Shown piece by piece: positions 1 through 56,136 of a stretch of DNA of 56,136 nt. Both the position numbers and the translations under genes were made by a program. The DNA lies in the IMG/VR virus record IMGVR_UViG_3300025848_000049, positions 1 to 56,136 of that record. One strand, 5' to 3'. A model generated the notes under the pieces. The model was not told where the DNA came from, made no database searches, and saw only the letters and a program-made list of their open reading frames with translations. Origin of the DNA: a virus (taxonomy: Duplodnaviria > Caudoviricetes). Numbering within the stretch: the stretch's first letter is position 1; each line of letters opens with the position of its first letter.

Positions 1-179
1 GCGTTATCACCAGCCCGAATAGCAGACTGCGTGCGTGCAAGAGCATCAGCATTGGCTTCGGCCTCCAGCTTTTGCCGGGCGTCTCTCCGGCCTTTGCCAT
101 AAACAGCGGCGATGGCGAGGAGGACCCCGCCAACCGCTGACACAAAGCGCCCGATGGGCGAGAACAAAAACCCAATCAT
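1..179 (-). CDS. Probable i-spanin (Rz-like), runs off the window edge
   Basis: ATG overlaps the endolysin TGA (ATGA); reads MIGFLFSPIGRFVSAVGGVLLAIAAVYGKGRRDARQKLEAEANADALARTQ..., an N-terminal TM helix plus helical region; not in the ORF track. Confidence 0.6.
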   Translation of the reverse strand, partial: MIGFLFSPIGRFVSAVGGVLLAIAAVYGKGRRDARQKLEAEANADALARTQSAIRAGDN

Positions 180-895
180 GCCCCCTCCTCGTCAAGCCTC
201 TGCTTGCGGAAATACCAAATAGCGCCCGCAGCCACAACAATTACGAGACATACGATAGCTGTCGTACTCATGGCAGACAGGATGTCACCTCCCTCTTTCA
301 CGATAGGCATGACCTCCTGAACCACAGCAATCGCGCCCGCACCACCAGCAATGACAGCGCCATTGGCCTCTTTGGACTGCACGATGCTTTTCTTGGGTGC
401 CGGAGCATCCGGTTCCATACGAGCTTCTTCCACCGGAATGGGCTTCTCGGTGTCCAAACCGCGCCAGAGTTTTACTTCTGCGCGACGGCGGCGAACCAAG
501 CCCGGAAGCTCTTTGCCGCCGCCACGGGTCCATTTCATGAACTCGGCGGGAACTTCATCAAACTTTTCTGCGTTAACCTTCTTCAGCAACGTAGACTTAG
601 CAAGCGCGCCAACACCAGCGTTGTAGGCAAAGTCCACCAGCGCATCAAACTGGCCCTGCGTAAGCTCCACTTTGACGAGCTTCTCGACACCGGCCTCGTA
701 CTGCACCATGTCACGCTTGAGGATAGCTTCGGCTTCCTCCTTGGTGATCTCCATGCCGGGATTCACGGTGGGCGCGCCAGCCGCAGAAGTGTGGCCGTAG
801 CCAATAGTCCAGACAGCCGCCGGGCACTTATATGCCTTCAGACGCAGGCCCTCAAACTCCTTGACCAGCGCCAATCCATCTTCAGACATACGCAT
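176..895 (-). CDS. Endolysin, GH24 phage lysozyme with C-terminal hydrophobic segments
   Basis: FEGLRLKAYKCPAAVWTIGYGHT, QFDALVDFAYNAG, GLVRRRRAE motifs; C-terminal AIVCLVIVVAAGAIWYF. Confidence 0.93.
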   Translation of the reverse strand: MRMSEDGLALVKEFEGLRLKAYKCPAAVWTIGYGHTSAAGAPTVNPGMEITKEEAEAILKRDMVQYEAGVEKLVKVELTQGQFDALVDFAYNAGVGALAKSTLLKKVNAEKFDEVPAEFMKWTRGGGKELPGLVRRRRAEVKLWRGLDTEKPIPVEEARMEPDAPAPKKSIVQSKEANGAVIAGGAGAIAVVQEVMPIVKEGGDILSAMSTTAIVCLVIVVAAGAIWYFRKQRLDEEGA

Positions 896-905
896 GGCAC
901 AGCTC

Positions 906-1376
906 CTATTTGGTGATGTTGAAAGTCAGATTGGCGTGATCCGGGTAATTAAGAAGAACCTCACCCTCTGGGCATTTGTACCTGATATGAGCCAACAAAG
1001 TGGCCCTTCCGGGTGCTACTCTATTGGAATCCTCAATGGTTATGGTGTAGCCAAACTTATCCACCTTATCATTAGCTGGACCAGAAAACTTGGCTATGGA
1101 TGGGTTAGCTTTGTGGACAATGTATCGGGAGTCGCGAACCTCCAGATAGAACTGCTCAACCGAGCAATCGTCCCTGATCTTTCGGCGCGCTGCCACCACG
1201 GCAAACTCACCATTGGCGGGGCCATCCGTAATGCTGAAATGCTCCGCCGACCACTCAAGGATCGGCTTTCTGAACAAGCCAAGCTTATCTGAGGCGGTAT
1301 AACCCCCGCCAACCATGGCAAAGACAGCCGTGACAGCGCCAACCGACTTAGTGATTCGGTCAACGTCGAGGCTCAT
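906..1376 (-). CDS. Membrane-anchored hypothetical protein in the lysis cassette
   Basis: N-terminal hydrophobic segment; coupled to the upstream gene by an ATGA overlap. Confidence 0.6.
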   Translation of the reverse strand: MSLDVDRITKSVGAVTAVFAMVGGGYTASDKLGLFRKPILEWSAEHFSITDGPANGEFAVVAARRKIRDDCSVEQFYLEVRDSRYIVHKANPSIAKFSGPANDKVDKFGYTITIEDSNRVAPGRATLLAHIRYKCPEGEVLLNYPDHANLTFNITK

Positions 1377-1618
1377 TTGTCTGCCTTTCTGTCGCGCAGA
1401 TCGTCTATTTTGCGGAATATCTCATTGCAGATTTGCTTAATTTCTTGGATGTCATGCCGGAACTCCTCCTTGGCGACGTAGACTCGCGGGAGTTCCGACT
1501 CAATCTTATGCAGGTCTTTACGCAAGTCTTTGACGGCATCCCAAAGTTGCCGCCCAAACCAGCCAAGACCAGTAAGGATTATTCCTACAGCCAAGTTTAT
1601 GAGGGACTGGGGGTCCAC
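1373..1618 (-). CDS. Small TM plus coiled-coil protein, holin/antiholin candidate
   Basis: One TM helix (LINLAVGIILTGLGWFG) then a charged coiled coil; upstream of the endolysin. Confidence 0.6.
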   Translation of the reverse strand: MDPQSLINLAVGIILTGLGWFGRQLWDAVKDLRKDLHKIESELPRVYVAKEEFRHDIQEIKQICNEIFRKIDDLRDRKADK

Positions 1619-1622
1619 CGTT

Positions 1623-3215
1623 TCATGCCGCTTTCTCCCCCTGCGCCTGAATTGCGTTGAGAATATACTCTAAATTTTGTCTCAAACGTAAGTCGTTAGG
1701 CTCCATCTCAGCCGCAATTTTTGCCTGCTCAAGGGCAATGTCTTTTAGCCCAAGCCGCCAAGCAGAAATGCTGGCAAGATCGTGCGCCCAGTAGCCCCAA
1801 ACCGCCGGGTCACAGGTATAGACAAGCTGTTTATCCTTGATCTTCAGCGCACGCATGGAGGCGGCGAAGCACTCCTCCCAACGACTCTGGCGATACATGA
1901 GCATGGCAAGCTCGCACCACGGCTCGCGGGTATTGGGGGCCTCGCCAGCGGCCATGTAATACCACTTCTCAGCCTGCACTATGTCGCCAGTCTCAGCGTA
2001 GGACTTACCCATGAGTCGCATGGCGTAGCACCGCTCGTTCTGATTGCTGGCGGCGTTCATGCCCAGATAGGTCGTCAACGCCTTCTTGGCTTCCTCCCAG
2101 CGGCGATAGAACGTCAACTCGCGGGCATAGTAGAAATAATGATGCGGATCGGTGGCGTCCTCTTTGACAGCCACCTCCAGCATTTCCATGTATTGACCAC
2201 GACTTTTGGTCGGGTCCGGGTGATGTGACACGAGCAGGTGCGGACACCATGCCGTGACATGCTCCACGCGCCCATCAATCCGCAAATCCTCATGGCAGGG
2301 GTGGTGCCAGTGGTAGCCGTGACGGCTGTGGATTTTGCGATAGGGGAACCGGATGTTGTGGCCCCAGTCAAAGTAGTACCACAGGTTCGTAGTCTTACCG
2401 GGGACCCAGACACGCTCAATCTTGTCTTTCCAGCCCGGCTCTAAAACCTCGTCCAAATCCAGCGATATGCAAATATCAATAGACCGGGGAATAAGAGCAA
2501 GAGCAGCATTGCGAGCGATGTCAAAGCGCCAAGGGTTGACGTAAATATCGTGGACCTTTGCGCCGCACTCACGGGATAGATCAGCCGTCCTATCAGTGCT
2601 TCCAGTGTCAGCAATGAGGACAAGATCAGCCTCTTTGGCAGACTCGCAGAACCGCTGAACAAATTGTTCCTCATTCTTGCTGATGGCGTAGACGCAGTAA
2701 GTTAACTTGATCTCAAACGGCGAGTAAACATACACGCCGATCTCACCGTCAATATAAGACCACGTAGGCTTGCCAAAGCACAGTTTAACGTCGGCGTCAG
2801 ACCAATTGTCAGTAACATGGGCCTCGTGGGGGTTGCCCTCAAACTCACCCTGCGGATACTTGCCAATAGGGATGCTGATGATGACAGTCGCAGCCCAACA
2901 CTTGGCGCGGCGGACAAGAGCCTGTGCCTCGTCCTTCTCCATATGTTCAAGAACATCGCCAAGGAAGCATACGTCAAAGCGCTGATCTGTGTCCCACGTT
3001 CTGGCATCCGAAATATGCAGGTCAGGATACAGCTTATTAAGGCCATACTTCTCAACGTATGGCTCCCAAATCTCAACGCCTGTCCATTTAATTTTAGGGA
3101 ATAGCTTGGCGTAAGTACCCTCGCCAACGCCAATGTCCAACGCAGTTTCAGGCTGCGGAATTTTGGACATAACCCATTTGATGCTGGCTTTGCCAGACTG
3201 AGAGCTAAACGGCAT
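1623..3215 (-). CDS. Class I SAM methyltransferase - family 2 glycosyltransferase - TPR fusion
   Basis: LDIGVGEG and GDVLEH (MTase); AISKNEE, DTGSTD, LDLDE (GT2, DxD); helical TPR-like C-terminus. Confidence 0.88.
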   Translation of the reverse strand: MPFSSQSGKASIKWVMSKIPQPETALDIGVGEGTYAKLFPKIKWTGVEIWEPYVEKYGLNKLYPDLHISDARTWDTDQRFDVCFLGDVLEHMEKDEAQALVRRAKCWAATVIISIPIGKYPQGEFEGNPHEAHVTDNWSDADVKLCFGKPTWSYIDGEIGVYVYSPFEIKLTYCVYAISKNEEQFVQRFCESAKEADLVLIADTGSTDRTADLSRECGAKVHDIYVNPWRFDIARNAALALIPRSIDICISLDLDEVLEPGWKDKIERVWVPGKTTNLWYYFDWGHNIRFPYRKIHSRHGYHWHHPCHEDLRIDGRVEHVTAWCPHLLVSHHPDPTKSRGQYMEMLEVAVKEDATDPHHYFYYARELTFYRRWEEAKKALTTYLGMNAASNQNERCYAMRLMGKSYAETGDIVQAEKWYYMAAGEAPNTREPWCELAMLMYRQSRWEECFAASMRALKIKDKQLVYTCDPAVWGYWAHDLASISAWRLGLKDIALEQAKIAAEMEPNDLRLRQNLEYILNAIQAQGEKAA

Positions 3216-3235
3216 GTGACCCCCTTAGTGCCGGT

Positions 3236-5062
3236 TTAGAATGTATAAGTCGCAGGCATAGTAGTAATAGTGCCAGAAGTCGGCGTCATGGTTCCGCCTG
3301 TCTGGAACCCAACACCCCACACATATGCGTTGCCACCTACGCGAGCCAATCCTGTCGCCGGACCATAAGGCCCAACATAACGGATGCCGCCACCCATAAT
3401 AGCTACATCGCCAGCGGAGACAACAATCCCATTGTCTGTGCAGCCCCAAGCATCGCAGTGAATCATGCGGCTGCTGCCAGACGTTGAGAAGTAATATCCG
3501 TTTTGTTGCGCTGCGGTTTGACAGCCAACCAATGTCGTATTGGTGCTGCTGCCCGTGACAAGGAACCCAATGGAGCCGGAATAAGCACCGGGTGTATTGT
3601 CAGCACCACACCCGATGAAGGACATCTCATCAGGTCCGTTAACGTGATAACCTCTAAAATACCCGTAGCTGAAGCAGTCAACTACCTTGCCCCAGTCATT
3701 GAGATTAGTGAAGTAAAAAGCGTTGCCGCTTCTCTGAAGACGAGACGTTCCGCCCCCGCCCGCAATGGTGACAAACGGCCAGCAATGCACCCGCGCCAGA
3801 CGCGAGATGTCTGCGCACTGGTCAATCCACACACCGTTGTTACAGTCAATATAGACATCCACCACTCTGATTCTCTGAGAGTTGGTGGAGTAAATGGCCT
3901 GATTGAAGCCAAGGATCATAGAGCCTGTGACAAACGCATCGTCATAGGAGCTAACTTGAATGGCCGTGCCAGAGAACCCAGAAGAACTACTTTCCGGGAA
4001 TGACATGCCATAACGGTAGATGAGACAGCCATCAACGCCAGCGCCGCCTTGAAGCTCAATGGTGGCGCTAGAACTCAGAAGAATAGCGGACACGCTGCCA
4101 TAGGGCGTAGAAGAGTTGTTGCCGGGGGTGCCCACGTACTTAAACGGACCTTTCAGGGTCACATTTGGCTTCACCGTCAGATTGGAAGCGATTCGGCACC
4201 GGAACCCATCAGGAATGATAACTGTACCGCCAGCCGCGCCGAGAGAGTTGATTGCAGACTGAAAGGCAGACGTGTCATCTGTTGAGCCGTTACCGACAGC
4301 CCCATAATCAGCAACGCTAACCCAAAATGAGGAACCGCCACCACCTGATGCGCCTGTCGGCCCAGTTGGGCCAACGGCACCAGCAGTGCCAGAACTTCCC
4401 GTAGGACCAGTCGGGCCCGCTACCGTAGACGCGGGACCCGTCGGACCCGTTGGGCCACCACCGGCAGGACCAGTTGCACCAGTCGGGCCTGTCGGGCCAT
4501 CAATTCCATTAGCCCCTGTAGGACCTGTAGGACCCGTGCCGCCAGCACCGGTTGCCCCTGTTGGGCCTGTAGGACCAGTTGCGCCGACACCGGGTCCCGT
4601 TGGACCAGCCGTTCCAGTAGGACCGGTCGGGCCGCTAGTGCCGGTTGGGCCAGTAGGACCAGCGCCAGACGGACCTGTAGGACCTGTTGGACCAGTTGCA
4701 CCCACACCCGGACCAGTCGGGCCAATGGAGCCCGTCGGACCTGTCGGGCCAGTTGTCCCTGCTCCAGTAGGTCCGGTCGGACCCGTAGGACCAGTGGGAC
4801 CTGTTGCACCACCACCGCCGCCGCCCGCAGGTCCGGTGGGTCCAACAGCACCAGTTGGTCCTGTCGGGCCAGCGCCACCACCCCCGCCAGTAGCCGAAAT
4901 CTCAATCTCACCCGGAGACGGGCTAGTGATTGTGACGTTGGTGCCAGCGGTTAGTGATCCGAGCGTGAAACCAGAACCATCGCCAATAAGCAGTTCGCCG
5001 TTAGCCGGATCGCGGCCTAGACGGATTTGACCACCAACAACTGATGCTTTGTCATTTGCCAT
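3236..5062 (-). CDS. Collagen-like (GPT) fibre with C-terminal pectate-lyase-like beta-helix (tailspike/depolymerase)
   Basis: Long Gly-Pro-Thr run, then [24 protein letters not shown] (Pectate_lyase_3-type start). Confidence 0.85.
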
Positions 5063-5074
5063 TGGCGCGGTTCT

Positions 5075-5940
5075 TTAAAATGTGATGCTGCCGGAAGATG
5101 TCCACTTATACGTTCGGAACCCACCAGAAACAGTCACAGTGGGAGAGCCAGTTGTAGATGTGGCTGCACGATAAGAATCAGCGTAACGGAGAATAACAAC
5201 GCCAGAGCCGCCATTTCCGCCAAACTCGTTATTGGTGCCACCGCCACCGCCGCCACCGGTATTGGCAGTTCCCGCCGTTCCGGCAACAGTATCACTACCC
5301 GTGCCACCGCCACCAATACCGCCTGCGCCGCCGTTAGGAGCGTTCACGCTACCGCCGCCGCCACCGCCAGCGTAGTAGCTTCCGTCAAAGGCTTGCAGAC
5401 CCGCGCCGCCCGCGCCCGCATAACGCGGAGCCGAATCAATGTAGCCATCTTGACCGCCTGCGCCAGCGCCACCGCCACCGCCGCCAGCTTTGTAAGAACC
5501 ATTATAGGCCGACCCAGAACCACCAGAGTTGCCCTGACCGCTAGTGCCGGACCCCGGCGTTGCGCCGCCGGGATTACCGCTAGAATCAGAACCACCACCA
5601 CCGCCAGAACCGCCAGAATTAGACGCGAAACCATCAAAAGCATCCAAACCGCCAGTGGCAGCGCCACCACCGGTAGATGTGATGGTGTCAAAGACGGAGT
5701 TAGACCCGTTTGAGCCTTTGCCAGTAGAGCCGCCGCGTGCGCCACCCGCGCCAACGGTTACGGTATACGTCGAGCCTCCGGTGACGGAATAGCCGCTGGC
5801 CGTGCGATAACCACCTGCACCACCACCGCCACCCATGTCAGAGCCAGCTCCACCACCGCCTGCCACAACCAGATATTGCACGCTTGGCGGGGCCGGTAGC
5901 GGCGTCTGAGTCGCAAGACAGATTTGGTGGACTGCGGCCA

Positions 5941-5941
<1 letters not shown>
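5075..5941 (-). CDS. Glycine-rich virion protein (tip module)
   Basis: YLVVAGGGG...GGSGVVILRY...YKWTSSGSITF; paralog of 6808-7626 and 12003-12854. Confidence 0.8.
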
Positions 5942-6726
<785 letters not shown>

Positions 6727-6807
6727 GAGTGGCCTCGGTCACGGTCAGGAGTTTGGTGGATACTAACATATTGGGCAGAAACCTCCACCACGACCAATGG
6801 TTTCTCG

Positions 6808-7626
6808 CTAGAACGTGATGCTGCCTGAGCCTGTCCAACGGTAAATGCGATACCCGCCAGAAACAGTAATTGTAGGCGACCCGGTTGTTGCTGTCGCGGC
6901 AGAATAAGTGTCGGCATACCGAATAATAACCACCCCAGAGCCGCCACTTCCACTATTGGCCCCGCCGCCACCACCGGTATTTGCCGTGCCGGAACCACCA
7001 TTTGTGCCGCCACCGCCAGAGCCGCCTGATCCAGCGCCATCAGAGGTGGAGCCGTTTCCGCCACCGCCACCCGCGTAAGTTACGGATGAGCCAGTGATGC
7101 TAGACGATGACCCGTTACCACCGTTACCCCCGCCGCCGCCGCTATCCGTTCCACTCCCGCCTGCGCCACCACCGCCGCCGCCGGTGCGGTACGTTTCATC
7201 ATCGCTCCCGCCACGCCCTCCACTATTACCTTGTCCTGACGTTCCCGGAGAACCATTCGCCTCTCCGCTGCCATTACCAAGAAATCCGCCGCCGCCGGAC
7301 CCGCCAGTATCACCAGTATAATCGTTTGATGAGCCTCCATAACCGCCACCAAGACTTGTTATGGAACTGAAGACAGAATTTGAACCATTAGAGGGGCTTC
7401 CGGTGCTACCGCTTCCACCAGCGCCAACAGTAACGGTGATCGCAGAGCCGCTTGTTACAGCAAACCCAGAGGCAGTTCTATAACCGCCCGCGCCACCGCC
7501 GCCATATCCGGCTCCACCACCACCCGCCACAACGAGGTATTCAACCGTAGGAGGAGGATTGCCGGTTATTCTTGCAAAGCCCAATGCTCTGGCAGATGCT
7601 ACGCCTCGCGTGACGATAGTGGGCAT
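6808..7626 (-). CDS. Glycine-rich virion protein (tip module)
   Basis: VEYLVVAGGG...YRWTGSGSITF. Confidence 0.8.
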   Translation of the reverse strand: MPTIVTRGVASARALGFARITGNPPPTVEYLVVAGGGGAGYGGGGAGGYRTASGFAVTSGSAITVTVGAGGSGSTGSPSNGSNSVFSSITSLGGGYGGSSNDYTGDTGGSGGGGFLGNGSGEANGSPGTSGQGNSGGRGGSDDETYRTGGGGGGAGGSGTDSGGGGGNGGNGSSSSITGSSVTYAGGGGGNGSTSDGAGSGGSGGGGTNGGSGTANTGGGGGANSGSGGSGVVIIRYADTYSAATATTGSPTITVSGGYRIYRWTGSGSITF

Positions 7627-7635
7627 ATTTGCACC

Positions 7636-8211
7636 TCACGCAAATTTAGTCTGCGAAGCAAAGACAGAGAACGTGGCGCTTCCCGTCTTGATGATCGTGT
7701 AAGTGTAGATGTCTACCGATGACGTATTACCGCTCGTTGGCGCGGTGCCGCCCTGCCACTTTGGAGTGACAGACGAGCCATCCACCTGCACAGCCGTATT
7801 GTAGTAAGCAGGCGAACCGTTGGTCACGAGAAACACTGCGGTAATCATCTGGCCGGTTGACATCAGAGTGTCCAGCGATGTGCCAGACGAACCTCTGAAA
7901 TTGACCGTAAAGTTGCCGGATGAGTTGGTGGTGTAGAAAAGGGCGTTCTGCGTGGTCACGTCGTAGTTGATCGTGCCGGTTGCCGCAGTAGCGGAAACCG
8001 TGATGCTTTCTGCCACGTCAGTGAGAACCGCCGCCAAAGCGGAGGACGTGCCCGTGAAGCTCTGAGTGCCGGTAAACGTGTTGTTCGCCGTGGTAACGGG
8101 GATATTAGCCCCCGCCAGAGTGGTGGCCCCCGTCCCGCCTTTAGACGGCTGCAAAACGCCAGACGTGTTAGCGCCCGGAGCAAGATTGGATAGGTCGCGG
8201 GGGATCGTCAT
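7636..8211 (-). CDS. Fibre-associated protein with class C C-terminal domain (base module)
   Basis: C-terminal ~120 aa closely similar to 9582-10157 (YDVTTQ...ASQTKFA). Confidence 0.78.
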   Translation of the reverse strand: MTIPRDLSNLAPGANTSGVLQPSKGGTGATTLAGANIPVTTANNTFTGTQSFTGTSSALAAVLTDVAESITVSATAATGTINYDVTTQNALFYTTNSSGNFTVNFRGSSGTSLDTLMSTGQMITAVFLVTNGSPAYYNTAVQVDGSSVTPKWQGGTAPTSGNTSSVDIYTYTIIKTGSATFSVFASQTKFA

Positions 8212-8237
8212 TGATCTCTCCTTAAAGAACTAGCTAC

Positions 8238-8492
8238 TCAGCCGACCTGCGCCCGAATAACGTCAAGCATGATCTGCGCCTTTTTCTGTTCCGCCTTTTC
8301 AGACGCCAGAAGGCTCTGCAACTGATCTTTGAACGCGGAAAGATCAGACTGTTCCTGCGCGGACATGGCGGCAATACGCTCAAGAGCCAGCGTGTAGTTA
8401 TCAATGTTAATCTGATAATGCAGGACTTCCTGCTCACGCGCCTCAAGAGCAGTTACAAGGATCGCGGATCGCGCGGCTACAGTGTCAACCAT
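8238..8492 (-). CDS. Small coiled-coil protein, possible assembly chaperone of the propeller protein
   Basis: Helical heptad pattern, GGAG RBS, directly downstream of the propeller gene. Confidence 0.65.
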   Translation of the reverse strand: MVDTVAARSAILVTALEAREQEVLHYQINIDNYTLALERIAAMSAQEQSDLSAFKDQLQSLLASEKAEQKKAQIMLDVIRAQVG

Positions 8493-8513
8493 TTCAGTCT
8501 CCCGATTGTAGAG

Positions 8514-9572
8514 TTAAGCTGTGCCAAATGACACGCTAGTGCCAGTGCTGGGTGGAAGTGTAGAAGGATTAGCGTACTTAGTTCCAAAACCGGTTGCGTT
8601 GGACCAAGGATAAGCGGTGACAAATGGCGTAGTGCCGTGGGCAACCGCAATGGCCGTACCGGCTGCGTTAAACGTCACGCCAAAACCCTCGCCAGTAGGG
8701 AGGGTGGCGGGGTTTGAATACTTGGTTCCGAATCCGCTGCCAGACCACGCATAGGCTGAGACAAAAGTGTTTGTTCCATGTCCTACCGCCACAACAGTGC
8801 TAGTTGGGTTAAATGCAACGCTATCACCCGTTCCTGTCGGCAAAGTTGAAGGATTGGCATACTTAGTTCCGAATCCGCCACCCGACCAAGGATAGGCCGT
8901 GATAAAGGGCGTCGTAGTATGAGCAACTGCCACATGAGAGCCGTTCGGCGCAAACGCAACGCCATTTCCGGTTCCTGTTGGCAAAGTAGCTGGGTCCGCA
9001 AATTTTGACCCAAAACCGCTCCCGGAAAAGGCATATATGGAGATAAACGGCGAAGCGTTATGAGAAACCGCAAGTGCAGCATCGCTAGGACTAAAAGCTA
9101 CGCCATTACCGGTTCCTGTCGGCAACGTAGACGGATTGGCGTATTTTGTTCCAAAACCAGCAGAAGACCACGGATAAGCGGTGATATATGGCGTTGCACC
9201 ATGTGAAACAGCTATCGCGGAGCTATTAGAGTTAAAGTCAACGCCGTTGCCTAAGCCTGTTGGCAGAGTAGCTGGATTGGCATATTTGGCTCCAAACCCA
9301 CCAGCTGACCAAGGATACACGCTTAAAAATGGGGTTGTTGCATGAGCTACAGCCAACACAGTTGAGTTGTGGTTGTAAGCAACGCCCACGCCTGTGCTTG
9401 CAGGCAGCGTAGCAGGATTTGCATATTTTGAGCCAAATCCACTCGCAGTGAAAGCATAGACGCTCACAAACGGCGTCAAACCGTGTGAGAGAGCTAAAAA
9501 ACCACCCGCAGACAGGGTTGCAAACCCAAATCCTCTAGCTGATCCTGCGGCAAAGCTGATTGCGGTGGGCAT
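8514..9572 (-). CDS. Seven-repeat beta-propeller-like protein (tip module)
   Basis: About seven ~45-aa repeats: AVAH.TTPF..AYPWS..GFGTKYANP.TLPTG.G.GV.F. Confidence 0.8.
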   Translation of the reverse strand: MPTAISFAAGSARGFGFATLSAGGFLALSHGLTPFVSVYAFTASGFGSKYANPATLPASTGVGVAYNHNSTVLAVAHATTPFLSVYPWSAGGFGAKYANPATLPTGLGNGVDFNSNSSAIAVSHGATPYITAYPWSSAGFGTKYANPSTLPTGTGNGVAFSPSDAALAVSHNASPFISIYAFSGSGFGSKFADPATLPTGTGNGVAFAPNGSHVAVAHTTTPFITAYPWSGGGFGTKYANPSTLPTGTGDSVAFNPTSTVVAVGHGTNTFVSAYAWSGSGFGTKYSNPATLPTGEGFGVTFNAAGTAIAVAHGTTPFVTAYPWSNATGFGTKYANPSTLPPSTGTSVSFGTA

Positions 9573-9581
9573 GGAGCTACC

Positions 9582-10157
9582 TCACGCAAACTTAGTCTGA
9601 GAAGCCAACACGGTAAACGTAGCAGAGCCAGTCTTGATGATTGTGTATGTGTACGCATCAATGCTGGAAGCGTTGCCAGATGTCCATGCGGTGCCGCCCT
9701 GATATTTCGGCGTAACGGACGAGCCATCAATTTGAACGGCGCTGTTGTAGTAAGCAGTCGGCCCATTGGTAGCGAGGAAGACGACCGTGATGGTCTGCCC
9801 AGTTGCCATAGCCGTGTCCAGACTGGTCCCGCTGCTGGCGCGGAAATTCATCGTCCAATTAGCCGCAGCGTTAACCGTATAGTAGAGAATGGATTGGGTC
9901 GTCACGTCATAGGTGATCGTGCCTGTTGCTGACGTGGCGGAAACAGTTGTCGCCTCCACCATGTTTGTCACAACCAGACCAAGCGCCGACGTAGTGCCGG
10001 TGATAGTCACCTTATTGGCAAACGTGGCAGACTGATCCGTTCCCAACGTCAGCGCCGTAGTGCCGTTATTGGTCTGAAGCTGAAGCACGCCAGAAGCGTC
10101 GCCTGTGGAAATCAGGCCGCTTGAAGCTCCATTAGAGGCGTTGATCGTTGAAGGCAT
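9582..10157 (-). CDS. Fibre-associated protein with class C C-terminal domain (base module)
   Basis: C-terminus paralogous to 7636-8211; N-terminus similar to 12851-13327. Confidence 0.78.
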   Translation of the reverse strand: MPSTINASNGASSGLISTGDASGVLQLQTNNGTTALTLGTDQSATFANKVTITGTTSALGLVVTNMVEATTVSATSATGTITYDVTTQSILYYTVNAAANWTMNFRASSGTSLDTAMATGQTITVVFLATNGPTAYYNSAVQIDGSSVTPKYQGGTAWTSGNASSIDAYTYTIIKTGSATFTVLASQTKFA

Positions 10158-10158
10158 C

Positions 10159-10551
10159 TTAGACCTCGTAAGTTACCTCAACCCACGTTTGGTAGGTTGG
10201 AGAACCCGTAGATGATTCATCCCAATAATATGAATTGCCATCATTCGGGTACGGAATAGGTGCCTGCCACTGGCAAGTTTCTTCATTGAGAACCCATGAG
10301 GGGTAAGGCTTTGGCGGAATAAAGGCGTTCCTTACCGCGTCAAATGAAAACCCAATCCCAGCGTAGTTTTTGCGGAAATTGGCATTATAGCTGGTTTGCG
10401 CCCAAAGAGTTTCAGGGCCAAAAAGCGACTGACAAAACGCAATACCTTTAGCCTCGCTCTCAACTCCTTGCTCGTCCAACAATTCATTGTTGTTTACAAC
10501 AATTACCTGAAGAACGACGCTGCTAGGGTCCAGTTGTGCAAAGTGAGCCAT
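10159..10551 (-). CDS. Phage protein, tail-fibre assembly/chaperone candidate
   Basis: MAHFAQLD...QTSYNANFRKNYAGIG...PPKPYPSW.LNE.TCQW.AP.PYP pattern; lies among the Gly-rich fibre genes. Confidence 0.7.
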   Translation of the reverse strand: MAHFAQLDPSSVVLQVIVVNNNELLDEQGVESEAKGIAFCQSLFGPETLWAQTSYNANFRKNYAGIGFSFDAVRNAFIPPKPYPSWVLNEETCQWQAPIPYPNDGNSYYWDESSTGSPTYQTWVEVTYEV

Positions 10552-10560
10552 TCTATCCCC

Positions 10561-11469
10561 TCACGCAATGTAAATGCGGCCATCATTGCCGTTGGTGTCT
10601 TGAGAAGTTGATCCTGCGCCTGAAGTCCCGCGCTGCGCGTCAGAGCTGTTTCCGGGCGTTGCGTAGTTGCCAGTATACAAGGTACTGCTCGTAACGTAAG
10701 TGTTGTTTACGTATCCAGAGCCGCCGCCGCCGCCTGCGTAGTTAGTGCTAATTGGACTGCTAAAAGTACCGCCAGCGCCGCCACCAAAATAACCACCACC
10801 GCCGCCGCCATTATAGCTGCCGCCGGTTCCGTCACCACCCTGTAGCGCCGACCCATTAGAGGCCGATCCGCTGCCGCTAGGTCCGCCTGCGGATTGCGTC
10901 CCTTGATTGTTTACATCACCCGCCGCAGAACCCCCATAACCTGACTGACCGCTACTGCCGCCACCCGCACCACCATTGCCCTGATTGGTGCCAAAAGAAT
11001 ATCCATTTCCGCCGCCGCCGCCTGCCATAAGGACGGCGTTGCCTTGGGTTTTGGAATTGCGGAAAATGCCAGTGTAACCAGCGCCGCCGCCTGCGTTTTG
11101 CGAGCTTCCTTTGCCGGGTCCACCACCGTTGAAAGCTGCCGCAGACGGATTACCGTACTGACCACCTTGGCCTACAGACAAAAGGTGCGTTGTTGAACCG
11201 GTAAAAGAAACCGTTCCCGTGGCAGCGCCACCGCCACCGCCCGTAGCTCCAGTGTTATTGCCTCGCCCGCCGCCGCCGCCCCACATTTTTACCGTGGCAG
11301 AAAAGGTGCCGGTCGGCACAATTGTCCAGTCCCCATACGCAGAGAGCGTCAACGGCCCGTCAGTGTCCAAGTTCCATGTAGATTTCCCCGCTACAGCCGG
11401 GGAGATCGTAAAAGACCTCACCGCCGCTGCGGTAGAAGAAGAAAACTGCATGTTTTTGGCGGCAAACAT
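10561..11469 (-). CDS. Glycine-rich virion protein (tip module, divergent type)
   Basis: VKMWGGGGG...GGGGYFGGG...GGGGSGY. Confidence 0.78.
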   Translation of the reverse strand: MFAAKNMQFSSSTAAAVRSFTISPAVAGKSTWNLDTDGPLTLSAYGDWTIVPTGTFSATVKMWGGGGGRGNNTGATGGGGGAATGTVSFTGSTTHLLSVGQGGQYGNPSAAAFNGGGPGKGSSQNAGGGAGYTGIFRNSKTQGNAVLMAGGGGGNGYSFGTNQGNGGAGGGSSGQSGYGGSAAGDVNNQGTQSAGGPSGSGSASNGSALQGGDGTGGSYNGGGGGGYFGGGAGGTFSSPISTNYAGGGGGSGYVNNTYVTSSTLYTGNYATPGNSSDAQRGTSGAGSTSQDTNGNDGRIYIA

Positions 11470-11993
11470 TACGGCGTATACCCCTGAACGTAAGTGCCAT
11501 ACCAGTTGGTTCCGTCAGAGATGAACGTCAAAATGTCCATCTTACCAGCGGTAGCGGTGATCGTCGGTGCGCCAGCCGTGGGCCATTTTACACCAGTGAA
11601 AGTCGCTGTGCCATTACCTGTGCTGGCGGCTTGCTTGAGAAGCAGGACAAATGATTTACCAGCCGTGGCGGTCGGCATTGTGAACGTGCAGGCCGTAGAG
11701 GCAGTAAGGGTCGCCGTGATGACCGTGCCAGCCGAGATCGCAATCGTCGCAGAACTTGTCACAGTACCAAGGGCGACCACGGTTTCCGTGTACGCGCTAA
11801 CGGTTGGATTGGTCAGCGTCGGGCTAGAAAGAGTGGCACTAGAGATGGTAGACGAGAAGCCGGGCGCGCTGGAGCCATTGGAGACAAGCACCTGACCAGA
11901 GGTTCCGGCACCTGTGAAGGCAACATTAGCGCCATCGCCATAGCCAACCCCGCCAGCGGTAGGGGTGTTGCTGCCAACTATCGTTACAGGCAT
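11469..11993 (-). CDS. Fibre-associated protein with class B C-terminal domain (base module)
   Basis: C-terminal VKWPTAGAPTIT...DILTFISDGTNWYG; TAATG coupling to the next gene. Confidence 0.75.
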   Translation of the reverse strand: MPVTIVGSNTPTAGGVGYGDGANVAFTGAGTSGQVLVSNGSSAPGFSSTISSATLSSPTLTNPTVSAYTETVVALGTVTSSATIAISAGTVITATLTASTACTFTMPTATAGKSFVLLLKQAASTGNGTATFTGVKWPTAGAPTITATAGKMDILTFISDGTNWYGTYVQGYTP

Positions 11994-12002
11994 TTCTTAC
12001 TC

Positions 12003-12854
12003 CTAGAACGTAATGGAACCGCTACCGGTCCAGCGATAAATGCGGAAGCCGCCAGAAACAGTGATTGTTGGGGAGCCTGTTGTTGATGTCGCGGCTGAGT
12101 ATGTGTCAGCATAACGGACAATTACGACGCCCGATCCACCCGCCCCGGCGGCGACATCACTTCCGCCCCCAGCACCGCCGCCACCGCCGGTATTAGCTGT
12201 CCCGGCCTGACCTACAGTAGTTGCCCTTCCGCCATCTCCTCCACCACCAGAGCCACCGCTCCCCGCGCTTCCGGCATTAGCGCCACCGCCGCCACCACCT
12301 GCATAATTAACAGAAGCGCCACTTATAGAAGAAGAAACCCCAGAACCACCTGATCCTGCCTGATTAGAGGAAGCACTTCCTCCATTCCCATTCTTGCCGC
12401 CGCCGCCGCCGCCGTTTTCATCGGAACCGCCTCCATCATAAGGGTTCCCACCATTATTACCTTCCCCGCTTGTTCCAACGCCCCCTGACGACCCTGCTGA
12501 TCCAGCTCCACCACCCGATCCACCAGCAAGCCCATTCGCGTTTGAGCCACTACGGCCAGCACCGCCGCCGCCGCCACCCGTGGATGTAATTGTACTAAAA
12601 ACAGAATTACTGCCGCTTGAGCCTCTACCTAAGCTTGCGCCAATTGCCCCACCCGCGCCTACAGTAACGGTTATTGCTGAACCAGATGAAACAGCAAACC
12701 CGGACGCTGTTCTCATGCCTCCAGCGCCGCCGCCACCGCCAGCGTTTCCTCCACCGGCCCCACCACCTGCAACAACCAAATACTCTACTGTTGGCGGGGC
12801 ATTTCCTGCATTGCCAAATTGACTACCAAGAAGAGCGAGGTGGATGCCGCTCAC
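12003..12854 (-). CDS. Glycine-rich virion protein (tip module)
   Basis: GTG start overlapping the upstream TGA; VEYLVVAGGG...YRWTGSGSITF. Confidence 0.8.
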   Translation of the reverse strand: MSGIHLALLGSQFGNAGNAPPTVEYLVVAGGGAGGGNAGGGGGAGGMRTASGFAVSSGSAITVTVGAGGAIGASLGRGSSGSNSVFSTITSTGGGGGGAGRSGSNANGLAGGSGGGAGSAGSSGGVGTSGEGNNGGNPYDGGGSDENGGGGGGKNGNGGSASSNQAGSGGSGVSSSISGASVNYAGGGGGGANAGSAGSGGSGGGGDGGRATTVGQAGTANTGGGGGAGGGSDVAAGAGGSGVVIVRYADTYSAATSTTGSPTITVSGGFRIYRWTGSGSITF

Positions 12855-13327
12855 GAGACGTTCCCCGTAATCACGCAGACCGTGCCAGAGATGAACAGAA
12901 TGGTGCAGACACCTCTCGTGGCGAGGGAAACGGTCGCCTTGTCAGCGTCCGTGCCGCCAATGTAGGCCGTGGTGATCGTGCAAGTGATCGTAATGCTGCC
13001 AGACGTGTTGTTGAACACCGACACCACGTCACCCGTTGAAAACGTCGCGTCAGGGATAACAATGCTGCCGCCGGTGCTGACCTGAATGAACTCACCCACG
13101 TCACCGGTAGCCAGCGTATAGCTGCTGGTCTTAGCCGATCCAGACTGAGGAATAGCGCGCAGTTTACCAGCCGAATCCGACACGACGCCCGTAAAGTTTG
13201 CCGCCTGTGCGCTGGTTAACGTCAGCGCAGTCGTGGTGCCATTAGTCTGGAAAACCAGATTGCCGGTCGTGTCGCCCGTGCTTTGCAGGGCGGTTGTGCC
13301 AGTGGTTCCCGCAGCAATCGTACTCAT
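12851..13327 (-). CDS. Fibre-associated protein with class A C-terminal domain (base module)
   Basis: IPQSGSAKTSSYTL...RGVCTILFISGT shared with 5941-6726. Confidence 0.78.
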   Translation of the reverse strand: MSTIAAGTTGTTALQSTGDTTGNLVFQTNGTTTALTLTSAQAANFTGVVSDSAGKLRAIPQSGSAKTSSYTLATGDVGEFIQVSTGGSIVIPDATFSTGDVVSVFNNTSGSITITCTITTAYIGGTDADKATVSLATRGVCTILFISGTVCVITGNVS

Positions 13328-15819
13328 CAGATCACCACCCAGCGCTGTCCCGAGGAAATCGTCACTGTCGCCCCGCTGCCAATCGTGATCGGGCCGACAG
13401 AGATGCCATTGTAAGAAGTGGGCATCGTGTAGTTAGCCGAGATCGTTGTGTAGTTAAGAATGATCGCGTCGTTAGCCACCAGCGGCGAGAAGCCAGTGGG
13501 GCCGCTCGCGCCCGTAGGACCAGTCGGGCCAATCGGGCCAGCGCCGAACGTGTTCACAGAGATGGCGACAAACTCAACAATATCGCCAGCCGTACACGCC
13601 GTGGCAAGGACAACATCCGTGCCCGTGGTGGCCGTATAGTCAGAGCCATTTAGGAATACGCCGTTAACGTAGACCTCAATGTAGCCCACGGTATACGTGA
13701 CCGAGAACGTCGTCTGACCGCCGGTAGCCGTGAAGGATGTGCGGGTGTAGGACGCAACGCCAGTCGGGCCAGTAGGACCCGTGGGACCAGCCGTTCCGGC
13801 TGTACCGGTCGGGCCAGTCGGACCCGCTACAGTAGAAGCGGCTCCCGTAGGGCCAGTGGGTCCAATATCACCCGTTGGGCCCGTGGGGCCAGCAACACCC
13901 GCAGTTCCAGTTGGCCCGGTCGGGCCGTCAACGCCCGCAGTGCCAGTTGGACCAGTCGGACCAGCGACACCAGTGGGCCCTGTGGGGCCGTCAATACCAT
14001 TAGCGCCCGTTGGGCCGGTAGGTCCAGCCACGCCCGTAGGGCCAGTAGGCCCATCAATGCCGTTGGCTCCCGTGGGGCCTGTAGGACCAGATGCGCCCGC
14101 TACGCCGGTGGGTCCTGTGGGGCCATCAATGCCTGCGCTGCCGGTAGCGCCTGTAGGACCGGTCGGGCCAGTAGCTCCCGCGCCCGTGGGGCCGGTAGGA
14201 CCAACTTGCAGGTACATGACCTGCATAACGCTGACAATGAGAGACGGGATGGCCGGATTAAGCGCCCCAATCGGCTCATGCTCAAGGATGATGGAGGCGT
14301 TGTCCGTCATCCATATCAGTTCAACGTAGTCGCCCGCTACGAACGTATCCAGATAATCCCATGCCGCCACAACATACGGCGCATTGCTTGGAACCGTCAG
14401 TTTGGTGTCAGAGCTTGGAATGTCCACACCGTTCTTGCGGAACCAGATGTTGACCGTCTGCCCAGAGCCGCCGCCGCCCGTGTTGTGGAATTGAGCGGAG
14501 AACTGAATGTCAAACGTGCCGCCCGCAGCAAACGTAATCCGCGAGTTTGACACGATAGAGATGTTAGTCGCGCCCGCTGTGTTGTTCAGCGTCATCGGCG
14601 TCGGTGTGTTTACCGTCGCCGTCTGGTCAACGTCACTGAAGAACGAGCCATAGCTGGCAAGCGCGCCGCCGGGGCCGGTGGGGCCAACTGCGCCAGTAGC
14701 ACCGGTAGGTCCGGTCGGACCAGCCACAGTAGAAGCCGCGCCAGTGGGTCCGGTTGGACCTCCAGAGCCGGTAGGGCCGGAAACGCCTGTCGGGCCGGTA
14801 GGTCCAGTGGGACCAGCCACCGTAGAAGCCGCACCCGTAGGTCCAGTCGGGCCAGAAACGCCGGTTGGACCCGTGGGACCCGTGGAGCCAACCGATCCGG
14901 TCGGGCCAGTAGGGCCAACAGCACCGGTCGCTCCAGTGGGGCCAGTCGCACCCGTAGGACCGCTTGGCCCAATGAAGCCAGAGGTGTTGATCTCCACCCA
15001 CTGCGCGCCGCTGGCATCAGAAATCCATGTGTACTCGATACCAGAATCAGTATCGAGCCAACGGTCGCCAACCACCGGGCTTAGTGGGGGAGTAGGTGAT
15101 TCCGTATAGCTCGTGCCGCCGCTGGGGCCAGTCGCGCCCGTAGGGCCGGTAGCACCCCCAACGCCCGTAGGACCGGTCGGGCCATTGTTACCAGTCGGGC
15201 CGGTCGGGCCAGCCTGACCAACAATTAGAGCTAAGAACAGCGGAAGGCCGAAAGAAAATCCAGTGGTTCCCGTGCCGCCAGACGAGAAAAGGCTGACAGG
15301 ATAGGTCCAATAAGCAGTTGGGGAGCCGGGGTTAACTGAAGTCGGCGCACCAGTAATCGTGAACGTCTGATAGTTGGCGCTGGCCGATTGGTCTTGAACA
15401 ATAATTCTCTCGCCAATCGTCAGCAGCGAGAGAAAAATATCTACGTCAATGCCGTTATCGGTCAGATGGCTGATGTTAAGCTGCGTGGCCGACGTTTGGG
15501 TAGCGTTATTCCAGAGGATATATCCATCACCCGGATAGCCGCTGGTGGAAGCCGTATTAGCTTGAAACAGAAACAAGCTGGTTGAGTTGCCGGGGGTTCC
15601 GGTAGGACCAGTTGCCCCAGTTGGGCCGGTCGGGCCAGTCACGCCCGTGGGGCCGGTCGGACCAACAGCACCCGTAGGGCCCGTGGGGCCAACACCCTGC
15701 AAATCAGCAATTTGTTGAGTCGTAGCGCGGACGGATACGCCGGACTGAACAAGTTCCATCTCCTCCGTGCCATTCAGAGACACGGCAACGGGAAGGTTTG
15801 GAATCTGGATGTTAGCCAT
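13327..15819 (-). CDS. Large multi-domain collagen-like fibre (trunk)
   Basis: Several GPT runs separated by about five non-collagen domains. Confidence 0.85.
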
Positions 15820-16549
15820 TTAACGGACCCGTCTTCGGAACTTGGTTGAAATTATACGGCAAGCCGGGGTCATTGCCACCAATATCGTCAGGCACAAATA
15901 GGCTCGTGCCCGGCTCTTCATTGAGGCCAAACGGGGGCTCGCCAGTGGTCTGGGTGACGCGGTTCTGGCTGCTCTGAGTGATTCGGTTCTGGGTGTTGCC
16001 CATGGGCAGGCCGGTAATGGGATCAATGTTGATCGCCACCGAGCCAGCGTGCGTCATGCTCCCCGTGGCATTGCTGGCAAATGACACCGTGTACGACCCA
16101 GAGTTGCTGGAGGCCGTGACAACATAGGTGCCATTGTACGTGGCGGGCTCCATGCCAGACACCACAATAGTGCTGCCAACGGTAATTGGAGTCAGAGACA
16201 ACGGCACTGGGAACGTCAGCGTGGCGACAGAACCCGTGCCAGAGGCCGCAGAGACCTGCAAAACCTGACTGGATGTATAGCGGTTATTGGTTTCCGCCGT
16301 GACATAATCCTGAATACGGGCGTTCATGATGGGCGTTGGATCAGCCGGAATGATGATGTTCCGAAGCTGATTCTGAGGCACATCAAGGCACGTCTCGCAT
16401 ACCAAGATGCGGATGTTCATCAGGGCAGCGCCACGATAGTCAAACTGCCACTGAAGCTCATGGTGATTATACAAAAAGCCACAGCGGTCGCAGATGCCAA
16501 AGGCACGCGGGTTGGTAGAGCTTACCGATGCGCGACCGTGTGGCCTCAC
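15812..16549 (-). CDS. Virion structural protein with N-terminal CxxC...CxxC motif
   Basis: CDRC...CETC; coupled to both neighbours in the neck region. Confidence 0.65.
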
Positions 16550-17235
16550 CTAAAGTACCCCTGAATTTGCGGAGAGATGTACTGAGAGACGTACTCAGTG
16601 TTCTGATCCGCAGCGATTTGATACGCCTCGTCAGCAAACGGCTTCATGATCTGGACCTTTTCAGGCGACCAGACCTGCGCTAGCCTCGTGGCAAGACCGT
16701 AAGCAAACGCCTCCAGCCACAGATACGGGATTTCAACCGTCTGACCCGCCGTGTAATTGGCATCCTGAAGACGCCTGACACGGTAGTACTTCAGCGTGGT
16801 TGCCTCGCCGCCATCTGGCACGGGCCAAAGCGTAATCGTGGGATCAAGCAGGCGATCAAACCAATACGTGGTTGGAAAGCCCTGCTGTTCTTTATTGGGA
16901 TAGGACGCATATTCCGTGCGCGAGATCGGCAAAATAATACGGTCAGTATTAGAATTACCCTGCGCAATCGTGATGTAAGCGTCCAAGATCATGACGGTGT
17001 CGGCAGGCACGTTATAAGTAGACGTGCCCTGAACCAGCGGAACCGTTTCAAGATCAACAGCCCAAAGATTTACGCCTTGGTTAGACCACCTCGCCAGAAG
17101 CAGGTTGGTCGCCATGCGGGCCGTCTGCATATGTTCCTGCACGAGCGACGTGTTGCGCAAACCGATCAGGTTGTACGCATACAGGGTCAGCTCGCCCAAA
17201 GACGGATTGAACGTGTACGTCCCGCTGGTTGTCAT
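16546..17235 (-). CDS. Head-tail adaptor / head completion protein
   Basis: Position after capsid genes; NLLLARWSNQGVNLW, ISRTEYASYPNK..G.P, LWPVP motifs typical of podoviral adaptors. Confidence 0.65.
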   Translation of the reverse strand: MTTSGTYTFNPSLGELTLYAYNLIGLRNTSLVQEHMQTARMATNLLLARWSNQGVNLWAVDLETVPLVQGTSTYNVPADTVMILDAYITIAQGNSNTDRIILPISRTEYASYPNKEQQGFPTTYWFDRLLDPTITLWPVPDGGEATTLKYYRVRRLQDANYTAGQTVEIPYLWLEAFAYGLATRLAQVWSPEKVQIMKPFADEAYQIAADQNTEYVSQYISPQIQGYFR

Positions 17236-17247
17236 CCGGCTCTCCTA

Positions 17248-17574
17248 TTAGGCGGGGCCAGCCTGAACGACTTTAAGTTCCACAGTGCCCGTCTGACCGG
17301 TCGCCATGTAGATGCTGATGGCGCGGCAAGGAATGGTCATGCCAACAGCGGTGTCCGCCGTGACACCGGAAAGACCGGTGACGCTGAACCACAGAGCCGT
17401 GTCCTTGTCATAGCCGACAGCATTAGGATCATCCAAGGAGTACTGGATGCTGAACGTGGGCGTGCCAGCCGTGATATTTGCCGCCAGACCAAGGTTGAAA
17501 GGCGTCTGGAAGTCATCAACAGCAATAACCTCGCTGCGGCCTTCATCGGTCAGAGAAATAGTGCGGTACTGCAT
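17248..17574 (-). CDS. Hypothetical beta-rich structural protein
   Basis: ORF in the late operon with RBS. Confidence 0.6.
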   Translation of the reverse strand: MQYRTISLTDEGRSEVIAVDDFQTPFNLGLAANITAGTPTFSIQYSLDDPNAVGYDKDTALWFSVTGLSGVTADTAVGMTIPCRAISIYMATGQTGTVELKVVQAGPA

Positions 17575-17575
17575 T

Positions 17576-17974
17576 TCAGCTTTCCTTTTTCACGCCGGAT
17601 GGAGATACAGGCCAAGATTTCCTAGCGGGGCCAGTTTTCTTCTTAGCCATTGTCTCCTTCTGCGAGCTACTCATTGATTTGGCAGCAGCGGCAGGGCGAC
17701 ATGCCGGGTATGGCCTTTTGCCCTTTTCACCGGGAATCCTACCACATTCCTCACCAGTTTTCACATCACGCCAGTCTTCTGCGAACCATTTTCCAAGTCC
17801 GCCGCCAGACGCTTTGTTAACTCGGTTGTCATCACCGGACCATTTACCTCCATGCTGCTTGTACCACTTGGATGCCCAAGCATTGGCATAAGCAGACGGG
17901 TAAACGTCAAACTTGGCTCTGGCAGCAGCCTTGGCGCGGCCCCAAAGACCGGAGTTTTGTGGCTTTGACGCCAT
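17576..17974 (-). CDS. Basic hypothetical protein
   Basis: K/R-rich; YPSAYANAW and GLGKWFAEDW motifs; tightly packed in the operon. Confidence 0.65.
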   Translation of the reverse strand: MASKPQNSGLWGRAKAAARAKFDVYPSAYANAWASKWYKQHGGKWSGDDNRVNKASGGGLGKWFAEDWRDVKTGEECGRIPGEKGKRPYPACRPAAAAKSMSSSQKETMAKKKTGPARKSWPVSPSGVKKES

Positions 17975-17975
17975 G

Positions 17976-18215
17976 TCAGCAATCCCACTTACGGAGGGCT
18001 TTGTTGATACGGCTGTCAGGATCGGCAGCTTTAGCCGAGCCAGTCAGCTTGCGCTTCATGCCGGTCATCCGGGCGCAGAAGCTATCTTTGCGGGAGCCGC
18101 CTTCTGGCTGGGGCCGCTTAATGTCATGGCCTTGGGCGCGGAGAGACGCGCGGCCCTTCTCATTCAAACCGCCTTCAGGGTTCTTGCCTTCTTTGCGTGT
18201 CCATGCGCCGGGCAT
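17976..18215 (-). CDS. Small basic protein (DUF6321-like)
   Basis: AWTRKEGKNPEGGLN...SFCARM...SRINKALRKWDC; GGAGG RBS. Confidence 0.7.
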   Translation of the reverse strand: MPGAWTRKEGKNPEGGLNEKGRASLRAQGHDIKRPQPEGGSRKDSFCARMTGMKRKLTGSAKAADPDSRINKALRKWDC

Positions 18216-18229
18216 CGTATCCTCCTAGT

Positions 18230-18257
18230 AAAACGGGGGCGCAATGGCCCCCGTTTC
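18230..18257 (-). terminator. Hairpin, probable intrinsic terminator
   Basis: aaacggggg-cgcaatgg-cccccgttt inverted repeat, followed by a short U run on the minus strand. Confidence 0.55.
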
Positions 18258-18280
18258 CCACTACTGAATGGGAGCTTTAC

Positions 18281-18544
18281 TCAGTAATGGGAGCTTGCCT
18301 TGCGGGGCGAGCCCGAAGCGGCAGACGAGAACACACCGCCGCCAGCCTTACGGGGCTTGCGACCAGCGTTCATCTTAGCAGCCTCGCCATGGACCTTGCC
18401 CATAGCCTTGCCACCCTTCTTGAAGCCGTTGGTGCCGCCCTTGGCTTCCTTCACGACTTCCGAGTTAGCGCCAGCGTACACATCGGTCGGCGCGCTGTTC
18501 TTCATCACAACGCCACCGGTCTTGCGAGCATTACGACCCTTCAT
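18281..18544 (-). CDS. Small basic protein with repeated (R/K)xxGG motifs
   Basis: RKTGG, FKKGG, RKAGG; GGAGG RBS before ATG 18544. Confidence 0.7.
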   Translation of the reverse strand: MKGRNARKTGGVVMKNSAPTDVYAGANSEVVKEAKGGTNGFKKGGKAMGKVHGEAAKMNAGRKPRKAGGGVFSSAASGSPRKASSHY

Positions 18545-18564
18545 GATAGCCTCCAATGGCTAGT

Positions 18565-19020
18565 TTACGCCGTCAGGTTGCGCGCCTGAACGTAGGTAAC
18601 AGTGATAACGCCGACGCCAGCGCCGGTGTTGGTGGAAGTCACAGCGATCTTGCGATCCGTGGTGCCAACGTCATTCCAGTTGCCAGCGCGGGTAGCGTCG
18701 GTGCCCGGAGTCGCCGAAAGCGGGCCAACAGCAACGCCGTCAAGCGCGCCAGCAGCCGTCAGGAACGTAGCCGAAGCCGTCGTGCCAACGCCAAAAGTCG
18801 TGGCAACGCCATCCCAAGCAGTCGTCACCATGACGCTGATGGAAAGAATCTGGCTGTTGGCGGGGATCACAATGGAGGTCGCGCCCGAAGCCTGCGTAAC
18901 AGCCGAAGACTGAGCCATCACCACATAGCCGACGTTAGTAACGTCCGAGCCAAGAGTGGTGCCGCTCGTGTTCAGGATGTTACCGGCCTTGATCGGACCA
19001 GTAAACGTAGTAGCGCCCAT
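18565..19020 (-). CDS. Capsid decoration / minor head protein candidate
   Basis: Directly after the MCP; MGATTFTGPIKAG start with GGAGG RBS; beta-rich. Confidence 0.65.
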   Translation of the reverse strand: MGATTFTGPIKAGNILNTSGTTLGSDVTNVGYVVMAQSSAVTQASGATSIVIPANSQILSISVMVTTAWDGVATTFGVGTTASATFLTAAGALDGVAVGPLSATPGTDATRAGNWNDVGTTDRKIAVTSTNTGAGVGVITVTYVQARNLTA

Positions 19021-19029
19021 AAGGCCCTC

Positions 19030-19096
19030 CTGCACGATGCGATCTTGTAGTCTGTGCAGCGTCCGCTAGGCCGGTCTACAAGATCAATTAGCCTAG
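19030..19096 (-). ncRNA. Candidate double-pseudoknot cis-regulatory RNA leader
   Basis: Three perfect pairings (6, 10 and 6 bp) that cross each other; the last abuts the SD of the 19020 gene. Confidence 0.5.
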
Positions 19097-19099
19097 ATG

Positions 19100-19126
19100 A
19101 AAGGCGGGAGCCGTAGCCCCCGCCCT
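19100..19126 (-). terminator. Hairpin after the major capsid gene
   Basis: ggcggg...cccgcc stem followed by UUU on the minus strand. Confidence 0.5.
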
Positions 19127-19133
19127 GTCAAAA

Positions 19134-20039
19134 TTACGACGGGATAGCGCCGTAGATGGAACGCCAGTTGTAGTAGCCGAAGCTATAACGCTCGTAACCC
19201 TTAACCAGAAGGTTATCGGTCACAAAGTCAACCTGCATATCCGTCTCAAACTTGACACGCTCCATGTAGGAGAGGCCGTCAATGTTGGTGAGAAGGAACC
19301 AAGCCGACGCCGACGTGAGGAAGTCGTTGACCATGTAACCTTCCGGCAGGCCACCGGCGGTCATCATGATCGCGTTCACGTCGTTGTCCGCAGTACCCGG
19401 ACGCAGTTCCGTCTTGGTAAGGCGGATAGCAACCGGTTCCAGAGCCGCCGGGACGATCAGCTTGCGGCCACGCGCGAACACCTTCAGACCAGCCTGATCT
19501 TTGAAGTTCGTGCGGATCGCGATCATCGCGTTCAGCAGGGTAGACTCGTTAAGCTCGTTGGTGGTGTAGTTGGAGATCACACCGCCATCAATCGGGTGAT
19601 CCGACGCCACCAGCGCCTTGCCGTCACCGCCGACCGCAGCATTGTACGTCGTGGCCGTGTTAAGCACGTTCGCGCCGTAAATTTCCTTGGTCTGCTGGAA
19701 CGACTCCATAAGGCCGAGGTTGCTGGGCGCAAACTGGGTCTTGTAGAGGTTGTCGTCAATCGCCTTGCGGGTGATCGCGTAGCCGAGAGCAATTTCAGTA
19801 TGCTCTTGGTTGTACACGTAACGCTCGCCAGCGTTGTTATCAAAAGCAGTCTGACCGCCTTCAGTCTTCAACTGAGCAAGGCCCAAGAAGCGCATTTCAG
19901 CGGTACGCTCAAGCGCCATCTTGGAGTCATGCTTGGTGAAGATTTTGTCGTACTGAGACGGAATCTGCTCGTACTTGCCTTCAATTCCACGGAGGCCGGG
20001 GAGGAGAAGGTCTTTAATAGCCGAAAGATTGACAGCCAT
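19134..20039 (-). CDS. Major capsid protein (Mu gpT-like, HK97 fold)
   Basis: 301 aa after scaffold; LLPGL, ALGYAITRKAIDDNLY, GGDGKAL...HP, ERYSFG...WR motifs. Confidence 0.88.
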   Translation of the reverse strand: MAVNLSAIKDLLLPGLRGIEGKYEQIPSQYDKIFTKHDSKMALERTAEMRFLGLAQLKTEGGQTAFDNNAGERYVYNQEHTEIALGYAITRKAIDDNLYKTQFAPSNLGLMESFQQTKEIYGANVLNTATTYNAAVGGDGKALVASDHPIDGGVISNYTTNELNESTLLNAMIAIRTNFKDQAGLKVFARGRKLIVPAALEPVAIRLTKTELRPGTADNDVNAIMMTAGGLPEGYMVNDFLTSASAWFLLTNIDGLSYMERVKFETDMQVDFVTDNLLVKGYERYSFGYYNWRSIYGAIPS

Positions 20040-20054
20040 TGGTCCTTACTCCTC

Positions 20055-20642
20055 TTAAATGCCAGTGGCGTTCTTGGTCGTGACGTTGTTGAACGCCACA
20101 ATGATGCGGTTGTACGCACCAGCCTCAGTGCCAGCCGAACCCGGAGGATCGGTGACGAGGCCCACGACACGGAAGGGAAGGGTGGTCGTCACGGCAGCGG
20201 TCGTAACGTCAGCAAACGCGCCCGACAGGCCGTTGGCGGTGTTGCCAGTGCCAATGTCAAAGCCAATGTTCAGGTTGACGGTGGACTGCGTAGCGCCAGT
20301 AGCGCCAGTCTGCACAACAAATTTGGCGTTCGGGTCATTGATGATGTAGCCCTCAACCGTCTGGCTGGAAGCAACATCAGAACCGGGCCAATAGTTGGAC
20401 CAGACAGTGCGCTTCTGCGACACCGAGAGGTACTTGCAGCCGACAAACACACCAGCAATGCCAGCAGCGGCAATCGTGCCGTCGCTGCGCACCACGAGGC
20501 CGTTGGCGTCGGGCTCTACGGGGTCGCCGTAGTAAATGGCAGAAGCGTTATAAGCGATTACAACCGGGACCTGCTCATAGGTCGGAGCGGAACCATTGCC
20601 GCTGTACTGGCTAAAACCGAAAGGCGCGTTCGTATTCGCCAT
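20055..20642 (-). CDS. Capsid cement / minor capsid protein candidate
   Basis: MANTNAPFGF...IYYGDPV...GVFVGC.Y...DP; directly upstream of the MCP. Confidence 0.65.
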   Translation of the reverse strand: MANTNAPFGFSQYSGNGSAPTYEQVPVVIAYNASAIYYGDPVEPDANGLVVRSDGTIAAAGIAGVFVGCKYLSVSQKRTVWSNYWPGSDVASSQTVEGYIINDPNAKFVVQTGATGATQSTVNLNIGFDIGTGNTANGLSGAFADVTTAAVTTTLPFRVVGLVTDPPGSAGTEAGAYNRIIVAFNNVTTKNATGI

Positions 20643-20665
20643 GACGGTGCCTCCTTTTCAGGAAG

Positions 20666-20730
20666 TCCCATCATGCCACACCGGGGGCACTAGGAACCGG
20701 GAAAGTTAAGCCTCCCACGCCGGGGGGAGG
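20666..20730 (-). promoter_or_regulatory. Twin stem-loops with shared CCCGGYGU loop in the capsid-operon leader
   Basis: tgcc-acaccggg-ggca (20674-20689) and cctccc-acgccggg-gggagg (20711-20730). Confidence 0.55.
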
Positions 20731-20782
20731 AAGCTCCCATACAGGAGCCATGCCGTGAGAATACACCTTAACAACATAAAGT

Positions 20783-20809
20783 AAAGGGCCACCCGTAGAT
20801 GGCCCTTTT
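20783..20809 (-). terminator. Intrinsic terminator
   Basis: aaagggcca...tggcccttt stem just after the stop of the 20816 gene. Confidence 0.6.
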
Positions 20810-20815
20810 GTCATA

Positions 20816-21421
20816 TCATTCCTTGGGAACAGGAATGGGCTCGTAGCCTTTGTTGATCTTGGGCCTGACCTGTGCGTGGTCGCGGTGCCCAAGACCACCT
20901 TCCGGCGGGCCATTAAGCTGTTCTTCCTTGGCGCGGACCTGATTGCGCGCCTTCCGAAGCTCAAGAGACCGCATTTCTTCCGTGATGACCGTCGGGCGTT
21001 CCATAAGGATCATGCCCTTACGCTCAATGGTGGCATAAGAGCCGGTAGAGGGCATCTCTTCCGGGTGGCGGTTGGCAGGAACTTCTGTCCAACCCTTCTG
21101 CTTCAGTCCAAGAATGTGCGTATGGTCTTCCGCGCCAAGCGTGGACTTGCGCTTCCACTCATAAGTCCAGCCATCGGGAGCGTCAGGCAGCGCAAACTCG
21201 TCAATACCGCCTTCCATATCGCCCAAATGACCGCGAATTTCAGCGGCACGACGCGCAGCAGCCGCGCGAGGGTCTTCTTCACGCATCGGGGGCCTCATAG
21301 GCGGACGCTCCATCGTCTCCACCGGCTCTTCAGCCGCCAGATTACGGGTAGGAAGCACGGGTTTCTGCGAATTGGGGCGACGACCACGCGGGCGCGGGGC
21401 GTTTTCAGCGTTGTTGTCCAT
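20816..21421 (-). CDS. Head-module hypothetical protein
   Basis: PDGWTYEWKR...GW..VP...HPE...GMILMERP; between scaffold and capsid genes. Confidence 0.7.
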   Translation of the reverse strand: MDNNAENAPRPRGRRPNSQKPVLPTRNLAAEEPVETMERPPMRPPMREEDPRAAAARRAAEIRGHLGDMEGGIDEFALPDAPDGWTYEWKRKSTLGAEDHTHILGLKQKGWTEVPANRHPEEMPSTGSYATIERKGMILMERPTVITEEMRSLELRKARNQVRAKEEQLNGPPEGGLGHRDHAQVRPKINKGYEPIPVPKE

Positions 21422-21431
21422 TTAATCCTCC

Positions 21432-22343
21432 TCAGTGAACGCGATTGCGCTCTTTAATCATCTGACGGGCGTATTCTTCCTCAGTAACACCGCTAATCCG
21501 TGCAGCTTCACGCTGTTCCGGCGTCAACTTGACCACGTGCGGCTTGTTTCCGCTGGACGTAGAGGGCTGACGTGACACGGGAGCCGCCGGAGGCGACTGA
21601 CGGCGCTGCACAGGAGCCGCCGCAACAGACATGGCGGGCTCTGGAGGCGCTGTTTCACTCTTAGAAATGCCCAATCTGCCTTCCACAAACCGGAAATACT
21701 CGTCCGATTCGGGGATAATGCCGTGGTCAACGGCGTCTTCATGGGCCCGCGCCATAATACGGAAAGACCGGGGGTCCTTCAGATTGTCACGGTTGTTCTG
21801 CAACCACTGAGCAGACAGCGGCGTGACACGCTGGATAAGGTCATCCACCGGTGACACGTTAGACGGAGGCGGAGCCACAGGCCGAACCGGAGGTCGGTTC
21901 TGCATTTCCTGAAACCCATGCTCCAGTTGCAGCAACTTGGCAGAGTTGTTTGACATCATCTCTTGGTATTCAGCGGCCTTATCGTAGTCGCCAATAGACC
22001 AAGCCTCTTTGATGTTCGCCTTCAGGATTTCCTGATCGCGCTTAACCGTGTCAATCGCGTTTTTGACAAGGTGAAGATGGGTGTCTTCCACCTCTGTTGC
22101 CGCCTGATTCGCGCGGGCAGCAGCCTCACGAGCCCGCTTTTCCGCCTCTTCACGGGCCTGACGCTCTGCCTGAAGACGCCGGTTTAGCTCCTCAATGGCC
22201 GAATCAGGAGAGACAGCTACTTTTTCAGGTTCAGGAGCCGGAGCTTCCGGCTCATCTTCAGCTAGAAGCACAACCTCCGGCTCTGCTTCCACTTTTGGCT
22301 CATCACCAAGATCAAGGCTAATTTGGTTTTTATCGTCTGCCAT
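21432..22343 (-). CDS. Capsid scaffolding protein (putative)
   Basis: Acidic N-terminus, coiled coil, Pro-rich linker, C-terminal VKLTPEQREAARISGVTEEEYA. Confidence 0.7.
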   Translation of the reverse strand: MADDKNQISLDLGDEPKVEAEPEVVLLAEDEPEAPAPEPEKVAVSPDSAIEELNRRLQAERQAREEAEKRAREAAARANQAATEVEDTHLHLVKNAIDTVKRDQEILKANIKEAWSIGDYDKAAEYQEMMSNNSAKLLQLEHGFQEMQNRPPVRPVAPPPSNVSPVDDLIQRVTPLSAQWLQNNRDNLKDPRSFRIMARAHEDAVDHGIIPESDEYFRFVEGRLGISKSETAPPEPAMSVAAAPVQRRQSPPAAPVSRQPSTSSGNKPHVVKLTPEQREAARISGVTEEEYARQMIKERNRVH

Positions 22344-22354
22344 AGGAAATCTCC

Positions 22355-22747
22355 TTACCAAGCAGCGTCAGGATGCGGAACGCGCCCTTGCACAAGAGCG
22401 TCATCAACAATTCGGCAAAGAACGCCGTTGACAGTGATGCTCCAAGCATCGCTAGGACGCACGATCAGCCAGTCGTGCATGTTGATTTCAACGTCTTGAA
22501 ACCACTTCCCGGCGTCATCCTCAAAAGCAAGATTGCCTTTTTTAACCAAAAGGCCGACTTTGGACTGAAATTTGTCCTCTTCTCGGTTTTGGTCCGGCAA
22601 AAAGAACCCGCTTTTGGTCTTCTCCGGGCGCAAATAGACCGCGATCAAGAGTTTATTGTTGAACAATTCAATCCCTGACAGATCGCCAATCTCGCTAATC
22701 AACTTCTCCTTTGGATCAACCTCATGATCCATCACCATGTATGGCAT
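22355..22747 (-). CDS. GroES-like co-chaperonin
   Basis: PEKTKSGFFLP...VGLLVKKG.LAF...CRIVDD pattern of the Cpn10 family. Confidence 0.72.
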   Translation of the reverse strand: MPYMVMDHEVDPKEKLISEIGDLSGIELFNNKLLIAVYLRPEKTKSGFFLPDQNREEDKFQSKVGLLVKKGNLAFEDDAGKWFQDVEINMHDWLIVRPSDAWSITVNGVLCRIVDDALVQGRVPHPDAAW

Positions 22748-22749
22748 GT

Positions 22750-22968
22750 TTAAGCCCCCTCTTCCTTACCGTTAACAATGGCTTGCGCCTCATCAACAAG
22801 CTCTAAAGCCTGCCGAAGTCCTCTGATTATTCCTACTTGGTGTTTGTATGTGGCAAAGTCAAAGTCTTCCATGACATGAATAGTTGTCAGAGACTCTTTA
22901 AGCCGCTCTATTTCTTGAGAAATAAGATCATCTAGCTTGCGCCTGAACAGCGCATGATTGGTCAACAT
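22750..22968 (-). CDS. Hypothetical protein
   Basis: DFATYKHQVGIIRGL motif; operon position. Confidence 0.65.
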   Translation of the reverse strand: MLTNHALFRRKLDDLISQEIERLKESLTTIHVMEDFDFATYKHQVGIIRGLRQALELVDEAQAIVNGKEEGA

Positions 22969-23067
22969 ATCGTCCCCCGTGACGATCCCCCTGTATGTAA
23001 GGTGGGACGGGAGATGGAGGGGGCCCAGTCTCCCGTCCCGATTCGCAACGTCTCGGGCCGCTGCGAA

Positions 23068-24339
23068 TTAGTGTTTGCGCGACTGAATTTCCGTCTTTTC
23101 CAGTCGGCCAAGACCCGAGCCAGCGCCCGCGTCCATATCCTTGTAGGAGCGATAGACCTTGCCGCCAGCCTTGCGAGCCGACCGCTTGTTCTCCTGAATT
23201 TCAGTCTTCTGAAGACGGCCCTCACCCGAACCAGCGCCCGCAGTCATGTTCTTATAAGACGCGCGGCCACCACGCTTGCGCGCCATGGGCGGCATCTGAG
23301 GAGGCATCTGCGGCGGAGGAGCCGGAGGCGCGGCCATCGGCATCGGGGGCGGACCACCCTGCGGGCCACCCGGAACCGGAATCGGAAGACCCGGAGGCGG
23401 CGCACCCGGAGGAGGAGCCATCATGCCGTCGGGCTGATCACCCTTGCCAGCCGCAATGATGATGTTGATGTTGGTCTTGCCCTTAGCGCGACCGCCATCT
23501 TTGCGAGCCATACGGCCACCGGGAACAACGCCCGGAACCTTTTCGGGATAGCCCGCGCCAGAAAACACACCGCCGCCGCTCTCACGGTTCATGCGCTTCA
23601 TGCCACCCTGAGACTTACCGGTGCGAGCTTCAGGCTTCACCATCTTCTTGATGAGGGCCTTGTCCATCGCCTCGTCAGGGTGCTTGGCCTTGCCGCCGTT
23701 CTTCAGGCCGGGCGTGACAGGGTTGCCTGCGAACTCCATGGCCTTGTCTTTCACCATGGACATGCGGGGATCGCCCATCATCGGGCCACCCATCATCTTT
23801 TTGGTGCGGCCACCGGACTTGCGGCCTTCCATAAACTTCTGCGCTTCAGCAGCAGACATCCCACGCATTTCAGGCTTGGTATCAAGGTCTTTCGGGCGCG
23901 CGGGCGGCAGCGGAGGGTTTTTGGGCAGCTTGCTCTCGGGCTCCGCCTTGGTCGCGGCAGGCGAGACAACCTTCTTGTTGCCCTCGTAAAGACCTCCGCC
24001 ATGCTCTTTCTTGGCGCGACCACCCTTCTTCATGCCCCCAACGTGCTTGAGGCCCTCACGGTCCTCGTTGGCGTCCTTGACGTTGCGGTTGATCTTGGCA
24101 TTGGCATAGGAGCGGGGCGTGACACCCAGATTGGACTTGGCCTTCTCGCCAGTCACCTTGCCACCAGACTTAAACGCGCGGCGCGAAATTGGGCGCAGAC
24201 CCGTCTTTACGTCAGCGTTCAGAGCGTCCTTGGGCGGCTCGTAGCTGGAAGAATCAACCTTAGCGCCGGGCTCGCCAGCGGCGATCCTCTTCGCCTTGCT
24301 CTTCATGGCCTCGCGGGCCTTCTTGGCAACGTCGTACAT
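23068..24339 (-). CDS. Low-complexity K/G/P-rich protein with many (R/K)xxGG motifs; internal head protein candidate
   Basis: FKSGG, MKKGG, RKSGG, LKNGG, RKDGG, RKRGG, RKAGG; duplicated YK.M.AGAGSG.GRL.KTEIQ. Confidence 0.7.
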   Translation of the reverse strand: MYDVAKKAREAMKSKAKRIAAGEPGAKVDSSSYEPPKDALNADVKTGLRPISRRAFKSGGKVTGEKAKSNLGVTPRSYANAKINRNVKDANEDREGLKHVGGMKKGGRAKKEHGGGLYEGNKKVVSPAATKAEPESKLPKNPPLPPARPKDLDTKPEMRGMSAAEAQKFMEGRKSGGRTKKMMGGPMMGDPRMSMVKDKAMEFAGNPVTPGLKNGGKAKHPDEAMDKALIKKMVKPEARTGKSQGGMKRMNRESGGGVFSGAGYPEKVPGVVPGGRMARKDGGRAKGKTNINIIIAAGKGDQPDGMMAPPPGAPPPGLPIPVPGGPQGGPPPMPMAAPPAPPPQMPPQMPPMARKRGGRASYKNMTAGAGSGEGRLQKTEIQENKRSARKAGGKVYRSYKDMDAGAGSGLGRLEKTEIQSRKH

Positions 24340-24351
24340 GCTTGCTCCTAG

Positions 24352-25407
24352 CTAGGTTCTGGGGCGTCCCCCATGCTGCCGGGAAGGGGGCTTGGGCAGC
24401 GGCAAGCCTTTGCGGAAACTTAGCATAAGCGCCCTGTCAACAACAGAGCCGCCCTTGTTTTTGCCAAGGCCAATTTGCCTAGCGTACTCAGGGTCAAATT
24501 CTGCCCACCTAGAACGTAGGTTTTCTGGCAGAAGAATTAAGTAACTGACATTTCCTCTGTCTTCGACTGAATTGATATATGGGATATGGTCATATCCTTG
24601 TGATTTTAAGTATTTTTCGTAAGCCACTTTAGCATTTATAGAGTCTGGTTTTAGTTTATTTTTGTCTGCAAAGACAGTTACTTTTCGGCGCAGTTCAGCT
24701 TCAGAGAACGGCTCTCCATTACTTTTGACAAATGGTTTTTCCATGCGGGCAAGCAAAGGCATAATAGAGCCTGCCTGATTTTCATTAGCCAACCCACTTC
24801 CAAGCCCATAATCTTTACCAAAATATTTACGCAGACGGTCTTCAGCGGCTTGCAAGCTGCCAACATGCACCCCTAAAAGATCATGCCTTTGCGGGCCGCG
24901 ATACATCCTAAATTCGTCAAAAGGCTCCGTCGCGCGCGTGGCGTGATAAACATCACTGGTAAAACCAAGTTCCCTTGCTCTTGCTAATCTTTCAGCTTCA
25001 GAAGCCGCCAGTTTAGCGCCTGTTGACCCCAGCGCCCCAGCCGGAGCCATTCCAAACCCGCCGCCCATGACGGTTCCGGCTAGTTCCGTAGCGCGCTGAA
25101 TAGCTTCGTCGGATTTGGGGTCTAGGCGTCCCTGATAGGCGTCACCGGGCGCTGTCACGCCGCTCATGATGCCCTTTGCCATTCTGACAGGCCATGTCTG
25201 ACCAAGAACCTCGCCAACATCCGCCATCTTCTCTCTGGTGTCCAACTGCTTGGCGTAGTTGACCAGATCATTCGCGGCGACGTTCTGCTCTTCCTGCGTG
25301 CGCGGGAACATGCCCTCCGGCGTGCCGCCATCCTGCATGACCTGACGCCCCACATGCGGAAGGTAATGGGTCGGATATTGGTCTTGCAGGAGGCGGGGCT
25401 TCTTCAT
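24352..25407 (-). CDS. Protein with ADP-ribosyltransferase-like (ART-PolyVal) domain
   Basis: VYHAT...FDEF...GVHVG...IMPLLAR...GYD.I.Y.N..E...Y....PENLRS..AEFDP pattern. Confidence 0.65.
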   Translation of the reverse strand: MKKPRLLQDQYPTHYLPHVGRQVMQDGGTPEGMFPRTQEEQNVAANDLVNYAKQLDTREKMADVGEVLGQTWPVRMAKGIMSGVTAPGDAYQGRLDPKSDEAIQRATELAGTVMGGGFGMAPAGALGSTGAKLAASEAERLARARELGFTSDVYHATRATEPFDEFRMYRGPQRHDLLGVHVGSLQAAEDRLRKYFGKDYGLGSGLANENQAGSIMPLLARMEKPFVKSNGEPFSEAELRRKVTVFADKNKLKPDSINAKVAYEKYLKSQGYDHIPYINSVEDRGNVSYLILLPENLRSRWAEFDPEYARQIGLGKNKGGSVVDRALMLSFRKGLPLPKPPSRQHGGRPRT

Positions 25408-25408
25408 G

Positions 25409-26461
25409 TCAGCGCTGCGTCAGGAGATGATGGATGATCTCCAAAGCCTTATGGATCGCCGCGTCTTTGCCCCCCGCGCCAGCGCCCGTGCGCCCGCCAG
25501 AGGCCCGGCCAACAAACTCTTCCTTGTTCTTTTCCAGCTCACGCATTGCCTTGTCTGCGCGAACAAAGTCAGCAGCACTACCCTCGTCGCCCCAATTCAG
25601 AACTGCGCGCTGCGGAGCCCCGCCAGCGGTCGGCCCCTGCGGACGCTCAACCACTCGTTGGCTGGTAGACTGGTAATCTTCACGTCCTGACGCAGCAGGC
25701 GCAGCAGCGGCCTGCGTGACACGACGAGCCAGCGGAACCGACTTGCGAACCGCAGCCGCATAAGCAGCCTGTCCGTCATCCGTGTAGCCGCCGGTAAGAG
25801 GCACCCCCGGAGTTTCGCTGCGCACGTCGTCGGAGAATGGCATCCCAGCAACGCCGCCAGACATTCCCTCGCTCTCATAGCCGGGCAGGTCACGGAACCG
25901 GTACTGAGCGTCCGACATCCCATAATCAACTGGCGCATTGCGACGGTTTATGGCACCAGCCGGGTCGCCTTCCGCACGCTGCGGCAGATAGTCAAGCAGG
26001 CTTGTGGGTGATTCGGCCAGCACCGCAGCGCCAGTAGCGCCCGCCGCGCCCGTGGTATTGAGGAGACGCTGCATACGAGGATCAGCCAGCAGGGCTCCCT
26101 GACCCGTCAAGGCCCCGCCAGACGGCGCGCCCGCAACAGCCGGAACACCAGCAGCAGGACCAGCCGCAGCCGGAACGCCCGCAGGAGCGCGAGCCGCCGG
26201 AGAGGTTGATCCGCGCAGAGCCACCGCGCTACCCGGAGGCGTCGTTACAGGACCGGCAGGCACCACGTCGCCAAACTTCGGCTTGCCAACAAGGCTGAAG
26301 CCGCGATTAGCGCCCTCCATGCTCTGCGTGCCACGCGCCGCACGAGCAATCTTCTCAGCGCGCTCCGTAGCCGCAGCGCCTCGCATTGCAGGAGCAGAAC
26401 GCGCCCCCATTTGAGCCAAAGCCCGCAAGGCTAGAATGGCGGGAGGAATAATCGCAACCAT
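25409..26461 (-). CDS. Ala/Gly-rich internal virion protein candidate
   Basis: TGATG-coupled to the portal gene; low complexity; C-terminal RASGG...HKALEII. Confidence 0.6.
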   Translation of the reverse strand: MVAIIPPAILALRALAQMGARSAPAMRGAAATERAEKIARAARGTQSMEGANRGFSLVGKPKFGDVVPAGPVTTPPGSAVALRGSTSPAARAPAGVPAAAGPAAGVPAVAGAPSGGALTGQGALLADPRMQRLLNTTGAAGATGAAVLAESPTSLLDYLPQRAEGDPAGAINRRNAPVDYGMSDAQYRFRDLPGYESEGMSGGVAGMPFSDDVRSETPGVPLTGGYTDDGQAAYAAAVRKSVPLARRVTQAAAAPAASGREDYQSTSQRVVERPQGPTAGGAPQRAVLNWGDEGSAADFVRADKAMRELEKNKEEFVGRASGGRTGAGAGGKDAAIHKALEIIHHLLTQR

Positions 26462-28728
26462 CACATTAGCCCTTTCTGTTGCCGGTCAGCCTCGACTTCT
26501 TCAAGGGCCGGACGGACAAGCGGTTCAATAAGACCGACGTTTTCAGGATGCTGAAGAACGTCCTGCGCCAAGTCAATCAACTGCGTGCGCTCTTGGCTAA
26601 GACGGTTCTGGCGGTCGTTGTGCATCTCCGCCATCTTGTCTTCATCGCCCGCAAGGTCTTTCTGGGCCCGCAACATTTCCAACTGCGCACGCTGCTGGTC
26701 CATGCCAATCTTGGCGTCAATCTCTTTGGCGCGGGTTTGGCTATCCAGCATACGCGCTTCGGAGTTGCGCTTGTTGTTTTCCATTTCCGCCATGGCCTCC
26801 AGAAGCTCCGGCGGGGGCTTATCACGAGCAGAGGCCGGGGCCATAAACTGCTCGGGGTTATTCCAGCCAATGGCTTGCAGGGCGGCAACGTCCACCGCAA
26901 TCGGGTCATAAAGAGACGGGCTGGCCTGCTGAAGCTGCTTCAGCGCCATGATCTTCATGAGGCGCTGCGACTGGCTCGCGGTATTGGGATCGGCCTGCGG
27001 GACAAGATCGCAATCATCCAACGCAGCCATAAACGTCTTCTCATCCCACGGGTAAGCGGGACGGCGGTTCTTCTGCCAGAAGCTCTCGGGATGCTCCTTG
27101 AACTCCCTCGCCAAAAGGGAGAACTCGTCAGCTTGCGCGGCATGAAGGCGCTTGTGAACCGAGTTAACCACCTTCTGCGCCTGCTCAATCATCGCGAGCG
27201 TGGTGCCGACCGGAGCATCCGGCTTGCCTTCCGTCACCATGACTTCAGACGTGCCACCCACGCGCATACCCGTGTCAGCCATCTGCGTGACAAGGTTCAT
27301 GAGTGCGCCGGACGGCTCTTTGTACGGCAGCGGCATCACAGCTTGCGTGATAGGCATACCATTTGTTTTAACAGTTGCGCCTCCGCCCGGAGGAACGCGG
27401 AAGATATTTGTATTCTGGCGTGCGCCCGTGTCCGCCATAAGGAAGCCGGGAAAATTGTTATACATGCCAGCGTCAAGTAGCTCACGCCACGCAGCAGTGA
27501 TAGCGTTAGTCGTGTTGCCCAGAATGTGAAGAAGGCCGATGTCATAGAAGCCCATCCCCGGAACAAACGTATATTTCACAAAGTTCTGACGGGCGGTAGG
27601 AAGCTCCTGATCGTCCTCATCGTAGTTGCGGACGATGCTCAGGATTTCTTTGGTAGATGCGTCAATCGTGATGCGGTAAGGAATCTCCAGCCCGGTTTCC
27701 TTACCCTTGTAGCGATGCTCAAATCCGCGAATGTCTAGCTCGCAATAGCACTCGTAGATTTCGCGGTCGCGATCATCCGGGTTGTAGCTGTCAGGACTGA
27801 TACCCTGCTGGCTCATCTGCTCGCGCTGCACGCTATCAAGCTGCGGAGCTTTTGGCGTAGACAGATCAATGTCACGGTACACGCCCAAAATCTGCAACCG
27901 CTTCACAGTAGAAGGGCGCATGTACACGCGATGCGTGATGCGTTTGGCGTTGCGCAGATCGGTGGCGGAGTTGTTGACGATCAGATCGTCGGCATCCACG
28001 CTCTCTGACACGGGCCGGTTGCGCAGCGGGCAGAAGTAGACCTTCTTGAACGCCGAGCCACCGAAACCAAGCATGAGCAACATGCGGTCAGTGTCAGGGT
28101 AGTATTCCGTGGCGATGCTAGTCAGATAGTGATTAAGATCGCGCTGGAGCGCGTTAGCCATCTGATCTTGCTGCAACGTGGCGCGGGTAGAGTCATTCCT
28201 GATCTTCACCGGGCCATCGGTGGGAAGAAGCTCTGATCGCGCGTTGGCCTGAAATCGCAACACAGCTTCCAGCAGCAGAGGGTGTCGGACCTTTGACATG
28301 CCCTCAACCGGTGCGCCGTCAGCCGCGCCCGCCAGACCGGGGATTTCAATCTTCAAACCAAGGAGCTTGATGCCTTGCGCGCGGTCTTCAATCCACTCTT
28401 TGCGGCTATCCAAGTCGTCTTGGATGCCCTTCATGATGTCAGCGGAGATACGGGACAGTTCGGCAGCGTCAATGTCATCAACCAGATTGTCAAACCAGCC
28501 CTCGCCAGAACGCGAGCGGGCGGATTCAATCGGCCTGCCATCTAGTGACACGGAGATAGAGCCGTCGGCATGTTCAATCTTGAGGATATTGCCAGCGACA
28601 TCCACTTCAGGGCGGTCTTCACCGCTGGCGTCGTCATACTCAATGATTACGTCGGTCTGCGCAGGCAGGGCTTCTTCTTCAGGGCCAGCCTGACGGATGT
28701 TCGGGACAAGACCGGGCGTAAGCGGCAT
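26461..28728 (-). CDS. Portal protein (P22-like, long C-terminal helical extension)
   Basis: 755 aa after terL; HPLLLEAVLRFQA, GSAFKKVY, GFYDIGL.H, PVGTTLA..E motifs. Confidence 0.88.
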   Translation of the reverse strand: MPLTPGLVPNIRQAGPEEEALPAQTDVIIEYDDASGEDRPEVDVAGNILKIEHADGSISVSLDGRPIESARSRSGEGWFDNLVDDIDAAELSRISADIMKGIQDDLDSRKEWIEDRAQGIKLLGLKIEIPGLAGAADGAPVEGMSKVRHPLLLEAVLRFQANARSELLPTDGPVKIRNDSTRATLQQDQMANALQRDLNHYLTSIATEYYPDTDRMLLMLGFGGSAFKKVYFCPLRNRPVSESVDADDLIVNNSATDLRNAKRITHRVYMRPSTVKRLQILGVYRDIDLSTPKAPQLDSVQREQMSQQGISPDSYNPDDRDREIYECYCELDIRGFEHRYKGKETGLEIPYRITIDASTKEILSIVRNYDEDDQELPTARQNFVKYTFVPGMGFYDIGLLHILGNTTNAITAAWRELLDAGMYNNFPGFLMADTGARQNTNIFRVPPGGGATVKTNGMPITQAVMPLPYKEPSGALMNLVTQMADTGMRVGGTSEVMVTEGKPDAPVGTTLAMIEQAQKVVNSVHKRLHAAQADEFSLLAREFKEHPESFWQKNRRPAYPWDEKTFMAALDDCDLVPQADPNTASQSQRLMKIMALKQLQQASPSLYDPIAVDVAALQAIGWNNPEQFMAPASARDKPPPELLEAMAEMENNKRNSEARMLDSQTRAKEIDAKIGMDQQRAQLEMLRAQKDLAGDEDKMAEMHNDRQNRLSQERTQLIDLAQDVLQHPENVGLIEPLVRPALEEVEADRQQKGLM

Positions 28729-28730
28729 GA

Positions 28731-28943
28731 CTAATCCTCTTCAGAGCCAAGCTGCTCCATCTCTTCTACGAAGCGGCGTATGCCCTCTTGGGCCGCTAGT
28801 GTATCGGATTTTGCTTGGATTTCATAGTGACGCACGTAATCGTGCGGTTCCTTGCCCCAAACCTCCACCTTGAACTTGCCAAGGCTAAAAACAGAGGATG
28901 GGATGATGATGTCTACTACCGCTTGAGCAAGAACCCGGCTCAT
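28731..28943 (-). CDS. Hypothetical protein
   Basis: ORF between terL and portal. Confidence 0.6.
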   Translation of the reverse strand: MSRVLAQAVVDIIIPSSVFSLGKFKVEVWGKEPHDYVRHYEIQAKSDTLAAQEGIRRFVEEMEQLGSEED

Positions 28944-28956
28944 TTCTCACCTTAAA

Positions 28957-30657
28957 CTATGCTGGATACAGTGGTTGCCACGTATTATTGCCTTGGAAGG
29001 TCATATTGGCTTCCGCTTCGGCTGACCATTCCGCGCCACGGACCAGAACTCCGGTGTCACGGAGGTGCCGCATCGCCATTGAGACAGTATCCACCAAGTC
29101 GTCGTGCTTTCCTTTGGGAAATTGGCCGACTTGGGCGATGACCATCTCCGCCCATTGCTTATTTGGCGCAAAAACTATGTTTTCGGCAAACAAATGTTGC
29201 ACAGAATAGAGCCGGGCGACCTTATCTTGGCCTTTTGGGTCAAACAAATGCACGCCAAACCGCTCAAAACCGTACAAACGGCGGATTTCTTGAGCTACGG
29301 AGTGGCCTGCGGCCTTATTTTCAATGAGCAGGGTGTCAACCTTGAATTTCCGGCAGCTATCTGACACCCGTGACACAAGATCATGTAGCTCATAACGCCC
29401 CTGCCAAGCGTACATGAGCATGACTCTGGGGTGACTTTCGGCAAAAGCACGCTCGTCGCCACCTAAAACCTTGACGTTTTGGGCTACAACGTCACCAGAG
29501 AACACGCCCCAGATGGTTAGAGCGGACGGATCGTTCTCTGTTTTGGTGGTGTAGGCCGTGTCGAGGCAGGCGATGATGAGCTCCATGTTGGGGTAGATGC
29601 TGCTATCCCATGGCTGCCACCATTCTCGCTTGATAATGCCGCCGCCTTTTGGCTCGGGGCGCTGCTGAAGCTGTCCGGCAGCAGCCCAAGGTCCGAGCTG
29701 ACGCTCCAAAATGGCGACTTCACCCTCGCCAAAACGTTCGGGCCAGAGGAGAGCGCCTTCACGGTCGTCTAGTTCCACCTGCGCTTCGGGGGAAATCGGT
29801 ATCCGTTCACCGTCTTCGGTTACCTCTACGAGGGGCGTACCGTCATCAGCGAGGCCACGGGGGTCATGCCACCCGATGGAGGTATAGCTGTGGCGCTGCC
29901 ATTCATATCTCATTGGCAGACAGAGGTGGGTCCATTCTCCTACGTCCTTGGAGAGGATATGTCCGGTCAGGTCTTCTTCCGAGAGCCTCTGCTGAATGAC
30001 GATGAACGCGCCCGTTTTGGGGTCATTGAGGCGGGTTGAGAGGGCCGAGTCCCACCACTCAATCGTGGACATGATGGTTGCTTCGGAGAACGCTTCTTGG
30101 GCGGCGTTCGGATCGTCCACAACAATAATTGAGCCACCCTCACCGGTGAGCGCAGAACCAACTGACGTTGAAAGACGGGACCCGTTCTTGTCATTGTCAA
30201 ACCTAGTCTTGGTGTTTTGGTCGCCGGTGAGCTTGAACCTGTCACCCCAGCGGGCCTGATACCACGGGCTTTCAATCAAGCGTCGGCATTTGACGCTATC
30301 GCGGAGAGAAAGCTGCTGGGCATATGAGGCGTGAAGGAACTGAACGCCCGGTCCAGACGTTGGGGTAAGCCACGGCTGCGCCCATACCCAAGCCGGAAAC
30401 GCCACAGAAGTGAGCGAGGACTTGGAGCAGCGGGGCGGGATGTTGATGATAAGCCGCCTAATATCTCCGTCGGCCACGGCTTGCAGATGTTCAGCCACAG
30501 CTTGGATCGGCCAACCGTCGGTGAAGCCAACAGAGTCTATGTGCTGCCAGCCGCCCTTGAGGAACGTATAGAGATCGTCCTCACAGTCCGTAGCGTCTAG
30601 CTGAAGAAGCTGCTTGTCTATGTCAATCTTAGCGCCGTCAATTTCCAGAAACGCCAC
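28957..30657 (-). CDS. terL: Terminase large subunit
   Basis: LIINIPPRCSKS (Walker A), IIVVDDP (Walker B), QQRP, DTAY, IENKAAG, FPKGKHDDLVD nuclease motifs. Confidence 0.95.
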   Translation of the reverse strand: MAFLEIDGAKIDIDKQLLQLDATDCEDDLYTFLKGGWQHIDSVGFTDGWPIQAVAEHLQAVADGDIRRLIINIPPRCSKSSLTSVAFPAWVWAQPWLTPTSGPGVQFLHASYAQQLSLRDSVKCRRLIESPWYQARWGDRFKLTGDQNTKTRFDNDKNGSRLSTSVGSALTGEGGSIIVVDDPNAAQEAFSEATIMSTIEWWDSALSTRLNDPKTGAFIVIQQRLSEEDLTGHILSKDVGEWTHLCLPMRYEWQRHSYTSIGWHDPRGLADDGTPLVEVTEDGERIPISPEAQVELDDREGALLWPERFGEGEVAILERQLGPWAAAGQLQQRPEPKGGGIIKREWWQPWDSSIYPNMELIIACLDTAYTTKTENDPSALTIWGVFSGDVVAQNVKVLGGDERAFAESHPRVMLMYAWQGRYELHDLVSRVSDSCRKFKVDTLLIENKAAGHSVAQEIRRLYGFERFGVHLFDPKGQDKVARLYSVQHLFAENIVFAPNKQWAEMVIAQVGQFPKGKHDDLVDTVSMAMRHLRDTGVLVRGAEWSAEAEANMTFQGNNTWQPLYPA

Positions 30658-30669
30658 GGCTGCCCCCTG

Positions 30670-30750
30670 TCAATAATCTGACGCCACCCAGAGAAACCCA
30701 ATCCCCGCCAGAAGGACGGCAGCTATGAATATAAGCTCAGGATTCGCCAT
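30670..30750 (-). CDS. Tiny membrane peptide
   Basis: MANPELIFIAAVLLAGIGFLWVASDY, preceded by GGAG. Confidence 0.4.
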   Translation of the reverse strand: MANPELIFIAAVLLAGIGFLWVASDY

Positions 30751-30964
30751 TTGCTTGCTCCAACGCGGCTTCCAATTCCCTGATACGGGCGGCGAACTCC
30801 CACGCCTTTTCAGAAGCAACCTCTCGGCTGTGACGCTCTTCAGATAGCTCACGCTCCAAATCCTGTATCCGTAGCCGGGCTTCACGGAGCTTTGCCATAG
30901 ACGCCAAATGGTTCTGATACAGCTTGCGGTTGCTTTCATTGGCTATATCGCCGCGCGTAGTCAT
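30737..30964 (-). CDS. Coiled-coil hypothetical protein
   Basis: ARIRELEAALE motif; G-rich RBS. Confidence 0.6.
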   Translation of the reverse strand: MTTRGDIANESNRKLYQNHLASMAKLREARLRIQDLERELSEERHSREVASEKAWEFAARIRELEAALEQANGES

Positions 30965-30996
30965 ATCACCCCCCTATATGCTATACTGGGAAAAAG

Positions 30997-31470
30997 GGGA
31001 CCCAAAGGGACCCCCTCGCCAAAGGGACCCATCAGGGGGACCCGTCCGCCTTCTTCTTCCGGGCCATCCTCCCCGCCCGGACAGCAAGCGCCTTATCAAG
31101 AGCAAAACTCCGCTTCTCCGGCGATACGTTTTGCCCGCCCTTCTTGCCCGCCCTACTGGCAAGGGACCTGTCCTTGCTAAAGCTCCTACTCTCCGGCCTA
31201 ACAGCCCTACCCCCCTTAGCCGCAATCAATCGCCGCTTCTCAGGGTCCATAGACGCAAAACCACGCCCACGGCCCTTACCACCACCCTTACCTGCATCAC
31301 TCATAGCTGTACCCCCGTGAGGGACCCAGTATGCTATAGCTCGGTGAATAGTCAAGCCCGGTGGGGACCCAAGGTTGAATTTTGGGGGGATTTCAGGAGA
31401 GGGGTTGGAACCTTAAACGGGGGGTGGCCTTCTATTAGCGGGGGGTTGGGTAGTTGGTTGTCGGGGACCC
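30997..31470 (+). repeat. Cluster of seven co-oriented GGGACCC heptamers (candidate packaging signal)
   Basis: Copies at 30997, 31007, 31024, 31037, 31321, 31364, 31464. Confidence 0.75.
31032..31304 (-). CDS. KGG-repeat general stress protein (Con-10/YciG-like)
   Basis: RGFASMDPEKRRLIAAKGG, SFSKDRSLASRAGKKGG repeats. Confidence 0.82.
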   Translation of the reverse strand: MSDAGKGGGKGRGRGFASMDPEKRRLIAAKGGRAVRPESRSFSKDRSLASRAGKKGGQNVSPEKRSFALDKALAVRAGRMARKKKADGSP

Positions 31471-31861
31471 TTTTGCGAACGCTTCTCATTTGCATCTGCC
31501 AAGGCCCCGCCCATGGTTAGCGCGGACGCGGCTGTGATCTTGCAAATGCATCTCATTCTCAACTAGCACAAGCGCTGCTTTAGCATGGCTCAGGCTGTGT
31601 TAAGCGCGGGCGAGGCTGTGCGGCGCTGCGCAGGCGAGATGCAGGCAGGATGAGGGCAGGCACAGGGGCGAGAGGTTGCCCAGATGGGCCGCGCATCTGG
31701 CACGGGGCTTGATGCGAGCCGTTCTCAATAGCGGCGGAACAAAACGTGAAAACGCGCAGGAGGCCATGCGCGCGACTTTTTGGGGCTGAGGTATAGGCGA
31801 GAGCCGCAGGGCGTCTGTGGGCTTCCTAGGGGCTTGCAGAGGCATGTCAAAAGGCTGACGC

Positions 31862-32530
31862 CTATTCCTGCCCTTTAGCCATGATGAGCATCCGTCGCAG
31901 GCTCTCCCTTTGCTCTGGATCAAGCTCGCGTGAGTCAATCACTGTGAGGTTGTTGTTAGTCACCTGCATCGCGTCAGGGCGCATATGCTCCGCATACTTC
32001 TTGGGCGCGATCTTGGCGATCATGCGCAGCCGCGTGTCAATCCTGAGCTTAGCCCTCTGCACGGCGACGTTATTGGCTGATCCGTCCGGGTTCACGTCCT
32101 GCGAGGCGTCGTCTGCAATGTCCAGACACTCGCTGAACCATGTATCTGCTGCGCTTTCATGCGCGCGCGAGTAATCCGCGAGAAAGTCGGGGCTTTCTCT
32201 TATCCACCTCCAAACCGTGCTGATATGCGGGAGGCTTGGCTGCGTCTCGCATATGCGCGTCAGTGGCACGCCCTCAGCCAATAGAGTGCAGATCAATTCC
32301 CTATCCTCATCCGTCATCTCTCTGGGGGGTCTGCCCATCCTTGCAGGGAGATTGTCTAGGCTTACCTTAGCAAGAGCTTTCTCTGTTCTCTGCGCCCAAG
32401 CAAGAGTCTCCTCCTCTGCCTGTGCGATCCTTCTCTCCTCGCGTCTCTCTGCAATCTCCTCTGGGCTGGGCTTCTTGCCCTTGGCCTTCTTGCCCTCGCC
32501 CTCGCCAGATGATGCAGCCGCCGCAGACAT
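31862..32530 (-). CDS. terS: Terminase small subunit
   Basis: GRP...ICTLLAEG..L..IC....P...TV.RW...F...Y..A...RAKLRIDTR....KIAPKKY (Sf6-like TerS). Confidence 0.88.
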   Translation of the reverse strand: MSAAAASSGEGEGKKAKGKKPSPEEIAERREERRIAQAEEETLAWAQRTEKALAKVSLDNLPARMGRPPREMTDEDRELICTLLAEGVPLTRICETQPSLPHISTVWRWIRESPDFLADYSRAHESAADTWFSECLDIADDASQDVNPDGSANNVAVQRAKLRIDTRLRMIAKIAPKKYAEHMRPDAMQVTNNNLTVIDSRELDPEQRESLRRMLIMAKGQE

Positions 32531-32678
32531 AAGCTCGCCCCCGTGAATCCTTGCAGATCAGCACTATAGCACAGCGCGCCCCTCTCTCTCATGGCGGAGT
32601 TGTCATGCAGGCCATGATTTGTTACTGTGTTCACGGGGCACTACCCCCTGCTATACCTTAACAATAGGATGAAATAAC

Positions 32679-33587
32679 ATGCTCAACCTCAACGTGAATG
32701 TGCGCCCTCTCTGCGCTCTCTCCTCTCGCGCCATGCTCGCGGGGCTGCGTCTCTCTGTATGGTCTGCGCGCCGGATTGATCGCCGCGTGACAGATCAAGT
32801 GAACGCCCAGCAAGGCGCAGCCGCAGACGCGGGGCGATATAACAAGGCGCTCCTCGCCAAGGATGCCCTCGCCCAGATCAACGCAGCCGTTAATGAGGCG
32901 CGCAGCCTCCACTATTCGCGGACCCTCCCATGGCTGGATGACGGCGCGCGGCTCCTTCCTGCAAAAGCTCACCTTGACTATTCGCGCGAGCTTGCCCGGA
33001 TCAAATGCGATTTTGACGTGGCAGTAGATGAATTCGTCGCGACCTATCCCTCATATGTCGCAGACGCCCAGCGCCGCCTCGGCGCAATGTTCAATCCAGA
33101 GGACTATCCGGCCCCGGATCAGGTACGCGCTAAATTCGCGTTCGCCTCGCGTCTCCTCCCTGTGCCAGATGCAGCCGATTTTCGGGTTGATGTGGGCGAT
33201 GCGGCTGCGGCTGAGATCAAGGCGCAGATTGAACAGGCGACGCAGGACGCCCTGCGCGCCGCAACGCGCGACGTTTGGGAACGGATCGCAGAGGTTGTCG
33301 GGCGCATGGCGGAACGCCTGCGCGCCTATCAGCCCCCGCAGCGCCCCGGCGACAGAGTTGAGGGCATATTCCGCGACTCCCTTGTGGAGAACGTGCGCGA
33401 CCTCTGCGCCCTTTTGCCCTCGCTCAACCTCACAGGCGACGTTGATCTGGCGAGGATCGCAGACGCCATGCAGCGCGACCTCTGCGCCCATGATGCAGAT
33501 GAATTGCGCCAGTGGGATCAGGCGCGAGAGGACACAGCCGCGCGCGCTGAGGCGATCCTTGCTGACGTGAAGGATTTTCTCGCCTGA
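32679..33587 (+). CDS. DUF3150-like helical protein
   Basis: LSVWSARRID, RTLPW...GARLLP, FNPEDYP, DFRVD, FRDSLVEN motifs; first gene of the AAA/vWA trio. Confidence 0.7.
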   Translation: MLNLNVNVRPLCALSSRAMLAGLRLSVWSARRIDRRVTDQVNAQQGAAADAGRYNKALLAKDALAQINAAVNEARSLHYSRTLPWLDDGARLLPAKAHLDYSRELARIKCDFDVAVDEFVATYPSYVADAQRRLGAMFNPEDYPAPDQVRAKFAFASRLLPVPDAADFRVDVGDAAAAEIKAQIEQATQDALRAATRDVWERIAEVVGRMAERLRAYQPPQRPGDRVEGIFRDSLVENVRDLCALLPSLNLTGDVDLARIADAMQRDLCAHDADELRQWDQAREDTAARAEAILADVKDFLA

Positions 33588-33639
33588 TCTGCGCTGCGAG
33601 CCCCAGCGCCTCGCGCGCTGGGGTTGTCGGGGCAGATCA
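33585..33639 (+). promoter_or_regulatory. Long intergenic hairpin
   Basis: tgatctgc...ccccagcgc / gcgctgggg...gcagatca. Confidence 0.5.
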
Positions 33640-33665
33640 GCCCATAACCTGATAAGGATAAGCTC

Positions 33666-34661
33666 ATGTTACATGCTCAACTCACAGAATCCCTCATCCA
33701 CCTCATGCGCGCCGACGTGCCCTCTTTTGTCTGGGGCGCGCCGGGCGTAGGTAAATCAGACGCGATCAAGGCTGCGTGCGCGGCTGAGGGGCGCGAGGTT
33801 GTGGAGGAACGCCTTTCTCAACTGGAGTCCATTGATCTGCGGGGCACGCCCACAGAGCGCGACGGGCGAGTCGTCTGGGCGCAGCCTACGTTCATTCAAC
33901 GCCTCTGGGCGATTCACGAGGCCGGAGGCCGGTCTGCGCTGTTTTTTGATGAGATGAATCAAGGGAGCCCCAGCACGCAGAGCGCCTGTTATCAGATCGT
34001 TCTGGACCGTCGCATAGGCGAGCATGTTCTGCCCCCGTCCTGTGTTGTGATAGCAGCCGGGAATCGCCTCAGCGACAAGGCGAGCGCCCAGCGCATGCCC
34101 TCAGCCCTCGCGAATAGATTCGCGCATCTTGATCTAGACTGCGACGCAGACTCATGGCGTCTCTGGGCGGATCGCGCGGGGCTCTCGCCCCTCATCTCTG
34201 CGTTCATTGCGTTCCGGCCTGAGCTTCTCCACAAGATGCCCCAGCAAGAGGCGCGCGCCTTTCCCTCGCCCCGCTCATGGGCACAGGTAAGCAAGATCGC
34301 AGACGCCCCAGACGCCCTGCGCCCTGCCCTTGTGCGCGCCCTCATTGGCGAGGAGGCCGCAGGCGAATTCGAGGCGTTTGTGCAGGTTTATCGCCGCCTG
34401 CCCTCCATTGACTCCATTATCGCCTCGCCAGAGGCCGCAGTGGTCCCTCAACCCCATGAACCTGCGCTCGCCTATGCGATCTGCGGGGCGCTCGCCCGCA
34501 AGGCGACGCGCAACAATTTCGGCGCGATTCTTACCTATGCGAATCGTCTGGACCGCGATTTTGCTGTGTTGCTCTCAACGGATGCGATTCGGCGCGATCC
34601 TGCGCTGCAAGAAACGGCTGCATATGTCGCGCACGTCACTCAGAACGGGGGGGCGCTGTGA
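33666..34661 (+). CDS. MoxR-family AAA+ ATPase
   Basis: WGAPGVGKS, LFFDEMN, AAGNR, ALANRF, PSPRSW. Confidence 0.9.
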   Translation: MLHAQLTESLIHLMRADVPSFVWGAPGVGKSDAIKAACAAEGREVVEERLSQLESIDLRGTPTERDGRVVWAQPTFIQRLWAIHEAGGRSALFFDEMNQGSPSTQSACYQIVLDRRIGEHVLPPSCVVIAAGNRLSDKASAQRMPSALANRFAHLDLDCDADSWRLWADRAGLSPLISAFIAFRPELLHKMPQQEARAFPSPRSWAQVSKIADAPDALRPALVRALIGEEAAGEFEAFVQVYRRLPSIDSIIASPEAAVVPQPHEPALAYAICGALARKATRNNFGAILTYANRLDRDFAVLLSTDAIRRDPALQETAAYVAHVTQNGGAL

Positions 34662-35866
34662 TGGACGCCCTCACAAGAATCAAGGGCGCGCGCAGCGCCC
34701 TCATCCTCTCGCAGCCTTTCTGGGGTTGTCTCAGCCTCAACCTGAAACTGCAGGAGCGCCCAGACATAGACACAGCCGCGACGGATGGAGAATCCCTGTT
34801 CTTCAATGCCGGATTCATCAATTCCCTGCGCGAGCGCGAGCTTGTGGGGTTGATCGCTCATGAGGTGGAACACGTCGCACGCCTGCATTGTTTCCGGCGG
34901 GGCACGCGAGATGCGCGCCTCTGGAACATTGCTTGCGATCTGGCGATCAATGAGGGGTTGCGAGCCGCAGGCTTTCATCTCCCGGAGGGCGCGCTGTTCA
35001 ACCCGAAATATCGGGGGCAAAGCGCAGAGGCGATTTACAAGGCGCTCGCCCGCGAGGAACAGAATCAGCGCCAGAAGGATCAGCAAGGGCAGGGCGCGCA
35101 AGCCCCCGGTTCGCAGGGGCAGCCTCAGCCGGGGCAGGCTCAGGGACAACCTCAGCCGGGGCAGGGGCAGGGCGCGCCTGATCCGGGGCGCTGCGGGGGC
35201 GTGCTCGACTCGCCCGCGCCACAGGGCGAGCGCGAGGCCGCAGAGGCGCGCGCACAGGCTCAGATCAGGCAGGCCGCAGCCGTCGCACGTCGCGCAGGCT
35301 CGCAGCCGGGAGCCGTCGCAGAGGCGCTGGGCGAGATCAGCCGGGGGCGCAACCCGTGGCGCGAGATTCTGCGCCGTTTCGCAGATCAATCCTCCCTGAA
35401 AGACACCTCATGGCTGCGGCGCTCGCGGCGCTCCTCCGGCGCTGTGATCCTGCCCTCTCAGGTGTCAATCGCCCCCGCGCATGTTGTCTGCGTTGTCGAC
35501 TCCTCCGGCTCAATGGATCGCAGCGCCTTGCGCGCCATTGTGGGCGAGTTGCAAGCTCTCCTTGATGAGCAAGCCGCAGATCAGATCAGCCTGATTCAAT
35601 GCGACACAGCCGTGCGACGGGTTGAGACGTATCAGCCGGGCGACGTGATAGATGGGCGCATGGAGGGGCGCGGGGGCACTGCGTTTGCGCCTGCGTTCGC
35701 CTATATCTCCAGAGAGATTCCAGACGCGAGCGCAATCCTTTACCTCACTGACCTTGATTGCGACTCATGGGGCGAGGAACCGGCCTGCCCCGTCCTGTGG
35801 GCCGCAACCGAGCGCCCCCGCCCCGTACCATGGGGCGAGGTTGTCGAGATTGACGCGCACGCCTGA
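34658..35866 (+). CDS. DUF2201-type putative metallopeptidase plus vWA domain protein
   Basis: TAATDG, HEVEH (HExxH), WNIACDLAIN; VDSSGSM MIDAS; GRGGTAF; YLTD. Confidence 0.88.
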   Translation: MMDALTRIKGARSALILSQPFWGCLSLNLKLQERPDIDTAATDGESLFFNAGFINSLRERELVGLIAHEVEHVARLHCFRRGTRDARLWNIACDLAINEGLRAAGFHLPEGALFNPKYRGQSAEAIYKALAREEQNQRQKDQQGQGAQAPGSQGQPQPGQAQGQPQPGQGQGAPDPGRCGGVLDSPAPQGEREAAEARAQAQIRQAAAVARRAGSQPGAVAEALGEISRGRNPWREILRRFADQSSLKDTSWLRRSRRSSGAVILPSQVSIAPAHVVCVVDSSGSMDRSALRAIVGELQALLDEQAADQISLIQCDTAVRRVETYQPGDVIDGRMEGRGGTAFAPAFAYISREIPDASAILYLTDLDCDSWGEEPACPVLWAATERPRPVPWGEVVEIDAHA

Positions 35867-35874
35867 GAGCCCCA

Positions 35875-35905
35875 GAGAGCCCCGCAGATCGCCTGCGGGG
35901 CTCTC
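35875..35905 (+). terminator. GC-rich hairpin after the vWA gene
   Basis: gagagccccgcag-atcgc-ctgcggggctctc; no U tract. Confidence 0.45.
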
Positions 35906-36185
35906 CTGCTATGCCCCCACAGGGGCGAGCCTCGCCCGGCCTCAGCGCCTCGCGCTGCGATCCTGAGAGCCTGCCCCTGAGAGCCCCAGCGCCCAGCGCA
36001 GCCCCCGTGCTGCGTTGCGCCCTGCGGCCCTGCGCCACTGAGCGCCCAGAGAAAGGTTGAGCTTATGCAAGCATGATCTGCGCTATGAGCGCAAGCTATA
36101 CAATGAGCGCGAGCTGTGCTATGAACATGGCCTGAGCCATTGCGCGTGCGTTCGCGCTTGCGTGCGCGTGGATTGAACCATTCAC

Positions 36186-36277
36186 TTGGTTGATTGGTTG
36201 GTTGGTTGCGCTTGGTTGGTTGGTTTACTTGGTTGGTTGGTTGGTTGGTTAAAATAACTTGGTTGGTTTGGTTGGTT
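36186..36277 (+). repeat. (TTGG)n tandem array, 16 units
   Basis: Direct reading; interrupted by short spacers. Confidence 0.95.
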
Positions 36278-36281
36278 ATTG

Positions 36282-36310
36282 TTGACTCATGGCAATTTGC
36301 CATGTATGGT
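36282..36310 (+). promoter_or_regulatory. Sigma70-type promoter with palindromic operator filling the spacer
   Basis: TTGACT-17-TATGGT; the spacer is CATGGCAA-T-TTGCCATG. Confidence 0.7.
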
Positions 36311-36348
36311 TGGTTTACGGTCCAATATACCGTAAGGGAGATAAACTC

Positions 36349-36528
36349 ATGTTTACGTATATCTGCTTCTATCGCGGCAAACAGATCACGGTTCAGGCGT
36401 TGCGGTCCTTTGACGCGCAGGAGAAAGCCGCCAAACTCTTTAAGGCTCGCAAGTCTTATGAAGTGACGGTTGTTCTCGCCGCCCGCCCAGATGGGTCTGA
36501 GGTTATCCATTCAACCGCTGGCGTATGA
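36349..36528 (+). CDS. Small hypothetical early protein
   Basis: GGGAG RBS; MFTYICFYRGK... Confidence 0.7.
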   Translation: MFTYICFYRGKQITVQALRSFDAQEKAAKLFKARKSYEVTVVLAARPDGSEVIHSTAGV

Positions 36529-36539
36529 GGGAGGGGGCA

Positions 36540-36827
36540 ATGAACAATTTACCCTTTAACATCGCAGACCTGTGCGGAATCATGATGAACGCCGCGCCAA
36601 AGCCGGAGCCCGAGCGCGTGAAATACGACAACCCTATCCAATGGACCGAAGAAGGCGACGGGACTTTCACCCTCACCTATTTTGGCAAGGTGGTTGGTTG
36701 GATGAACAAGACCAAACTGGACCGTCGCGAGGGTAACGCCTATCGCGCCGTGTCATTGCATGGAAACGTGCGCCTGTGTTGGTCACAGAACATGGCAAGG
36801 GATTGGTTGCTAGAGCAATACCACTAG
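36540..36827 (+). CDS. Hypothetical protein
   Basis: GAGG RBS; followed by a terminator. Confidence 0.6.
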   Translation: MNNLPFNIADLCGIMMNAAPKPEPERVKYDNPIQWTEEGDGTFTLTYFGKVVGWMNKTKLDRREGNAYRAVSLHGNVRLCWSQNMARDWLLEQYH

Positions 36828-36853
36828 CAGCCATGGTTGAGCGTGACAGACTT

Positions 36854-36875
36854 GGGGGCTTCGGCCCCCTTTTTT
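36854..36875 (+). terminator. Intrinsic terminator (UUCG loop)
   Basis: gggggc-ttcg-gccccc-tttttt. Confidence 0.85.
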
Positions 36876-37800
36876 ATTTCACGACCGACAACCTTGGACG
36901 CGGGTTATTGGCTTCGCGAATGAACACGTCATTCCAATCCTCGCCAGCAATGGTTGGGATCTTTACCTCCACCTTGCGCTTGAATTGAACCTCCAAACGG
37001 TTGGCAAGATGATACGCCTTGGCCTGACCCGTGAAGCTCGTGTCATTGTCACCAAACACAAACACTTCCTCGGCCACCTCCGGGGGCACCCACTTGGATA
37101 ATAAGTTGCCATTCACGCAAGCCCAGACTGGCATGTCAAACATAAGCGCGGCGCTAATGGCAGTCTCAATCCCTTCAGCCACGCCCATGCGGGCTTTGGC
37201 AGGGGCCAGCCGGATCGCGCAGCCATCTGGCAGCTTCCCCGGCATGACTTTCTTGGATGGTTCCACCTTGGCCTTGTTTCCGTCACGGTCAAGTAATGTG
37301 ATATGAACATTCACAGCCTTGTCTGTATGCGTGATGATCTTAGCCAGCATGGCTGGTTTGCGGTCATATTCTCTGATCGCATTAGACGGCCACAGACAGC
37401 CAACTCGTTGTGACAAGTATCGGTCCACCGGCCCGTCCAAAACGGGCGTCCTACCCCCCTCCCAAGCCCTGCGAATGGCATTGTATTGGTCCACCTCTGT
37501 CTGGTTGATTGGTTTACGTGTGTATTGCTGGTCAAGTCCCAGCAAAATTTCCATAGACTTGGCTATTTGGGAATATTCCTTACCTGTCACCCTCATGGCA
37601 AGGTTGAAGCCGTCACCAGCTCCGCATTGGTTGCAGATGAACCCGCCGTCCCCGTTCTGGTCGTCAAACCTGAAACGGTCCTTGCCATGACAGATCGGGC
37701 AAGGGCCGTGCTTGTTTACAAGAGCTTGAGCGTTTACTCCCAGCGCGGGCAGGATCAGACGCCATTGACCACGCGCCGCCAGCTTCAGGTCTTGGCTCAT
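36874..37800 (-). CDS. DNA primase (P4 alpha-type zinc-binding domain plus TOPRIM)
   Basis: HGPCPICHGKDRFRF...CNQCGAGDG; AEGIETA; GDND. Confidence 0.9.
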   Translation of the reverse strand: MSQDLKLAARGQWRLILPALGVNAQALVNKHGPCPICHGKDRFRFDDQNGDGGFICNQCGAGDGFNLAMRVTGKEYSQIAKSMEILLGLDQQYTRKPINQTEVDQYNAIRRAWEGGRTPVLDGPVDRYLSQRVGCLWPSNAIREYDRKPAMLAKIITHTDKAVNVHITLLDRDGNKAKVEPSKKVMPGKLPDGCAIRLAPAKARMGVAEGIETAISAALMFDMPVWACVNGNLLSKWVPPEVAEEVFVFGDNDTSFTGQAKAYHLANRLEVQFKRKVEVKIPTIAGEDWNDVFIREANNPRPRLSVVK

Positions 37801-39287
37801 GCAGCTTGCCCCGCTGCTTGCTGTTTCGCCTTGGCCTTAGCCTTCTTGATGTTGTAGTGCCTGACCCACGAGTCGACCTCGTATGTCACCGCTCTAGCGT
37901 GAACCTTCAGCAGTGACGTGTCAGGGCCAACCTTAAACTTGTCTTTATATGCCCAGTATGCCCAGCCGGGTTTGTATCCCCGAAGATGCGCGTGCAGGAG
38001 CAACTGGCTGTACCAGTCCTGCTTCTGTTCCATGGAATATTTCTCAATCTTTTGTTTTTTGCCCTTGGTGATCTCAAACAACTCGCCGTCATCCACTTCC
38101 ACGTTGGCGGTTGGCTTAGGCTCAAACCCGCAGGACGGGCAGACGCGCACCTTGGGCGGTTTCAGGAAAGCACAGGACGGGCACTCTTTCGGCAGGATCA
38201 CGCGCTTCTCAACGGTTGCCGTGTTCTTTTGGCCGTCATGGAGCTTTGCGTGATGAATGTCTGTGACAAACCCAAGCCGCAGCGTCGTGTCGCTATGGTC
38301 AAGGATAAGGCAGTGATCTTTACCCGGCGCAGTCCGCAATCCGCGTCCGATCATTTGCGTGTACAGGATTTCGGATTTGGTTGGCCGCGCCAGAATGATG
38401 CACCGCACGTCGGCGTCAAAGCCGGTCGTCAGCACGCCCACGTTGCAGATGATCTTTGTCTCGCCAGTTTTGAATCGCTCAAAAGTTTCTCTGCGATCCT
38501 CATTTGGCGTAAACCCATCCATGTACTCGGCTGTCACCCCGGCCTCTTGGAACCGGGTGCAGATATGGGCGGCATGAACACGATTGACCGCAAAACAAAT
38601 CGTCGGGCGGTTGTCAGCGCGTTTGAGCCACGTCGTCACGATGTCGGCCACAAGCGTTGACCTGTCCATAGCCCTAGCTAGACCTTGGATTTCATAATCC
38701 CCTGCCACGGTTTTGACCCCCGCCAGATCAGGATGGGCCGGGGCAAACGTGCGGAAGTCTGACAGGTCGCCAAGCCGAATAAGCTCCGAAGTCGTGGTTG
38801 CCACGATCAGATCGTCCCAGCGGCCCTTTGCTCCCATGCCCCTAGACCACGGCGTAGCGGTCAAGCCAATGAACGGCACATTGATCCATCGTGAATCCTT
38901 CATCCAATCATCGTACAGCTTGAACATGACATGGCACTCGTCCACGATCACCAGATCAGCGTCAGGGATCAGACGCCTCGCCAGCGTTTGGACCGAACAG
39001 ACCTGCACGGGCTGATCGCGGTCAGTGAGTTCGTGCGCGCCCTGCATGACGCCAACCTCAGTGATCCCGTTCTGACGGAAACGCTCGACAGTCTGGTCAA
39101 TCAGGCTAATGGCGGGCACGGTGAAGATCACGCGCTTGCTTTTCTCACGGGCCATGCGGACGATAGCAGCGGCGATCACGGTCTTACCGGCCCCAGTCGG
39201 AGCCTGAACCACGGGGCGCTTGCTCCCACGGCCAAGAGCGCGTTTCAGTTCGTCAATCGTATCTTTCTGGTATAGTCTAAGTTCCAT
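37797..39287 (-). CDS. SF2 DEAH helicase with zinc finger
   Basis: LRLYQ, APTGAGKT, DECH, TATP, QMIGRGLR, CPSC..CPSC. Confidence 0.92.
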   Translation of the reverse strand: MELRLYQKDTIDELKRALGRGSKRPVVQAPTGAGKTVIAAAIVRMAREKSKRVIFTVPAISLIDQTVERFRQNGITEVGVMQGAHELTDRDQPVQVCSVQTLARRLIPDADLVIVDECHVMFKLYDDWMKDSRWINVPFIGLTATPWSRGMGAKGRWDDLIVATTTSELIRLGDLSDFRTFAPAHPDLAGVKTVAGDYEIQGLARAMDRSTLVADIVTTWLKRADNRPTICFAVNRVHAAHICTRFQEAGVTAEYMDGFTPNEDRRETFERFKTGETKIICNVGVLTTGFDADVRCIILARPTKSEILYTQMIGRGLRTAPGKDHCLILDHSDTTLRLGFVTDIHHAKLHDGQKNTATVEKRVILPKECPSCAFLKPPKVRVCPSCGFEPKPTANVEVDDGELFEITKGKKQKIEKYSMEQKQDWYSQLLLHAHLRGYKPGWAYWAYKDKFKVGPDTSLLKVHARAVTYEVDSWVRHYNIKKAKAKAKQQAAGQAA

Positions 39288-39389
39288 TGTCTAGCTCCAG
39301 TCCTATATAGTACTCTACCTACTAATATTAGTTCCCTATCTGGCGAGGTATGACTCCGAGCAAGGTGATAGGTTCTCTTACAGGTTAGT

Positions 39390-39454
39390 GTCCGTAATAG
39401 AGACTAGGTAGTCCGTAATAGAGACTAGGGGGCCCTAGTCCGTAATAGAGACTA
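39390..39454. repeat. Three 17-bp iterons GTCCGTAATAGAGACTA (putative replication origin)
   Basis: Copies at 39390, 39411, 39438; AT-rich stretch at 39301-39340; between HTH initiator and helicase. Confidence 0.8.
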
Positions 39455-39462
39455 CCCCCCTG

Positions 39463-39786
39463 TCATTGCAGCTTGGGCTCATCCACCAGATTGACTGTCA
39501 AGTTTGAGATTCCTGTCTCAACGTGTGACAGGTCCAGCCGGTACATGGTGGATTGATTTCCGCTCTTGCGAAGCCTCCGCTTGCGAGTAATCAGCTTCTT
39601 CTTTTCAAGACCAAGCAAACATTTGCAGATCGTGGCGCGAGACATGCCGGTATCAATGCAGAGCCTACGGATGGACGGCCAACAAACACCTTCAGCGTTA
39701 GCGTAGTTCGCCAGCATAAGTATGGTGAGTTTTTCATAGGGAGGCAGCGGTTGAGTAACTGCCCACGTCATAGCTTGGAAAGACAT
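39463..39786 (-). CDS. Winged-HTH replication initiator-like protein (HTH_36 type)
   Basis: MSFQAMTWA...EKL.ILMLANYA...CWPSIRRL...GMSRATI...LE. Confidence 0.8.
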   Translation of the reverse strand: MSFQAMTWAVTQPLPPYEKLTILMLANYANAEGVCWPSIRRLCIDTGMSRATICKCLLGLEKKKLITRKRRLRKSGNQSTMYRLDLSHVETGISNLTVNLVDEPKLQ

Positions 39787-39810
39787 TTGACCACTCCGGT
39801 ACGGAGCGGA

Positions 39811-39924
39811 TTGCAATTCTCACGATTTACGGTATAAACATCACTGTCAGACCGAAATCGCGGATGCATCCCGCGTTTCATTCCGAAGCCCGAATGGTTA
39901 GCGCCGTTCGGGCTTCATCTTTTT
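39811..39924 (+). ncRNA. Candidate antisense (countertranscript) sRNA with promoter and terminator
   Basis: TTGCAA-16-TATAAA at 39811-39838; hairpin cgcgg..ccgcg; hairpin gaagcccgaa..ttcgggcttc followed by a U tract. Confidence 0.55.
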
Positions 39925-39932
39925 AGACTACC

Positions 39933-40121
39933 CTATTCAGGCGTAGTAAGCAACTCTAACGCCTTGATAACACTATATGGTATGCGGCTTTCCCCCGATA
40001 ACCACCTATAGAGAGTCCGCTCATTAACGCCGAGATAATCGGTCACTTCCGCATAGGTGTTGCCAGTCTTGTTCACCAATTCGCGGAGGTATTCCATTTC
40101 ATCTTTTTGCTGTTTCTTCAC
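39933..40121 (-). CDS. Small XRE-type HTH regulator
   Basis: TYAEVTDYLGVNERTLYRWLSGESRIP. Confidence 0.8.
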   Translation of the reverse strand: MKKQQKDEMEYLRELVNKTGNTYAEVTDYLGVNERTLYRWLSGESRIPYSVIKALELLTTPE

Positions 40122-40131
40122 GTCTATTCTC

Positions 40132-40168
40132 CATGACGATTTGTCAGGTTACATGGCATATTGTCATA
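40132..40168. promoter_or_regulatory. Tandem operator-like dyads upstream of the XRE gene
   Basis: catgac-gattt-gtcagg and catggc-atatt-gtcata resemble the 36288 palindrome. Confidence 0.5.
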
Positions 40169-40171
40169 TTT

Positions 40172-40405
40172 TTAGCGGCTATGAGAGGCCCTTAACGCAT
40201 CCTTAATTCTTTCTTCATGGGCCTGTAGCCACTTCAGCGTCTCAAGCGCAGCCGTTAATTCAGGTAGCCACGACTCTTTTGCTTCCAACGTGCTTGGGTC
40301 GCGCTTCTTTTTGCTGACAAGCTCACGCAGAATATCAATGTGACCACGCAAATTCACCACAGCACGCTCTACAGCGGACACTTGAATATCCAGCGGAACC
40401 TTCAT
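40172..40405 (-). CDS. Hypothetical protein
   Basis: ATGA-coupled to the methylase gene. Confidence 0.65.
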   Translation of the reverse strand: MKVPLDIQVSAVERAVVNLRGHIDILRELVSKKKRDPSTLEAKESWLPELTAALETLKWLQAHEERIKDALRASHSR

Positions 40406-40929
40406 CGCCTGCCTACAAATGTGGTGGGGCCAGCCGCGTTTTGGTCAAACAAATACCAGCAGCAATTGTCCATGCCGGTGTTCTTGGACCCCTCAATCCA
40501 TTTGATCCTGCCAACTGACACGATCATGCGGCAGATATTCAGATAGCCTTTGGCTTGGCCTGTGTGCATCCAGTCGGCGTCAAACAGCAGCCACGTAGGC
40601 CGCAGCCGTGAACACCGCTCAATAATCTGATGTAGGACGGGCCGATCCCATGGCGGGTTTGTGATGATGAGTTCAGCCCCGTTCAGGTCTGACTCCTCAA
40701 TCCATGAGGCGTCATGCTGGCGAATACCCGATGCCAGCGGGCGCACGTCAAAAGCTGAAACGCAGCTTAGAGCGTGGTTCTCCAAGTGCCCGGCCAACAC
40801 ACCCGCGCCAGCGCAGGGCTCGCAAAAGGTCTGGCCCCGTGTCAGGAACGGGACCAGAGCCATGACAGCCGACGCAGGAGTTGGGTAGTAGTCTAGCTTG
40901 GCCCGCTCAAAGTCAGACCGTTTGCCCAT
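40402..40929 (-). CDS. DNA N6-adenine methyltransferase (small phage type)
   Basis: DYYPTP, EPCAGAG (SAM binding), ITNPPW (catalytic). Confidence 0.82.
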   Translation of the reverse strand: MGKRSDFERAKLDYYPTPASAVMALVPFLTRGQTFCEPCAGAGVLAGHLENHALSCVSAFDVRPLASGIRQHDASWIEESDLNGAELIITNPPWDRPVLHQIIERCSRLRPTWLLFDADWMHTGQAKGYLNICRMIVSVGRIKWIEGSKNTGMDNCCWYLFDQNAAGPTTFVGRR

Positions 40930-41212
40930 CTTTCCCCTCCAGCGCAGCGCGGGCCAACATGATTGTTTTCCAACAACACCACACGTCAAACATGTTGCCT
41001 GCTCCATAGTGCTCCAAAGCGTCCGAATATGTGGCTGTCTTCGGGAGATGATCCGGCCCAATAACGCACGCCAGATGGTTCCCTCCCACCATCACGGTCT
41101 GTAGCACGGCTTCCAATTCCTCTAAACGGTCAGCAGCCTCAAACAAAATGTCTGCTTCATCGTTATCGTCAGCCGTTATTTGCCGCAGCTTTTCGGCAAG
41201 CGTGTCAGTCAT
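40913..41212 (-). CDS. Cassette-array protein 1
   Basis: EAADRLEELE...ARAALEGKD. Confidence 0.7.
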   Translation of the reverse strand: MTDTLAEKLRQITADDNDEADILFEAADRLEELEAVLQTVMVGGNHLACVIGPDHLPKTATYSDALEHYGAGNMFDVWCCWKTIMLARAALEGKDGQTV

Positions 41213-41432
41213 GTACATCCTCCCCTAGTGCTGCGCGTGCTGCATGAAATGCTTTCGCGCCTTCCGCGGCGTGAGATAGACGGTCTTCTCTTTCCGTCGG
41301 GCAAGCGGCTCCCCAAGAAACCAACCGGCGTAGCGCCTTCTCCAACGTCTCTATGCGGTCGGCGGCGCGGTAGATGATTTCGCAGCTGCAAAAGTCTGAA
41401 CTACGCAGCCGCGCCACCAGATCATCAGCCAT
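41205..41432 (-). CDS. Cassette-array protein 2
   Basis: MADDLVARLR...AADRIETLE...ARAALGED. Confidence 0.7.
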   Translation of the reverse strand: MADDLVARLRSSDFCSCEIIYRAADRIETLEKALRRLVSWGAACPTEREDRLSHAAEGAKAFHAARAALGEDVHD

Positions 41433-41664
41433 GTCTTCCCTCCAAAACATCCATTATTTCTTTCTTTAACTTTTCTATTTGAAGCCGGGCCTCCGTTCGT
41501 AAGACGCAATCTTTCGTGACAAAATCCTCCAAGCGGTTATTTTGAACTAGCAATTCTTCAAATTGTTTTTCCAGCTCTTCAATGCGGTCGGCGGCTTCTG
41601 CCCTCTGGCTGCAACAGTCCCTCGCTGGAAAGTCGCGCAGCCGCGCCACAAGATCGTCAGCCAT
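41425..41664 (-). CDS. Cassette-array protein 3
   Basis: MADDLVARLR...EAADRIEELE...VLEGR. Confidence 0.7.
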   Translation of the reverse strand: MADDLVARLRDFPARDCCSQRAEAADRIEELEKQFEELLVQNNRLEDFVTKDCVLRTEARLQIEKLKKEIMDVLEGRHG

Positions 41665-41881
41665 TTTTCCCCTCCAGCGCTGCGCGGGCTTCTGCTGTGT
41701 CACACGCAACAGACCGCTCAATAATTTCCAAAGACCCGCGAAGATAACCCTCAAGCAACTCGACCCGCGCCTCCAACTCCTCAATGCGGTCGGCAGCATC
41801 GTGCATCAATGGTTGTTTGACATACGTTGTCGGCAATAAATGCGCTTGTTCGCGCAGCCGCATCACAAGATCATCACTCAT
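41657..41881 (-). CDS. Cassette-array protein 4
   Basis: MSDDLVMRLR...DAADRIEELE...ARAALEGK. Confidence 0.7.
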   Translation of the reverse strand: MSDDLVMRLREQAHLLPTTYVKQPLMHDAADRIEELEARVELLEGYLRGSLEIIERSVACDTAEARAALEGKNG

Positions 41882-42281
41882 CTTTCTTCTCCCCTAGTGC
41901 GGCGGGCGGGTCCCATTCATCAAATTCACGATTAAGAGCTTTTTGCGCTGTCGCTTTAACAGCCTTGCGAACAGCCATAGCGCCGTCAATTAATCCAGCC
42001 TCATAGCAATCCAATGGCGACATTGTTTCATATGGTAAATCAGATGAAACTGCGTCAGCGTCTTCTGTCCCTATGGCGCGGAAAATATACCGATAGATGC
42101 AAATTTCCCGAACATGGTCAGTCAACATTTTGCGATATTGCAAAATAGCTTCAGCAGCAGCTTCACGCTCATGCACAATGCGATCCCAAAAAGCATCGTC
42201 TGGGTCTGTAATCTCTATCTCAGACAACGGCTCTCTTAAACGCCTTATGAAAACGCCATCATCATGTTTTGGTTTAGTCAT
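41874..42281 (-). CDS. Cassette-array protein 5 (divergent, longer)
   Basis: IRRLRE...EAAAEAI...AALGEKKDE. Confidence 0.6.
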   Translation of the reverse strand: MTKPKHDDGVFIRRLREPLSEIEITDPDDAFWDRIVHEREAAAEAILQYRKMLTDHVREICIYRYIFRAIGTEDADAVSSDLPYETMSPLDCYEAGLIDGAMAVRKAVKATAQKALNREFDEWDPPAALGEKKDE

Positions 42282-42537
42282 CTTCCCCCTCCAGCGCAGC
42301 GCGGGCAAACTCCCGAATTTCATCAATCGTCTGGCGCGGTTGTGTCACGCTAATTGGATACCATGCGTATATGTGACTTAACGCCGCTTCCAATTTCTTG
42401 ATGCGGACAGCCCGTTCCTCCGAAATATCAACATATTCAAGATAAAGCTCATTGATTTGTTCAAGGCGGTCGGCGGCTTCCTCACAGTAACACGGATACG
42501 CCTCCTCACGCAGTCGCTTCACAAGATCATCAGTCAT
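42274..42537 (-). CDS. Cassette-array protein 6
   Basis: MTDDLVKRLR...EAADRLEQ...ARAALEGED. Confidence 0.7.
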   Translation of the reverse strand: MTDDLVKRLREEAYPCYCEEAADRLEQINELYLEYVDISEERAVRIKKLEAALSHIYAWYPISVTQPRQTIDEIREFARAALEGEDD

Positions 42538-42540
42538 TAC

Positions 42541-42756
42541 CTAATCCTCCCTCAAATGAGGAACACCAATCTCTGGCGGGTATTCAGGTTGCGGTCGATA
42601 CGCCAACCGACGCGCCATTTTGAGTTGCTGTTCTAACCTTTTGACTTCAGCTTCCAGTTTCTCTATGCGGTCGGCGGCTTGCTCCATCAATATGCGTTCA
42701 GTTGTTTCTCTATAGGGGTCTGGATAGCGCAGCCGCTTAACAAGATCATTACTCAT
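42541..42756 (-). CDS. Cassette-array protein 7
   Basis: MSNDLVKRLR...QAADRIEKLE. Confidence 0.7.
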   Translation of the reverse strand: MSNDLVKRLRYPDPYRETTERILMEQAADRIEKLEAEVKRLEQQLKMARRLAYRPQPEYPPEIGVPHLRED

Positions 42757-42952
42757 CTTTCCCCTCCAGCACTTCATTCAGGAAAGTGTTTAATGCCATG
42801 GCATAATTTGGCGCAGGGATTCCGTCTGGGCCGTCCTCAACGTCAACGTATTGGTCAATGAAGGCCATCGCAGCCATGAGGGCTTCTTCCAGTTCGCCCA
42901 TGCGGCGCAGCCGCGCCTCCGGTGACAGTCTTTCATTCAGATCATTATTCAT
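42749..42952 (-). CDS. Cassette-array protein 8 (divergent)
   Basis: MNNDLNERL...ELEEAL...VLEGKDE. Confidence 0.6.
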   Translation of the reverse strand: MNNDLNERLSPEARLRRMGELEEALMAAMAFIDQYVDVEDGPDGIPAPNYAMALNTFLNEVLEGKDE

Positions 42953-42963
42953 ATCAACCTCCA

Positions 42964-43713
42964 TCATGCCATTAGGACTTTGTATTCTTTACGCTCATTC
43001 TTGATCCAGTTTTCATCTGCGTTCACAAACATAGGCGGTATAAAAATCTTCTTCACCTCTGCACGCCCCTCGCCAACACGCTGGCGGCGAATATGCCCAC
43101 GGCGAAGATGAGGGCGCTTTTTCGCGCCTGTTCCTAAATTGCCGCCACTATACGTCTCAGTAATTTTCCCTATTCTGATTGTAGTCGTGTACTCAGAGCT
43201 TTGAGCGTCTTGTCGTATTCTCTGAAACTTTCCACGCAAACTATTCTCTGTAACTTTCTTGTCGGCGTTTGGTGTTGCCAGAAGGACAATCAATATCTCG
43301 AACAGACGACCCCCTATATGACGACTGACTTCTTTAAGCTGCTTTGACATGCCGACCTCAGCAAACCAGTTTATCTCTTTGGCGCGGTCAAATTTAATAC
43401 CAACAATAGTTCCGAGAGGATTGTTTCCCTCCCGCTGCAAATCAGATGAAAAATAAAAGAACAGCTCCATATCTTTTGCTGACCAATATCTGTTTAAGTC
43501 TTCAGCACCATCTTGCCCGTATTGGCTTACATATTGTTTATCCAACATCATTTTAGCGAGGAATGAAGACTTCACCGTTATGATGAATTTCTCAAACGGC
43601 GGATAAAATATATCCATTTCCCACATATCTCTTGCGGTGGCGTCAATGTCATCAAGACTGATTGAGTCAAATATGTCAGGCGTTAACCTGAACATTTGAG
43701 CTACCTTCTCCAT
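42964..43713 (-). CDS. Hypothetical protein with C-terminal PHLRRGH motif
   Basis: KRPHLRRGHIRRQRVG...FIPPMFVN; AT-richer than neighbours. Confidence 0.7.
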   Translation of the reverse strand: MEKVAQMFRLTPDIFDSISLDDIDATARDMWEMDIFYPPFEKFIITVKSSFLAKMMLDKQYVSQYGQDGAEDLNRYWSAKDMELFFYFSSDLQREGNNPLGTIVGIKFDRAKEINWFAEVGMSKQLKEVSRHIGGRLFEILIVLLATPNADKKVTENSLRGKFQRIRQDAQSSEYTTTIRIGKITETYSGGNLGTGAKKRPHLRRGHIRRQRVGEGRAEVKKIFIPPMFVNADENWIKNERKEYKVLMA

Positions 43714-44062
43714 CCGTGATCTCCTCTATAATCAGGGTGCATTGCGGGCCGTCTTTGACCCACCGCCCCTCAAGCCATTCACATTTGCTATCGTCTATAA
43801 TCCCAGCGGACACCAAACAGTCTGACGCCGCCTTGAACAAGTTATCCAGATCACGCTTGCGTTTGTCAGGGCGCACCACAAGCATTGTGAGTTTGTATGC
43901 CCCCTCAAATTTCAGCCCCTTGGCTTGCACGCTGACTTGCCAGATCGCGGGCGTCCGCCACGCCTCATACTTAGGCGACCGATAGACCGCGCCTCCCTTA
44001 CCTGTTCTCCACAGGCGGTTCATTGACGGGGGCAACGGCAGTATCAGTTCCAACCTTTTCAC
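43676..44062 (-). CDS. rusA: RusA family Holliday junction resolvase
   Basis: LPLPPSMNRLWR...PDKRKRDLDNLFKAASDCL..AGIIDD. Confidence 0.88.
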   Translation of the reverse strand: MKRLELILPLPPSMNRLWRTGKGGAVYRSPKYEAWRTPAIWQVSVQAKGLKFEGAYKLTMLVVRPDKRKRDLDNLFKAASDCLVSAGIIDDSKCEWLEGRWVKDGPQCTLIIEEITDGEGSSNVQVNA

Positions 44063-44372
44063 GGCGATCCTCCAAAGACCGCGCCAGAGCAAAAGCCACA
44101 GAAGCCTCTGTCGTCTGCAACGCCCGCGCAATATCAGCCGTGTTCATGCCACGGTCAAACATCTGGAGAATGAGTCGCTCGTCATCAAACAGGTCCGGCC
44201 TGATCAACTGGCGCGGCAAACCTGTCAGCTCAGAGACCCTGTTCAGATGCTTGAACGGGACCCTGTGCCAAACCGCAACCGCTTGACGGCTAAGGCCTAG
44301 CTTGAGTGCGAGTGCGCCTACGCCGCCAGAGGCAGCAAAGACGTTCATGAGTTCTGGTGATCTTTTGTTCAT
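43998..44372 (-). CDS. Cro/YdaS-like regulator with a second HTH
   Basis: GGVGALALKLGLSRQAV..W..VP...GLPRQLIRPDLF; GMNTADIARAL. Confidence 0.78.
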   Translation of the reverse strand: MNKRSPELMNVFAASGGVGALALKLGLSRQAVAVWHRVPFKHLNRVSELTGLPRQLIRPDLFDDERLILQMFDRGMNTADIARALQTTEASVAFALARSLEDRREKVGTDTAVAPVNEPPVENR

Positions 44373-44379
44373 GCTCTGG

Positions 44380-44408
44380 ACAATAAAACGCAAAAAAAGA
44401 CTTGTCAA
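44380..44408 (-). promoter_or_regulatory. Sigma70 promoter for the cro-like gene (possibly leaderless)
   Basis: TTGACA-17-TATTGT on the minus strand, 7 nt before ATG 44372. Confidence 0.7.
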
Positions 44409-44462
44409 CCCTTGCGCGCTGTGACATAAGCATTATGTCCCCAATACGGACGGAGATGAACC

Positions 44463-44720
44463 ATGGCGTACCAACCCAACTACTATTTCATTGATGAGTA
44501 TCAGATACCGTCAATGCCCAGCATCCTGATCTACGACACGCATCTTGATATTGAAGTGGACTATGGTGGTGACTGGTACATCAATGCGATCTCTATGCGT
44601 GATAGCGATGAGAGGATTGTGCAATTCAAGAAAGGCGACTGGCTGTTTGACCTGCTAACCAGAAACATCTACGCTGACCATGGCATGATGGAATTGATCT
44701 CTGCTGAATGTAAAGTCTGA
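44463..44720 (+). CDS. Hypothetical protein
   Basis: GGAG RBS; first gene of the rightward operon. Confidence 0.65.
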   Translation: MAYQPNYYFIDEYQIPSMPSILIYDTHLDIEVDYGGDWYINAISMRDSDERIVQFKKGDWLFDLLTRNIYADHGMMELISAECKV

Positions 44721-44743
44721 TAACTAAACTCGGGAGCAATCTT

Positions 44744-45331
44744 ATGAAAATGTCTGAGACGATTACTGAACTCGCTGGCGCGCTTGCTAAGGCACAAGGC
44801 CAGATTGAAGACGCCTCCAAGGGTTCTGAGAATCCTTACTTCAAGAGCCGCTATGCTGATCTTGCCGCTGTGCGTGCTGTGATCCGTGAGCCGCTTGCTG
44901 TGAATGATCTCGCTATCATTCAAGCTCCGCGCACCGTTAACGGCGGCGCAGAAGTTGAAACTATGCTCGTTCACAAGTCTGGCGAGTTTATCTCTGAAAC
45001 GCTGTTTATGCCTGCGGGAAAGGCTGATCCTCACGGGTATGCCAGCGCGATCACCTACGCTCGTCGCATTGGCATCATGTCTCTGCTTGCCCTCGCCAGC
45101 TATGATGATGACGGCAACACTGCTGTTGATTCCGTCAAGGAACAGGCTCCGCAAAAGAGCAAGCCCAGCGCAGACGTGATGGCTGCTGCAAACAACGCTG
45201 CAAAGCAGGGCACGCCCGCTCTGACGGAGTGGTGGCGGTCCCTGTCTAAAGAAGACCGCTCACTGATTGACAGCAACACCATTAAGTCGCTGAAGGCGGC
45301 GGCCAAAGAAGCGGATGGCGCTAGTGAGTAA
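44744..45331 (+). CDS. erf: Erf family ssDNA-annealing recombinase
   Basis: ALAKAQ...NPYFKSRYADL...HKSGE...SAITYARR...DDDGN. Confidence 0.9.
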   Translation: MKMSETITELAGALAKAQGQIEDASKGSENPYFKSRYADLAAVRAVIREPLAVNDLAIIQAPRTVNGGAEVETMLVHKSGEFISETLFMPAGKADPHGYASAITYARRIGIMSLLALASYDDDGNTAVDSVKEQAPQKSKPSADVMAAANNAAKQGTPALTEWWRSLSKEDRSLIDSNTIKSLKAAAKEADGASE

Positions 45332-45509
45332 GACTGGCGACATAGCGTATGAGATGGAGCTTATCAGCTCATCCATGCGCGCCTCCCAGCGCATCGCGGA
45401 ACTTGAGTCCGCGCTGCGCAGGATCATCAATGAAGTCATCCCCGACAGCATACGGGAGATGAATCAGATCGTGCGTGATGCTGAAGATATTTTGGAAAAG
45501 GAATGGTGA
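45315..45509 (+). CDS. Hypothetical protein
   Basis: RIAELESALR coiled coil; fills the gap between erf and the exonuclease. Confidence 0.5.
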   Translation: MALVSKTGDIAYEMELISSSMRASQRIAELESALRRIINEVIPDSIREMNQIVRDAEDILEKEW

Positions 45510-46126
45510 TGGAACAGCGCACAGATGAATGGTTTGCCGCACGTCTTGGCAAGGTGACTGCCTCGCGCATTGCTGACGTTATGGCAAAGACCAAGACTGG
45601 CTACGGTGCAAGCCGGGCTAACTATATGGCAGAACTCATCGTGGAACGTCTGACGGGTCAGAAGGGGGACTCCTATCAGAACGCTGCGATGATCTGGGGC
45701 ACGAACACGGAACCACTGGCGCGTGCTGCCTACGAGGCGCACAGGGGGGTGCTAGTGGAAGAAACCGGGTTCGTGCCCCACCCATCTGGGGCAATGACAG
45801 GTGCCTCGCCAGACGGCCTAGTTGGAGATGACGGCCTTGTTGAGATCAAGTGCCCCAACACGGCCACTCACATTGACACGCTCATGTCAGATGACGCGCC
45901 GCCTAAGTACTTTGCTCAGATGCAATGGCAGATGGCCTGTACTGGCAGGGCGTGGTGCGATTTTGTGTCTTTTGACCCCCGTATGCCAGAAGAGATGCAG
46001 TTGTTTGTTGTCCGTGTAGAGCGTGACGACACGTGGATCATTATGGCTGAAGAGGCGGTTCAAGCGTTTCTGTCTGAACTGGATGAAATGGTTTCCAAGC
46101 TGAAGGAGAAATATAATGGCGTATGA
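45503..46126 (+). CDS. YqaJ / lambda-type exonuclease
   Basis: QRTDEWFAARLGKVTAS, GASPDGL, EIKCP, QMQWQM. Confidence 0.92.
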   Translation: MVMEQRTDEWFAARLGKVTASRIADVMAKTKTGYGASRANYMAELIVERLTGQKGDSYQNAAMIWGTNTEPLARAAYEAHRGVLVEETGFVPHPSGAMTGASPDGLVGDDGLVEIKCPNTATHIDTLMSDDAPPKYFAQMQWQMACTGRAWCDFVSFDPRMPEEMQLFVVRVERDDTWIIMAEEAVQAFLSELDEMVSKLKEKYNGV

Positions 46127-46364
46127 GCTTCGGGATAACAGCGGCTCTATGTTCAAGAACACCCGCAAAGATAATGACAGACAGGCCGACATGACCGGAG
46201 ATGTCATGATTGACGGTCAGACCTACTGGATCAACGGCTGGCGCAAAGTGGATAAGAACGGCAACCCTTGGTATTCATTCTCTTTCAAGAAGAAAGAGCC
46301 GCGCCAGAACGCTCCCCAATCTGCCCCGCGTCAGGCTGTTTCTGACGACGAGATTCCTTTTTGA
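46116..46364 (+). CDS. Small ssDNA-binding protein candidate
   Basis: GSMFKN...DMTG.VMIDG..YWINGW; acidic DDEIPF tail. Confidence 0.7.
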   Translation: MAYELRDNSGSMFKNTRKDNDRQADMTGDVMIDGQTYWINGWRKVDKNGNPWYSFSFKKKEPRQNAPQSAPRQAVSDDEIPF

Positions 46365-46684
46365 CCATGGACGCAAATCTCCCTCTCTCAGAACAGTTTC
46401 GCGTCATCGCCAAAAAGTGGGTTGATGCGGACTCTGCGGCCTCCATGTTGGAGGAAACCAAATCTAGCGTGCTTGCTCAGATGATGGCGGGGCAGGGAGA
46501 TATGCCTGTCAGTCGCGCCGAGATGAACGTCAAGGCTTCTGGCGAGTGGCGTGAGTACGTCAAGAGCATGGTAGAGGCGCGTGAAAAGGCGTCTCTGCTC
46601 AAAGTCCAACTGGAATATATCAGGATGCGCTTTCATGAGTGGCAATCACATGAGGCCACCAAGCGCGCGGAAATGAAGCTGTAG
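46361..46684 (+). CDS. Phage coiled-coil protein
   Basis: KKWVDADSAASMLEETKS; operon context. Confidence 0.7.
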   Translation: MTMDANLPLSEQFRVIAKKWVDADSAASMLEETKSSVLAQMMAGQGDMPVSRAEMNVKASGEWREYVKSMVEAREKASLLKVQLEYIRMRFHEWQSHEATKRAEMKL

Positions 46685-46694
46685 GAGATATGAT

Positions 46695-47000
46695 ATGAGC
46701 GATCATGAAGATGAAATTGAGCAATTGACTCGCCTAGTAGATGAGGTCCGAGAGGGAATAGAAGCTGCTGTTAAGTTAAAAAAAATATCAGATCAGATTA
46801 TCAAGATTTTGGAGAATGTAGATGAAAGCATGGCGCTAACTATTGCCACGGTTGTTGCTGGGCGTGTCATTAGCTCTGTCGCAAAGAACGGAGTTGCCGC
46901 AAAGTGCATGTCTGCAACCATGCACGCGCGCATATACGAGTTTGTGCATATGAACTTTGATGATGAAGAAGAAGACGATGAAGAGCAAATTTTGCAATGA
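46695..47000 (+). CDS. Hypothetical protein
   Basis: AGGAG RBS; acidic tail. Confidence 0.6.
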   Translation: MSDHEDEIEQLTRLVDEVREGIEAAVKLKKISDQIIKILENVDESMALTIATVVAGRVISSVAKNGVAAKCMSATMHARIYEFVHMNFDDEEEDDEEQILQ

Positions 47001-47350
47001 AACGGGTACGCATCACGGCCAAAACGCGGGCTGACATCTTTATGCGGCACGGCGGCATCTGCCACCTGTGCAACATGAAAGTGATCCCCGGACAAGAGTG
47101 GGACGTGTCACATGAAATTCCATTGGAAGCAGGTGGCGCTGACGATGCTAGTAATTGGCTGGTTGCCCATCGCAAGTGCCATCGTGCTCATACTGCTACT
47201 GTGGATGCTCCCCTGATCGCCAAGGTAAAACGCATACACCAACGCCACATTGGAGCCAAGAAATCCAAAAGCCCGATACCGGGTGGCAGGAACTCCAAGT
47301 GGAAACGCAAGATGGATGGAACCGTTGTCAGACGAGACGCAGAGAGCTGA
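46997..47350 (+). CDS. HNH endonuclease
   Basis: CHLC...WDVSHEIPL..GG.D...N...AHRKCH. Confidence 0.82.
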   Translation: MKRVRITAKTRADIFMRHGGICHLCNMKVIPGQEWDVSHEIPLEAGGADDASNWLVAHRKCHRAHTATVDAPLIAKVKRIHQRHIGAKKSKSPIPGGRNSKWKRKMDGTVVRRDAES

Positions 47351-47828
47351 ATCTCACGAGAGATTCCTGAAGCGTTTGGATGGATCACGTCCTGCTCTTT
47401 TTAAGGTAGCTGAATGGCTGCATAGAAAGGGCAAGACCGTGACCATTCCTGCTATTCGGTATTCTCCAGAGCATAGAGAGTTTCTGAAGTACGTAGACAA
47501 GGGTGACATCATCATCACCAATGATGACGGCAGCCAATCAATAGTTGAGGTCAAACACTTCAAGCAGACCAAGTTTACGTGCGCGGAAGACTTCCCTCAT
47601 CCGTCCGTGATTGTATCAAACATATATACCGTTCAGAGAAATCGCGGGCACATCTCTGCTTACTTAATTCTGAATAAAGACATGACTCATATGATTATTG
47701 TTAAAGGAAGCAAAATAGACGAGTGGGAGATACGGGATATATACGCATCAAACACTCAAAAGTTTGAAAAGTACTACACGTGCCATCCGAAAGATTGCAA
47801 GTTTATCTCCATTGAGGAACAGAAATGA
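47316..47828 (+). CDS. PD-(D/E)xK nuclease-like protein
   Basis: GDIII...IVEVKH motif; start uncertain. Confidence 0.5.
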   Translation: MEPLSDETQRAESHERFLKRLDGSRPALFKVAEWLHRKGKTVTIPAIRYSPEHREFLKYVDKGDIIITNDDGSQSIVEVKHFKQTKFTCAEDFPHPSVIVSNIYTVQRNRGHISAYLILNKDMTHMIIVKGSKIDEWEIRDIYASNTQKFEKYYTCHPKDCKFISIEEQK

Positions 47829-48175
47829 AGCTGCTCATCACAATGAACATGCCAAGCGCCAAAGAGTACCTTGTCCACCAGATGACGGTTGAGACAGAGT
47901 GTGAAACGCTTGATAAGTTTCTGAAGCAACTAAATGACGACATCTTTGTTAAGGTGCTTCTTTACTATAAGCGCAAAGATCACATAACGGGAGAGACAAT
48001 ATGGGAAGATAGGGGTGATATACTCTTAAACACCAATCATATCGGTAAAGTGCAAGTCTACTTGGAATACGGAAAGGAACAGGACTATGATGAACCACAC
48101 AGAAATTTTGACAACCGCAGCGCACACGTTGAAAGAACGCGGCCATCAATACGGCCCCGTGGAACTCTCATTTGA
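47825..48175 (+). CDS. Hypothetical protein
   Basis: ATGA coupling to the upstream gene. Confidence 0.6.
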   Translation: MKLLITMNMPSAKEYLVHQMTVETECETLDKFLKQLNDDIFVKVLLYYKRKDHITGETIWEDRGDILLNTNHIGKVQVYLEYGKEQDYDEPHRNFDNRSAHVERTRPSIRPRGTLI

Positions 48176-48491
48176 TCGCGCCGCGAAGCTCGCATCTATC
48201 CGCCTGAACAGGCCGATCAGCATGTATGACGTTGCAATCATCATGTCGTGCGTGAAGCAAGCACGTCAGACAGAAAACCCCACGCTTGTTGACTCGTGGG
48301 TTGATGACGTAAACTACACGGCTATCGCTGGGCAGTTTGCGGCTGCGCAGTTTGGAAACATTGAGGATGACATCGCCGCTATGGCAAGGCGGCTCGCACC
48401 TAAACGGGAGAATACCAATGCGCCGACTGATAGCTATGACAACGGCTACGGCTCTCACCCTAACCAGCCTGATACACCCGCTGGCGGCTGA
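48087..48491 (+). CDS. DUF6378-like protein
   Basis: EIL..A.....RG.QYG....F...A.......DVAI.M..VK.AR......DSWVD..NY.A. Confidence 0.72.
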   Translation: MMNHTEILTTAAHTLKERGHQYGPVELSFDRAAKLASIRLNRPISMYDVAIIMSCVKQARQTENPTLVDSWVDDVNYTAIAGQFAAAQFGNIEDDIAAMARRLAPKRENTNAPTDSYDNGYGSHPNQPDTPAGG

Positions 48492-49038
48492 TGAATCAGC
48501 GGCAGATTTCTTCCGTAAAGATCGCGACTACTGGAGTAGGGGGCTACGCGCCCCCGAAACTCCAGCGTGGGCGGGCAAGCTAGACCTAAACGCTATGTCG
48601 CCAGACAAGGCCAAGGTTGCGGCTATGGTCGCTGCGGAAGCTAAATCCGTACTGGGCCAGCAGCACGTGCAGGACGCTCTCAGGCTGACCAAACTGGAGA
48701 GTGGGTATCGGTGCCATGTCCTTGGCCCCAAGACCCGCCACGGGCGCGCTGTGGGCCCGCTGCAAGTGCTGCCCAAGAGTGCGGAAGCCTTTGGGATCAG
48801 CTCATATGATCTTCATCGTGACTGCAAGGCGCAGATCATGGCGGGGATCAAGCACATGGAGAAGTGCATCTCCGTGGGGGCTAAGAGCTACAACCAATTA
48901 GCGGCGTGTCACGTTGCTGGCTGGGGCGGCTGGAATAAGAAACTTAACCGGAAAGCTCAGGCATACCGCGCCAAATACGTGCGGATGGCTCAGGCGTCCA
49001 AGGTGCCAGCATGGGCAGGGACATTATACACATGGTAG
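48418..49038 (+). CDS. Secreted lytic transglycosylase (SLT-like)
   Basis: Signal-peptide-like N-terminus; LESGY, AVGPLQVLP, AGIKHM motifs. Confidence 0.75.
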   Translation: MRRLIAMTTATALTLTSLIHPLAADESAADFFRKDRDYWSRGLRAPETPAWAGKLDLNAMSPDKAKVAAMVAAEAKSVLGQQHVQDALRLTKLESGYRCHVLGPKTRHGRAVGPLQVLPKSAEAFGISSYDLHRDCKAQIMAGIKHMEKCISVGAKSYNQLAACHVAGWGGWNKKLNRKAQAYRAKYVRMAQASKVPAWAGTLYTW

Positions 49039-49172
49039 AGGCCGCAACATTCTTGGGGATCATTATGCTGAGTTGCATAACGGTCCTGATCATTATGGTG
49101 ACAGGACTCCTGACCCTCATGGGTTGGGAGTTAGCGAGAGAAAAGTGGGATGACATAAGGAATAAGAAATAG
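49032..49172 (+). CDS. Small membrane protein
   Basis: MVEAATFLGIIMLSCITVLIIMVTGLLTLMGWELAREKW...; below the ORF-track cutoff. Confidence 0.5.
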   Translation: MVEAATFLGIIMLSCITVLIIMVTGLLTLMGWELAREKWDDIRNKK

Positions 49173-49179
49173 GTGATAC

Positions 49180-49680
49180 ATGGTTGCGATACAGCATGCC
49201 CATAAAACAGTTAAGAAAATACTAGAGCTTTGGGAGAAAGGACTTACCGGCAAACAGATCGGTGAAAAGCTAGGGATGACTAGAAGCGCCGTTCTGGGGA
49301 AAGTAGGTCGTCTGCGCAAACTCGGGCTACTTGAATACAGGGACCCCGCGCAGAAGAAGAACATATCCTCCAAGGAGCGGGCGCAGCGTAAGTCTTATCC
49401 GTTTGTTAAGAGCAATAAGAGCAGGGCGCTGCCGCCACTGCCGCCGGTGGAGGACGGTTTGCGGCCCCTGTCGCTCATGGAGCTGAAGGCGACATCCTGC
49501 CGATTTGTCATCAATGACAGCAAGAAGCCCTCTGACTTCCTGTTCTGCGGCAAGCCAAAGAAGACAGGATCGTACTGTGAGGACCATCACAGTATTTGCT
49601 ACATCAAGTCAGAGCCGCGCAAGCGCGACAGACCGCGCAAGGCATTTCAATTAAATCCAAGATACTTGGAGGCTAAATGA
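49180..49680 (+). CDS. gcrA: GcrA cell-cycle regulator homolog
   Basis: LWEKGLTGKQIGEKLGMTRSAVLGKVGRL; LMEL...CRFVI...FLFCG...SYCEDH. Confidence 0.88.
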   Translation: MVAIQHAHKTVKKILELWEKGLTGKQIGEKLGMTRSAVLGKVGRLRKLGLLEYRDPAQKKNISSKERAQRKSYPFVKSNKSRALPPLPPVEDGLRPLSLMELKATSCRFVINDSKKPSDFLFCGKPKKTGSYCEDHHSICYIKSEPRKRDRPRKAFQLNPRYLEAK

Positions 49681-49907
49681 TCTTACAACTTAACCCTACT
49701 ATTCCTCTGAACACGCCGAAAGGCAAAGCTCTTGCGCATTTCATCGTGGACTATGGCGCAGAACATCACTGGTTATGGATATGCTTTCATGAGGATGGGG
49801 AGTGCTGGACATGGGAAAACAAGGACGTGAGAGCAACCGACAATCCGACTTTCGGTCGGAATATCAAGTCATCAAATCAGGATGGCATAATACGTTTGGG
49901 TGGTTGA
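49677..49907 (+). CDS. Phage hypothetical protein
   Basis: MILQLNPTIPLNTPKG.ALAHF..DYG.E...W. Confidence 0.7.
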   Translation: MILQLNPTIPLNTPKGKALAHFIVDYGAEHHWLWICFHEDGECWTWENKDVRATDNPTFGRNIKSSNQDGIIRLGG

Positions 49908-50101
49908 GACGCCCAGAACGTGATGACATAGAGCAGGGTCTTTGGGCATATGAGGAGCCGGATGGGGACATTCGCATGTCGTCCGATCCTCGCCATGAAA
50001 AGGCTGCGTATTTAGACTTATGGGAGGCCCCAGATGGAGAGCGATTCTTTGCCTTCAGCTACGTGCCAAGAGCCAAAACCAAAAAGCTATCATCAGGTTA
50101 A
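49802..50101 (+). CDS. Hypothetical protein (start uncertain)
   Basis: Fills the gap between neighbours; overlaps the upstream ORF. Confidence 0.4.
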   Translation: MLDMGKQGRESNRQSDFRSEYQVIKSGWHNTFGWLRRPERDDIEQGLWAYEEPDGDIRMSSDPRHEKAAYLDLWEAPDGERFFAFSYVPRAKTKKLSSG

Positions 50102-50372
50102 GCGTGAGGTTTGTGCTAAACACGGCATAACCATGGAAGAGCTTGACGGTGAAAGGCGGACTATGAAGCTCGTTAAAGCTCGCCGCGAGGCGTGGTGGCG
50201 CGGGCGGCATGAGTGCAAGAAGAGCTATTTATGGCTTGCATTTTATAGCGGCCAAAAGGATCATACGAGCATCCTTCAGGGCGTCCGCCGATATGAGGAA
50301 ACAGTTTTACGAGCTTCGCAAAGCGGAGAGCGGGAGCATGTCGCTCCCACTGAATCAGGGCCAGTAACCTAG
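50034..50372 (+). CDS. DnaA domain IV-like HTH protein
   Basis: VCAKHGITMEELDGERR...VKARREA...KDHTSILQGVRR. Confidence 0.75.
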   Translation: MESDSLPSATCQEPKPKSYHQVKREVCAKHGITMEELDGERRTMKLVKARREAWWRGRHECKKSYLWLAFYSGQKDHTSILQGVRRYEETVLRASQSGEREHVAPTESGPVT

Positions 50373-50418
50373 CCTCTGGTTTTCAATAACTGTCACAGCG
50401 TCAGATCGTAACGCTTAC

Positions 50419-50450
50419 TGCCCCGGCTTGCGTTTTGCGTAGCCGGGGCA
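50419..50450. terminator. Hairpin between convergent operons
   Basis: tgccccggct...agccggggca. Confidence 0.7.
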
Positions 50451-50458
50451 ATTTACCT

Positions 50459-50686
50459 TTACGGCGTAGGCGGCGTCGGAGGCACCCATGGCGAGATGGG
50501 ATATTTGCCAGTCGCGATTTCCGCAAGCACCCAAACGGCCACGGGCGTACCGTCAGATTCTCGCGCGACATACGGACAAGCGACCCATGATTGCCCTGCT
50601 GTATCGTAGATTTCCAACTGGACCAGATATGCGCCGTCAGGCATGATCTGGCAGTTGTTAAGATTGCGAGCGGGTGCAGCCATCAT
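50459..50686 (-). CDS. Tail fibre assembly protein candidate
   Basis: Directly downstream of the fibre gene; W..CPY.A..SD...G.Y.ISPW.PP. Confidence 0.55.
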   Translation of the reverse strand: MMAAPARNLNNCQIMPDGAYLVQLEIYDTAGQSWVACPYVARESDGTPVAVWVLAEIATGKYPISPWVPPTPPTP

Positions 50687-50691
50687 TCACC

Positions 50692-52182
50692 TCAAGAAAC
50701 ACGCTGATACATGTAGTAATACTTGCCCGCACCAGTGTCCACGCCAGACAAGCCACGGAAGCGCCACGTGCCACTCAGAGCCGAACCAGAACCCAAGTCA
50801 TTGACGTTGTATGGGGTGAATGGGCTGGTGCCTGCATAAAGAGTTGTTGATTGGTTCATATAGAATCCGGGCGTTCCCGGAGTGTTGGTGCTGGACTCCA
50901 AGATCACCATGGAACCAATCGGGTAATTGGTGTTGGTGGCTGACGTGCCCGTGTAGGGAGCCTGCGCAATCGTCACAGTAGACGTGCCGCTCACGGAAAT
51001 ACCACCGTCCGTGCCAGCCACAATACTGGAAGGACCAGTGTTAGTGATTGTGACGCTACCGGTAGAGCCAGAGACACTAATCCCGGTTCCCGCTGCAACG
51101 CTCGTGACGCCGGAATTGCTGATCGTGATAGAGCCAGCGCCGCCAGAGACGCCAATGCCGGTTCCGTTGGTCAAGGACGCAAGCGTGAAGCCCGACCCAT
51201 TGCCAATCAGGAGTTGACCGTTAGACGGCGTAGAAGCCGTGCCCGTGCCACCGTTCGCGACCGGAAGGGTGCCGCTAACGTGAGTCGTCAGGCCAATCTT
51301 GCCCCAAGAGGGAGCCGCGCCGACGCCACCAGAAATAAGTGCATTGCCCGTCGCCGTACCCGCCAGCTTGGCGAGGGTGCTGCCCGTATTGGCATACAGA
51401 ATGTCGCCAACAGCGTAAGACGAGAACCCGGTGCCACCATAGCCAGCGCCAAGCGTGCCCTGCATAGAGAACGTGCCAGACGTTGTGACCGGCGTAGCAG
51501 GTGTGAATGACAGGCCAGTTGTGCCGCCATCAACCGTAATGCTCGTGACCGTACCGCCACCACCGCCGCCGCCAGCGTTCGCGGCCCAAACAGGAACCCC
51601 GCCAGACATGGTGAGGATATAGCCCGCCGTGCCAGCCGAGAGTTTGGCAAGCGTGTTGGTGCCAGAGGCGTAAATGATGTCGCCAGTGGTGTAGGTCGTG
51701 AACCCAGTGCCACCACGCACCGCAGTTACAGGCACGTCCAAGTTAACTTGACCGCCAGACACCGTAATGCCCGTGCCAGACGTGACCGTGGCATCAGATG
51801 ACAGGCGGATATTGGTGCCATCACTGAAGATCAGCGTTCTGGCGTTCTGCGTGCAGGTAACGGATGTGCCGCCGCCAAGTGAAGAAACGGTGAAGGTGTA
51901 GGAACCCGTGGTACGGTTATCCACAATCCACTGACCGCCGACACCGGATGGAATCCGGTAGGTCACATTGCCGACAAGCGTAGCAGTAGAGGCAAGGATA
52001 AGAGCCTGATATTCCGTGTCCGCCAGCGTGCGTGTGCCGCTCGTATCGGTGAGCGTCGCCACGCCGCCAAACGCTTTGTCAATGATGTCCCAGTCAGCGT
52101 TAACCGGCACATTCCACGTATCAATGTAGTCGTTATTGCCCGGCTTCTCTAAGTTCTTGTTGGTGGTGTACGTGGAGGTCAT
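50692..52182 (-). CDS. Tail fibre / tail protein
   Basis: MTSTYTTNKNLEKPG...TWN anchor; repeated GGTGF..Y..GDI.YA....LAKL; T/G/S-rich. Confidence 0.78.
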   Translation of the reverse strand: MTSTYTTNKNLEKPGNNDYIDTWNVPVNADWDIIDKAFGGVATLTDTSGTRTLADTEYQALILASTATLVGNVTYRIPSGVGGQWIVDNRTTGSYTFTVSSLGGGTSVTCTQNARTLIFSDGTNIRLSSDATVTSGTGITVSGGQVNLDVPVTAVRGGTGFTTYTTGDIIYASGTNTLAKLSAGTAGYILTMSGGVPVWAANAGGGGGGGTVTSITVDGGTTGLSFTPATPVTTSGTFSMQGTLGAGYGGTGFSSYAVGDILYANTGSTLAKLAGTATGNALISGGVGAAPSWGKIGLTTHVSGTLPVANGGTGTASTPSNGQLLIGNGSGFTLASLTNGTGIGVSGGAGSITISNSGVTSVAAGTGISVSGSTGSVTITNTGPSSIVAGTDGGISVSGTSTVTIAQAPYTGTSATNTNYPIGSMVILESSTNTPGTPGFYMNQSTTLYAGTSPFTPYNVNDLGSGSALSGTWRFRGLSGVDTGAGKYYYMYQRVS

Positions 52183-52192
52183 GTCTCAGTCC

Positions 52193-54562
52193 TCAGATGT
52201 GCCGGTTCGCGATCTCTAGCGCCTTGGCAATATGCTCATCCGGCGCATTGAGGAGCGGTTTAGTTTCCTTGCCAAGATTATGCTTGGCTTTCTCTGCCAT
52301 GGCAACAAGACGGTCAGCATGACCTTCTGCGCCCATCACTTTGCCACCATCAGCGCGGCCAACCCGATCCGGCGGAAGGCCATAGCCCGATTCTTCCTCA
52401 ACAGGATATAAGCCGGGCACATTTCTGACAGGTGCGGGAATTGTAACTTCAGGGCGGACCACGGGAGCGCCTGCCTTCTCTGCCCCAATTTGGACAGACC
52501 TCGCCAGACCGCGTACCCCTGAGCCAATGCTTTCCGCTGCAAGAGAACCAAGGATTGAGCCGGGGATGCCATGAAAAGAACCCGCGATGCCGCCAATTAC
52601 AGCCGGAGCAACGCGCTTTGCGGCCTTAACAAATAGGCCCTCTTTTTCTGCATCAGCGACTTTGCGAGCATTGATGATCTTAGTCGCCTCTGAGAGACGA
52701 CGCATCTGACTAATCTCGGCGGGCGTGAACACCTTCTTGGCAAGGGAAAGGTTCTCAGGCGCAAGGAAGCTATCAATCTTCTTGGGAAGATTTGTCAGAT
52801 TGTTTTGGAAGTCAAAGGCGTAGTTCTTGATGTAGCGATCAACCGCTTCCATGCCGGGAGAGCCACGACCAAGCGCGGACTCAAGTTTCTCATAAACCTG
52901 AGCGCCCATGTTGCCCTTGAGCAAGTTGGAATTGATAACCGCCTGAGCGGTTTCAGCAGCAGCAGGCTCAACAAAAGTTGTCATGCTGCCATCAGGCTCC
53001 TTGAATTTCTCAAGCGCCTTGCGGAAAACCTTTCCCGCATCGTCTTTTCCATAAAAGGTTTGACGATATATGGACCAAAGATCACGAGACTTTTTTAGGT
53101 CCTCAACAAGAGACTCGCCGCCCGGAGAAGAAAGCCTGCGGCCAAATGCTTGTTGAATTGCAGATTTAGTTCCTTGGTCAAAAGTTCCCGCATAAAACAA
53201 ATTGTTTGTCAGGGCCTCATCAAGAGAGTTCATGAATCCCTTCTTCATTGCCTGAATGGCGATGCGATCTTCTCCAGAGGCTTTTGCCCATAACGTATTA
53301 AGGCCCTTATTTACCTCATCAAGATTTTTCATGTTGATGGGCTGATTAAGGGGCAAGTGACCAGAGCCAACATCACTGAGAAGGCGCATAGCCTGCGGGG
53401 CATAGGTGAACTGAGGCAGCCTGTCGTAACTGGTCGGAAGACTCCGACTGTTTAGTTCTTTCACAACATTTGGCAGGACCAGATCGGTAAAATCCGTGTC
53501 AAAGTAGCCGGGATGAGAAAAGGTCTTCTCATACTGAGCTTTCGCCATGTTGTAATAGTCACGCTCTGTCTCATAGAGCGCGCGAGCAACAGCGGACTCA
53601 GGCGGACGCGGACCAGCCATAGCCTGACCAGTCTCGGCAATCTTCTCGCGAGCGGTAATCGCGCCTTCTTCGGCAGCTTCGGCGGCAGACACCGGAGGCT
53701 TCTTGCCCGTCACCATGCTCTTGGTCGGGTCAATACCTTCCGCTTTCAGTAGAGCTTCTTTTGCAGCCGCAACAGAAATACCCTTCTGGCCCATGACTTC
53801 TTCAAGCTGCGGACGGATGCGTTGAATATCTTCAGGAGACAAGCGCTTGCCAAACGCTTCCTCCACTGCTCTTGCAGCAGCCGGAGAAAGCTCACCAGCG
53901 GCATCCGTCACATCCGGCTTCTTGGCGAGGCGACTTGCAATGCCACCGATGGCAGGGCCAAGCACAGCACCCGCACCAGCGCCAACCGCAGCATCACGGA
54001 GAGCTTTAGCGCCAGCGCCTTCTTCAGCCGCAAATGGCCCTCCACTCTCAACATAAGAGCCCGCGCCAGACAGAACCCCGCCCATAGTGGATGCTTCAGC
54101 GGCCCGTCCTGCCAATTCACCAGCACGAGGAGCCACCACAGCTTTAGCTGCCTGACCAGCCCTCGCCACAGGACCGAGAGGTACGGCCAAGCCGCCCACA
54201 AAGCCAGCGCCCATTCCGACCTTTGAGGCAATCGGACTGCGCCGGGCAAGGGCCTCTTCATAGTCCTTCTGCTCTTTATAAACCTCACTGTAGGGACGAT
54301 CCCCAGAGAGATATGTCTTCAGAGCGACCGCATGAGAGGGCGCATTAAACAAAGCGGTATTGAGCGCGCTGTACGTGCCAGCTTTCACAGACTCAGGGAC
54401 AACACCTTCCGCAGCCTTGATTTTTGCCTCGTCGGAAAGAGCTTGCTGTTCCCCGGATGTCAGCTTTGGAGCAGGTCTGGATCCAATGCCAAGGTCGGCA
54501 TCAGACAGCAGATTTGGTTTGTCCAAGCCAAGATCGGCATCAGAAAGCAGCTTGTCGCTCAT
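52193..54562 (-). CDS. Internal virion (ejection) protein
   Basis: Large, Ala/Gly-rich, hydrophobic GA-rich segments; C-terminal RADGG...IAKALEI. Confidence 0.65.
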   Translation of the reverse strand: MSDKLLSDADLGLDKPNLLSDADLGIGSRPAPKLTSGEQQALSDEAKIKAAEGVVPESVKAGTYSALNTALFNAPSHAVALKTYLSGDRPYSEVYKEQKDYEEALARRSPIASKVGMGAGFVGGLAVPLGPVARAGQAAKAVVAPRAGELAGRAAEASTMGGVLSGAGSYVESGGPFAAEEGAGAKALRDAAVGAGAGAVLGPAIGGIASRLAKKPDVTDAAGELSPAAARAVEEAFGKRLSPEDIQRIRPQLEEVMGQKGISVAAAKEALLKAEGIDPTKSMVTGKKPPVSAAEAAEEGAITAREKIAETGQAMAGPRPPESAVARALYETERDYYNMAKAQYEKTFSHPGYFDTDFTDLVLPNVVKELNSRSLPTSYDRLPQFTYAPQAMRLLSDVGSGHLPLNQPINMKNLDEVNKGLNTLWAKASGEDRIAIQAMKKGFMNSLDEALTNNLFYAGTFDQGTKSAIQQAFGRRLSSPGGESLVEDLKKSRDLWSIYRQTFYGKDDAGKVFRKALEKFKEPDGSMTTFVEPAAAETAQAVINSNLLKGNMGAQVYEKLESALGRGSPGMEAVDRYIKNYAFDFQNNLTNLPKKIDSFLAPENLSLAKKVFTPAEISQMRRLSEATKIINARKVADAEKEGLFVKAAKRVAPAVIGGIAGSFHGIPGSILGSLAAESIGSGVRGLARSVQIGAEKAGAPVVRPEVTIPAPVRNVPGLYPVEEESGYGLPPDRVGRADGGKVMGAEGHADRLVAMAEKAKHNLGKETKPLLNAPDEHIAKALEIANRHI

Positions 54563-56136
54563 TGTCCCACCTTCTGCCAGCCAGTGCCCATCCAGCGGTA
54601 CTCACCTTTACCGGGAACCGTATAGACCTTACCAGTCTCGCGCTGATCCGCTGGCGGGATTGCAGGCGCTTGCGTTTCTCGCCCCTCGCGCTCACGATCA
54701 GAGAACTTGTTGAAGTTATAGGTCTGAGCAAGGCTGTCCAAATCGCGCCGCTGAACGCCACGGCCAACCGGAATCTCCTCAAAGGCTTTGCCAATGAACT
54801 TCTTTTCCTCATTACCGCTAATTTTATCGTAGTCGGCCACAAAGTCTTCCGGCGTGATGCCACGACCGCGCTTCAGGTAATCCCTGTCACGGGCGTTGAC
54901 ATAATCCATTTCTCCAAGAGCGCGCCCGATAAGCGCATAAGTAGCGCCGGGATCAAGCGACGGGTTGGGAACGGTCTGAACGGCTTCCGTAAGAGCAGCC
55001 TTGGGCGAGCGCGACAAGTTCTGATCGCCAACCACGCTGAAGGCTTGAGACAGGGCAATTTTAAGCGCCTGATCGTAGCTGGAGGTGTTGAAGCTTTCAG
55101 GCAACTGGATACTGAACGTCCTCGCCCAAGAAGCAAGTTCAGCCTTCAGCGGTTCAGCGCGACCCGGCTCAAACTTGCCGTAAATGTCAGCAAGTCGCGT
55201 TAGGGCACCACGTGCTTGAGAATATCCTTGTAGGCGCTTGTTGATGTCAGCACGATACTCTTCACCGCGTTGCGTAGACGCCTTCTGGATTTCCAGATTG
55301 TCCTTGTACTGTTTGTCAATGGCGTCCTCAACGTAAGCACGGCGGCGATCTCGCGCGTCCTTCATCAGCATAGCCATGCGCTGGGCTTCTTGCTCATTGC
55401 CCTGATTCTGAGCGTTGTTCATTTCAATTTCGTAAGCTTGAGCTTTCTTCTCAAGCATGTCTGGATCGCGGTCATCAAGAAGACCAAACTGCGCCTTGTT
55501 CTTAACCGCGTAGTCAAACAACTCCAGCTTACCCATCTTAAAGATGTCGGCAGGCGGACGTTGATCGGCCTTCGCAGGCTCACCCGGCTTTGCAGGCTCA
55601 CCCTGCTTCGCGGGTTCAGCACCCGGAGCCGCCTGCGGTTGCCCAGCAGTCTGCGGGGCACCAATAGCAGGGATCGCACCGATAGCGGCAGGAGCGTTTG
55701 TGGCGGTCGTGTCAATACCAAGAACGGCGGGGGAAACGCCGATGCCTGTGGCGATCTTGGAAACCGCAGAGTTGAACTGTTCAGGCGTAAGAATCTGTCC
55801 GGTGCTTTTGTTAAAGTAAATAGTCTTGCCACCCTCAGAACGGATGACAAACCGATCCTTCACAATGTCCAGCACACTCTTGGCGAGGTCGGCCTGCTGC
55901 TTAACGTTGGACTGATAACCAGCCACACCACCAACAATGCCCTCACCGATAGCCCCCGCCAGATACGGGCTCTTGGAAGACAGCATACTGCCGACAAACG
56001 ACAGCGCCGGAACCAAGAAGTCGCGAGAGGTCGCCTTCTCGGCCAGATTGTCAAACATGGACTTTGGCTCAGAGCCCTTCACATATTCCACGCCAGCCGC
56101 GCGGCGCTCGTCACCGGGAACAAGACCCGGCGGACG
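54559..56136 (-). CDS. Internal virion (ejection) protein, 5' end outside the window
   Basis: Frame stays open to base 56136 (RPPGLVPGDERRAAGVEYVK...); helical; C-terminal Y.W.GTGW. Confidence 0.65.
   Translation of the reverse strand, partial: RPPGLVPGDERRAAGVEYVKGSEPKSMFDNLAEKATSRDFLVPALSFVGSMLSSKSPYLAGAIGEGIVGGVAGYQSNVKQQADLAKSVLDIVKDRFVIRSEGGKTIYFNKSTGQILTPEQFNSAVSKIATGIGVSPAVLGIDTTATNAPAAIGAIPAIGAPQTAGQPQAAPGAEPAKQGEPAKPGEPAKADQRPPADIFKMGKLELFDYAVKNKAQFGLLDDRDPDMLEKKAQAYEIEMNNAQNQGNEQEAQRMAMLMKDARDRRRAYVEDAIDKQYKDNLEIQKASTQRGEEYRADINKRLQGYSQARGALTRLADIYGKFEPGRAEPLKAELASWARTFSIQLPESFNTSSYDQALKIALSQAFSVVGDQNLSRSPKAALTEAVQTVPNPSLDPGATYALIGRALGEMDYVNARDRDYLKRGRGITPEDFVADYDKISGNEEKKFIGKAFEEIPVGRGVQRRDLDSLAQTYNFNKFSDREREGRETQAPAIPPADQRETGKVYTVPGKGEYRWMGTGWQKVGQ

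Follow-up and report, generated by a model that had tools for sequence, protein, structure and literature searches.

Features of the locus

The window, that is the whole stretch of DNA analysed, is the 56,136-nt virus record IMGVR_UViG_3300025848_000049 (Duplodnaviria; Caudoviricetes), described as a freshwater phage. At the locus, an Sf6-type small terminase gene (terS) and a divergently transcribed operon of accessory (cargo) genes lie together with non-coding DNA (Table 1). The terS product matches PDB 4dzj/3hef (E 4e-18) and carries an N-terminal extension of about 63 residues. The name MoxR/CobS-like for the product of cargo gene 2 is our own label, taken from the matches to AAA_5 and phrog_249 ("porphyrin biosynthesis"). 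No cargo gene had a match in PADLOC. Repeats of about 20 nt (TTAGCGCGG..GGCTGTG, recognised by eye) are found in the non-coding tail downstream of terS.

The left border has seven copies of GGGACCC, all on the + strand; the window as a whole has 16, where 7.1 are expected. They surround a gene with KGG repeats and read GGGTCCC on the strand of the late genes. Close to them GTTGGGTAGTTGGTTG (31445-31461) is a short copy of the word of the right-hand array, on the same strand as the array. The (TTGG)n array itself consists of three to four blocks, each starting with ACTTGG, and is unique within the window. The spacer of the promoter-like site holds an 8+1+8 inverted repeat, CATGGCAA-T-TTGCCATG (36288-36304). 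The 100-aa early ORF is conserved in relatives at 33-92% identity, and a family search found no DNA-binding fold for either of the two ORFs downstream of the array (the fold model was unusable).

Table 1. Features of the terS region and its borders, in positions of the window
Feature	Position	Strand	Evidence or remarks
Left border, backbone DNA, conserved in L002	30997..31470	+	GGGACCC cluster, GTTGGGTAGTTGGTTG; homology to 31521
Non-coding module tail downstream of terS	31471..31861	.	3 GGT/ACC in 391 nt
GGT/ACC-poor zone: exchangeable module with terS, cargo and own non-coding DNA	31521..36183	.	Counts, L002 breakpoints
terS, small terminase subunit, Sf6 gp1 type	31862..32530	-	PF20901 1.9e-29; phrog_1482
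Divergent intergenic region, terS / cargo operon	32531..32678	.	Promoter-like site, - strand, 32592..32563
Cargo gene 1, weak DUF3150 match	32679..33587	+	7.3e-5, 22.6 bits; below Pfam cut-off 24.9
Cargo gene 2, AAA+ ATPase	33666..34661	+	AAA and AAA_5; phrog_1297 7.7e-80; phrog_249 8e-10
Cargo gene 3, DUF2201_N putative metallopeptidase and vWA-like DUF2201	34658..35866	+	1.8e-46, 1.1e-23; phrog_1314
GC-rich non-coding module end	35867..36183	.	2 GGT/ACC in 314 nt; 18-nt and 12-nt repeats
Tandem array (TTGG)n	36184..36281	+	TRF period 4, 15.5 copies; 16 TGGT in 105 nt
Promoter-like site TTGACT-N17-TATGGT, directly after array	36282..36310	+	Conserved in L002, L082, L130
Two small early ORFs, 59 and 100 aa	36349..36827	+	No family match found
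DNA primase: T7-type zinc ribbon, DUF7146, Toprim_3; candidate GGT reader	36874..37800	-	PF08273 1.3e-14; PF13362 1.3e-17; phrog_510

Word counts in the tract

The YGGT/ACCR desert is real. Between 31471 and 36180 there are 13 copies against ~96 expected from the rest of the window, and the original prediction, which had given about 13, is confirmed. By the same standard TGGT/ACCA occurs 6 times (46.4 expected), CGGT/ACCG 7 times (49.3) and GGT/ACC 58 times (152.6), the last being 0.37 of the expectation from base composition. Consecutive 500-nt windows from 31501 to 36000 hold 1, 2, 1, 0, 1, 2, 1, 1 and 3 YGGT/ACCR, compared with 3-29 in the 103 other full windows; the array-bearing window 36001-36500 holds 24. 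GTTGG/CCAAC is absent from all nine tract windows, as had been claimed. AGGT (32 observed, 32 expected) and GGTT (29 observed, 32 expected) are not depleted in the zone of the window, and YGGT is therefore the correct description here. The tract also deviates more in 4-mer composition than any other part of the window (KL 0.30 vs 0.08-0.16 outside the tract), with GCGC 3.5-fold up and GTA/TAC and CTAC/GTAG down.

The limits of the desert were correctly foreseen. It starts after GTTGGGTAGTTGGTTG and the GGGACCC cluster and ends abruptly at the 16 TGGT of the array, with DNA rich in the same word on either side.

Depletion at the DNA level

In the tract every frame, both strands and the non-coding DNA are depleted. 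The non-coding part (931 nt) holds 9 GGT/ACC against about 34, an expectation that we calculated from a density of 36 per kb at about 60% GC, and the tail downstream of terS resembles the genes in this respect. When synonymous codons were shuffled with protein and codon usage preserved, the off-frame GGT+ACC count of the four tract genes was 41 vs 59.0 +/- 5.0 (P 0.002; z -3.6). The same shuffle gave 68 vs 72.0 for terL and portal and 79 vs 81.1 for primase, helicase, MTase and orf249. The off-frame count lies under that of the shuffles in six of six zones (pooled 164 vs 244, z -7.2), and GGT/ACC is the word with the most zone-specific off-frame avoidance (z -8.1 in zones, -1.5 in backbone).

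For the frame-wise, 4-mer and 5-mer zone comparisons, the comparison of L002 with L130 and the lineage-specific word absences the limits were set by eye from YGGT maps and the comparisons are circular to that extent; in ten pooled zones the observed/expected ratio of sense GGT by frame is.33/.27/.57 vs 1.04/.65/1.11 outside, that of ACC.53/.48/.29 vs 1.11/1.01/.46, and that of non-coding GGT/ACC.49 vs 1.02. Because all frames, both strands and non-coding DNA are affected and the effect survives synonymous shuffling, GC content, amino-acid composition and codon bias are ruled out as its cause. The earlier claim that the depletion is not the codon bias of one gene agrees with both the frames and the shuffles, and correction for codons and amino acids does not remove it.

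An exchangeable module under continuing constraint

The relative L002 has a backbone 97-98% identical to the window but a different 4.7 kb at the corresponding place, with breakpoints at 31521 and 36190. The region 31521-36183 is an exchangeable module for packaging specificity and cargo in a clade of freshwater tailed phages. Cargo families differ among the relatives and terS is only 29-45% identical, while L082 carries the cassette of the window (terS 96% identical).

The desert was found in all ten usable non-redundant clusters, which carry non-homologous cargo and have a zone GC of 0.46-0.63, both above and below that of the backbone. In the comparison of 32 words over these clusters, the only zone analysis with limits set independently of GGT, GGT/ACC is the lowest word and lies under the late-gene flank in 10/10 clusters (mean log2 -0.96). 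GTA/TAC and GTG/CAC are low in the modules of the clade as well. Anchored profiles of the relatives and the whole genome of G001 also support a conserved desert. Of the three bins around the start of terS, two or all three are at or below 0.63 in the window and in all 16 relatives with terL at 75% or more; with terL at 45-71% only three of ten relatives reach two low bins, and the depletion is weak or absent in seven.

The depletion is actively maintained in two cassette lineages. Between the window and L082, 483 substitutions have left GGT/ACC at 49-52 where codon-aware random placement gives about 80 (0/400 simulations as low, in both directions). Between L002 and L130, with 444 substitutions, the count is 48-53 against about 76 (0/300, in both directions). 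The claim that selection keeps the motif out is upheld, and the clade keeps its module 2-4-fold poor in GGT/ACC at the DNA level, whatever genes are carried.

A passive signature would require cassettes from a separate mobile gene pool that is GGT-poor by chance of composition, through mutation bias or selection elsewhere, with the arrays unrelated. The tract does deviate from the backbone in many words besides GGT, the edges of the depletion are recombination breakpoints, and cassettes move between backbones, with a signature that sometimes fits another array type (the window, L137). Phages L108 and L113, in which the closest distant vWA homologues occur, are GGT-poor genome-wide (o/e 0.61-0.63). 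However, there is no depletion around vWA homologues in 37 of 40 other loci (L083-L122; exceptions L107, L108, L113), nor is it general among the relatives with terL at 45-71%. Unrelated cargo with zone GC on either side of the backbone value, a depletion exceeding the effect of codon usage and protein sequence, maintenance in two lineages that share flanks with the backbone and unit copies at both borders make this explanation quite improbable. The related proposal of a horizontally acquired island holds in so far as the tract is a swapped cassette; it fails to explain the depletion because the depletion is maintained in situ.

Border arrays

The module sits between two backbone elements that concentrate GGT-core words: the tandem array, which immediately precedes the early rightward promoter, and the same-strand GGGACCC cluster with the short array copy upstream of the late genes. 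The (TTGG)n array is conserved in L002, L082, L130 and L132. Array units vary among relatives (TTGG, CGGTC, TGGTCA and others, with TTGGTGG in L038) and all contain GGT or its complement. The array is on the opposite strand in L136 and of mixed orientation in four lineages. In relatives of the TGGTCA type, 10-25 heptamer-like units stand in direct and inverted order, and a small hydrophobic ORF shares some of its sequence with the array. In the window a copy of CAACCAA is found some 400 nt beyond the stop codon of terS, with equivalents in L002 (+467) and L018 (+403).

It had been proposed that the array unit equals the depleted k-mer. GGT is present in all units and depleted everywhere, and the relatives keep a desert beside a GGT-holding array. 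In eight of ten non-redundant clusters the 4-mer of the own unit (GGTC or GGTT) is depleted more strongly than the other; the window and L137 do not conform, L137 having a CGGTC array and yet a zone that tolerates CGGT and GGTC. The lineage L004/L133 has no array and nevertheless a desert. Related phages with both deserts and border arrays point to a DNA-reading mechanism.

Under a recombination architecture, GT/TGG-rich border arrays would be hot spots of strand exchange beside a word-poor interior, so that crossovers fall at the edges and the module is exchanged whole. In the one clear swap (window vs L002) both breakpoints are within about 60 nt of motif clusters, and genes for Erf, a RecE-like exonuclease, SSB and RusA are present in the phage. 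The zone-depleted words include GGT, TGG, GTG and CTG, of which GCTGGTGG is built, and the L038 unit is similar to the Chi core. RecA prefers TGG repeats, which resemble Chi, according to the available part of PMC3763553. We consider this very doubtful, however. A single exchange event could be resolved, arrays of CGGTC or GGACC do not consist of TGG repeats, L002 and L130 show no maintenance of low TGG/CCA, the GTA/TAC depletion is left unexplained, and a benefit at lineage level would select only weakly for the loss of about 100 sites per module.

The arrays might instead be cooperative sites for a small backbone-encoded dsDNA-binding protein that controls the early promoter, in the manner of operators or centromeres built from short direct repeats. 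Purging the word from the module would then prevent this protein from spreading or looping into terS, pac and cargo. The TTGG-type array ends 1 nt before the -35 of the promoter-like site, whose spacer holds the inverted repeat, and the heptamer-like units of the TGGTCA type would suit such a protein. To the right of the array the early genes contain additional same-strand copies and the zone has none, and the unit copies at the other border in the window, L002 and L018 would permit looping. Small backbone HTH proteins are encoded at 39933-40121 (HTH_3/HTH_23) and 39463-39816 (HTH_36). On the other hand, a protein that reads 4-8 bp would be expected to leave a narrower depletion than one at trinucleotide level, words with no relation to the local unit are equally depleted (CGGTG 0.26, GGGTA 0.17), L004/L133 lacks the array, and the two ORFs just past it gave no DNA-binding fold. 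This explanation is rather unlikely.

Short direct-repeat arrays bound by small ribbon-helix-helix or winged-helix proteins include the omega heptads of pSM19035, the ParG tetramer boxes and the Cox and Apl boxes of P2 and 186. The arrays here are alike in having ten to thirty units of 4-8 bp, direct or mixed, beside a promoter, but no such protein was found among the ORFs searched. We know of no neighbouring exclusion zone in those systems.

Primase as a candidate reader

The GGT-core word may be the working site of a backbone-encoded DNA transaction seeded at the arrays. Selection would then clear the module of this word, which would confine the start of the transaction to the borders. The most plausible reader would be the T7-type primase of the phage itself, whose gene lies 600 nt from the array. 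We put this explanation forward tentatively; it is the best of those considered but still less likely than not. If the primase reads its sites as T7 primase does, border primers would be extended toward each other through the module, and copying of the terS/pac region would proceed inward from both sides, leaving few primer starts or junctions within it. A conceivable benefit, and this is a guess, is intact duplex for the initiation of packaging. About 57 GGT/ACC are left in the zone, and priming would therefore be reduced, not abolished.

According to the available text of PMC2910064, DnaG-type primases recognise a trinucleotide, and T7 primase uses 5'-GTC-3' with a required cryptic C and extended sites GGGTC, TGGTC and GTGTC. 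The phage resembles T7 and its gene 4 primase in its zinc-ribbon and Toprim primase, in depletion at the trinucleotide level, and in array units, which in most lineages are runs of 5'-(T/C)GGTC-3'. The window has seven GGGTC on the - strand at the left border and 16 TGGTT on the + strand at the right. In 11 pooled zones, with limits set by eye as above, the lowest of the 16 NNGTC 5-mers is TGGTC (0.24), and GGGTC and CGGTC are at 0.41 and 0.44 of expectation. The least depleted 5' context is A-GGT; AGGTC would template pppACCU, which is absent from the three functional T7 primers named in the available part of PMC2910064. The primase itself has no sequence match to any solved structure. In the alignment, zinc-ribbon residue 38 is H or R in all four TTGG-array phages and G in 10 of 11 other aligned lineages (Q in L145), a count that excludes the array-less L133, which also has G. 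This difference may be plain phylogeny.

Several observations argue against the primase. The depletion ignores the 3' base, cryptic in T7 primase sites (TGGTG 0.23 and GGGTA 0.17 are as low as TGGTC), GTC itself is hardly depleted (log2 -0.20, 7/10 clusters), and GTGTC (0.77) and TTGTC (1.02) are not depleted. The window's own array word, TTGGTT, is without GTC, unlike T7 sites, and GGTT is undepleted in its zone. The desert without array in L004/L133, the tolerance of the own array word in L137 and the reversed or mixed array strands also speak against it, as do the TTGG-type array abutting the promoter -35, regulatory in appearance, and the TGGTCA-type array overlapping an ORF. We know of no tandem arrays of primase sites or primase-site-free domains described for T7, and a literature search found none.

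Comparison with leading regions and other avoidance

The original prediction placed the desert in first-packaged or first-injected DNA, with the array as a stop signal as in T5. This is so far unsupported: terS is of the Sf6 type, and in a complete relative that assembles as a circle the zone lies mid-genome. Sf6 packages by the headful mechanism, and the T5 first-step-transfer region has a repeat-rich boundary. Overall the original interpretation is partly supported. The module does resemble T7-like leading and T5 first-step-transfer regions as a hypervariable block with changing accessory genes from which short recognition words are locally absent although the rest of the genome has many of them. 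Those regions are at a fixed end of a linear genome with terminal repeats, whereas this block is internal to a circular assembly, always contains terS and has nothing that points to a fixed end; avoidance here concerns a 3-mer and not a restriction-modification site, and this word is amplified at the border.

By the logic of such leading regions, the module would meet host nucleases or CRISPR adaptation first, shed the words that those systems read and carry counter-defence cargo, with the array as the point where the exposed DNA ends. Hypervariability and changes of cargo are indeed seen in the module, and classical restriction palindromes are avoided within it alone: GATC is scarce in the zones of L002 (2 observed, 16 expected), L004 (2/13) and L018 (4/16) compared with their flanks (47/45, 57/55 and 69/66). 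GTAC has 11 copies against about 101 expected over seven zones, and individual lineages almost lack further words, for example TACA in L004 and CTGA in L038. In Autographiviridae the leading region is first-injected and highly variable, and only its Type I R-M motifs decide sensitivity, according to the available part of PMC12455610. Defence avoidance is nevertheless unlikely here, considering the Sf6-type terS and the circular assembly of the complete relative G001, cargo without PADLOC match or known anti-defence function, and a non-palindromic 3-mer that is not a known restriction site and whose array at the border would be a liability. TCGA, the most avoided word of the backbone (13 observed, 195 expected), is less avoided in the module (4/16).

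Temperate phages have hot spots for accessory genes beside packaging genes, such as morons and the P2/P4 hot spots. The module is similar in its variable cargo, deviating composition and fixed place next to terS, but here terS itself is inside the swapped block and all cargo variants share one word exclusion maintained by selection. Avoidance of restriction sites and CRISPR PAMs in phages is genome-wide. Selection likewise removes short words from both strands of phage DNA in that case, but the effect described here stays within a single sharply bounded module, next to which the word is enriched. The window shows classical avoidance too, with 17 TCGA observed vs 213 expected.

Word depletion in the terS tract

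The tract holding the small terminase gene terS contains 0-3 copies of YGGT/ACCR per 500 nt over 31501-36000, against 3-29 in the other full intervals of the window and 24 in the interval with the border array. With the rest of the window as expectation, TGGT/ACCA occurs 6 times in the tract (46.4 expected), CGGT/ACCG 7 times (49.3 expected) and GGT/ACC 58 times (152.6 expected). The YGGT/ACCR desert of the original prediction is thus confirmed, as is the absence of GTTGG/CCAAC from the tract; the dense array of the same motif reported at its border occurs once in the window and contains 16 TGGT by count. AGGT (32 observed, 32 expected) and GGTT (29 observed, 32 expected) are spared, and YGGT is therefore an accurate name for the depleted word here. 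The observed/expected ratio (o/e) of GGT/ACC is 0.37 inside the zone and 0.95 outside, which differs from the genome-wide action seen in restriction-site or PAM avoidance. In overall 4-mer content, too, no part of the window deviates more than the tract (KL 0.30, compared with 0.08-0.16 outside it), and many other words deviate in it, for example GCGC (3.5 times up) and GTA/TAC (down).

The features concerned are collected in the table. Both the family model and the solved structure of Sf6 gp1 match terS, which belongs to the Sf6-type small terminases. The AAA+ ATPase of the divergent cargo operon is in our reading MoxR/CobS-like, and the phrog_249 match of the 500-aa AAA protein in two relatives is read as CobS-like. 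The window record is flagged linear with a CheckV completeness of 88%, and the public runs containing its sequence are freshwater metagenomes. The isolate phage collection held no close relative; the best genome match was a beta-proteobacterial MAG contig (terL 69%).

Features of the window and of related metagenomic phage loci (L numbers)
Feature	Locus	Position	Strand	Details
Late genes	window	1-31355	-	tail fibres with collagen-like repeats, portal, terL
Left border	window	30997-31470		GGGACCC cluster
107-aa protein, KGG stress-protein repeats	window	31032-31355		PF10685, 3.5e-10; between terS and terL
Depleted zone	window	~31471-36183		terS and cargo operon
terS, Sf6-type	window		-	PF20901, 102 bits (cut-off 27); PDB 4dzj, E 4.1e-18, query residues 64-184
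Cargo operon	window			divergent from terS; weak DUF3150 match, AAA+ ATPase, DUF2201 metallopeptidase-like/vWA protein
Array, unit TTGG	window	36184-36281		right border
Early/replication block	window	from 36.3 kb		primase, SF2 helicase, O-like initiator N-domain, methyltransferase, RusA, Erf, RecE-like exonuclease, SSB
Primase	window	36874-37800	-	PF08273, 1.3e-14; PF13362, 1.3e-17; phrog_510, 1.4e-67
Primase residue 38	window	37687-37689		after first CxxC
Cassette	L002, L018			500-aa AAA with phrog_249 match, DUF7192
Cassette	L004			DUF7192 beside 484-aa ORF without Pfam match
Cassette	L007, L038			DUF7227
Cassette	L057			GP88
Array, unit TTGG	L002, L082, L130, L132			
Array, unit CGGTC/GGTCGGTC	L018, L033, L137, L140, L149, L150, L155			
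Array, unit TGGTCA with TGGACC	L007, L057, L138, L143, L147, L153, L161			
Array, unit TTGGTGGTC	L038			
Array, unit AGGTCGGTTCA	L156			
Array, unit GGACC	L136			other strand
No array	L004/L133			

A search for RNA families over 30800-37000 gave two chance-level snoRNA matches and nothing else, and neither terL nor the primase matched a solved structure. For the 100-aa ORF that follows the array, no Pfam family came up at E of 1 or below, the Atlas search matched unnamed clusters only, and the AlphaFold model was unusable (mean pLDDT 47). At 39390-39429, between the helicase and O-like initiator genes, a 21-nt unit (GTCCGTAATAGAGACTAGGTA) is perfectly duplicated in tandem (1.9 copies).

Composition, codon usage and mutation

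The original prediction held that the depletion was not the codon bias of one gene, and this withstands correction for codons and amino acids. In the four tract genes every reading frame is poor in GGT and ACC, and the non-coding DNA of the tract has 9 copies of GGT/ACC in 931 nt. When ten clade zones with limits set by eye were pooled, sense-strand GGT had an o/e of.33/.27/.57 by frame (1.04/.65/1.11 outside) and ACC.53/.48/.29 (1.11/1.01/.46 outside), while non-coding DNA had.49 (1.02 outside). Limits set by eye from YGGT maps are circular, which applies to this pooling and to the seven-zone log2 values, zone GC, the 5-mer and array-unit counts and the comparison of L002 with L130. A definition free of this circularity took terS plus 2 kb upstream against the late-gene flank, without use of GGT. 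The relatives are contigs assembled from metagenomes, with redundancy among several of them, and their genes were called as longest ORFs.

Synonymous codons were shuffled within each gene, preserving both the protein and the codon usage of the gene. Off-frame GGT+ACC fell below expectation in all six zones: 41 compared with 59.0 in the window (z -3.6) and 164 compared with 244 in the six zones pooled (z -7.2), whereas backbone controls gave z of -0.75, -0.36 and -2.35. GGT/ACC had the most zone-specific off-frame avoidance among the 32 words (z -8.1 in zones, -1.5 in backbone); GTA/TAC and CGA/TCG were avoided off-frame in zones and backbone alike. Codon usage and amino-acid composition are rejected as causes by the frames, the non-coding DNA and the shuffles. 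GC content is rejected as well, since zones with GC of 0.46-0.63 (limits by eye), above and below their backbones, are all depleted. A hypermutable motif is unsupported: existing GGT/ACC sites are conserved at the average rate (0.69) between the window and L082, a relative with the same module.

The zone among relatives

In seven zones delimited by eye, log2 zone/flank depletion of GGT ranged from -0.98 to -1.72 (7/7), with a zone GC of 0.47-0.63 compared with 0.53-0.56 in the backbones. The GGT-free definition was applied to 13 non-redundant clusters, three of which were dropped because the flank was under 2.5 kb. Of all 32 words GGT/ACC was the lowest in the remaining ten, being reduced in every cluster with a mean log2 of -0.96. 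GTA/TAC and CCA/TGG were also lower in 10/10 clusters and CAG/CTG in 8/10; CGC/GCG was raised in 9/10.

Profiles anchored at the terS start were scored as low when o/e was at or below 0.63 in at least two of the bins -1000, -500 and 0. The window and 16 of 16 close relatives (terL at least 75%), some of them mutual duplicates, were low, compared with only three of ten relatives with terL at 45-71%. Anchored at the primase, the zone is present in most of 29 loci, preceded by a bin of 1.7-2.6, and absent in the three most distant; L165 (terL 69%) also has it. The terS genes of the alternative cassettes are 29-45% identical to that of the window. Of 40 loci with homologues of the vWA gene in other phages, 37 lack a local dip, and three (L107, L108 and L113) are GGT-poor overall. 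Judged from these comparisons of sequence, the desert belongs to the position within the genomes of this clade, not to one particular cassette.

Exchange of the module and upkeep of the depletion

The relative L002 has terL, primase and helicase at 97-98% protein identity to the window. Its alignment to the window runs up to 31521 and resumes at 36190, with a different 4.7 kb in between, where terS is only 29% identical and homologues of the three cargo genes are absent. L082 has the same module as the window at 89% identity. The breakpoints and this match therefore identify the desert as an exchangeable module, and the array and left cluster as parts of the backbone. The module carries its own non-coding ends. 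A search for transposon-like terminal inverted repeats gave no significant end-to-end alignment (best score 26, shuffle P 0.05). Recombination with hot borders and a cold interior, in favour of which stands the preference of RecA for TGG repeats (PMC3763553), is a quite improbable cause of the zoning.

The original prediction named a horizontally acquired island as the simpler explanation should relatives show no link between array unit and depleted word. This is borne out as far as deviating composition and breakpoints against a close relative are concerned. It fails for a relic drifting to the composition of its recipient, because GGT/ACC has been held low over 483 and 444 substitutions in two modules. 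In simulations, the observed substitutions were redistributed at random over sites matched for base change and for class (synonymous, non-synonymous or non-coding). For the pair formed by the window and L082 (483 substitutions), GGT/ACC is 52 and 49 compared with about 80 simulated, and none of 400 simulations was as low in either direction; GTG/CAC and GTA/TAC are kept low likewise, but not GCT and GTT. A second, unrelated cassette shared by L002 and L130 (444 substitutions, limits by eye) has 48-53 compared with about 76, reached in 0 of 300 simulations; there GTA and GTG behave like GGT/ACC, but not TGG, GCT, GGA and GTC. By these simulations the depletion is maintained and not passively inherited, and a passive signature brought in with the cassette is improbable.

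In sequencing run X7 a separate short contig covers terS (31468-32417) at a depth of 49.5 compared with 12-28 in its neighbours; several co-occurring strains may share the terS of the window and differ in cargo.

Border arrays

The position of the array is conserved while its unit varies by backbone, and every unit contains GGT or its complement. Arrays were present in 16 of 18 loci examined (L133 and L145 have none), with GGT mainly on the + strand of the window in 11, mixed in 4 and reversed in 1. The left edge of the window zone has GTTGGGTAGTTGGTTG and 7 of the 16 GGGACCC of the whole window, all seven on one strand and inside 474 nt; GGGACCC copies lie on both sides of the KGG-repeat gene. 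In the window, L002 and L018 a same-strand copy of the unit is found 400-470 nt past the terS stop, and the 21.7 kb of L018 contain, apart from the array, no other GGTCGGTC than this one (0.45 expected). Phages of the TGGTCA type instead have GGTACC clusters beyond the terS stop (4 of 5 copies in L007), together with additional same-strand unit copies among the early genes.

The proposed identity of array unit and depleted word holds in part. The relative depletion of GGTC and GGTT (limits by eye) follows the local unit in 8/10 clusters, but the window and L137 fail, and a separate matrix of array units against depleted words was mixed too.

The E. coli-type Chi was rejected as the array word: GNTGGTGG has 40 copies in the window compared with 9.2 expected, but none in or at the zone. 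Of these, 33 fall among the tail genes at 342-19614, a region with glycine/collagen-like repeats. GCTGGTGG itself has 9 copies in the window, 8 of them on the - strand. Within TGGTCA-type arrays a small ORF with a hydrophobic stretch (L007:4833-5054 and L161:2279-2491, both +) runs antiparallel to the early genes, and repeat units encode its tail. L137 has eight direct repeats of about 17 nt (GACAGCCCATTTTGGGT) at 9956-10195, adjoining its GGTCGGTCA array; these could be initiator iterons and mark an origin at that border.

Genome ends

The original prediction likened the tract to first-injected DNA with a stop signal as in phage T5; early packaging or injection of the module is conjectural. 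The first-step-transfer region of T5 lies at a fixed physical end of the virion DNA, inside a long terminal repeat; at the stop signal transfer pauses, and the remainder of the genome enters after expression of the pre-early genes. In the complete relative G001 (L125-L128; 61,106 nt, flagged 'linear') the first ~146 nt recur at the end with one mismatch, which makes a closed circular assembly probable. Its only run of low values is the zone, located at 26-30 kb of the 61 kb. A long direct terminal repeat is expected to show doubled read depth, with reads ending at its borders. Contig depth in run X5, an unreliable measure, was not doubled (8.2 for the zone-to-backbone contig and 8.8 for a backbone contig), which argues weakly against such a repeat.

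Local avoidance of short words is known from T7-like and T5-like genome ends, where it decides the success of restriction. The module of this clade differs in being internal and sharply bounded, in always containing terS and in being flanked by arrays of the excluded word. Its trinucleotide exclusion also persists through complete turnover of cargo and change of GC, and shapes synonymous sites, codon junctions and non-coding DNA.

Candidate readers of the word

Any process behind these findings would have to recognise a very short word on either strand, act in this module only, be shared by the clade and be linked to word-rich elements of the backbone. DnaG-type primases are proteins known to work with trinucleotide specificity, and the primase gene of the clade, with its zinc-binding domain and Toprim, adjoins the array. 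The T7 primase reads GTC, with GGGTC, TGGTC and GTGTC as functional sites (PMC2910064).

We tentatively propose the clade primase as the most plausible candidate reader. Most arrays are runs of (T/C)GGTC; in the window, 16 TGGTT mark the right border, and the left one carries 7 GGGTC on the other strand. Were they used in the manner of T7 sites, synthesis from the two borders would converge through the module. In pooled zones (limits by eye) TGGTC is the most depleted NNGTC word (0.24), and the least depleted 5' context is A-GGT, on which a primer would end in U. Residue 38 of the zinc ribbon separates TTGG-type phages from the rest: it is H/R in four phages with TTGG arrays and G in 10 of 11 aligned sequences from lineages with other arrays, L145 having Q; L133, which lacks an array, also has G.

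Against the primase, the 3' base is without effect (TGGTG 0.23, limits by eye), and GTC itself and GTGTC are not depleted. The T7 form 5'-(G/T)(G/T)GTC-3' is found in the TGGTCA arrays of relatives and the GGGTC of the left border, but the (TTGG)n array of the window holds no GTC, and in CGGTC arrays the base two positions 5' of GTC is C instead of G/T. One lineage has no array. Because of these points the primase is given less than an even chance. The array also adjoins a promoter, which counts against the primase too; that the array serves a regulator, with insulation of the module, seems unlikely.

Avoidance of a defence system in a first-exposed region would agree with the avoidance of GATC and GTAC confined to the module, and with the leading-region result of PMC12455610. 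Models of defence systems matched 0 of 27 proteins (the cargo of six zones and two small ORFs), and defence avoidance is rated as rather unlikely.

It is possible, although doubtful, that the genome is 'zoned' by word content, with the terS/pac module purged of start sites of its own primase (or of another array-seeded transaction), which would be stacked pointing inward at the borders. A module zoned in this way would be copied or handled from its edges only. If true, such zoning would add a new type of genome architecture acting in cis, in which the code is where a trinucleotide is present and where it is absent, and it would also be a selective force that reshapes whatever gene enters the module. 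We know of no earlier case of selection mapping replication priming onto a genome, and with the primase as reader this would be the first known to us. With a regulator or a host defence as reader it would still provide a simple rule for recognising functional domains and their limits in the sequences of uncultured phages. The desert also cautions against taking every compositional 'island' for a relic of transfer. The open-access literature searched describes genome-wide restriction-site and PAM avoidance and leading-region effects; a module-limited trinucleotide exclusion with flanking arrays was not found there.

Other word biases

TCGA is strongly avoided in the window (17 compared with about 213 expected from base composition; 13/195 outside the zone and 4/16 inside), and counts of CTAG and GTAC are low too, a pattern that resembles classical restriction-site avoidance by the backbone. 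GATC is enriched in the window zone (44 observed, 16 expected) and avoided in the zones of L002, L004 and L018 (2/16, 2/13 and 4/16 observed/expected), but not in their flanks. AGATCA/TGATCT has 80 copies in the window: 17 in the zone (31535-36074; 1.1 expected there) and 63 outside, about 3 times the base-composition estimate. The latter are spread over every frame and either strand, and CAGATCA is a frequent form.

GAGTC is enriched 7.8 times in pooled zones (limits by eye). CGACTCC, the complement of GGAGTCG, has 6 of 8 copies in the zone of L007 (5202-7575) and 11 of 12 in that of L057 (4976-7454), with about 2 expected per locus. Because most copies lie just outside listed ORFs, it is read by eye as a shared GGAG ribosome-binding site with its spacer, and the enrichment of both words is rejected as the exclusion mechanism. 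The zone of L018 (4270-8450) is strongly depleted in CpG (rho 0.43), with a CA/TG excess of 1.60 and 55 TGCA (16 expected), whereas the other zones are rich in CpG and GCGC.
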